Shown here: positions 1 to 20,000 of the stretch, piece by piece | Position numbering within the stretch: position 1 is the stretch's first letter | Layout of the letters: each line of letters starts with the position of its first letter | DNA from: an uncultured virus (IMG/VR IMGVR_UViG_3300029305_012101) | Lineage: Duplodnaviria; Heunggongvirae; Uroviricota; Caudoviricetes | IMG/VR virus record: IMGVR_UViG_3300029305_012101 | DNA: 20,000 nucleotides | Strand: one strand, 5' to 3' | Notes under the pieces: generated by a model | What the model was told of the DNA's origin: nothing | Database searches by the model: none | What the model saw: only the letters and a program-made list of their open reading frames with translations | Made by a program: the position numbers and the translations under genes

Positions 1-1854
1 AAGCTGAAAAGCAGCTATGAGGCTTATTCCGATGCGGCATCGGCTTTGCTGGACGATAAGCAGTATGCGTCCGAGGAGTCCATCAACGCACTTCTGGGTG
101 ACACTGAAGATGCGAAAAATGTGCTGAAAGCATCCAAGGACTATTATGCACAAACCCGGAAGCAGCTGAAGGAAAAAACGACTGAGTTCACCAAGGCTCT
201 GGAAAAGGCGCTGGATGATAACGGAGACGGCAAGATCAACTTCGCGGTTGGCGAGGGCGTCATTTCTCTGGATGAAGAGAAGAGTCTGCAGGAGATCCGC
301 AGCCAAATTTCCAGAATCACCGCCCAGATCGAGCAGGAGCAGTACACGGCCGACATGAACATCATCAAGGCCAAATTCAGCACTGATAACATAAATGTGG
401 AGAGTTTCGGGCTGCTTATGGACGAGTTGGAGTCCACCAACAGCGAAGTTATTTCCAGTTTCTGGGATGAGTTCGGCGCAGCATCCGTTGGTCTGGAGGA
501 AGGCAGCGATGCCTGGAACACGCTGCTGGAAGGTACACTTACTGAGATTGCCAACACCCTGCAGAATGCCGGCGATCTGGGCATGGATAAGCTGCAATCC
601 AGATGGGCAAAGGATCTTGGCATCCTTGGCCATGATCTCTCTGACATTCTGGCGAACAATACCGGCCCCGAAATCACGGCGGCCGCGGAAAATCTGAGCA
701 AGGAAACCAGGGCATCCATCGACGCGATGCTGGATCACATGGCGCCGACCACAGAGCAGATCCAGGAAGTGGTGGAGGCATACCGAAACGCCGGGCTGGA
801 GGATAAAATCCCGGAGGCTTTGCTGAGCTATCTGAATACCACGGAATTCTACGAAGCGCTGTCAGCAGGACCGAAGGCTGTGGAGAATTTCTTCCGAACC
901 TTAGAGATTGACATCGAGCCGAAGGGCTTCAATTATGACGCCTCTTTTGAAGAGTGGCAGCTAAACGCCCCTCTTGGGCAGGTTTTTGAAGTAGAGGCAA
1001 ATGTCAAAACCAACTGGACCTATGACGCATGGGATGATGAGTGGATCGCACCGGATGAGACTATTTCCTTCACTACGGAAGCCATGGTCAAGGCCGGATG
1101 GACATACAATCCGTTTGAGGAACAGTGGATCAGCCCGGGAGAAGCATATACATTCGGCACCAACGGCGAGGTGAATGTATCCTGGCTTGTGGATAAGTTT
1201 GGGGACAAAGTTCTCGCTGATGGTAGCACAAATGCGACCTTTGGTGTGAATTCTTCCTATACAGCCAGCACGACCGTCGATCTGTACACCAAGTATAACG
1301 TGATTCCCAGCCAGAAAAAGGCTTATGACCTTTTGCTGGACGAGGGCTACTATGGAGCACCCGGCGGCCAGGGATACCGGGGCGGCATCTTCGGCGGCGA
1401 CAGCGCCATGGATGCCTTTGCACGGGGCGGCCGGACGGACAACAGCGGCATCGTGGGCGGCAGCACCCGGTTCATCCGGGTGAATGAGGAAAGCCCGGAG
1501 ATGATCATCCCCCTGAGCAGCCAGCGCAGAGACCGGGCCATCGACCTGTGGGAGAAGACCGGAGAACTGCTGGACGTGGATCGATACGCCAGAGGCGGCT
1601 ATGTTGGCCGGCAGATGAGCGAGGGCTTCAGTTTCCGTGCATACGATGCCGATGATGGCGTTGGCGGCCGGGTGGTTCAGGTGGACATGGGCGGCGTGAC
1701 CGTGGAGTTCCATGTGGACGTAAGCGGCGGGCAGAGCGTGGCGGAAGCCATTCAGGCCCAGGCACCCGAGATCGCAGAGATGGTGGCCGGCATTATCAAC
1801 GACGCCATCGGCGCTCAGTTTGAGAACACACCGACGAAGGGAGGCGCCGCCTGA
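1..1854 (+). CDS. Tail tape-measure protein, C-terminal part (5'-truncated by window)
   Basis: Frame is open from base 1; long helical Ala/Glu/Leu-rich region, then the typical TMP C-terminal motif FARGG...GIVGG...VNEESPEMIIPLS...AIDLWEKTGELL; directly upstream of the LysM XkdP-like gene (TGATG overlap). Confidence 0.85.
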   Translation, partial: KLKSSYEAYSDAASALLDDKQYASEESINALLGDTEDAKNVLKASKDYYAQTRKQLKEKTTEFTKALEKALDDNGDGKINFAVGEGVISLDEEKSLQEIRSQISRITAQIEQEQYTADMNIIKAKFSTDNINVESFGLLMDELESTNSEVISSFWDEFGAASVGLEEGSDAWNTLLEGTLTEIANTLQNAGDLGMDKLQSRWAKDLGILGHDLSDILANNTGPEITAAAENLSKETRASIDAMLDHMAPTTEQIQEVVEAYRNAGLEDKIPEALLSYLNTTEFYEALSAGPKAVENFFRTLEIDIEPKGFNYDASFEEWQLNAPLGQVFEVEANVKTNWTYDAWDDEWIAPDETISFTTEAMVKAGWTYNPFEEQWISPGEAYTFGTNGEVNVSWLVDKFGDKVLADGSTNATFGVNSSYTASTTVDLYTKYNVIPSQKKAYDLLLDEGYYGAPGGQGYRGGIFGGDSAMDAFARGGRTDNSGIVGGSTRFIRVNEESPEMIIPLSSQRRDRAIDLWEKTGELLDVDRYARGGYVGRQMSEGFSFRAYDADDGVGGRVVQVDMGGVTVEFHVDVSGGQSVAEAIQAQAPEIAEMVAGIINDAIGAQFENTPTKGGAA

Positions 1855-2627
1855 TGAATATTGACATCTACATCCGCGAACGCGAAGGCAGCCGGGAGAT
1901 CCGCATCCCCTGGCTGCCGGAGACCATCCTTTTCAAGAGCGGCGGAACCGTCCGGGCAAGCTACGACATCATGAACAAGGGGCCGGCGGAGATCCCGACC
2001 GGCTCCGGCCTTTGTGAATACTCCTGGGAGAGCGTTTTCCCGGGGAAGTACCGGACGGACCGCTCTATGCAGCGGGGAGAATGGCAGGATCCCGCTGCCT
2101 ATCACAACATTCTGGAAGACTGGAAGGCCAAGGGGACGCCGCTGGTGATCCTGGCCGTGGGCTATCCCATCAACAAGGACGTCTATCTGGACGACTACAT
2201 CGGGAAGGCGGCCGGCGGCTTCGGGGACATCGAGTACGAAGTCTCTTTCATTGAGGATCGGGAGATCACCATCTCCTCCACAAAAGAGGCCTCCGGGGGC
2301 GGCACCCAGCGGCCTGCAGCGACAACAACCACCTACACCATCAAGCAGGGTGACACCCTGTGGAGCATCGCCCAGCGGTTTTTGGGCTCCGGCGCCAGGT
2401 GGATCGAGATCTACAACGCCAATAAGGAGATCATCGAGAGCACCGCGAAAAAGCGGTGGAAAGCCGCAGGGATCGACCGCGACAGCCAGAACGGCCACTG
2501 GATCTTCCCGGGGACCGTGATCACCATTCCCGGCGCAAGCGGAACATCTGCAGGCGGAACGACGAAGAGCTCTTCGATCACAAGCGCTGCCGGCAAGAAC
2601 AAGAACGAAATCCTGACCAAGAATTAG
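1854..2627 (+). CDS. xkdP: XkdP-like tail tube initiator/baseplate protein with LysM domain
   Basis: LysM signature TYTIKQGDTLWSIAQRFLGSGARWIEIYNANK...IFPGTVITIP; RBS GGAGG; canonical position after the tape measure. Confidence 0.85.
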   Translation: MNIDIYIREREGSREIRIPWLPETILFKSGGTVRASYDIMNKGPAEIPTGSGLCEYSWESVFPGKYRTDRSMQRGEWQDPAAYHNILEDWKAKGTPLVILAVGYPINKDVYLDDYIGKAAGGFGDIEYEVSFIEDREITISSTKEASGGGTQRPAATTTTYTIKQGDTLWSIAQRFLGSGARWIEIYNANKEIIESTAKKRWKAAGIDRDSQNGHWIFPGTVITIPGASGTSAGGTTKSSSITSAAGKNKNEILTKN

Positions 2628-2637
2628 GAGTGACAGC

Positions 2638-3642
2638 ATGAAGGCATCCGTCAAGAATCCTATCTATACGGTCTACATCGTATCCGGTCAGACCAAATAC
2701 AACCTGACCAACGCGGTGGAGAGTATCGGCTTTTCCGAGCAGAAAAAGCAGATCGCCAAAAGCTGCACCATCGATCTGGTCAACGTGAAGGTCGGCGGAT
2801 CCTGGCTGTCCTCCCTGCTGAAGGTGAGAGACCGGGTATTTATTTACGCGGACGACGGAGAGCGGAGCGAGGAGGTCTGGCGGGGCTACGTTTGGACCCG
2901 CTCCTACCGGTCCCGGCTGGACGGCCACAACCTGACGCTGAAGTGCTACGACAACCTGATCTACTGGCAGGAGAGCGAGGATGCGGAGTTTTTCGCCTCC
3001 GGCAAGAGCACGAAGGAGATTCTTTCCACACTCTGCAGCAAGTGGGGTGTGAAGCTGGAATACAGCTATGAAAGCATTACCCACTCCAAGCTGGCCCTGC
3101 GGGGCACCATGAGCGACATCGTGACCAGCGATGTGCTGGATCTGGTGAAGGACAGAACCGGGAAGAAATACGTCATCACCAGCGAAAAGGACGTGGTGAA
3201 CATCCGCACCATCGGATCCAACAGCCGGGTCTACACGATCAAAAGCGGCCAGAACGCGATCCAGACCAGCAGCGAATGCACCATGGAAGGGATGACCACC
3301 CAGGTGGTGATCCTGGGCAAGGCGGACAAAGAGGACCGCCAGAAGGTGGAGGGAACGGTCTCCGGGAATACCGGAGCCTACGGCACCCTGCAAAAGCTCA
3401 TCACCCGGGACGAAAACACCAGCCTGGATGACACCAAAAAGGAAGCCCAGAGCATCATCGATGCGGACGGGAAGCCCAAGTGGGAGTACGAAATCACGAC
3501 GGTGGACATCCCATGGATCCGAAAAGGAGACAGGGTGAAAGCCAGCGCCGGCGACATGACCAGCACCTACATCGTTGTTGGCATCGACCGGGATCTGAGC
3601 AATTCCAAAAAGCAGATGACGCTGACTGTGGAAAACGCATAA
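2638..3642 (+). CDS. xkdQ: XkdQ-like baseplate hub protein
   Basis: 334 aa, AGGAG RBS, motifs LKCYDNLIY, YGTLQKL, IPWIRKGDRV; position between the LysM gene and the spike gene. Confidence 0.8.
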   Translation: MKASVKNPIYTVYIVSGQTKYNLTNAVESIGFSEQKKQIAKSCTIDLVNVKVGGSWLSSLLKVRDRVFIYADDGERSEEVWRGYVWTRSYRSRLDGHNLTLKCYDNLIYWQESEDAEFFASGKSTKEILSTLCSKWGVKLEYSYESITHSKLALRGTMSDIVTSDVLDLVKDRTGKKYVITSEKDVVNIRTIGSNSRVYTIKSGQNAIQTSSECTMEGMTTQVVILGKADKEDRQKVEGTVSGNTGAYGTLQKLITRDENTSLDDTKKEAQSIIDADGKPKWEYEITTVDIPWIRKGDRVKASAGDMTSTYIVVGIDRDLSNSKKQMTLTVENA

Positions 3643-3654
3643 GGAGGAACGGCC

Positions 3655-4101
3655 ATGAGCAGCAACATCCAGCGGCTGGGCAATACGCTTACCAGCCGCA
3701 TGGCCAAAACGGCAAAGGCGGCGATCCCGGTGACGGTGGAGCTGGGCATCATCAATGGCGATCTGAGCCTGAGCGTGGACAGCCTGCCCGGAAAGATCAG
3801 TCCCAGCGACTACATGGTGGATCTGAGCCTGACCCACGAAACCTACTACACCTACAACGAGCTCTACAACACCGACATGGTCCCTGCCAGGACCTATCAC
3901 AAGCACTACGAAGGCGAGCACAGCGGCCATGAAAGCGGCGACGGCGGCCACAAGCACACCACCGACGGCCTGCACGACCATCGCGTCCCATCCGTTTTCC
4001 GGCGGCTGAAGGCGGGGGATCGCGTACTGGTGATCTGGGTGGGCCATGAGCCGATCATCATCAGCATCGTGGTCGCCGGAGACACCATCACGCCGAATTA
4101 A
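3655..4101 (+). CDS. XkdR-like central spike protein with His-rich loop
   Basis: AAGGAGG RBS; C-terminal LKAGDRVLVIW motif typical of DUF2577/XkdR-like proteins; HxH-rich segment; synteny. Confidence 0.7.
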   Translation: MSSNIQRLGNTLTSRMAKTAKAAIPVTVELGIINGDLSLSVDSLPGKISPSDYMVDLSLTHETYYTYNELYNTDMVPARTYHKHYEGEHSGHESGDGGHKHTTDGLHDHRVPSVFRRLKAGDRVLVIWVGHEPIIISIVVAGDTITPN

Positions 4102-4112
4102 GGAGGGAGAGC

Positions 4113-4583
4113 ATGCCTAATCTGCTGCCGGAAGGCTATGAATATGAAATCATCACCGATGCGGACCGGCTGGAGGAGCAGCCCATCGGCTACCGCAACG
4201 GATCCGCCTTTGACTACGAGATCGGCGACTACCGCCGGGACGGAAAGTACAAGATCCTGGACAGCGACGGCGTGGAAAGCTGGAAGGCATGGGTGATCAA
4301 CTGCATGAGCACCGAGCGGTACAAGCACCTGGCCTACTCCACCGACTTCGGCATCGAACTGGACAAGGTTTTCGCTGCGGGATCCCGGGAGGAAGCGGAA
4401 AGCATCTTGGCCCGGCAGATCACCGAGGCCGTTCTGGCCGACGACTACAAGCGGACGGAATATGTGGAAAGCCTGGAATTTTCCTGGCCGGCACCGGACG
4501 CCATCCTGGTCCGGGCCGTTCTGCACGGCTATGAGGATGTGACGATAGATGTGACGGCCTACATCACCAGAAGGGAGAGCTGA
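4113..4583 (+). CDS. xkdS: XkdS-like (DUF2634) baseplate wedge/sheath initiator protein
   Basis: Motif W..NCMSTERYKHLAYSTDFGIEL...EAESILARQITEAVL matches the XkdS family pattern; RBS AAGGAGG; precedes baseplate J. Confidence 0.85.
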   Translation: MPNLLPEGYEYEIITDADRLEEQPIGYRNGSAFDYEIGDYRRDGKYKILDSDGVESWKAWVINCMSTERYKHLAYSTDFGIELDKVFAAGSREEAESILARQITEAVLADDYKRTEYVESLEFSWPAPDAILVRAVLHGYEDVTIDVTAYITRRES

Positions 4584-4584
4584 C

Positions 4585-6030
4585 ATGGCGGAATTTGTCA
4601 TACCTGAATTTTTACAGCATCACAGCGTGGACGAGGTCCACGAAATCATGAAGAGCATTCTGCCCGCCGACATCGACATCAGCGAAGGCAGCCATGAGTG
4701 GAACAAAACAAGGCCCACGGCGCTGGTCGTGGCGGAGGTCTGCGAGTTTGTTCTGCCGGAGGTGATCAAGCTGATCTTCCCGGAATTCTCCTACGATGAA
4801 TTCCTGGGCTATCACGCCAAAACCCGGAACATGGAGCGGCTGGACGCCACGGCGGCCACAGGCGAGATCACCATCACCGGAGAGATCGGATCGAAAATCC
4901 CCGCCGGGAGCCTCTTTGCCACGGTCTCCATCAACGACGAGCCCTCCATTTCCTACCGGACCACGGAGGACGGGGAGATCACCGACGAGGCCATTGTAAA
5001 GGCTTCAATCCGCTGCATCGAGGAGGGAACTGCCGGAAATGTTGTGAAAAATACGCCGTTTTTCGCAAAAGACCAGATTGATGGTGTTGTTTCCGCAGTC
5101 AATGAAGAGGCGATCCGGTTCAACGAGAAATTGGATCCGCAGTATGCTTCCGGTTTGTTGACCATCACCGGAAAGGTGGGCACGGTCATCCCGGCCGGCA
5201 GCATCTTCTCCTCCCGCTATTCCGACCAGTATCCTAGCGTCCAGTACGAAACGCTGCAGGAGATCGTGATCCCTGCCTGCGTGAGAGTGCGTGTGGAATG
5301 CACGGAAGTCGGCAGCGTCGGCAACACCATCCGGGATACTGTGATCCTGGTGGGCAGTAAGCTGACCGGCATCAAGGCCGTGACCAACGAGGAGCCCATC
5401 ACCGGCGGCACGGAGCGGGAAAGCGACGAATCCCTCCAGGAGCGAATCACGGAATACGACCGGACTCAGGGTGAGAGCTTTGTCGGCAATGTGGCCGACT
5501 ACAAGCGCTGGGCAGAAAATGTGGATGGTGTGGGCGCGGCCATCGTGATCCCAGCTTACGACGACACCGGGCTGGTGACGATCATTATCATCGACGCAAA
5601 CGGCGCCCCTGCAACCGAAGAATTGTGCGAGTCGGTTTATAATTACATTATGAGGCCCGACGACGAAGAAAGCCGTCTGGCTCCCGTCAATGCGTATCTC
5701 TCTGTTATCCCGCCGGAGACGCTGACCATCTGCGTGAAGGCCACGACGGAGTTGGAATATGAGGCGACGCTGGAATCCGTGAAGGCTAATTTCATGGCTG
5801 CTCTGGCTCTGTACATCCCGGAGGCACTTGTGGACAAGGAGATCAAATACTCCCGTATCTGGTCCATTCTTTCTTCTGTGGCAGGTGTAAACGATCATAA
5901 GGGTCTGAAGGTCGGGTTGAAATACAGCGGAGAGAACATCGCCTACGGAACCGGCAATATCCCGATCACGGCCAGACAGCTGCCCATCATCGAGGTGGAA
6001 AATCTGGACCTGACCACTGGATCCGTGTGA
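4585..6030 (+). CDS. xkdT: Baseplate J / XkdT-like protein with internally duplicated domain
   Basis: DISEGS, ATGEITITG..G..IPAG, G..GN, VTNEEPITGGTERESDESLQER, GNVADYKRWA..VDGVG, SVAGVND motifs of Baseplate_J. Confidence 0.9.
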   Translation: MAEFVIPEFLQHHSVDEVHEIMKSILPADIDISEGSHEWNKTRPTALVVAEVCEFVLPEVIKLIFPEFSYDEFLGYHAKTRNMERLDATAATGEITITGEIGSKIPAGSLFATVSINDEPSISYRTTEDGEITDEAIVKASIRCIEEGTAGNVVKNTPFFAKDQIDGVVSAVNEEAIRFNEKLDPQYASGLLTITGKVGTVIPAGSIFSSRYSDQYPSVQYETLQEIVIPACVRVRVECTEVGSVGNTIRDTVILVGSKLTGIKAVTNEEPITGGTERESDESLQERITEYDRTQGESFVGNVADYKRWAENVDGVGAAIVIPAYDDTGLVTIIIIDANGAPATEELCESVYNYIMRPDDEESRLAPVNAYLSVIPPETLTICVKATTELEYEATLESVKANFMAALALYIPEALVDKEIKYSRIWSILSSVAGVNDHKGLKVGLKYSGENIAYGTGNIPITARQLPIIEVENLDLTTGSV

Positions 6031-6041
6031 GGTGAGCGCCT

Positions 6042-6902
6042 ATGAAGCAACAGACGGAGCTGATGCGGCGGATCCTGAAACATGAGATCGCCCAAAAAAT
6101 CATTGATTACGTCTCCCCTATCTACGGAGACAGCTACGTCGCGCTGTGGATCTACGAGGCCATCGGCGTGGCCCTGAGCGAGATCGTCACCATTGCGGAA
6201 AAGCTGCGGTATGAGACCAACCCGATGACCACCACGCTGCTGATGGACTACTGGGAGGATCACTACGGCCTCCACCGGGACAGCCGGCTAACCATGGAAG
6301 ACCGCCGGGAGCGGCTGCTGGAAAAGATCCGGTTCCGCGCCCCCTGCAACCCAGAAAAACTGGCGAAGGCCATGGAGCGGGTGCTGGAGGTGCCGGTGGA
6401 GATCACCGAGAGGGTGGCAAAGAACACCTTCCAGGTGGAGATCATGGATACGGTGGCGGATTTTGGAAAGCTCCTCCACGCCCTCTCTGTCCTGGAAAAG
6501 CGCAAGCCGGCCCATCTCATTTACCGTGTCAACGTGAACAATCCGGTGGACGAAACGGATCTGAAGATGGCGGCCGCTACAACGATGGACGAGCAATACT
6601 CCGTCGGTGTGGAAGCAATCAAGCTGACGCTGCAGACGACTCTGGAAAAAGCCATCCAGCTGGGCGCTGTGGTGACTATGCGAGAGAGTTTTGGCGTTAA
6701 TCCCAACGAAATTGCCATCGAAACCCGGACGGAAATCGAACATGAGGCAAAATTGGCTACTCCCATAGCCGCAAGAGAGGTCTACAACATTACTGACATT
6801 AAACGGACTGCGCGAATCGCAGTGGAGACGGCATTCAAAATCGCCTCCCCGATTTTCAGCAGCGAGGAATTTACCATCGAGGAGGTAAGAACCAATGAGT
6901 GA
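6042..6902 (+). CDS. xkdU: XkdU/YmfQ-like (DUF2313) baseplate protein with repeated C-terminal extension
   Basis: LMDYWEDHYGL...LTMEDRRERL and KPAHLIY motifs; follows baseplate J; RBS GAGGTG. Confidence 0.8.
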   Translation: MKQQTELMRRILKHEIAQKIIDYVSPIYGDSYVALWIYEAIGVALSEIVTIAEKLRYETNPMTTTLLMDYWEDHYGLHRDSRLTMEDRRERLLEKIRFRAPCNPEKLAKAMERVLEVPVEITERVAKNTFQVEIMDTVADFGKLLHALSVLEKRKPAHLIYRVNVNNPVDETDLKMAAATTMDEQYSVGVEAIKLTLQTTLEKAIQLGAVVTMRESFGVNPNEIAIETRTEIEHEAKLATPIAAREVYNITDIKRTARIAVETAFKIASPIFSSEEFTIEEVRTNE

Positions 6903-7698
6903 CATCATCGAAATCCCCAACTCCTGGAAGGCGGGCGTCATCACCAACGACGGTCTGGGCCTGCTGAGTAAACTGGTGAAGGGTCATACCCTGAACATCA
7001 TCAGAGCAGAGATCGGCGCCGGCTGGGTGGATCCCGAGCAGCTGAACACCCTGAAGGCCGTCATGGAGCCTATGCAGGCGCTGTCCTTCTCCACAGTGAG
7101 CTACCCGGAGGAAGGCAAGTGCGTTATCCCCTGCAAACTGGACAACAGCAATGTGACGGAAAGCTACATCGGCCGACAGATCGGCCTGTACGCCCAGGAT
7201 CCCGACAAGGGCGAGATCCTGTTCTACGTTACCCAGGTGGAGGACGAGGACGGCGGCACCGGCATCCCCGCAAACAACATTATCCCCAGTTATTCTGCTA
7301 CCTGGAACCTGGTGATCTACTACGGCATGGCCGATGGCGTGGACGTGACTGTGGATCCCGCAAGTTCCGTTACCCATGAGGAAATGGAGCAGTTTGTGGA
7401 GGACGCTCTGGAAGGCTTCCAGGAGGACATGCGCCCGGCCACCAACGAAGAGATCGACGCTGCTCTGGGTTCCTATTCCGGCGGCGAAGGTGGCGGAGAC
7501 ATGGGCTTTACCGTGCCTCTGGACCACACACTCCTGTTCAACCGCGATGCGGAGGATCAGCACCCCATCGAGTCTATCACCGGTCTGGAGGAAGCTCTGG
7601 ACAAATTGGAGGATATGGCAGAAGACGATGGCGGCCCGGTCATGACGGACGGCGAAATCGACGACGTGTGGAACAACATAATGGGTGAAGGTGTGTAA
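6895..7698 (+). CDS. Tail fibre baseplate-anchoring protein (tail-collar/fibre N-terminal domain)
   Basis: W..GVITNDGLGLL...IG.G and RQIGLYAQDPDKGEILFY motifs typical of fibre N-termini; QHPIESITGLEEAL tail-repeat motif; RBS GGAGGT. Confidence 0.75.
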   Translation: MSDIIEIPNSWKAGVITNDGLGLLSKLVKGHTLNIIRAEIGAGWVDPEQLNTLKAVMEPMQALSFSTVSYPEEGKCVIPCKLDNSNVTESYIGRQIGLYAQDPDKGEILFYVTQVEDEDGGTGIPANNIIPSYSATWNLVIYYGMADGVDVTVDPASSVTHEEMEQFVEDALEGFQEDMRPATNEEIDAALGSYSGGEGGGDMGFTVPLDHTLLFNRDAEDQHPIESITGLEEALDKLEDMAEDDGGPVMTDGEIDDVWNNIMGEGV

Positions 7699-7727
7699 GC
7701 GCACATAGCATTATTTTTCCACTAAAA

Positions 7728-7810
7728 TTGCGCTTTAAGCGCAAATTCAAGTCAGCAACCGGGTAAACCCGGTAAATATATAGCTGAAACAAAAAATATT
7801 TTTTGGAGGT
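7728..7810. promoter_or_regulatory. AT-rich intergenic region with three palindromes and strong RBS
   Basis: TTGCGCTT-T-AAGCGCAA (7728-7744), ACCGGG-TAAA-CCCGGT (7758-7773), perfect CAAAAAATATTTTTTG (7790-7805) abutting GGAGGT. Confidence 0.45.
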
Positions 7811-7819
7811 AATTTTACC

Positions 7820-8722
7820 ATGGCAGAAGTCAAGTATGTATCCCAGGCTAATCTGAGCAGAATCCTGGGTAAGATCAAGGAAACCTACGTTGCCAAGGAG
7901 ACCGGCAAGGGTCTGTCCACCAACGACCTGACCAACGAGCTGCTGTCCAAGATCAACGGTATGGGTACTGTCGCCACTCTGAACGAGATCGGCGAGAGCA
8001 ACCTGTCCGCTGCCCTGCTGGAGAAGGTCAACGCCTCTGCTGAGGGCAACCACAGCCACGCCAACAAGGAGCTGCTGGACACCTACACCCAGACCGAGGC
8101 CAACCTGGCTGACGCTGTCGCCAAGAAGCACAGCCACGCCAACGCTGAGGAACTGGCAAAGATCGCTTCTGGCGACAAGGCCAAGTGGGATCAGGCCGTC
8201 ACTGACCTGGCTGCCGTTGTGGCCGACTACCTGAAGACCTCTGACAAGGAGGCCCTGCAGGCTCTGATCACCGCTCTGGATGGCCGCGTGACCATCAATG
8301 AGCAGGGCATCGCCACTCTGAACGGCAACTCCAGCGTTGAGGGCTCCGTTGACAAGAAGATCGCCGACGCGATCAACGCCTGGGCCGCTCAGGTGACTGA
8401 CGACGGCACCATCAACACCTACAAGGAGGCCCTGGAGTACATCGCCGCTCACGGCGGTGAGTACACCACTCTGCTGGGTGAGGTCACTCAGAACAAGAAC
8501 GCCATCGCTACCCTGAACGGCGACGCTTCCACCGCTGGCTCCGTTGCCAAGCAGGTCGCTGACGGCGACGCTGCTACCCTGGCTGCTGCCAATGAGTACA
8601 CCAACGGCAAGGACACCGCTATGGGCGCCCGCGTGAAGGCTATCGAGGATGACTACGTCAAGGCTTCCGAGCTGGTGGCATTCACCGATGCGGAGATCGA
8701 CGAGATCTGGGTCAACGCCTAA
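7820..8722 (+). CDS. Coiled-coil fibre/structural protein (tail or head fibre subunit)
   Basis: 300 aa; KETGKGLSTND, HSHAN repeats, IATLNG...GSV.K repeats seen in phage fibre proteins; strongly biased codon usage; RBS GGAGGT. Confidence 0.65.
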   Translation: MAEVKYVSQANLSRILGKIKETYVAKETGKGLSTNDLTNELLSKINGMGTVATLNEIGESNLSAALLEKVNASAEGNHSHANKELLDTYTQTEANLADAVAKKHSHANAEELAKIASGDKAKWDQAVTDLAAVVADYLKTSDKEALQALITALDGRVTINEQGIATLNGNSSVEGSVDKKIADAINAWAAQVTDDGTINTYKEALEYIAAHGGEYTTLLGEVTQNKNAIATLNGDASTAGSVAKQVADGDAATLAAANEYTNGKDTAMGARVKAIEDDYVKASELVAFTDAEIDEIWVNA

Positions 8723-8744
8723 GCAATAGGCGACTAATCTTAAT

Positions 8745-8818
8745 CCGGCCCCCGGCGTAATGCTGGGGGCCGGGTGATAAGATGCGGGGAACACCCGCTA
8801 TGTGTGGGGATTCCCGCA
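8745..8818 (+). promoter_or_regulatory. Two GC-rich intergenic stem-loops lacking a U-tract (mRNA stabiliser/partial terminator)
   Basis: CCGGCCCCCGGC-GTAAT-GCTGGGGGCCGG (8745-8773) and TGCGGGGA...TTCCCGCA (8783-8818) between the 7820 and 8833 genes. Confidence 0.55.
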
Positions 8819-8832
8819 GAAAGGAGATTACA

Positions 8833-9363
8833 ATGCCTATTAAGTATGTGAGCCAGGATAACCTGACCCGGGTGCTTTCAAAACTCAAAACTTTGATCGG
8901 CACCAAGGCGGATGCAACCCATGACCACGCTGCCGGCGACATCAAATCCGGCACCCTGTCCAGTGATCGGCTACCCATCGTGCCCATTTCAAAGGGCGGC
9001 ACAGGCGCTGCAACCGCAGAAGAGGCGAGAAAGAGCCTGGCCATCACACCGGAAAACATCGGCGCAGCCAGCGCAAGTGCAGTCTCTGCAAAATATAACG
9101 AGTCTATTATCGGATTGTCCGTGGACGGGCAGACCGTTACATATATCAAGGGTGACGGGTCCGTGCATTCTTTCCAGACTCAGGACACCGATACGACCTA
9201 CTCCATCGGAACCGACCAGGCGACCGGCCTGACAAAACTGTACGCCACTACTGGATCCGCTGAAGATGGAACCATGACCCAGAAGGCGATCAAAACCGAA
9301 CTGGACAAAAAGGTGGGAGTGGAGGTAGACACCACACAGAACGCCTTGATTTTCAAGATTTAA
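8833..9363 (+). CDS. Tail fibre segment protein
   Basis: Start at ATG 8833 after AAGGAG (ORF-track start 8782 is too early); H.H.AGDIKSGTL...P+SKGGTGA.TA..AR..L motif typical of fibres; TGLTKLY..TG...DGTMTQKAI. Confidence 0.7.
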   Translation: MPIKYVSQDNLTRVLSKLKTLIGTKADATHDHAAGDIKSGTLSSDRLPIVPISKGGTGAATAEEARKSLAITPENIGAASASAVSAKYNESIIGLSVDGQTVTYIKGDGSVHSFQTQDTDTTYSIGTDQATGLTKLYATTGSAEDGTMTQKAIKTELDKKVGVEVDTTQNALIFKI

Positions 9364-9385
9364 TTAGAAAAGGGGAAACAGTAAT

Positions 9386-10621
9386 ATGGCTCATTCCGCT
9401 AATATTATCAGCTCTATCAAGCTGCCCAACGGGACTACCTACGAGATCCATGACGCACAGGCCATCCACAAAATCGAAGATCTTGGCCTTGCTTCCGTCC
9501 TGAAATTTAAGGGAACCCAGGCCAGCGAGTCCGCAGTCCATGCGCTGACTTCCGCAGAAGTGGGCGACGTGTATCTGGCGGGCGGTGCGGAGTATGTGTG
9601 CATTGAGGCGATCTCCGGCACTGCAAAGGCATCCGCCTGGGAGAAACTGGGCAACGTCCACGATGCCGCAGCTTCCAACCACACTCACACCACCACCGTG
9701 ACCGGCACCAACGCGGCATCCACCGTGACCGGCACCGTGACCGTGCCCACCGTCAGCAAAACACAGAAGTATCTGTCCGCTGCGGCAGGCGTACCTACCG
9801 TGACTCCGGTTACAGACACCGTTCTGGGCACCGGCACCACGTTTGCCGTCTCCGGCGGCGCAGCCAACGCAACCAAAACCAAGATCGGTGCCACTGCAAG
9901 CGGCGCAGCTGTTGGTGCAAACGGAACAGCCAAGGCTATCACCGCCCTGGGCACTCCTACCACCGCTGCGGCCATCACCGCGCTGAATACCACCACCGTC
10001 AAGAATCCCACCGTTACTCCGGTGAGCATTCCCAACGTGACCGGTAACTCCGCTGTGACCGCTACCAAGATGTCCAGCTACGGCACTCTGCCTTCCTGGA
10101 GCGCTTCCGTTTCCGATGGTGTGCTGTCCTTCTCCTTCGGCGCAGGCACTCTTCCCACCGGTTCCGACGTGTCCGCTTCCAAGGTGACTCTGGGCACCGC
10201 TCTGAGCGCCTCCAGCGTGAGCACTTCCGATGTGACCGTGGCTACCGGCTCCAAGAGCACCGCCAACGCCATCACCGGCTTCGGCACTCATACCACCGCC
10301 AATGCTCTGACCGGCGTGAAGATGACCGCCCAGCCTACCATCACCCTCAGCGCTGACGCTACTACCGGCGTGGATGTCGTGATCGATGTGTCCAATTCCG
10401 CCATCTCTGTTACGGCAAGCGGCGACAACGTGACCGCTATGACCGGCGTGACGGTTGGTGCCCCTGCAATTACTCTGACAAACAACTCCTCCAGCGTGAC
10501 CGGTTCCGTGCCCGTTGTTTCCGCTGTGGAAATTGGCTCTGCTTCTGCAAGCCTGACCAACGGCTCTGCTGCAGCTCAGAAGTGGACCCAGGCCAGCGGA
10601 ACTACCAGCACTCCCAAGTAA
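9386..10621 (+). CDS. Thr/Ser/Ala/Val/Gly-rich fibre protein
   Basis: 411 aa; LKFKGT...VGDVYL..G.EYV...WEKLG domain followed by long low-complexity beta-strand-like region; located in fibre cluster. Confidence 0.65.
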   Translation: MAHSANIISSIKLPNGTTYEIHDAQAIHKIEDLGLASVLKFKGTQASESAVHALTSAEVGDVYLAGGAEYVCIEAISGTAKASAWEKLGNVHDAAASNHTHTTTVTGTNAASTVTGTVTVPTVSKTQKYLSAAAGVPTVTPVTDTVLGTGTTFAVSGGAANATKTKIGATASGAAVGANGTAKAITALGTPTTAAAITALNTTTVKNPTVTPVSIPNVTGNSAVTATKMSSYGTLPSWSASVSDGVLSFSFGAGTLPTGSDVSASKVTLGTALSASSVSTSDVTVATGSKSTANAITGFGTHTTANALTGVKMTAQPTITLSADATTGVDVVIDVSNSAISVTASGDNVTAMTGVTVGAPAITLTNNSSSVTGSVPVVSAVEIGSASASLTNGSAAAQKWTQASGTTSTPK

Positions 10622-10663
10622 TCCGGGCGCGGATCGAATTTTGTAGAAAAGGAGGGGGCATAA

Positions 10664-11353
10664 TTGTCAATCTCTCAAATTAAAATCGGCAGCGATACCC
10701 ATGACATCGTTGCCGGCGCCAATATTTACTGCACCTGTGGCACTGCCGCCGCTACAGCGGCGAAAGTAGCAACAGTTGTCGCCGGTAAATTCAGTCTGTT
10801 CACCGGCGCCCGGGTTATCGTCAAATTCACATATGCCAACAGCGCAGCTACCCCGACATTGAACGTCGGCGGGACTGGTGCTAAGTCGATTATGCGATAT
10901 GGCTCTACCGCCATTAGTACCGGAACGACCACCTCCGGATGGAGCGCAGGAGCTATTCAGGCGTTCACTTACGATGGTACAAACTGGGTGCAAGACTACT
11001 GGTACAACAGCACCTATAGCAACGCCTCTCTGGGTCAGGGCTACGGCACCTGCTCCACTGCTGCAGCAACGACCGCAAAGGTGGTTACATTGAGCAGTTA
11101 TTCGTTGACTACTGGCGGCGTGGTTGCCGTTAAGTTCACCTATGCCGTGCCTGCCAATGCAACCATGAATATCAACAGTAAGGGTGCAAAGTCCATTTAC
11201 CACCGAGGGGCGGCCATCACCGCAGGCATTATTAAGGCGGGTGACATTGCAATATTTATCTACAACGGCAGCCAGTATCATCTGCTGGGCATAGATGATA
11301 TTCCCGTCGTAGCTACCACCGACCAGATCGACGAGATCTGGAACAACGCCTGA
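10664..11353 (+). CDS. Fibre-associated protein made of two tandem beta-sandwich-like repeats
   Basis: TTG start after AAGGAGG; two copies of Y.TC.TAAAT.AKV...SL.TG..V.VKFTYA....T+N+...GAKSI...AG.I..F.Y+G..; C-terminal IDEIWNNA. Confidence 0.7.
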   Translation: MSISQIKIGSDTHDIVAGANIYCTCGTAAATAAKVATVVAGKFSLFTGARVIVKFTYANSAATPTLNVGGTGAKSIMRYGSTAISTGTTTSGWSAGAIQAFTYDGTNWVQDYWYNSTYSNASLGQGYGTCSTAAATTAKVVTLSSYSLTTGGVVAVKFTYAVPANATMNINSKGAKSIYHRGAAITAGIIKAGDIAIFIYNGSQYHLLGIDDIPVVATTDQIDEIWNNA

Positions 11354-11373
11354 TTTAGAAAGGAGGCCATACA

Positions 11374-12507
11374 ATGGCACAAACATTTATTGATTTGAAC
11401 GGCCTGGCCCATGCTTTCAGCAAGGTTAAGGCGTTGGTTGCCACCAAGGCCAACGCCGATCTCAGTAATGTGGGCAAGGATACTCTTGCCGCTGCGGTGG
11501 AGGAGGCCGGCATTAAGAATTACACTCACCCCACCACCAGCGGCAACAAGCATATCCCCTCTGGCGGTTCTTCCGGCAAAATCCTGAAGTGGTCTGCTGA
11601 TGGTACAGCAGTCTGGGGCGATGAAAAAAGCATTACCGTGGACAGCGCTCTTTCCAGCAGCTCCACCAACCCCGTGCAGAACAAGGTGGTCAAGGAAGCT
11701 CTGGACGGCAAGATGTCCAGCGACGGCGGCAATATGGGCGGAGAGCTGGTTTTCAACACTTCCGATGGCGGTGTGCAACTGGCAAACCCGTATGCCAACG
11801 GCAGAAAAGGCTACATTACCCAGCCTGCAAACGGTGAAATTGAGATCAAAAACCATGTGGGTTCCGGCAACGATTTTACTGCTCTGCAGCTGAAGCCCGA
11901 AGGCTACAACGGCGTGAACTTCCTGCGGGCGCTGCGTATGAGCGGCGGTGTGCAGACAGGCTACGACGTGCTCCACACCGGCAATATCAGAGAACATGCG
12001 GCGGAGAAGGAACACGACCATACTGCTGCCGATGTAGGCGCCGTGCCCACGGGCGGCGTGGATAAGGATTTTTCCGAATACACTACCTGGGCCGATCTTC
12101 TGAGCGCACTGCCCGTCGGCAGCGTAACAATGGTGCGGATCGCTGAGATCAACGATGAGTTGGTGCCTGCCGAGTGCCCGAACACTTCCTGGGCCAGTTT
12201 CGTGATCAGAAAGCCGAACACTGTCTACCAGACCTGTTCCGTGACGCTGCATGCCTATACTGAGAATGGGCCCCGCGTTTTTGAAGCAATTTTTGCTCAG
12301 GGTACTGCTGCAGTATCCTGGATGGAAGTCGCGGCTGTAGGCCACACCCAGGCTGCCAGCACCATCACCGCCGGCACCTTCGGCGGTCAGGTGGTAGCCA
12401 ACGCCTCCAACCAGACCCCCGGCACCAGCCTGATCCGCAACACCAAGCTGGTCTCCGCAGACACCACGCCCACCGTCAACGGCGAAATCAACTGGACGTA
12501 CAAGTAA
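11374..12507 (+). CDS. Distal tail fibre protein
   Basis: AAGGAGG RBS; NYTHPTTSGNKHIPSGGSSGKILKW, VDSALSSSSTNPVQNKVV, VLHTGN, H.HTAADVGAVP fibre motifs; ends TPTVNGEINWTYK. Confidence 0.75.
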   Translation: MAQTFIDLNGLAHAFSKVKALVATKANADLSNVGKDTLAAAVEEAGIKNYTHPTTSGNKHIPSGGSSGKILKWSADGTAVWGDEKSITVDSALSSSSTNPVQNKVVKEALDGKMSSDGGNMGGELVFNTSDGGVQLANPYANGRKGYITQPANGEIEIKNHVGSGNDFTALQLKPEGYNGVNFLRALRMSGGVQTGYDVLHTGNIREHAAEKEHDHTAADVGAVPTGGVDKDFSEYTTWADLLSALPVGSVTMVRIAEINDELVPAECPNTSWASFVIRKPNTVYQTCSVTLHAYTENGPRVFEAIFAQGTAAVSWMEVAAVGHTQAASTITAGTFGGQVVANASNQTPGTSLIRNTKLVSADTTPTVNGEINWTYK

Positions 12508-12521
12508 GGAGGTGCTGATCT

Positions 12522-13007
12522 ATGGCACATGGAACATTGATCGGCGGCACCGCTTATGAGATCAGCGGAGGCAGAACGCTGGTGGGCGGCACCGGGTACA
12601 GCATCGACAAGGGCAAGACTCTGGTGGATGGGACTGGGTATGAGGTGCCATTTGTAGAAAATGTGCAGTTAAGGCTCGAATTTACAGCAGGAAAAGATAA
12701 TGACAGATATCGCTATGTTGAGGTCAATGGGTCCAAATATTACACTGGAACAATTACCTTGGACGTGCCGGTAGGAACAAGTGTGTATATCTATAACCAA
12801 ACCGGAGATAGGCACACAACGTATCTGGACTATGACGATGAAGAGTGCAATTACTATCCCAAAATTTATGATCGGATTAACGGGATAACGTTGGATTACG
12901 AATTCGGGTATACTTTTGCAATAACAGTTTCTGCTAATATTTTTTGGAAATTTGAAGACAGAGCCCCGTACCAGTGTTACTGTAACGTCAATATCATACC
13001 AATTTAA
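12522..13007 (+). CDS. Putative fibre-tip/receptor-binding protein with AT-rich variable C-terminal domain
   Basis: AAGGAGGTG RBS; N-terminal triple repeat TL(I/V)(G/D)GT(A/G)Y.(I/V); C-terminal two thirds aromatic-rich and encoded by visibly lower-GC DNA. Confidence 0.6.
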   Translation: MAHGTLIGGTAYEISGGRTLVGGTGYSIDKGKTLVDGTGYEVPFVENVQLRLEFTAGKDNDRYRYVEVNGSKYYTGTITLDVPVGTSVYIYNQTGDRHTTYLDYDDEECNYYPKIYDRINGITLDYEFGYTFAITVSANIFWKFEDRAPYQCYCNVNIIPI

Positions 13008-13025
13008 GATTTACAGGAGGATAAT

Positions 13026-13385
13026 ATGACCTATATCAAAATCGATGAAAAACTGATCCCCGCAGAGATCAGTGGGTTCATGACCGACCGGGCATGGGAT
13101 AACCGGGAAAGCAAGGCCATCACTCTGGAAATGTCCCACGCCGAAGCGAACGAGCTGTTTGTTGACGGTCTGCCCTGGAGCATCGTCATGGATGTGGAGA
13201 AGGAGCGGGAGACCGTGCAGGAGGATGGTACGGTGGTGACTGAGATCGTCACCACCCAGGAGGAGTACGACAACTCCGAGTTCTGCGTGGCCGGTGACAT
13301 CACCGACCACCGCGACGGCACTCTGACCGTCAAGATGGGCAAGTTCACCGTTGAGGAAATGCTGCTTATGGAGGTGCTGGCATGA
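13026..13385 (+). CDS. Hypothetical acidic phage protein (possible fibre assembly chaperone, XkdW position)
   Basis: AGGAGG RBS; 119 aa; sits immediately before XkdX with ATGA overlap. Confidence 0.6.
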   Translation: MTYIKIDEKLIPAEISGFMTDRAWDNRESKAITLEMSHAEANELFVDGLPWSIVMDVEKERETVQEDGTVVTEIVTTQEEYDNSEFCVAGDITDHRDGTLTVKMGKFTVEEMLLMEVLA

Positions 13386-13519
13386 AGGTAAGCAAGAATT
13401 CTATCCGCATCCTGTATCGTGCAGGCAAGATCACCATCGAGGGCGTGAAGCAGGCCGTCGAGCGCGGCTGGATCACCGCTGAGGACTTCGAGGCCATCAC
13501 CGGTGAGGTGTTTCGCTGA
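13382..13519 (+). CDS. xkdX: XkdX family small protein (45 aa; absent from ORF track)
   Basis: MKVSKNSIRILYRAGKITIEGVKQAVERGWITAEDFEAITGEVFR*; AV..GWIT.E+F..ITGE is the XkdX signature; RBS GGAGGTG. Confidence 0.85.
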   Translation: MKVSKNSIRILYRAGKITIEGVKQAVERGWITAEDFEAITGEVFR

Positions 13520-13528
13520 TCCAGCGAT

Positions 13529-13567
13529 AAAAGGGGGCGTATCGCTTTGATGCCATACCCCCCTTTT
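13529..13567 (+). terminator. Probable intrinsic terminator between tail and lysis modules
   Basis: AAAAGGGGG-CGTAT...ATAC-CCCCCCTTTT inverted repeat ending in a T-run, right after xkdX. Confidence 0.55.
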
Positions 13568-13619
13568 CCCACATTCCCCTAACAAAAACACTGCCAATGC
13601 GGCAGAAAGGCGTTTTATT

Positions 13620-14252
13620 ATGGAATATATTGAATACCTGGGTCTGCCTGCAACGGTGGTGATATGCCTGGCCGCGGCGTATCTGGTCATGAATCTGGTC
13701 GGAGAGCTGCTGGAATTCAAGGGCAAGGTGGTGCCGGAGTTTTTGAAGATCCGCAAGTATTTTGCCCGGAAGCGGCAGGAGCGGGAGACCCTGGCAGAGG
13801 TGCAGAAGACCCTGGCGGACGCGAAGGCGACGCTGGAGGCGGTGAAGGTCCAGCTTCTGGAGGTCAACACCCACTACAGCACCGACAACATCACCATGCG
13901 GGACAACTGGATGCACGACGTAGACGACCGGCAATCCAAGGACCACGCATGGATCGAGCGGCTGGATAAGAAGCTGGACAAGATCGGCGACGACACCATG
14001 GCCATACTGATCGAAAACAAGCGGAGTGAGATCATCGGTTTTGCTTCCTATGTGATCGACGACAAGGCCCCAGCCACCCGTGAGCAGTTCCGCCGGATCT
14101 TCAGGACCCACAAGGACTATGAGACCATCATCAAAGAAAATGGCCTGACCAACGGCGAGGTGGACACCGCGCTGCGGATCATCCAGGAGTCATACGAGCA
14201 GCACATGCGTAATCACTCCTTCGTGGAGGACGTGCGCGGATACGGCGCATAA
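13620..14252 (+). CDS. Membrane-anchored coiled-coil protein of the lysis module
   Basis: N-terminal hydrophobic helix (LGLPATVVICLAAAYLVMNLVG), coiled coil, C-terminal Y......GLTNGEVD..I...Y motif; upstream of holins. Confidence 0.65.
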   Translation: MEYIEYLGLPATVVICLAAAYLVMNLVGELLEFKGKVVPEFLKIRKYFARKRQERETLAEVQKTLADAKATLEAVKVQLLEVNTHYSTDNITMRDNWMHDVDDRQSKDHAWIERLDKKLDKIGDDTMAILIENKRSEIIGFASYVIDDKAPATREQFRRIFRTHKDYETIIKENGLTNGEVDTALRIIQESYEQHMRNHSFVEDVRGYGA

Positions 14253-14263
14253 GGAGGAAGGCC

Positions 14264-14557
14264 ATGAGATCGAAGCCGATGGAGACCAGCAAGAAGATCC
14301 TGGCCGGCAGCTGGGCGGCAGCCCTGACGCTGACGGCCATCGTGATCGTGGGCACCTTCCTTCAGGTGGACGTGACCAACCTGACCATTCTGGCCGGGGC
14401 GGCCTGGACGGAGCTGACCGCCGCCCATGGCTTCTACTACTGGAAAGCCAAGAACGAAAACCGGTCCAAGGGCATTCAAACGCTCTTGACAGATATGGCG
14501 GGAAAATACGGCATCGACGCCGTTGCCCGCATTGCAGAATTGATTTTTAAGGAGTGA
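14264..14557 (+). CDS. Holin-like membrane protein (two TM helices)
   Basis: ETSKKIL + two hydrophobic helices + GFYYWKAKNEN motif; AAGGAGG RBS. Confidence 0.65.
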   Translation: MRSKPMETSKKILAGSWAAALTLTAIVIVGTFLQVDVTNLTILAGAAWTELTAAHGFYYWKAKNENRSKGIQTLLTDMAGKYGIDAVARIAELIFKE

Positions 14558-14562
14558 AGACC

Positions 14563-14865
14563 ATGGAACTGATTCTGGATTGTCTCGCCGAGATCGCTGG
14601 CCTTCTGGTCGGCGCATGCGTCGTGTACCTGGCCAAGGTGGCCGGCGGCTACATCAAAGAGCAGCGGCTGCAGAAGTTCATCAACTCCCTGGTGAAAGCC
14701 GCGGAGCAGCTGTACGACAAGGAGATCGACGACACCGGCGAGATCCGCCTGGCCTACGTCGAGTCCATGGTGGAGGACGCCGGCTACAAGCTGACCTCCG
14801 CCGTCAGAGCCTACATCGAAAGCAAGGTCTACGACCTGAACTACGCGCAGAAGAAAAACAACTGA
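14563..14865 (+). CDS. Holin, LL-H family-like
   Basis: One N-terminal TM helix then LVKAAEQLY...GE.RLAYV...IESKVY pattern; ATG 14563 suits RBS AAGGAG at 14549 (GTG 14554 is the alternative start). Confidence 0.7.
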   Translation: MELILDCLAEIAGLLVGACVVYLAKVAGGYIKEQRLQKFINSLVKAAEQLYDKEIDDTGEIRLAYVESMVEDAGYKLTSAVRAYIESKVYDLNYAQKKNN

Positions 14866-14879
14866 GAGGATGATCCCGC

Positions 14880-15644
14880 ATGACAGAACAGCAGCTTAGA
14901 CAGAAAGTAGTATCTATTATGGAGGGCTGGCTGGGATGTAAGGAGTCCGATGGGAGCCATCGGAAGATCATTGATACATACAACGCCCACACGCCCCGGG
15001 CCCGCGGCTACAAGGTGACATACACCGACGCATGGTGCGCCACGGCCGTCTCCGCCGCCTTCATCAAGGCGGATATGGTGGACATCGGGCCGGCAGAGTG
15101 CAGCTGCAGCAAGATGATCGATCTGTACAAGAAGAAGGGTCGGTGGCAGGAACACGATGGTTACAAGCCGCAGGCCGGCGACGTGATCTTCTACGACTGG
15201 GACGACCTGGGCGTCGGGGAATGCACCGGAGCGCCGGAGCACGTCGGCATCGTTGCCTCCGTGAGCGGCAGCACCATGAAGATCATCGAGGGCAACCTGA
15301 GCAACGCGGTGGGCTACCGCAATCTGGCCATCAACGGCCGATTCATCCGGGGCTACGGCCTGCCGGACTACGCCAGCAAGGTGATCGCCCCCAACAACCC
15401 CGCTGCCAAGGCGGACCCCGCACGATCCTTCGAGCGCGCCTACGCCAAGACCTACACGGTGACGGCATCCGCGCTCAACCTACGCATGGGCGCCAGCACC
15501 AAGAAGAGCATCATCAAAGCCCTCCCCAACGGCAGCAAAGTGACATGCTACGGCTACTACACCAAGACCGGAGAGACCACATGGCTGTTGGTGAAGGACA
15601 GCACCGGAACCGTCGGGTTCTGCTCAAAGAAATATCTGAAGTAA
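14880..15644 (+). CDS. Endolysin: CHAP domain + C-terminal SH3b cell-wall-binding domain
   Basis: Catalytic AWCATAVS, PQAGDVIFYDW, HVGIV, IEGN, IRGYGLP; C-terminal VTASALNLRMGAST...IIKALPNGSKV...W...GFCSKKYL. Confidence 0.9.
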   Translation: MTEQQLRQKVVSIMEGWLGCKESDGSHRKIIDTYNAHTPRARGYKVTYTDAWCATAVSAAFIKADMVDIGPAECSCSKMIDLYKKKGRWQEHDGYKPQAGDVIFYDWDDLGVGECTGAPEHVGIVASVSGSTMKIIEGNLSNAVGYRNLAINGRFIRGYGLPDYASKVIAPNNPAAKADPARSFERAYAKTYTVTASALNLRMGASTKKSIIKALPNGSKVTCYGYYTKTGETTWLLVKDSTGTVGFCSKKYLK

Positions 15645-15646
15645 TA

Positions 15647-15678
15647 AAAACGCCCCGGGCTCAGGCCTGGGGCGTTTT
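15647..15678. terminator. Bidirectional intrinsic terminator
   Basis: AAAACGCCCCGGGC-TCAG-GCCTGGGGCGTTTT between the convergent endolysin and HTH genes; overlaps the HTH stop codon. Confidence 0.8.
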
Positions 15679-15885
15679 GTCGTCTTCGGGGATGTATTCA
15701 AAAATGTCTCCGGGCTGGCAGTTGAGGGCGGCGCAGATCTTATTCATGTCTTCTATTTTGATCCGCAATGTTTTTCCCATGTTCATGGCGGACAGCGTTG
15801 GCTGCCGGATGCCGGTGATGCTGACCAGCTCCTTCTGGGTGACGCCCTTCTCTTTGAGCAGGGCTTTCAGCTTAATCTTTATCAT
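15661..15885 (-). CDS. Cro/C1-type (XRE, HTH_26-like) transcriptional repressor
   Basis: MIKIKLKALLKEKGVTQKELVSITGIRQPTLSAM...KICAALNCQPGDIFEY; RBS AGGAGGT on minus strand at 15893-15899. Confidence 0.9.
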   Translation of the reverse strand: MIKIKLKALLKEKGVTQKELVSITGIRQPTLSAMNMGKTLRIKIEDMNKICAALNCQPGDIFEYIPEDDKTPQA

Positions 15886-15909
15886 AGCAAATACCTCCTG
15901 TTGGTTGGG

Positions 15910-15938
15910 ATTATACTACCGCTGCCGTATTTTGTCAA
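15910..15938 (-). promoter_or_regulatory. Consensus sigma70/sigmaA promoter for the HTH repressor
   Basis: Minus strand TTGACA (15938-15933) - 17 bp - TATAAT (15915-15910); the spacer carries operator ACTAC-N7-GTATT. Confidence 0.85.
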
Positions 15939-15970
15939 CATGGATCTGCACCATGGTGAGGCGTAAATTT

Positions 15971-15987
15971 ACTACGGTAAAAGTAGT
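15971..15987. promoter_or_regulatory. Palindromic operator ACTAC-N7-GTAGT (one of three copies)
   Basis: ACTACGGTAAAAGTAGT; other copies at 16003-16019 (ACTACGCTAGGAGTAGT) and 15915-15931 (ACTACCGCTGCCGTATT). Confidence 0.75.
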
Positions 15988-15995
15988 TTTATCTA

Positions 15996-16027
15996 TTGAC
16001 AAACTACGCTAGGAGTAGTATTATAAT
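15996..16027 (+). promoter_or_regulatory. sigma70/sigmaA promoter for the accessory operon, operator in spacer
   Basis: TTGACA (15996-16001) - 17 bp - TATTAT (16019-16024), with overlapping TATAAT at 16022-16027. Confidence 0.8.
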
Positions 16028-16033
16028 AGTGCA

Positions 16034-16185
16034 GGGAGGAGTTGATCTCCCAGCCGCCCGCCTGCCGGGGCGTAGAGTCCGGCAGGGGCCAACCTCCCGG
16101 GCCGACACGGAGAGCGGCCGCCTGACAAGGGCTGGAACGGTTTACGGAGGAGCGATCCTCACGACGATATATGGGAGGAATTGAT
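16034..16185 (+). ncRNA. Candidate structured 5' leader RNA
   Basis: Multiple stems (16061-68/16079-86; 16100-04/16115-19; enclosing 16050-55/16130-35; GAGGA-GCGA-TCCTC GNRA hairpin 16147-60) between promoter and RBS; no family recognised. Confidence 0.45.
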
Positions 16186-16186
16186 T

Positions 16187-17323
16187 ATGACTAACAGTAT
16201 CAAGTTTTTCTGGAACGGCATTCGTGTCAACGGTGAAAAGAGCCTGATCAAGGTGAGCTACAGCCTGGACAACCACCGGGATCACGCTGAGTGCGTGACC
16301 ATCTACGCCGATGGCTACGGCAGCCGGCTGCCCCGGGACGTCTTCGAGGTCCACAATGAGACCGACCTCTACACCGACTACTTCGAAAACGACAGAGCGG
16401 TTCTGACTCCCGCCCATCCCCTTTACAAGTACGCCCGGTATGCTGCGGTGAAGGCCAAGATCCACGACCTGAAGGGCTACATCAAGTACAAAACGTATTA
16501 TATGGAGAAAAATCCTCAGATGGCCGCCAGATACAATTATGCTGACGAGATCAACCGCAGCATGAAGGAGCTGGCTGAGCTGGAAGCCATCAAAAATCCC
16601 GGCCATCCCACTGCCGAGGATCTGGCTGAGATCGCCCGGGTCCGCATGGAGGCTGAGAACGCCCGGATTGCTGCCGAGCATGAGGCTGAGCTGAAGGCCC
16701 GCGAGGAGCGCCAGCGGAAGCAGAATGAGGGCCGCCGCTTCATCGAGAAGGTTGCCCAGGAGCACCCGATCTGCGAGGGTGAGCCCGTCGTGACCATCAA
16801 CTGGAGCGAGCATCCCGCCTTCTACAGCTGGGAGGATGGCGAACTGAAGCTGTCTGTGGCCGCTGCTGAGATCATCCTGACCCACTTTGACAAGGAAGTC
16901 CACGCGGATGGGGACCGCGGCTACGACAAGACCTCTTTCACCATCGAGTTTGTGAACGAGGACGGCGAGCAGGACACCTACGAGGGGCGCTATGATCTGG
17001 GCGACAACGATGGCGGCATGATCGAGCACATCCGCGCCTGGGGCCGTTTCCTCCTTGAAAAAGGCAGCTACGGCAACGGCAAGCCCACCGAGGACGACAT
17101 CGAGACCGGCCGGGCGATCATCCGTTTCGCCGACTTCCTGGCCCGTCACGCCGATGTGGACTCCATGAGCGACGAGGATCTGATGGTGGAGGTGCTGAAG
17201 ATCAGCCCGAACGACATCACGAGGAGACCTCTGGCTGAGTTTTACATCACGGTTCTGTCCCGCCGGGACATCCGGCTGGCCAGGGAGGCATACAGAATGT
17301 GGAAGAAGGAGGCGCTGGCATGA
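16187..17323 (+). CDS. Multidomain accessory protein with LPD25-like (large polyvalent protein-associated) domain
   Basis: ATG 16187 after GGGAGG; PVVTINWSEHP...GYDKTSFTIEF...TYEGRYDLGDNDGGMIEHIR resembles LPD25; central coiled coil; N-terminal domain unknown. Confidence 0.65.
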   Translation: MTNSIKFFWNGIRVNGEKSLIKVSYSLDNHRDHAECVTIYADGYGSRLPRDVFEVHNETDLYTDYFENDRAVLTPAHPLYKYARYAAVKAKIHDLKGYIKYKTYYMEKNPQMAARYNYADEINRSMKELAELEAIKNPGHPTAEDLAEIARVRMEAENARIAAEHEAELKAREERQRKQNEGRRFIEKVAQEHPICEGEPVVTINWSEHPAFYSWEDGELKLSVAAAEIILTHFDKEVHADGDRGYDKTSFTIEFVNEDGEQDTYEGRYDLGDNDGGMIEHIRAWGRFLLEKGSYGNGKPTEDDIETGRAIIRFADFLARHADVDSMSDEDLMVEVLKISPNDITRRPLAEFYITVLSRRDIRLAREAYRMWKKEALA

Positions 17324-17739
17324 AGATCTACAAGAAAGCGGAATGGGAGCGGGAGCAGTACAAGGGACGATGGGAGCCTTCTCCCTTCCTCCTGGACCGT
17401 GTAGAGGCGGGGGAAGTCCCCGCCGGCTACATCGGCCGCCGGAACGTCATGGTGGGCGGAGAGCACGGCGCGACGCTGCTGACTGAGGGAGTCCACTTCC
17501 TGGTGGAGGGTGAGTACGACCAGCTCCCCCACCTGGAAAAGGCCAACGCCATGGAGGGCGCCTGCTACAGTTTCGCCGGCGGCTACATCCAGGTGACGAA
17601 GCTGTGGCGCCTGAGCGAGGAAGAGGCGAAGAGAGAGGATCTGTACTATCTGGATCGGGTCAGCTTTATGCAGTACGCCAAGTGGGGCACCATTCCCGGC
17701 GGCTGCGCCCTGGTTGGCAGCGATGTCCGGGAAGGTTGA
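17320..17739 (+). CDS. Hypothetical protein (139 aa)
   Basis: AAGGAGG RBS and ATGA overlap with the upstream stop; coding-like codon usage. Confidence 0.7.
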   Translation: MKIYKKAEWEREQYKGRWEPSPFLLDRVEAGEVPAGYIGRRNVMVGGEHGATLLTEGVHFLVEGEYDQLPHLEKANAMEGACYSFAGGYIQVTKLWRLSEEEAKREDLYYLDRVSFMQYAKWGTIPGGCALVGSDVREG

Positions 17740-17765
17740 GAAACTACAAAACAGGAGGAATTGCC

Positions 17766-18395
17766 ATGAATGCTGAGACAATGCTGAAAAAGATTCACCA
17801 GATCGCTGATCTGTACCATCCTGAGATCGCAGAAACACCTGAATTTCAGGATCTGGCCCAAAATTTGCGCGAGGAGATCGCGCTGGCCGAGCAGAAGAAG
17901 ACCGGGAAGGCGGATCGCTTCAAGGCAGCCCTCCGCCTCTCCAAGTGGGTCAATCGGGAGTTCCGGGCCACCCGCCCGGCCATGGCCGGCGCATACACCG
18001 ACGCCCATGGCGCCCAGTGGATCTTCCACTCCTACATCGGCGTCCGCTATGACAAGCCCTATGACGGCCTGGTGGAGGCCGAGGAGGGTATGCGGCCCGC
18101 CAATGCGGAGCAGATCATGTCCACCTATGACAGCCTCCGTCCGGTGAGTTTGCCGGATGTGGGAGTGTTGAAAACCAAGCTGAAGCTGGACAAGGCCCAG
18201 GGCGATGTGGATGATCGCGGCCGGAGCTACACCAAACTGGACGGCGTCTACTTCGACACCGATCTGCTGATCAAGCTGATGGAGTCCGTGGAGCCCACAG
18301 AGGCCTACTTCTCCAGCAAGGGGGATCACCCGATGCTGGTGGCCATGGGTGAAGGATCCCGCGGCGTGGTTTGCCCGATCCGGGTGAATGGGTAA
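17766..18395 (+). CDS. Hypothetical protein with DNA polymerase III beta-clamp-like motifs (209 aa)
   Basis: ATG 17766 after AGGAGG (ORF-track start 17604 is too early); TRPAMAGAY, YFDTDLLIKLMESV and terminal VVCPIRV echo DnaN motifs. Confidence 0.55.
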   Translation: MNAETMLKKIHQIADLYHPEIAETPEFQDLAQNLREEIALAEQKKTGKADRFKAALRLSKWVNREFRATRPAMAGAYTDAHGAQWIFHSYIGVRYDKPYDGLVEAEEGMRPANAEQIMSTYDSLRPVSLPDVGVLKTKLKLDKAQGDVDDRGRSYTKLDGVYFDTDLLIKLMESVEPTEAYFSSKGDHPMLVAMGEGSRGVVCPIRVNG

Positions 18396-18404
18396 GGAGG
18401 AAGA

Positions 18405-19154
18405 ATGGCGAAAAGAGTGCAAGAAACAGCCCGCCCGTTTACGAAGAAGATCCTGTCTCTGACCGGGCGGTTCCCGATCTGGGAGATCTGGTCCGACTTC
18501 ATCTATATGACGGCCGTGGCCATTTCCAACGCCGTGGATCCGTCCCACTTCGAGGTCAGGGAGAAGGAATACCTGAAGATCATCGGGAAATACAATGAGA
18601 AGGAGCGCATGGTATTTCCTGAGTTGCTGGGAGAGCTGGTGATGGCCCTGGAGAAGAACCAGGAGCAGGACTTCCTGGGCAGCGTGTACATGGAGCTGGA
18701 GCTGGGAAACCACTGGATCGGCCAGTTCTTCACGCCCTACAGCGTCTGTCAGCTGATGGCTGATGTCACAAGCGAGGACGCAGCCGAGCAGATCCGGGAG
18801 AAGGGCTTCATCACCATCAACGACTGCGCCTGCGGAGCCGGTGCCACGCTGATCGCCGGCATCCACAGCATCCGCAGGATCCTGGAGAAGGAGGGCCTGA
18901 ACTGGCAGGATCACCTGCTGGTGACGGCCCAGGATCTGGACATGGTGACGGGTCTGATGTGCTACATCCAGATGTCCCTCCAGGGGGCCGCCGGATATGT
19001 TAAGATCGGGAATACAATAACGGATCCCATGAATTCAGGGGACAGCCTGGAGAACTACTGGTTTACCCCGGTGTACTTTTCTCAGACCTGGGCGCTGCGG
19101 CGCCTGTTCTATGGTGCCAGCGCTGAGAAAAACAACCTCCGCCAGCCGGCTTAA
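18405..19154 (+). CDS. Short N6-adenine DNA methyltransferase-like protein (HsdM-like SAM-binding half)
   Basis: DFLGSVYMEL, GQFFTPYSVCQLMA, INDCACGAGATLIA (motif I), AQDLD, GNTI; no NPPY/F motif; AAGGAGG RBS. Confidence 0.75.
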   Translation: MAKRVQETARPFTKKILSLTGRFPIWEIWSDFIYMTAVAISNAVDPSHFEVREKEYLKIIGKYNEKERMVFPELLGELVMALEKNQEQDFLGSVYMELELGNHWIGQFFTPYSVCQLMADVTSEDAAEQIREKGFITINDCACGAGATLIAGIHSIRRILEKEGLNWQDHLLVTAQDLDMVTGLMCYIQMSLQGAAGYVKIGNTITDPMNSGDSLENYWFTPVYFSQTWALRRLFYGASAEKNNLRQPA

Positions 19155-19164
19155 ATACGAAAAT

Positions 19165-19193
19165 GCCTCTGCCGATCACGGCAGGGGCTTTTT
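19165..19193 (+). terminator. Intrinsic terminator of accessory operon
   Basis: GCCTCTGCCG-ATCA-CGGCAGGGGC-TTTTT just after the MTase-like stop. Confidence 0.85.
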
Positions 19194-19295
19194 GCTGCGC
19201 TCCGCTTTGCCTCCCGGCGCCTGCTGGAAGATCGCGGCCGGGTAATGGTGGAGGACCACCCCGGAGAAGTGGCCCTCAGAGGGGCTTAAAATGGC

Positions 19296-19328
19296 AAATA
19301 ATAAGGGGGAGCATTTTCGCTCCCCCTC
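19296..19328 (-). terminator. Intrinsic terminator for the small minus-strand gene
   Basis: AGGGGGAGC-ATTTTC-GCTCCCCCT stem followed on the minus strand by TATTATTT; lies just downstream of the 19336 stop. Confidence 0.7.
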
Positions 19329-19335
19329 TTCTTGA

Positions 19336-19494
19336 CTATTGGTTTAATCTTTCATAAAATTCTTCTTTGGAGATCATCCCCAGGCAGTACATTTCAACGA
19401 TCAGATCGATGTAGACTGTCTTTCTCTCCAGGTACTCCTCCTCAGTAATCTCACCATCCAAGTACATCCTCTCAATACGTCCGACTGTCATCAT
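19336..19494 (-). CDS. 52-aa double SHOCT-like protein (absent from ORF track)
   Basis: MMTVGRIERMYLDGEITEEEYLERKTVYIDLIVEMYCLGMISKEEFYERLNQ*; RBS AAGGAG upstream and a terminator downstream. Confidence 0.75.
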   Translation of the reverse strand: MMTVGRIERMYLDGEITEEEYLERKTVYIDLIVEMYCLGMISKEEFYERLNQ

Positions 19495-19534
19495 GGTATC
19501 GCTCCTTCCGTTGATTTGTGGGGCCGCGCCGGTA

Positions 19535-19576
19535 TGGAGATCTTAGTGATGTGTGTGAGCTGACCTACTGCCTCCA
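19535..19576. other. Putative prophage attachment junction (attR)
   Basis: M32 homology starts at the GAG (Glu) codon 19557; imperfect inverted repeat TGGAG-N4-TAG...CTA-N4-CTCCA centred on 19555/19556. Confidence 0.6.
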
Positions 19577-20000
19577 CGTCATGGTGCGCTATGAGATCGA
19601 AAAGCAGCTCATCGGCGGCACGCTGGAGGTGAAGGACGTTCCCGCGGAGTGGAACCGGCTGTACAAGGAGTATCTGGGCGTGGATGTGCCCGACGACAAG
19701 CACGGCTGCCTGCAGGACAGCCACTGGTCCGGCGGCTCCTTCGGCTACTTCCCCTCCTACGCGCTGGGCAGCGCCTATGCCGCCCAGATGCTGCGGAACA
19801 TGGAGGAAGAGGTGGACGTGTGGAACGACGCCGGCAGAGGCGATCTGACCAACATCTCCTCCTGGCTGTGGGTGAAGGTCCACCGCCACGGCGGCCTGAT
19901 GGAGCCTGCCGATGTGGTGAAAAATGCCTGCGGCGAGTTCGATCCCACGGTCTACACCGACTATCTGGAGTGGAAGTACCGCAAGCTGTACGATCTGTAA
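19557..20000 (+). pseudogene. 3' fragment of M32 (Taq-type) carboxypeptidase gene, interrupted by the prophage
   Basis: ELTYCLHVMVRYEIEK...W...YKEYLG...GCLQDSHWSGGSFGYFPSYALG..YAAQ are M32 motifs; expected upstream IR.EAD and HEXXH are missing, in-frame TGA at 19512; stop TAA at 19998-20000. Confidence 0.88.

Follow-up and report, generated by a model that had tools for sequence, protein, structure and literature searches.

The long tail fibre of phage T4 is built from gp34, gp35, gp36 and gp37, which are encoded by consecutive genes, are joined end to end non-covalently and include a monomeric knee protein; we know of no recurrent peptide pair in this fibre. In PKS and NRPS systems the partners are set by docking domains, short matched peptides at the C- and N-termini of the products of successive genes, and specificity classes are proven. 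In KP32, K11 and KP34, podophages of Klebsiella, a branching domain in RBP1 is combined with a conserved N-terminal docking peptide of RBP2, and the socket is reported to be a folded domain inside RBP1 that serves one or two partners (PMC6872550, PMC13352976). Further reports describe a 3+3 helix-bundle joint between the tape-measure C-terminus and the N-terminus of the tail tip in Pa193 (PMC11456595), an acidic coiled coil in an F-type pyocin whose grooves hold side-fibre stem helices (PMC13455828), and short docking loops of a separate scaffold protein that hold the receptor-binding trimers of phi812 (PMC13433997).

How does the present locus compare? In the window (the whole stretch of 20,000 nucleotides analysed here) seven co-directional genes on the + strand (6895-13007) lie downstream of baseplate genes in a prophage of the PBSX/Mu type. 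The baseplate genes, also on the + strand and each matched to a PHROG baseplate family, encode a gp25-like sheath initiator (4113-4583; Pfam PF10934, 9.4e-19), Baseplate_J (4585-6030; PF04865, 3.5e-65) and a Mu gp48/P2 gpI-like protein (6042-6902; PF10076, 9.1e-20). The first of the seven genes follows directly 3' of Baseplate_J and the gp48/gpI-like gene, overlapping the latter by 8 nt, and occupies the position of P2 gpH and Mu gp49, that is of the tail-fibre N-terminal adaptor beside gpJ/gpI-like genes. Shine-Dalgarno-like sequences precede all seven genes; for the third gene an ATG at 8782 was rejected as start in favour of 8833, which lies behind AAAGGAG. The seven genes are likely to specify the tail fibre of a myovirus prophage of the PBSX/Mu type, made in segments that are chained by their terminal peptides.

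The order of the genes and the one joint that was modelled are compatible with end-to-end joining as in the T4 long tail fibre; here, however, a single short pair serves successive joints and returns in many phages, and no homologue of gp34, gp35, gp36 or gp37 was among the family matches, nor did PDB sequence searches with three of the proteins return anything relevant. With the receptor-binding proteins of the Klebsiella phages the locus shares a modular, swappable architecture in which a separately encoded protein is hung by a short conserved N-terminal peptide. In contrast, both partners are here short terminal peptides arranged end to end and serially, in myovirus-type phages of gut Bacillota. 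Searches of Pfam, PHROG and NCBIfam gave no sequence relation of the seven proteins to the Klebsiella system and no T4 gp10-like branching domain, the modelled receiver being a terminal peptide of about 20 residues. The peptide at aa 4-20 of the proteins starting at 7820, 8833 and 11374 is an analogue, not a homologue, of the RBP2 docking peptide.

An earlier note on this DNA had claimed that three proteins end in an acidic peptide and are each followed by a gene whose product opens with a basic one, and comparison of sequence and translations confirms this together with the presence of all its quoted peptides in the named genes. The acidic C-terminal consensus of the 6895, 7820 and 10664 proteins is T-x-x-E/Q-I-D-x-I/V-W and the basic N-terminal consensus of the following genes K-Y-V-S-Q-x-N-L / T-F-I-D-L-N-G-L. 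At all three joints (type I) the pattern can also be written as C-terminal I-T-N-x-E/Q-I followed by N-terminal Y/F-L-D-x-x-G-L in the next gene, and this consensus recurs in the loci L040-L070, L075, L114, L235 and L250 and in homologues of the 11374 protein. From the positions of these motifs in the translations, fibre segment 1 (7820..8722, +, 300 aa) carries both a basic putative plug, KYVSQANLSRILGKIK (aa 5-20, nt 7832-7879, charge +4), and an acidic putative socket, ELVAFTDAEIDEIW (nt 8669-8710; core TDAEIDEIW at aa 289-297 of 300). Fibre segment 2 (8833..9363, +, 176 aa) combines the plug KYVSQDNLTRVLSKLK (aa 4-19, nt 8842-8889, charge +3) with a different, type-III end. The two-domain fibre protein (10664..11353, +, 229 aa, TTG start) bears the socket TTDQIDEIW (aa 218-226 of 229, nt 11315-11341), and the distal fibre protein (11374..12507, +, 377 aa) the plug TFIDLNGLAHAFSKVK (aa 4-19, nt 11383-11430, charge +1).

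The first protein (6895..7698, +, 267 aa) is assigned as fibre-to-baseplate adaptor on the basis of a phrog_7037 match and a fold match. Its gp8/gp105-like domain (about aa 10-169), a further acidic motif inside the chain, a linker rich in Gly and a small module of helices are accompanied by the terminal socket TDGEIDDVW (aa 251-259 of 267, nt 7645-7671, charge -4), 8 residues before the end. Residues 10-169 align to positions 4-163 of the 480-position profile of phrog_7037, 'tail fiber protein', with an E value of 1.8e-30, and the predicted structure has a pLDDT of about 90 over aa 10-142. In VIA-align, where a Z below 8 may reflect a common arrangement, it resembles the HFTV1 tail chain (9h4p_BD; Z 8.7, rmsd 2.9, 124 aligned), A511 gp105 (6hhk_A; Z 7.0, rmsd 3.7, 105 aligned), the phi812 arm segment and the GP4 fibre-tail adaptor (each Z 6.7, among them 9fko_A), and T4 gp8 (1n7z_A; Z 5.5). 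The ten top rows are all phage baseplate or fibre-adaptor chains (Z 5.5-8.7), and the first unrelated row has a Z of 4.2. By its predicted structure the protein is a gp8/gp105-like baseplate adaptor that shares the fold of its N-terminal domain with T4 gp8, A511 gp105, the phi812 arm segment and the GP4 adaptor; its acidic C-terminal socket, however, is not described as part of these proteins (PMC13433997). Among 92 adaptor homologues 59 carry a type-I (45) or type-II (14) terminal peptide by regular expression, about 10 more do so by eye, and some 22 are instead fused directly to fibre domains, among them P0084, which unites the adaptor domain and an 11374-like tip in a single chain without either peptide. 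Homologues of about 180 aa terminate at the motif that is internal in the 6895 protein, its additional acidic copy ATNEEIDAAL (aa 182-191, nt 7438-7467).

The order of acidic end and basic start is kept across phages. In a survey of 255 sources (2.95 Mb, 13,890 ORFs of at least 50 aa) the C-terminal expression ends 106 ORFs and the N-terminal one starts 114, and 82 end-to-start adjacencies (41 distinct) were found at distances of 0-121 nt, as compared to about 0.5 expected by chance according to a hand estimate from the counts. The adjacency spans at least nine divergent phage lineages, the pair counts overstating independence since many of the loci are relatives and the N-terminal peptide served as query in the retrieval of L039-L071. 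Such pairs are also present in loci that were fetched not with the motifs but via the adaptor domain (L155, and two pairs each in L075 and L114) or via the 10664 domain (L235, L248, and two pairs in L250); this latter domain has 21 relatives in other phages, several within proteins that bear type-I plugs and sockets. Strict C-terminal motifs lie within 14 aa of the protein end in 44 of 47 cases and strict N-terminal motifs in the first 25 aa in 56 of 78, the 22 internal ones being unrelated sequences such as Baseplate_J; fusion of both motifs in cis in one chain was found in 0 of 7156 ORFs or proteins. There are exceptions: the L075 adaptor ends in SIAEIDEVTPI, yet the next gene starts with MRRGTTPTIW; L248 has a second socket without a called downstream partner; the partner in L176 is deviant; and a small ORF intervenes in one L235 pair, whose members lie 231 nt apart.

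Could the termini be mere module boundaries, short linkers for the recombinational swapping of cassettes that make no protein contact? Fibre genes are indeed mosaic, with one and the same plug in front of unrelated bodies (distal genes of L040 versus L041), and L001 matches the window with 100% identity over 7264 nt before it diverges within the 9386 gene. At the three joints of the window, however, the 28 nt that encode the motif are just 68-79% identical and the spacers (122, 111 and 21 nt) are unrelated, which is too little for homologous recombination. As the junction DNA is not a repeat, the recurrence is at the level of the peptide, and the low identity shows selection on the peptide. 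Moreover, the peptides are kept with different codons in AT-rich and GC-rich phages, and a linker neither needs to sit exactly at stop and start codons nor would be replaced by direct fusion as in other adaptors. Together with the confident and specific interface of the complex model described below, this makes such boundaries a quite improbable explanation.

Contact between the two termini was modelled as a six-chain complex of three copies of the C-terminal 80 aa of the 7820 protein and three copies of the N-terminal 80 aa of the 8833 protein. This cognate pair reached ipSAE values of 0.82, 0.82 and 0.81, as compared to 0.00 for the best of three controls; 116 of 157 solved complexes attain the mark applied, as do 2 of 215 mismatched pairs. 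These values come from shallow alignments of 11 rows, from a six-chain job unlike those of the tool's calibration and from unrelated proteins as the only controls. Model runs share at least 97% of their contacts, and the pLDDT of the partner is 95. The interface is formed by residues 60-80 of chain 1, the 7820 piece (V60, S63-F68, D70, E72, I73, I76, W77, N79 and A80), and residues 1-19 of the 8833 protein, that is by the two motifs. A PDB sequence search with either peptide found no resembling chain (best E values of 0.28 and 0.35, which is noise), so that memory of a solved complex is not evident as the reason for the pass, and for the pair itself the searches turned up neither a paper nor a family model nor a solved structure. 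The model supports binding of the peptides. Thus, the proposal that the termini are docking peptides finds support in gene adjacency, in the restriction of the motifs to the termini, in adaptors that either end in the peptide or are fused, and in the 3+3 model, and we infer from this conservation and the one model that recurrent peptide pairs in many unrelated gut phages probably clip fibre pieces together.

How might such a fibre be assembled? The 6895 adaptor would be seated on the baseplate beside the gpJ/gpI-like wedge proteins and does not itself continue into a fibre. It ends in an acidic peptide, a putative strand-plus-helix socket (T-D-x-E-I-D-x-I/V-W) that could be entered by a basic strand-plus-helix plug (K-Y-V-S-Q-x-N-L-x-R-x-L-x-K-x-K), whereby three C-terminal peptides of one trimer would interlock with three N-terminal peptides of the next. 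As far as the contact list of the model alone allows us to infer strands and helices, ELVAF and KYVSQ would pair and the helices DAEIDEIW and NLTRVLSKLK form a six-helix bundle of complementary charge. This would resemble the bundles of C- and N-terminal trimer helices in Pa193 and the pyocin, the latter with acidic/basic complementarity; those joints, however, involve different proteins and tail positions and are single, and the passages on them mention no portable pair of motifs where genes meet (PMC11456595, PMC13455828). Type-I joints would chain the adaptor, the 7820 and the 8833 proteins, and a further one would allow the 10664 protein to hold the 11374 protein.

Alternatively, the peptides could be tags for an assembly chaperone, or the N- and C-termini of one trimer could fold back on each other. 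Tail fibres frequently require chaperones, and plug and socket occur together on many proteins (of the 11374 protein's best 120 homologues, 46 have both). Nevertheless, socket-only proteins (the adaptor; a collagen-like protein in L042) precede plug-only ones (the 8833 and 11374 proteins; a 99-aa protein in L042), so that the two motifs usually sit on different proteins, and family searches detected no chaperone family in the locus. We consider tagging or folding back highly improbable.

The comparison with PKS/NRPS docking domains is an analogy only, from a different biology, and the code of orthogonal pairs that had been proposed with it is not visible among the three EID-W joints, as the N-peptides of the 7820 and 8833 proteins and their partner C-peptides differ only conservatively. 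An unlikely but more serious alternative is generic docking, with any plug fitting any socket of its class, alternative or branched fibre sets on the adaptor (which has two acidic motifs) and on the other proteins with sockets, and a gene order that reflects co-inheritance instead of the order of assembly. The 7820 and 8833 plugs are near-identical, as are the 6895 and 7820 sockets; the window contains four acidic motifs versus three plugs and one NALIF end versus two matching starts; tandem sockets with Gly/Ser-rich linkers are common in adaptor homologues (for example P0018-P0034, P0033 and P0064); and in most other phages the N-peptide of a middle protein resembles that of the next gene. 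Strict adjacency in gene order in every lineage is, however, the prediction of an ordered chain. Furthermore, consistent differences separate a phage's two joints in the L042 family and in L068, where joint A pairs N-M-D-I-D-A-I-F at the very end with GLKYFKTKQDA and joint B pairs S-Q-T-E-I-D-T-C/A-F-A with GLKYAVSKIK, differences that would prevent self-joining. Class-consistent pairing could be due to shared ancestry, because adjacent motifs are inherited together. For the ordered chain that we prefer, middle proteins with plug and socket of the same type, like the 7820 protein, pose a difficulty, as they could self-polymerise unless some further specificity exists, and a simple chain leaves this unexplained.

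Should the peptides be connectors, annotation as fibre segments could be extended to thousands of gut-phage proteins now called 'hypothetical' (the 11374 protein alone has 1996 database matches at E ≤ 0.001, mostly over its N-terminal part, many of which begin and end with the pair) and assembly order could be read from sequence. Retention of ends of about 20 residues with exchangeable bodies would account for the strong mosaicism of fibre loci. The pair would also offer a compact natural trimer-to-trimer connector for experiments on how phages of gut commensals, which are hard to study, carry their host-recognition modules.

At its distal end the locus encodes a 161-aa protein (12522..13007, +) with three TLxGGTxY repeats at its start in translation (nt 12534-12647), preceded by the terminal strand NGEINWTYK, the last residues of the 11374 protein (nt 12478-12504). 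Both peptides thus lie where a third kind of junction had been suggested, the pair itself being unsupported beyond this phage. The 12522 protein has no family match in Pfam, PHROG or NCBIfam and no relative among 232 other sources; tip, accessory protein and assembly factor are candidate roles.

The type-III joint would link the 8833 protein, with VEVDTTQNALIF (nt 9319-9354) 2 residues short of its end, to the Ser/Thr-rich fibre protein (9386..10621, +, 411 aa), with IISSIKLPNGTTYEIHD (nt 9404-9454) at its N-terminus. The N-terminus of the 10664 protein, ISQIKIGSDTHDI (nt 10670-10708), is shared with the latter, as previously noted. Of the V-x-D...L-x-F strands ascribed to the upstream neighbours of these two genes, the one near the end of the 8833 protein stands; ASVSDGVLSF, the socket proposed for the 10664 protein, is internal in the 9386 protein (aa 240-249 of 411, nt 10103-10132) and not a terminus. 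The 8833 protein may hold the 9386 and perhaps the 10664 protein through its NALIF end and their I-x-S-I-K...T-Y-E-I-x-D starts, here ISSIK...TYEI in the 9386 protein. As a class, NALxF ends followed by I-x-x-I...G-x-x-Y-x-I-x-D starts are also found in L238, L245 and L244, and a 9386-like gene followed by a 10664-like gene with the same N-termini in L244 and L243, with YSVSGEVLTIG as internal element. A rather tentative extension is that phages of gut Bacillota, and some others, share at least three portable connector classes (EID, ATDxEV and NALxF, possibly with sub-specificities within type I) by which separate modules self-assemble into segmented or branched fibres and tandem-socket adaptors carry several fibres; gene termini alone could then reveal how a virion's host-recognition apparatus is wired, and this wiring could be re-plugged at will. 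The second of these classes, an ATDxEVxEMLxxVF/Y end followed by a K-L-x-x-L-x-x-L start, was found in Faecalibacterium phages; three such joints are in FP_Brigit, two in FP_Taranis and one in L122.

The window spans the tail end of a prophage. Downstream of a probable tape-measure gene, which ends at 1854, come genes for a LysM protein and a YqbQ-like protein, followed in turn by those for a gp25-like sheath initiator (4113-4583), for Baseplate_J (4585-6030) and for a Mu gp48/P2 gpI-like protein (6042-6902). Then come seven co-directional genes, named here by their starts at 6895, 7820, 8833, 9386, 10664, 11374 and 12522, each with a Shine-Dalgarno-like sequence, and further on, at 14554-15644, the lysis genes, a holin-like one (below the Pfam cut-off) and one for a CHAP/SH3 lysin. 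Between these and a host-like M32 carboxypeptidase gene, which starts at 19518, are a gene for an LPD25-domain protein (16181-17323) and a short ORF of N6_Mtase type (18405-19154); the segment 16181-19154 is probably prophage cargo close to the attachment end. The G+C content is 52-61%, and the sole named-phage match is Faecalibacterium phage FP_Brigit (76.6% over 47 residues). Searches of Pfam, NCBIfam and PHROG returned no informative family for six of the seven fibre-locus proteins, the ESM Atlas gave unnamed clusters only, and sequence comparison of three of the seven with the PDB gave nothing.

How could separately encoded fibre segments be held together? The earlier note had proposed that an acidic C-terminal peptide, the socket, docks onto a basic N-terminal peptide, the plug, of the next gene product, and at three joints of the window these peptides are indeed present. 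TDGEIDDVW, TDAEIDEIW and TTDQIDEIW stand 8, 3 and 3 residues before the ends of the 6895, 7820 and 10664 proteins, and residues 4-20 of the following gene products read KYVSQANLSRILGKIK (7820), KYVSQDNLTRVLSKLK (8833) and TFIDLNGLAHAFSKVK (11374), the C-terminal ends carrying charges of -3 to -5 and the N-terminal starts of +1 to +4. A fourth, internal copy of the acidic motif, ATNEEIDAAL, occupies residues 182-191 of the 6895 protein. Recent DNA duplication as the source of the junctions is ruled out, as identity is 68-79% over the 28 motif-coding nucleotides and the spacers of 122, 111 and 21 nt are mutually unrelated. A regulatory role of the 122- and 111-nt gaps was likewise rejected, the one promoter-like and eight terminator-like sites found not exceeding shuffled sequence.

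The adjacency of socket and plug is conserved far beyond this phage. In loci retrieved with the N-terminal peptide as query, the gene upstream was found to end in the acidic motif, a feature absent from the query. Two AT-rich phages (contigs L040 and L041) have two joints apiece, as in ...VTNIEIDNLFN followed by MSTVKYVDLDGLSHFK..., the same protein ending in ...LTNNEIDTIFS ahead of MPTIKYADLNSLSRFK..., and L042-L071, a family of some 20 contigs, link three proteins by the same joints, one collagen-like, one of 312 aa and one of 99 aa. Further joints came from L155, L075 (two), L114 (two), L235 (two), L248 and L250 (two), which are independent of the motifs since these loci were retrieved via the adaptor or the 10664 domain. 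Altogether, in 255 sources (2.95 Mb; 13,890 ORFs of at least 50 aa), 106 ORFs end in the C-terminal pattern, 114 start with the N-terminal one and 82 pairs (41 distinct) are adjacent, as against about 0.5 expected by chance from the pattern counts; the sources are not mutually independent, the EID-type (type I) joint occurring in at least nine lineages. The rule has exceptions in the L075 adaptor, in L248 (its second socket), in L176 (a deviant partner) and in L235 (one pair 231 nt apart). With strict motifs, 44 of 47 C-terminal and 56 of 78 N-terminal matches lie at termini, the internal N-terminal matches being unrelated sequences. Fusion was looked for as well: in none of 7156 ORFs or proteins do the two motifs follow each other within one chain. 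Type-I joints also occur in a Negativicutes prophage (L114, a Phascolarctobacterium MAG, 8909-9998), and the body domain of the middle protein of L041 also has matches in crAss-like phages and in a virus of archaea (H6/H7, Methanomassiliicoccales virus; 30.8%, with 85% of the query covered), so that the modules, and perhaps the connectors too, cross wide host boundaries.

The trimer modelling suggested in the earlier note gave a predicted contact for the cognate pair. The modelled complex combined two 80-residue pieces in three copies each, the C-terminal one of the 7820 protein and the N-terminal one of the 8833 protein, with an 11-row alignment for either. It reached ipSAE values of 0.82, 0.82 and 0.81, the best of three controls scoring 0.00; the ipSAE mark, which 116 of 157 solved complexes attain as against 2 of 215 mismatched pairs, is only a rough guide for own alignments and six chains. 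Contact agreement between runs was at least 97% and partner pLDDT 95. The confident interface comprises V60, S63-F68, D70, E72, I73, I76, W77, N79 and A80 of the 7820 piece and residues 1-19 of its partner, which are exactly the socket and plug motifs. Residues 65-68 contact residues 4-9, and residues 70-77 contact residues 8-17 of two different partner copies; the geometry suggested by this contact list would be strand pairing together with an interdigitated helix bundle. The model supports, as prediction rather than demonstration, binding of the 7820 and 8833 peptides to each other. By sequence, no PDB chain resembles the socket or plug profile.

Ideas related to peptide-joined fibres are already known, and the fibres of T4 are built of several proteins. 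Also described are a conserved N-terminal docking peptide on a secondary receptor-binding protein of Klebsiella podophages (PMC6872550, PMC13352976), docking loops in phi812 (PMC13433997) and 3+3 six-helix joints in Pa193 and an F-type pyocin (PMC11456595, PMC13455828). The open-access literature searched contained no description of this socket/plug pair. The finding of terminal peptide pairs is likely to be real and widespread. No orthogonality of the kind that the earlier note had read into the joints can be seen in the type-I joints of the window: between 7820 and 8833 the plugs, and between 6895 and 7820 the sockets, differ conservatively only; two clearly distinct type-I sub-types within a single phage were found only in the L042 family and in L068. 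The 7820 protein carries both plug and socket, a combination shared by 46 of the best 120 of 1996 homologues of the 11374 protein; something must block self-joining, or the chains are promiscuous or branched.

The first protein of the series, 6895, is an adaptor rather than a fibre. Over residues 10-169 it corresponds to the N-terminal 163 of the 480 positions in a tail-fibre PHROG, and this domain, modelled with a pLDDT of about 90 for residues 10-142 (69.8 over the whole model), aligns best with a Haloferax virus HFTV1 tail chain (Z 8.7), followed by A511 gp105 (Z 7.0), a phi812 arm segment and the GP4 fibre-tail adaptor (both Z 6.7), phiKZ gp139 (Z 6.5) and T4 gp8 (Z 5.5), the next, unrelated row standing at Z 4.2. 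Among 92 adaptor homologues, 45 have an EID-type end and 14 an ATDxEVxxxxxxF-type end by pattern, about 10 further EID-type ends were recognized by eye, and about 22 run straight on into fibre domains. P0084, a database homologue, joins the adaptor domain and an 11374-like tip (ending in NGEINWTYK) in a single chain without either peptide. Adaptors are thus either fused to their fibre or ended by the acidic peptide. In the first 38 adaptor loci strict motif matches were limited to four contigs identical to the window, the remaining, distant relatives having single fused fibres. Adaptor forms of about 180 aa terminate directly past the motif that is internal in the 6895 protein. L075 (317-1565) encodes a 182-aa adaptor ending in SIAEIDEVTPI, then a 101-aa gene and a 125-aa gene with a ...DHNKLQNRNLPDQH... 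module; since this module sits fused within the 6895 protein (LDHTLLFNRDAEDQH), the window adaptor looks like a two-gene fusion. Other homologues (P0018-P0034, P0033, P0064) have a tandem pair of sockets with Gly/Ser/Asp-rich linkers between, which would let one adaptor carry two partners and hence branch.

Further connector classes exist. In type II, found in FP_Brigit (gp25, gp27, gp28), FP_Taranis (gp65, gp66) and L122, an ATDxEVxEMLxxVF/Y end precedes a K-L-x-x-L-x-x-L start. The FP_Taranis chain sets out from the annotated tail fibre gene, which directly follows the genes resembling P2 J and I. It leads towards a DUF6273 protein whose annotation is target of a diversity-generating retroelement, and its end adjoins this protein (L073, 6128-7768); 1.2 kb beyond lies a reverse transcriptase gene. 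Connectors and such retroelements may therefore act on one fibre. As the FP_Brigit chain from gp25 to gp29 (L072, 5844-10201) sits between terminase and portal genes and not within a tail module, the connectors may serve to mount appendages of the head or neck as well. One 11374 homologue is named 'Head fiber protein' by its source, and several contain PF11133.

A third class, type III, fits the second peptide pair proposed in the earlier note. The 8833 protein ends in ...TTQNALIFKI and the 9386 protein starts with ...IISSIKLPNGTTYEIHD, and this joint recurs in L238 and L245, where ...NTL(R/K)FY... and ...SDNALVFT... precede ...NLSKIVDDSGDEYLIK and ...ELNKIVDDGGEVFNLRD, and in L244, where ...EDDNLTFTTN precedes ...AISSITLPSGTTYDLHD. 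ISxIK starts were absent outside this phage from the first 233 sources, the ISxIK-like starts appearing in the later-added L238, L244 and L245. The socket proposed within the 9386 protein is not at its end, and its conservation is only loose. In L244 a 10664-like gene starting ...IKQINVNNTTYDLVD comes next, so the order 9386-like then 10664-like is conserved. The third pair, NGEINWTYK with TLxGGTxY, found no support outside this phage, the first 233 sources containing no relative of the TLxGGTxY protein there.

A last strand of the form G-x-[ILMV]-x-[WFLY]-x-[YVI]-[EK] is common to terminal fibre proteins (window 12478-12504; L042 4093-4692 and 6295-6594; many database homologues); exemplified by NGEINWTYK, GKMYLVYE, NTIWLEVSE and GMWVEIVE, it may be a chain-ending element. 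Finally, contig L001 matches window 2604-9867 at 100% identity and then diverges within the 9386 gene (L001:6783-9578 versus window 9386-10621), where its ORF of 931 aa has a new C-terminal part with a HEFTH zinc-protease-like motif; either the fibre body was swapped naturally, the N-terminal ~160 aa of the 9386 protein being retained, or the contig is a chimeric assembly.

What the first reader, a model, noticed from the sequence alone, without database searches (positions are those of the whole stretch)
16030..16186. Structured ~155-nt leader with a duplicated Shine-Dalgarno and an internal anti-SD: candidate novel RNA switch
Seen: the leader begins GGGAGGAGTTGAT (16034-46) and ends GGGAGGAATTGAT (16173-85, the real RBS), a 12/13 direct repeat. 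CCTCCC (16093-98) can pair with either copy, and the 5' copy can alternatively pair with CTCCC (16047-51). Between them lie a multibranch fold (CCAGCC/GGCTGG enclosing CCTGCCGG/CCGGCAGG and GGCCG/CGGCC) and a GNRA-capped hairpin. Inference: mutually exclusive pairings forming a translational switch or an uncharacterised phage ncRNA; alternatively a small insertion with target duplication.
Basis: partly seen in the sequence, partly recalled or inferred. Interest (0 to 1): 0.7.

Follow-up and report, generated by a model that had tools for sequence, protein, structure and literature searches.

The report
Double-pseudoknot leader RNA of gut prophages
The untranslated leader in front of this prophage gene contains a conserved RNA fold absent from Rfam, two small pseudoknots in a row, that travels with a strong repressible promoter in front of many unrelated accessory genes of phages of gut Clostridia; what it does is still unknown.

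Summary
The 12/13 direct repeat turned up in 10 of 1000 dinucleotide shuffles.

The core of the leader (16056-16114) belongs to a conserved RNA family with no Rfam match. I found it in IMG/VR phage contigs, Dulem virus 34, 21 genomes titled Oscillospiraceae, Acutalibacter or other Clostridia, and 72 of 80 metagenome loci.

In 35 of 40 instances the motif lies at a fixed distance behind a sigma70-type promoter. It precedes at least eight unrelated first genes.

The 5' Shine-Dalgarno-like copy corresponds to a purine-rich 5' element shared by the family. CCTCCC is the 5' arm of the second pseudoknot. Its pairing with the real ribosome-binding site dominates the window's predicted ensemble (P 0.98), but occurs in only 1 of 31 family leaders.

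My best guess is a portable, gene-independent 5' leader that stabilises or boosts the transcript (about 0.4). The rivals are a sensor switch and a put-like antiterminator. No RNA data were available.

The parts
15661..15885 (-). Divergently transcribed small Xre/Cro-type regulator gene (74 aa, P0001); presumed repressor of the cassette promoter
   Evidence: Pfam HTH_26 E 2.6e-19; PHROG transcriptional repressor families
15910..15938 (-). Sigma70-type promoter of the regulator gene (TTGACA-17-TATAAT, 12/12)
15971..15987 (.). Operator-like palindrome ACTAC-N7-GTAGT, copy 1
   Evidence: 2 matches in the window; 0 of 200 shuffles give 2. Also, D1
16003..16019 (.). Operator-like palindrome ACTAC-N7-GTAGT, copy 2, between -35 and -10 of the + promoter
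   Evidence: Family members carry other palindromes at the same place
15996..16024 (+). Sigma70-type promoter of the leader (TTGACA-17-TATTAT, 11/12); inferred transcript start about 16031
   Evidence: A relative's contig swaps the promoter exactly at 16030 (loose end in X9)
16034..16046 (+). 5' Shine-Dalgarno-like element with no usable start codon behind it. Family counterpart AGAAAGAGGGAA. In the window it can also form a small 5' hairpin, 16034-38 with 16047-51
   Evidence: Duplex energy with a recalled 16S 3' end is -19.0 kcal/mol here; family median -10.3 against -3.4 for background
16056..16086 (+). Pseudoknot 1. S1 is GCCC 16056-59 with GGGC 16068-71. S2 is CCUGCCG 16061-67 with CGGCAGG 16080-86. 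The conserved loop is GUAGAGUC 16072-79
   Evidence: S1 pairs 14-28 (CG 47, GC 5) and 15-27 (CG 38, UG 7, GC 3, AU 2, UA 1). 6 of 7 S2 pairs change on both sides
16087..16114 (+). Pseudoknot 2. S1' is GGCC 16087-90 with GGCC 16100-03. Linker AA 16091-92. S2' is CUCCCG 16094-99 with CGGAGAG 16108-14 (A16111 bulged). Loop GACA 16104-07
   Evidence: Pair 48-66: GC 29, AU 24, GU 2. Pair 57-75: UA 36, CG 6, GU 2, AU 1. Pair 58-74: CG 11, GC 5, AU 2, unpaired 37
16093..16098 (+). CCUCCC: the 5' arm of S2' and, in this window only, a perfect anti-SD
   Evidence: The family has CCUUAC in 29 of the 31 leaders
16115..16172 (+). Window-specific spacer, with a possible closing helix GGCUGG 16130-35 to CCAGCC 16050-55 and a GCGA-capped hairpin 16147-60
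   Evidence: Not conserved in the family alignment
16173..16189 (+). Real ribosome-binding site GGGAGG plus ATG 16187. Homologous to the family's AUAUAUGGGAGGUAAUCA...AUG
16187..17323 (+). First cargo gene (378 aa, P0002) with an LPD25 domain. Followed by two ORFs of unknown family and an N6_Mtase-like ORF (18405-19154), then a terminator at 19165-88

Best explanation
Identity (about 0.9). Positions 16056-16114 are one member of a conserved cis-acting RNA motif with no Rfam match. The motif is built from two consecutive H-type pseudoknots. It forms part of a portable expression module: a small divergent repressor gene, a strong operator-bearing sigma70 promoter, a purine-rich Shine-Dalgarno-like 5' end, the double pseudoknot about 20-25 nt after the inferred start, a variable spacer, and the RBS. 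Prophages of Oscillospiraceae, Acutalibacteraceae and other gut Clostridia place this module in front of unrelated accessory genes.

Mechanism (inferred, about 0.4). The leader acts in cis and independently of the gene that follows it, as a 5' stabiliser or expression booster. The 5' SD-like tract would bind a 30S subunit, as STAB-SD does. The compact pseudoknots just behind it would give a nuclease-resistant 5' end, for example against RNase J-type 5'-to-3' decay. Whatever cargo follows would then be expressed strongly once the repressor releases the promoter.

In this window the lineage-specific change CCUUAC to CCUCCC adds a possible translational gate. If pseudoknot 2 is not folded, CCUCCC can sequester the real RBS.

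Shown: conservation, covariation, promoter linkage, diversity of cargo genes. Inferred: transcription start, simultaneous formation of both helices of each pseudoknot, and any effect on stability or translation.
For: - Family membership. Homologous cores occur in Dulem virus 34. They make up 7 of 18 and 20 of 21 IMG/VR pattern hits. They make up 21 of 50 GTDB-genome pattern hits, all in records titled Oscillospiraceae, Oscillibacter, Dysosmobacter, Acutalibacter, Ructibacterium, Clostridia, Clostridiales, 'Clostridiaceae bacterium' or, in one case, only 'Bacterium 210917-SL.2.15'. The covariance model hits 72 of 80 returned metagenome loci at E <= 0.001.
- Structure. On 55 distinct sequences, 91.9% of cells pair against 77.6% in shuffles (0 of 500 reach it). 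11 of 22 pairs change on both sides. Slid controls give 37-47% paired. Helices S1 and S1' were not in the model used for alignment, so their covariation is independent of the model: GCCC/GGGC changes to GCGA/UCGC, GCGG/CCGC and GCCU/AGGC, and GGCC/GGCC changes to AGCC/GGCU.
- Promoter linkage. 35 of 40 distinct instances have a promoter scoring at least 9/12 whose -10 ends 56-64 nt before the GGCCAAC core. In the metagenome set 39 of 59 do, and 36 of those lie at 56-60 nt.
- Gene independence. At least eight unrelated first genes follow the motif, mostly with no Pfam, PHROG or PADLOC family. Homologues of the window's LPD25 gene elsewhere lack the leader. One genome has two modules 1.3 kb apart. 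A relative carries the same leader behind a different promoter, joined at 16030.
- 5' SD-like tract. 21 of 35 leaders score <= -8 kcal/mol against the 16S 3' end, compared with 9.5% of 619 background windows. No start codon follows at a usable distance.
- Precedent. A 5' SD-like stabiliser acting against RNase J1 is described in PMC4113751 (passages read).
- No conserved SD-sequestering platform or terminator follows the motif in the main group.
Against: - No RNA data exist for this locus, so the start site and stability are untested.
- The high conservation of loop and linker nucleotides (GUAGAGUU, AA, GACA, bulged A) fits a specific ligand- or protein-binding site as well as it fits a nuclease-resistant fold.
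- A sub-group (L009, L012, L014, L020, L138, L140, L162, L174) lacks the consensus promoter and sits between two terminator-like hairpins. A pure 5' stabiliser does not predict that layout.
- In some members the GGG of the 5' tract is GCG or GCA and the duplex energy is only -5.6 kcal/mol.
- G-U pairs (24 cells) are no more frequent than A-C mismatches (39 cells) in the proposed helices, so wobble pairs do not confirm the strand.
- Many sequences are closely related, and the search patterns fixed part of the conserved columns.
- ViennaRNA cannot score pseudoknots. Each pseudoknot's two helices could be alternatives rather than simultaneous.
Confidence: 0.4

Rival explanations
1. Sensor switch. 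The double pseudoknot is an aptamer for a small molecule or for a phage or host protein. Folding of pseudoknot 2 locks CCUCCC into S2' and leaves the RBS free. When the pseudoknot is unfolded, CCUCCC pairs with GGGAGG and blocks translation. Other members would use other expression platforms.
For: - In the window, P(SD pairs with CCUCCCG) is 0.98. The states lie 1.7-4.2 kcal/mol apart. The family fold forms first when only 16031-16140 is folded. Locking the motif raises SD accessibility from 0.01 to 0.52.
- Unpaired nucleotides are strongly conserved.
- The stand-alone sub-group has a terminator about 40 nt after the motif, the layout of a transcriptional riboswitch.
- Expression platforms differ among members of known riboswitch classes (general knowledge).
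Against: - SD-to-motif pairing occurs in 1 of 31 leaders.
- Locking the motif frees the SD in 3 of 31 leaders, against 10 of 31 for a control block.
- A near relative has CCUCAC (16097 C>A) with no compensating change.
- The cargo genes are unrelated to one another and to any metabolic pathway.
- There is no match to any Rfam riboswitch class.
Confidence: 0.25
2. Put-like element. The nascent double pseudoknot binds the RNA polymerase that made it and suppresses pausing or termination across the cassette, as putL and putR do behind the early promoters of phage HK022.
For: - The distance behind an early-type promoter is short and fixed.
- The RNA is about 60-75 nt and bipartite, and more than one copy can occur per element.
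- The stand-alone sub-group has a strong terminator between the motif and the next gene.
- putRNA is about 70 nt, consists of two stem-loops with a triplex, and putL lies just downstream of PL (PMC9378689, passages read).
- A cis-acting antiterminator RNA exists in the Gram-positive element Tn916 (PMC11658703, abstract and passages read).
Against: - No + strand terminator-like site lies between 16187 and the weak one at 19056 near the cassette end; the strong one follows at 19165.
- Tandem cassettes each end in a strong terminator and restart with their own promoter and motif. That layout argues against routine read-through.
- There is no sequence or fold similarity to put, which has plain stem-loops. 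canT needs at least 341 nt.
Confidence: 0.15
3. Trans-acting RNA. The motif would be an RNA antitoxin of type III toxin-antitoxin style, or a small RNA or decoy released from the leader, that neutralises the downstream protein or titrates a factor.
For: - Type III antitoxin RNAs are pseudoknotted units upstream of their toxin gene, with a terminator in between (general knowledge). RCd22/AbiF in a C. difficile prophage is one such precedent (PMC12373285, abstract read).
- The stand-alone sub-group lies between terminators.
Against: - At least eight unrelated downstream proteins follow the motif, and none matches ToxN, AbiF or any PADLOC family.
- The two pseudoknots are not sequence repeats.
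- There is no match to Rfam's abiF motif or to any other Rfam family.
Confidence: 0.07
4. Not an RNA element at all: a small insertion with a 13-bp target duplication, a small protein-coding ORF (15996-16184, 62 codons), or chance.
For: - The 12/13 direct repeat flanks the GC-rich core.
- An open frame spans the leader.
- Dulem virus 34 annotates an 81-aa CDS over the homologous region.
- One distant member has an SD and ATG opening a 33-codon frame through the motif.
Against: - Both repeat copies align with family elements, the 5' SD-like tract and the RBS.
- No contig in 4 runs skips the interval, and the provirus record holds a single copy.
- No frame is open in all sequences: the best is 46 of 55. 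6 of 55 have loop-length differences of 2 or 3 nt. No start codon follows the 5' SD-like tract.
- Compensatory changes in four helices argue for selection on base pairing.
Confidence: 0.03

Closest known systems
HK022 putL/putR RNA (processive antiterminator; PMC9378689)
   Same: A bipartite structured RNA of about 70 nt, made just behind phage early promoters, acting in cis. More than one copy can occur per element. Both use tertiary pairing: a triplex in put, pseudoknots here.
   Different: put consists of two plain stem-loops from a proteobacterial phage. No sequence likeness is evident. No internal terminators need overriding in this cassette. Antitermination was not tested.
STAB-SD of Bacillus thuringiensis cry3A (PMC4113751, citing Agaisse and Lereclus 1996)
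   Same: A Shine-Dalgarno-like sequence at the 5' end of a long leader in a Gram-positive host that starts no ORF. In cry3A it binds a 30S subunit and blocks RNase J1.
   Different: Here it is followed by a conserved double pseudoknot, and in some members the tract is weak (-5.6 kcal/mol). Stabilisation was not tested.
Small H-type pseudoknot riboswitches (preQ1-I/II, SAM-II/V, guanidine-III; named from my own knowledge)
   Same: Compact H-type pseudoknots in 5' leaders with conserved loop nucleotides. In the window, one helix strand doubles as an anti-SD.
   Different: There is no match to any Rfam model at E <= 10. Two different pseudoknots lie in tandem. The gene context is not metabolic. 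No conserved expression platform was found.
Exoribonuclease-resistant RNAs (xrRNA) of flaviviruses and plant viruses (from my own knowledge)
   Same: Pseudoknotted folds that protect the RNA downstream of them from 5'-to-3' exonucleolytic decay. This is the mechanism proposed here.
   Different: They occur in eukaryotic viruses and block Xrn1, with a ring-like three-way-junction fold. Nothing comparable has been shown for RNase J in bacteria. This is purely an analogy.
Portable promoter-plus-pseudoknot modules noted earlier in this scan (e1-5343783, sieB/sas type; e1-2096209)
   Same: Short promoter-leader modules with an RNA pseudoknot, shared between mobile elements and fused to unrelated small genes.
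   Different: They come from other hosts (enterobacterial P2-like prophages; CPR bacteria) and have other sequences and orientation logic. They were not compared at sequence level here.

Membership tests
Any Rfam 15 family | Covariance-model score at or above the family's gathering threshold | tested here: not met
   The whole window gave 0 matches at gathering. 15850-16350 gave 0 matches at E <= 10. Ten family loci gave only sub-threshold noise (15-22 bits against thresholds of 54-100), none on the motif.
H-type pseudoknot riboswitch classes | A ligand-binding aptamer coupled to an expression platform (SD sequestration or terminator) | tested here: inconclusive
   Coupling is predicted in the window, but in only 1 of 31 leaders for pairing and 3 of 31 for accessibility. 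Ligand binding cannot be tested with these tools.
HK022 put-type antiterminator RNA | Located just downstream of an early promoter | tested here: met
   35 of 40 instances and 39 of 59 have a consensus-like promoter, mostly 56-60 nt before the core.
HK022 put-type antiterminator RNA | Two stem-loops of about 70 nt in all; makes RNA polymerase resistant to terminators | not testable with these tools
   The fold here is two pseudoknots. Read-through needs an experiment. No terminator-like site lies inside the window's cassette before the weak one at 19056 near its end.
STAB-SD-type 5' stabiliser | An SD-like sequence near the 5' end, complementary to the 16S 3' end, that does not start an ORF | tested here: met
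   window -19.0 kcal/mol; family median -10.3 against -3.4 for background; 21 of 35 score <= -8. The 16S tail used was recalled from memory. No start codon lies at a usable distance.
STAB-SD-type 5' stabiliser | Increases mRNA half-life by blocking RNase J1 | not testable with these tools
   No RNA run holds the locus.
Type III toxin-antitoxin RNA antitoxin | Tandem near-identical RNA repeats upstream of a cognate toxin family (ToxN, CptN, AbiF) | tested here: not met
   The two units differ in sequence. The downstream proteins are unrelated to one another and have no such Pfam or PADLOC family.
Small protein-coding ORF / leader peptide | One frame open and started in all members | tested here: not met
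   The best frame is open in 46 of 55. 4 of 55 have no open frame. 6 of 55 have loop-length differences of 2 or 3 nt.
Transposable insertion with target-site duplication | Empty sites in relatives, multiple copies, terminal inverted repeats | tested here: not met
   No contig skips the interval in 4 runs. There is one copy in the 41-kb provirus record. The repeat copies align with functional family elements.

The most novel reading that the evidence does not exclude
The double pseudoknot is a new aptamer class. It would sense a small molecule or nucleotide signal, for instance one that reports the host's physiological or defence state, or a dedicated protein. On that signal it would gate the expression of prophage accessory cassettes. 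Different members would use different read-outs: RBS sequestration in this window, and a terminator in the stand-alone sub-group.
Probability: 0.2. Interest if true: 0.85.

Novelty: new variant of a known kind. Interest (0 to 1): 0.65.

Why it matters
Structured leader RNAs of phages outside the enterobacterial models are almost unexplored. This one has strong comparative support. It has an unusual architecture of two different H-type pseudoknots back to back, and it is tied to a portable, repressor-controlled promoter that drives many uncharacterised accessory genes in abundant gut Clostridia.

If it stabilises transcripts, it would be a compact expression part for Gram-positive anaerobes and a bacterial counterpart of viral exonuclease-resistant RNAs. 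If it senses a ligand or a protein, it would be a new regulatory RNA class that controls what prophages express in the gut.

Either way, the covariance model gives a way to find these cassettes and their unannotated cargo genes.

Tried and rejected
- First structural model. A three-way junction in which CCC (A1 columns 13-15) pairs with GGG after helix P3. I rejected it after divergent members showed CGA or CGG at those columns, which instead covary with the hairpin loop.
- Closing helix P0 (A2 columns 9-11 with 95-97). It pairs in 39-46 of 55 sequences with no compensatory change. I left it open.
- Family-wide coupling of the SD to the motif. Not found.
- Using G-U wobble pairs to fix the strand. 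Uninformative: 24 G-U cells against 39 A-C cells.
- Expression data. No RNA holder is listed for 15600-16700. The one read-laying run therefore used DNA contigs only.
- The window's own assembly is not held. Only the 41-kb provirus record G001 could be searched.
- Loci of two homologues of the LPD25 protein (L003, L004). They lack the leader.
- tRNA/tmRNA scan. None found.
- Literature. Full-text searches for two core strings in DNA and RNA spelling found nothing relevant. Topical searches listed the Weinberg 2010 and 2017 motif surveys, which I did not open, on the assumption from my own knowledge that Rfam holds their motifs, and a 2026 preprint whose phage RNA is a different system. Supplementary tables of large motif surveys were not searched, so prior listing there cannot be excluded.
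- Earlier findings of this scan, searched by sequence and by place. None.
- Cargo-gene function. No Pfam, PHROG or PADLOC family for most.

Full report
**What is in the window**

The finding lies in a prophage accessory region.
- Tail-fibre-like and holin-like ORFs and a CHAP/SH3 endolysin (14880-15644, +) come first.
- A small Xre/HTH_26 regulator gene follows on the minus strand (15661-15885).
- A 300-bp divergent control region comes next, and then a + strand cassette.
- The cassette holds an LPD25-domain protein (16187-17323), two ORFs of unknown family and an N6_Mtase-like ORF.
- It ends at a strong terminator at 19165-88, just before the 3' part of a host M32 carboxypeptidase gene.
- The window matches an IMG/VR provirus record.
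- The control region holds two near-perfect divergent sigma70-type promoters and two operator-like palindromes, ACTAC-N7-GTAGT. One of them lies between the -35 and -10 of the + promoter.
- The + promoter puts the transcript start at about 16031, so 16031-16186 is a plausible leader of about 155 nt. This is an inference, because no RNA data could be found.

**Checking the observation**

The 12/13 direct repeat is moderately unusual, appearing in 10 of 1000 dinucleotide shuffles. The folding energy of the leader alone is not unusual (z = -1.40; reverse strand z = -1.17). The window by itself does not prove a structured RNA. Rfam gives nothing, either at gathering thresholds or at E <= 10.

**Homologues**

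A BLAST search of phage records found one partial match, in Dulem virus 34. It also lies directly behind a promoter and in front of an unrelated gene, and it is annotated there as an 81-aa hypothetical protein.

Pattern scans built from the shared core then recovered the element widely.

| Collection | Pattern hits that are true family members |
|---|---|
| IMG/VR, first pattern | 7 of 18 |
| IMG/VR, second pattern | 20 of 21 |
| GTDB genomes | 21 of 50 |
| Metagenome contigs | 116 stretches matched and 80 were returned; the covariance model hits 72 of the 80 at E <= 0.001 |

- Twenty of the 21 GTDB records are titled Oscillospiraceae, Oscillibacter, Dysosmobacter, Acutalibacter, Ructibacterium or unnamed Clostridia; one is titled only 'Bacterium 210917-SL.2.15'. 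The other 29 GTDB hits are chance matches inside coding regions of unrelated genomes.
- A covariance model (R1) finds one strong copy in each of five phage records (CheckV 90-100% for the four IMG/VR records; the Dulem virus 34 record is titled complete). It finds two copies 1.3 kb apart in one Oscillibacter-type genome. It hits 4 of 151 sampled genomes of that family.
- Loci encoding homologues of the window's LPD25 protein do not have the leader. The RNA therefore goes with the promoter, not with the gene.

**Structure**

RNAalifold recovered the long hairpin with compensatory changes at 6 of 7 pairs. My first three-way-junction model did not survive the more divergent metagenome members.

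Those members show that the four nucleotides 5' of the hairpin covary with four nucleotides inside the hairpin loop: GCCC/GGGC becomes GCGA/UCGC, GCGG/CCGC or GCCU/AGGC. In the same way, RGCC just 3' of the hairpin covaries with GGCY inside the loop of the next helix (G-C 29, A-U 24, G-U 2).

Each half therefore has the strand order of an H-type pseudoknot: S1a, a linker of 1-2 nt, S2a, S1b, a loop, S2b.
- Counted on 55 distinct sequences, the four helices pair in 91.9% of cells against 77.6% in column shuffles. 0 of 500 shuffles reach the observed value. Slid controls give 37-47%.
- 11 of 22 pairs change on both sides.
- S1 and S1' were not part of the model that produced the alignment, so their signal is not circular.
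- In window coordinates:
  - Pseudoknot 1: S1 16056-59 / 16068-71 and S2 16061-67 / 16080-86.
  - Pseudoknot 2: S1' 16087-90 / 16100-03 and S2' 16094-99 / 16108-14 with A16111 bulged.

Caveats:
- The search patterns fixed some columns, and many sequences are close relatives.
- The fourth S1' pair fails in 14 of 55 sequences, and pair 58-74 is A-A in most.
- G-U pairs are not enriched over A-C mismatches.
- Simultaneous formation of both helices of each pseudoknot is inferred from loop lengths, not shown.

- CCTCCC (16093-98) is the 5' arm of S2'. The family has CCUUAC in 29 of the 31 leaders analysed.
- The 5' copy of the Shine-Dalgarno sequence sits where the family has a purine-rich tract, typically AGAAAGAGGGAA, at the very 5' end. 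That tract is complementary to the 16S 3' end (recalled sequence). The median duplex energy is -10.3 kcal/mol against -3.4 for background windows, and 21 of 35 leaders score <= -8 against 9.5% of 619 background windows. No start codon follows it.
- The 3' copy is the family's real RBS. The 'duplicated SD' is therefore real and has a family-wide counterpart, but it is not a target-site duplication.
- The SD / anti-SD pairing is strong in the window: P 0.98. The sequestered state is -67.2 kcal/mol, against -65.5 with S2' forced and -63.0 with the RBS free. The family fold forms first when only 16031-16140 is folded.
- That pairing is seen in 1 of 31 family leaders. Locking the motif frees the RBS in 3 of 31 leaders, against 10 of 31 for a control block.
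- DNA contigs of near relatives carry 16097 C>A inside the anti-SD (one run). Two runs carry 16048 T>C, which breaks the small GGGAG/CTCCC hairpin. One relative has the same leader joined to a different promoter exactly at 16030. None skips the leader.

**Context and likely function**

- In 35 of 40 distinct instances, a promoter scoring at least 9/12 ends 56-64 nt before the GGCCAAC core. In the metagenome set 39 of 59 do so, mostly at 57-58 nt.
- The spacer between the promoter hexamers carries a palindrome that differs between sub-groups.
- A small divergent regulator gene lies upstream. It matches HTH_26 in the window and in L090. In others it is a 65-96-aa protein with at best sub-threshold ribbon-helix-helix-type hits (three of the five scanned).
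- The first downstream genes fall into at least eight unrelated groups, nearly all without Pfam, PHROG or PADLOC families.
- Cassettes end in terminators and can be repeated in tandem.

This is the profile of a portable promoter-operator-leader module that serves whatever cargo is placed behind it. The main group has no conserved expression platform.

I therefore favour a gene-independent role at the 5' end of the mRNA, at about 0.4. In this model the 5' SD-like tract recruits a 30S subunit, as in the STAB-SD stabiliser of cry3A, which blocks RNase J1 (PMC4113751, passages read). The compact pseudoknots add a nuclease-resistant block.

The rivals remain open:
- A ligand- or protein-binding sensor (0.25). 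The very conserved loops, the window's RBS sequestration and the terminator behind the stand-alone sub-group all favour it.
- A put-like RNA acting on RNA polymerase (0.15; PMC9378689 and PMC11658703, passages read). The promoter-proximal position favours it. The lack of internal terminators and the terminator-then-promoter layout of tandem cassettes argue against it.
- A trans-acting or antitoxin RNA (0.07; PMC12373285, abstract read).
- Coding, insertion or chance explanations (about 0.03).

**Novelty**

- No Rfam 15 family matches the window or ten family members.
- Full-text searches for the core strings found nothing relevant.
- Topical searches listed the large motif surveys, which I did not open; I assume from my own knowledge that Rfam holds their motifs.
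- Supplementary lists of large candidate-RNA surveys were not searched.
- Two earlier notes of this scan describe other portable promoter-plus-pseudoknot leaders in other hosts. They are conceptual parallels that I did not test.

I class this as a new variant of a known kind: a new class of structured phage leader RNA. Comparative support for the fold is strong. The mechanism is undetermined.

Noticed in passing
window 15971-15987 and 16003-16019: Two exact ACTAC-N7-GTAGT palindromes 32 bp apart in the divergent promoter region. The second lies inside the + promoter spacer. They are probably operators of the adjacent Xre regulator. Family members have different palindromes at the same position.
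   Followed up: partly
window 19518-20000 (and 19190-19500): The ORF at the window's end matches only positions 347-489 of the 489-position M32 carboxypeptidase profile. The prophage may have integrated into or next to this host gene, with the attachment site just after the cassette terminator at 19165-88.
   Followed up: no
L001 2865-3110 (Dulem virus 34, PP511788.1, XCD07413.1): An 81-aa 'hypothetical protein' is annotated across the promoter and the RNA motif. This is probably a false gene call.
   Followed up: partly
L103 about 1500-1620 (minus strand; genome handle G114): In one distant member (39.5 bits), a 33-codon frame with a good SD and ATG runs through the motif. The shared peptide-like string with the window's frame reflects nucleotide conservation.
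   Followed up: partly
L115, L118, L129, L160 (metagenome loci), upstream of the motif: Divergent members lack the sigma70 consensus promoter. They share a box, CACCTTGAAAA-N-T-NN-ATA, 5-85 nt upstream. It may be the promoter of another sigma factor. In L090 the gene behind the motif itself has a sub-threshold Sigma70_r2 match (E 4.3e-05, 23.7 bits against a cut-off of 24).
   Followed up: no
L101 (genome handle G002, contig 7, 360263-361679): Two complete promoter-operator-motif cassettes lie 1.3 kb apart on the same strand. They share the same operator palindrome, and each ends in a strong terminator.
   Followed up: partly
L009, L012, L014, L020, L138, L140, L162, L174: A stand-alone sub-group. 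The motif sits directly after one terminator-like hairpin and about 40 nt before a strong terminator, ahead of a Bro-N-like ORF (judged by eye) or an unannotated 218-223-aa ORF. A weak promoter with another SD-like 5' tract may lie about 75 nt upstream.
   Followed up: partly
alignment A2 columns 22-42: A recurrent A-C mismatch occurs at one position of the long helix in stems of the GGAA/UCCC, GGAC/GCCC and GGAG/CCCC types. It may be a conserved A+-C wobble.
   Followed up: no
window 16055-16064 and 16115-16124: A second, window-specific direct repeat (CGCCCGCCTG / CGGCCGCCTG, 60 nt apart). It suggests internal duplication during the remodelling of this leader.
   Followed up: no
window 16455-16586: Relatives in three runs replace 130 nt inside the LPD25 gene with 115 other letters (joints table). 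This is a variable segment of the cargo protein.
   Followed up: no

What the first reader, a model, noticed from the sequence alone, without database searches (positions are those of the whole stretch)
19336..19494. Hidden 52-aa double SHOCT-like gene beside the att site: candidate recombination directionality factor
Seen: two copies of MY..G.I(T/S).EE(Y/F).ER, own RBS and terminator, start codon only ~62 bp inside the junction and pointing into the prophage, so its promoter overlaps or crosses att. Established: a similar Y..G.I..EEY motif occurs in SHOCT domains and in the coiled coil of large serine recombinases; SPbeta encodes its small RDF SprB at the end opposite its integrase. Inference: this peptide may mimic or bind the integrase coiled coil and control excision, with expression changing between integrated and excised states.
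Basis: partly seen in the sequence, partly recalled or inferred. Interest (0 to 1): 0.7.

Follow-up and report, generated by a model that had tools for sequence, protein, structure and literature searches.

The report
Att-coupled SHOCT miniprotein, probably not RDF
A real, conserved 52-residue gene sits right beside the integration site of serine-integrase gut phages, but it is optional and stays unchanged when the integrase is swapped, so it is likely an accessory modulator made only from the circular phage DNA rather than the excision switch, for which a different early gene is the likelier candidate.

Summary
The ORF 19336-19494 (-) has an RBS, a terminator and two SHOCT-like repeats. It starts 62 bp inside a junction that splits a host M32 carboxypeptidase gene at 19557. 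It belongs to a conserved family (303 clusters, purifying selection). In 39 of 53 loci a large serine recombinase (LSR) lies upstream across attP, and no record holds a tyrosine integrase.

The RDF reading is weakened. LSRs are the baseline of these phages (37 of 50 control records), while the peptide is in 3 of 50 (22 of 69 counting known carriers). An identical peptide sits beside LSRs only 33% alike. The gene points inward, so no prophage operon can feed it. The phage's own record holds a better RDF candidate after cro (G000:C1:789-938): by eye it resembles four validated RDF sets, and it co-varies with the LSR (rho 0.80 against 0.22).

Best reading (0.38): an optional integrase modulator resembling the coiled-coil tip, co-transcribed with the integrase only across attP. 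A hitchhiking accessory gene is nearly as likely (0.35); the RDF itself 0.12. The cognate integrase is missing from the record, and no complex prediction was available.

The parts
19336..19494 (-). 52-aa acidic three-helix miniprotein with two SHOCT-like repeats
19502..19507 (-). ribosome-binding site AAGGAG, 7 nt before the ATG
   Evidence: sequence
19303..19328 (-). terminator-like hairpin closing the gene
   Evidence: hairpin plus T-run behind 20 of 40 distinct homologue ends by a strict script
19531..19556 (.). phage arm of the att junction (probable integrase half-site)
   Evidence: best in-register matches are the arms of two other M32-inserted proviruses, 16/26 and 15/26 (uncorrected shuffle p 0.013 and 0.023)
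19557..19558 (+). probable crossover dinucleotide GA (TC on the integrase strand)
   Evidence: TC is also the commonest attP centre in the homologous loci
19557..20000 (+). 3' part of the split host M32 carboxypeptidase gene
   Evidence: PF02074 E 4.5e-56; 5' part absent from the record
18405..19154 (+). convergent phage N6-methylase-like gene, own terminator-like site at 19165-19188 (context only)

Best explanation
The gene lies between the att site and a terminator, so it is likely co-transcribed with the serine integrase only while the phage DNA is circular and cut off by integration, and its tandem helical hairpins are predicted to act as a loose mimic of the integrase coiled-coil tip that modulates recombination rather than triggering excision. 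Shown: the position, the terminator, the optional presence, the pairing with five LSR clusters, and a modest tip resemblance. Inferred: read-through across attP; binding to the integrase; and the effect, most plausibly holding the reaction toward integration early in infection while the early-operon RDF is also present. Excision itself is likely driven by the post-cro gene G000:C1:789-938.
For: A full LSR lies upstream on the same strand in 39 of 53 loci, with a gap of 84-160 nt in 35 of 39 and an imperfect inverted repeat in the spacer. Four further loci found independently show the same layout. The position is kept in this 65-kb record as well as in roughly 40-kb phages. In several peptide-less relatives a terminator-like hairpin follows attP directly, so the gene occupies the slot between attP and that hairpin. 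The best profile match on the LSR C-terminal half falls at the coiled-coil tip (Prob 14, E 0.0019; tip at residues 114-123 in the model). The repeat profile's best site is the tip in 5 of 21 LSRs, and beyond shuffles in 3. Among other ORFs of the loci, three of the four best weak hits are LSR tips (E 0.035-0.1); no clear second SHOCT protein was found.
Against: The tip of the commonest neighbouring LSR cluster (28 of 39) and of the M32-targeting proxy L091 does not match the repeat. Peptide identity barely follows LSR identity (rho 0.22 on 10 representatives; 0.33, p 0.015 on 23). In L042 a divergent gene separates it from att by about 600 bp; in L023, L033 and L035 it starts 354-384 nt after the LSR stop. 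It also fuses with unrelated neighbouring small ORFs. There are no transcription data, and the cognate integrase was not recovered.
Confidence: 0.38

Rival explanations
1. An ordinary accessory (moron-type) SHOCT gene that hitchhikes with the int-attP cassette and uses a promoter in or beside the att arm. It would bind some host or phage protein unrelated to recombination.
For: Optional: 3 of 50 control records, 1 of 19 near-complete ones; 0 of 5 records with LSRs related to L091. Identical copy beside LSRs 33% alike. Fusions with at least three different small accessory domains. Separated from att in L042. Exchange of int-attP cassettes between phages is proposed in PMC6957869 (passages). Hexamers close to TATAAT lie upstream in several loci, without a control.
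Against: No partner identified; no clear second SHOCT protein in the 53 loci. Spacing to the LSR stop is much tighter than for the first co-directional accessory genes in peptide-less phages (about 180-250 nt).
Confidence: 0.35
2. It is the RDF (or a second RDF) and switches the integrase to excision.
For: The int-attP-small gene layout matches SPbeta and phi3T (PMC6957869). Size and acidity are RDF-like. Int30 has two RDFs. One LSR-peptide read-through protein exists (P0124).
Against: Absent beside LSRs 72% identical to peptide-paired ones. Unchanged in the L011/L014 swap while the post-cro gene changed. It faces inward, whereas sprB is fed by the upstream yosX transcript. All-helical, whereas most predicted RDFs add a strand to DBD2. 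A better candidate exists in the same record. P0124 is a single-contig case lacking the LSR's last strand.
Confidence: 0.12
3. It binds and titrates the early-operon RDF or another lysogeny regulator rather than the integrase, favouring lysogeny until integration shuts it off.
For: Same positional logic as the best explanation; independent of LSR tip sequence.
Against: The post-cro genes also differ strongly where the peptide is identical. No direct evidence.
Confidence: 0.1

Closest known systems
SprA/SprB of SPbeta and the phi3T int-attP-rdf unit (PMC6957869, PMC4191935, 10.1101/2025.01.03.631226; passages read)
   Same: Small gene at the prophage end opposite the LSR, separated from it only by attP after excision.
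   Different: sprB is co-transcribed from inside the prophage and is proposed to travel with its integrase as a cassette. This gene points inward, is optional, and stayed put in an integrase swap.
Validated RDFs of Nm60, Bt24, Dn29 and Int30 (PMC12286644; parts 1, 3, 4, 5 of 7 and parts of the supplement read)
   Same: By eye their LSRs carry the same YLRKS-type motif set as the LSRs here.
   Different: By eye their RDFs resemble the post-cro gene G000:C1:789-938, not this peptide. No RDF row contained the six peptide motifs searched.
SHOCT domain PF09851 (PMC3581485; passages read)
   Same: Helix-turn-helix repeat; the first copy passes the Pfam cut-off.
   Different: SHOCT is usually a single C-terminal domain of larger proteins and its function is unresolved. 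Here it is a stand-alone tandem pair tied to att sites.

Membership tests
SHOCT domain proteins (PF09851) | Profile score above the gathering cut-off | tested here: met
   27.6 against 27 bits, first repeat
SHOCT domain proteins (PF09851) | Usually C-terminal on a larger protein | tested here: not met
   303 short clusters against 16 longer hits; the longer search scored only 7994 candidates at a stricter E-value
Serine-integrase RDFs | Encoded by an element that uses an LSR | tested here: inconclusive
   Own record lacks the integrase end. Homologue records 41 of 49 LSR, 0 of 49 tyrosine. An M32-inserted provirus has an LSR.
Serine-integrase RDFs | Cognate: needed by, and varying with, its integrase | tested here: not met
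Serine-integrase RDFs | Expressible from the integrated prophage on induction | tested here: inconclusive
   Faces inward; no sigma-70 promoter found on its strand; no RNA data
Serine-integrase RDFs | Binds the DBD2/coiled-coil junction | not tested
Serine-integrase RDFs | Activates attL x attR and inhibits attP x attB | not testable with these tools
   Needs a recombination assay

The most novel reading that the evidence does not exclude
A third, promiscuous component of serine-integrase control: a stand-alone double mimic of the coiled-coil tip, made only while attP is intact and switched off by integration itself. It would tune synapsis across integrases as little as 15-35% alike, working at a different site from all known RDFs.
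Probability: 0.2. Interest if true: 0.75.

Novelty: new variant of a known kind. Interest (0 to 1): 0.42.

Why it matters
If the peptide acts on the integrase, it would be a cross-clade handle on directionality that is separate from RDFs, useful for integrase tools, and it would give a first function for a SHOCT protein. If it does not, the comparison still yields a large set of testable RDF candidates in the post-cro slot of gut-phage LSRs, and shows that att adjacency alone misleads RDF calls.

Tried and rejected
Cognate integrase: absent from the record and from the two nearest copies, which are cut at the same places. The att-arm pattern gave only the same phage and a chance hit in a glutamate-synthase-like gene.

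The deep representative search and the VIA fold searches never ran.

Fold and structure searches: Foldseek gave no match at E<=0.001 in the PDB (serine integrase chains appear at E 3.8-6.1 and are not counted) or in BFVD. PDB sequences, PHROGs, NCBIfam and the Atlas gave nothing informative.

One search's tip scan had the two repeats out of register by one residue. It was discarded and redone.

The peptide was found in 2 of 401 order-level and 0 of 401 family-level genomes.

Dropped before counts: L002 and L055-L058 (partial, weak matches) and L064 (duplicate of L052). One search parsed no LSR in 7 of 33 loci.

P0124 was rejected as Rosetta-stone evidence. The RDF-motif regex (1 match in the record, 0 in 30 shuffles) was written with the candidate in view, so it is circular.

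Full report
Setting. The window is the last 20 kb of a 65,484-bp provirus record that begins at a CI-like repressor. The record has no PF07508 match, so the integrase end is missing. The window ends in the 3' part of a host M32 carboxypeptidase gene. Intact homologues agree with the window from 19557 onward (44-56 of 60 bases) and not before it (16-23 of 60; 10 loci). The genus search gives the same start (67 of 78 genomes matched), as do loose ends in 3 of 4 runs. Two other proviruses are inserted at the same codon. L091 has the 5' part of the gene, then an arm, then the stop of an LSR pointing at the junction. L093 has the 3' part, with no peptide beside it. Their arms are the best in-register matches to this window's arm (modest uncorrected p values). 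The missing integrase is therefore probably an LSR (inference).

The gene is real. The ORF, RBS, terminator and repeat are as described. A profile search found 303 clusters (alignment A2 of 117 sequences). pN<pS in 593 of 595 pairs, with median pN/pS 0.16 in 70 unsaturated pairs; 6 of 7 variants in an independent run are silent. The model has helices 3-12, 18-37 and 43-51 and no significant structural match.

Genomic context. I examined 53 loci: 49 viral, including a copy of this phage, and 4 genomic (five weak partial hits dropped). PF07508 is in 41 of 49 records (29 of 30 near-complete) and PF00589 in 0 of 49. In 39 of 53 loci a full LSR lies upstream on the same strand, 84-160 nt away in 35, usually across an imperfect inverted repeat. 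Of the other 14, five are cut within the LSR tail or att, three have no upstream DNA, and six are integrated junctions. L046 and L047 share the att arm of circular L048, and the records of L046 and L042 carry the LSR at the far end. Four more loci show the same layout. Many of these records are near-duplicates: 23 LSR clusters at 95% identity.

Controls against the RDF reading. (1) Of 80 loci chosen by a tail gene I searched 50. I left out 19 already known carriers, the L093 record and 10 short records. An LSR was in 37 of 50, a tyrosine integrase in 0 of 50 and the peptide in 3 of 50; adding the known carriers gives 22 of 69. The LSR link is thus the lineage baseline and the peptide is optional. 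LSRs about 72% identical to peptide-paired ones have no peptide after attP. (2) L011 and L014 carry an identical peptide beside LSRs 33% alike, and their DNA identity resumes exactly at the peptide's ATG. Neighbouring LSRs fall into five clusters at 40% identity, down to 15%. (3) sprB is transcribed from inside SPbeta (PMC4191935, passages), whereas this gene faces inward.

A better RDF candidate. G000:C1:789-938 (+), 49 aa, follows cro. By eye it resembles the validated RDFs of Nm60, Bt24, Dn29 and Int30 (supplement rows; validation text); I ran no alignment against those sequences. Its family is in all 23 loci of the largest LSR cluster (L029 included) with at least 2.9 kb upstream, in six peptide-less loci (L095-L100), and in 0 of 8 loci of other clusters with enough DNA; 8 loci were too short. 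Several of the 8 negative loci have a different small gene in the same slot, and that slot changed between L011 and L014. Its identity follows the LSR (rho 0.80) better than the peptide's does (0.22). That comparison rests on 10 representatives, without a significance test or correction for shared descent.

Coiled-coil resemblance. The best profile match lies at the tip but is weak. It is beyond shuffles in 3 of 21 LSRs and absent in the commonest neighbours and in L091. Known RDFs act at the DBD2-CC junction, while tips mediate synapsis and handcuffing (10.1101/2025.01.03.631226, passages).

Mechanism. The gene sits between attP and a terminator-like hairpin (strictly 20 of 40 distinct ends), downstream of the repressor-integrase genes. 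I infer read-through only across attP, so the peptide would appear during establishment and be cut off by integration. A loose tip mimic tuning recombination is the only reading with any positive molecular hint (0.38). A hitchhiking accessory gene explains the optional presence, the swap, the fusions and L042 about as well (0.35). RDF: 0.12. No binding prediction or expression data were obtained.

Literature. 'SHOCT' with 'recombination directionality factor' or with 'serine recombinase' gave 0 papers. 'SHOCT, prophage, integrase' gave 4, seen as listings only. Six peptide motifs were absent from the RDF column of PMC12286644's table (parts 7, 10 and 11 seen only through searches). Passages only were read for PMC6957869, PMC10747680, PMC5025042, PMC11795197 and PMC3581485. 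The library lacks most subscription papers, and preprint supplements were closed. Earlier scan notes had nothing on this gene.

Verdict. A real, apparently undescribed att-coupled tandem-SHOCT family, probably not the RDF. Interest 0.42.

Noticed in passing
G000:C1:789-938 (+), outside the window (L059:789-938): 49-aa post-cro gene resembling by eye the validated Nm60/Bt24/Dn29/Int30 RDFs; its family tracks the LSR cluster. Likely the true RDF, with dozens of homologues in the fetched loci.
   Followed up: partly
L042:3383-4645 and L215: A prophage inserted in dinB appears to carry its own 5' dinB replacement, read in frame through the att arm (17 extra residues) into the host 3' part, which would restore the gene.
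   Followed up: partly
L018:1-417, L091:830-870, window 19557: Related LSRs split a Mn-catalase (cotJC-like, name recalled) gene and M32 genes, apparently at similar Glu-Leu codon pairs with a GA crossover.
   Followed up: partly
L011:9177-9905: The largest LSR cluster carries an insertion of about 30 residues with two predicted strands just before the final strand of DBD2, absent from the other clusters.
   Followed up: no
L097:4650-4799; P0133-P0135: A different 50-aa helical ORF occupies the slot after attP in L097; a similar domain occurs fused in front of the peptide in three proteins.
   Followed up: partly
window 16181-19154: Accessory operon (LPD25 protein, two unknown ORFs, N6-methylase-like gene) between the endolysin and the att junction, convergent with the peptide gene.
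   Followed up: no
P0124: Single-contig 601-aa read-through of an LSR across an attP-like spacer into the peptide, lacking the LSR's last strand.
   Followed up: partly
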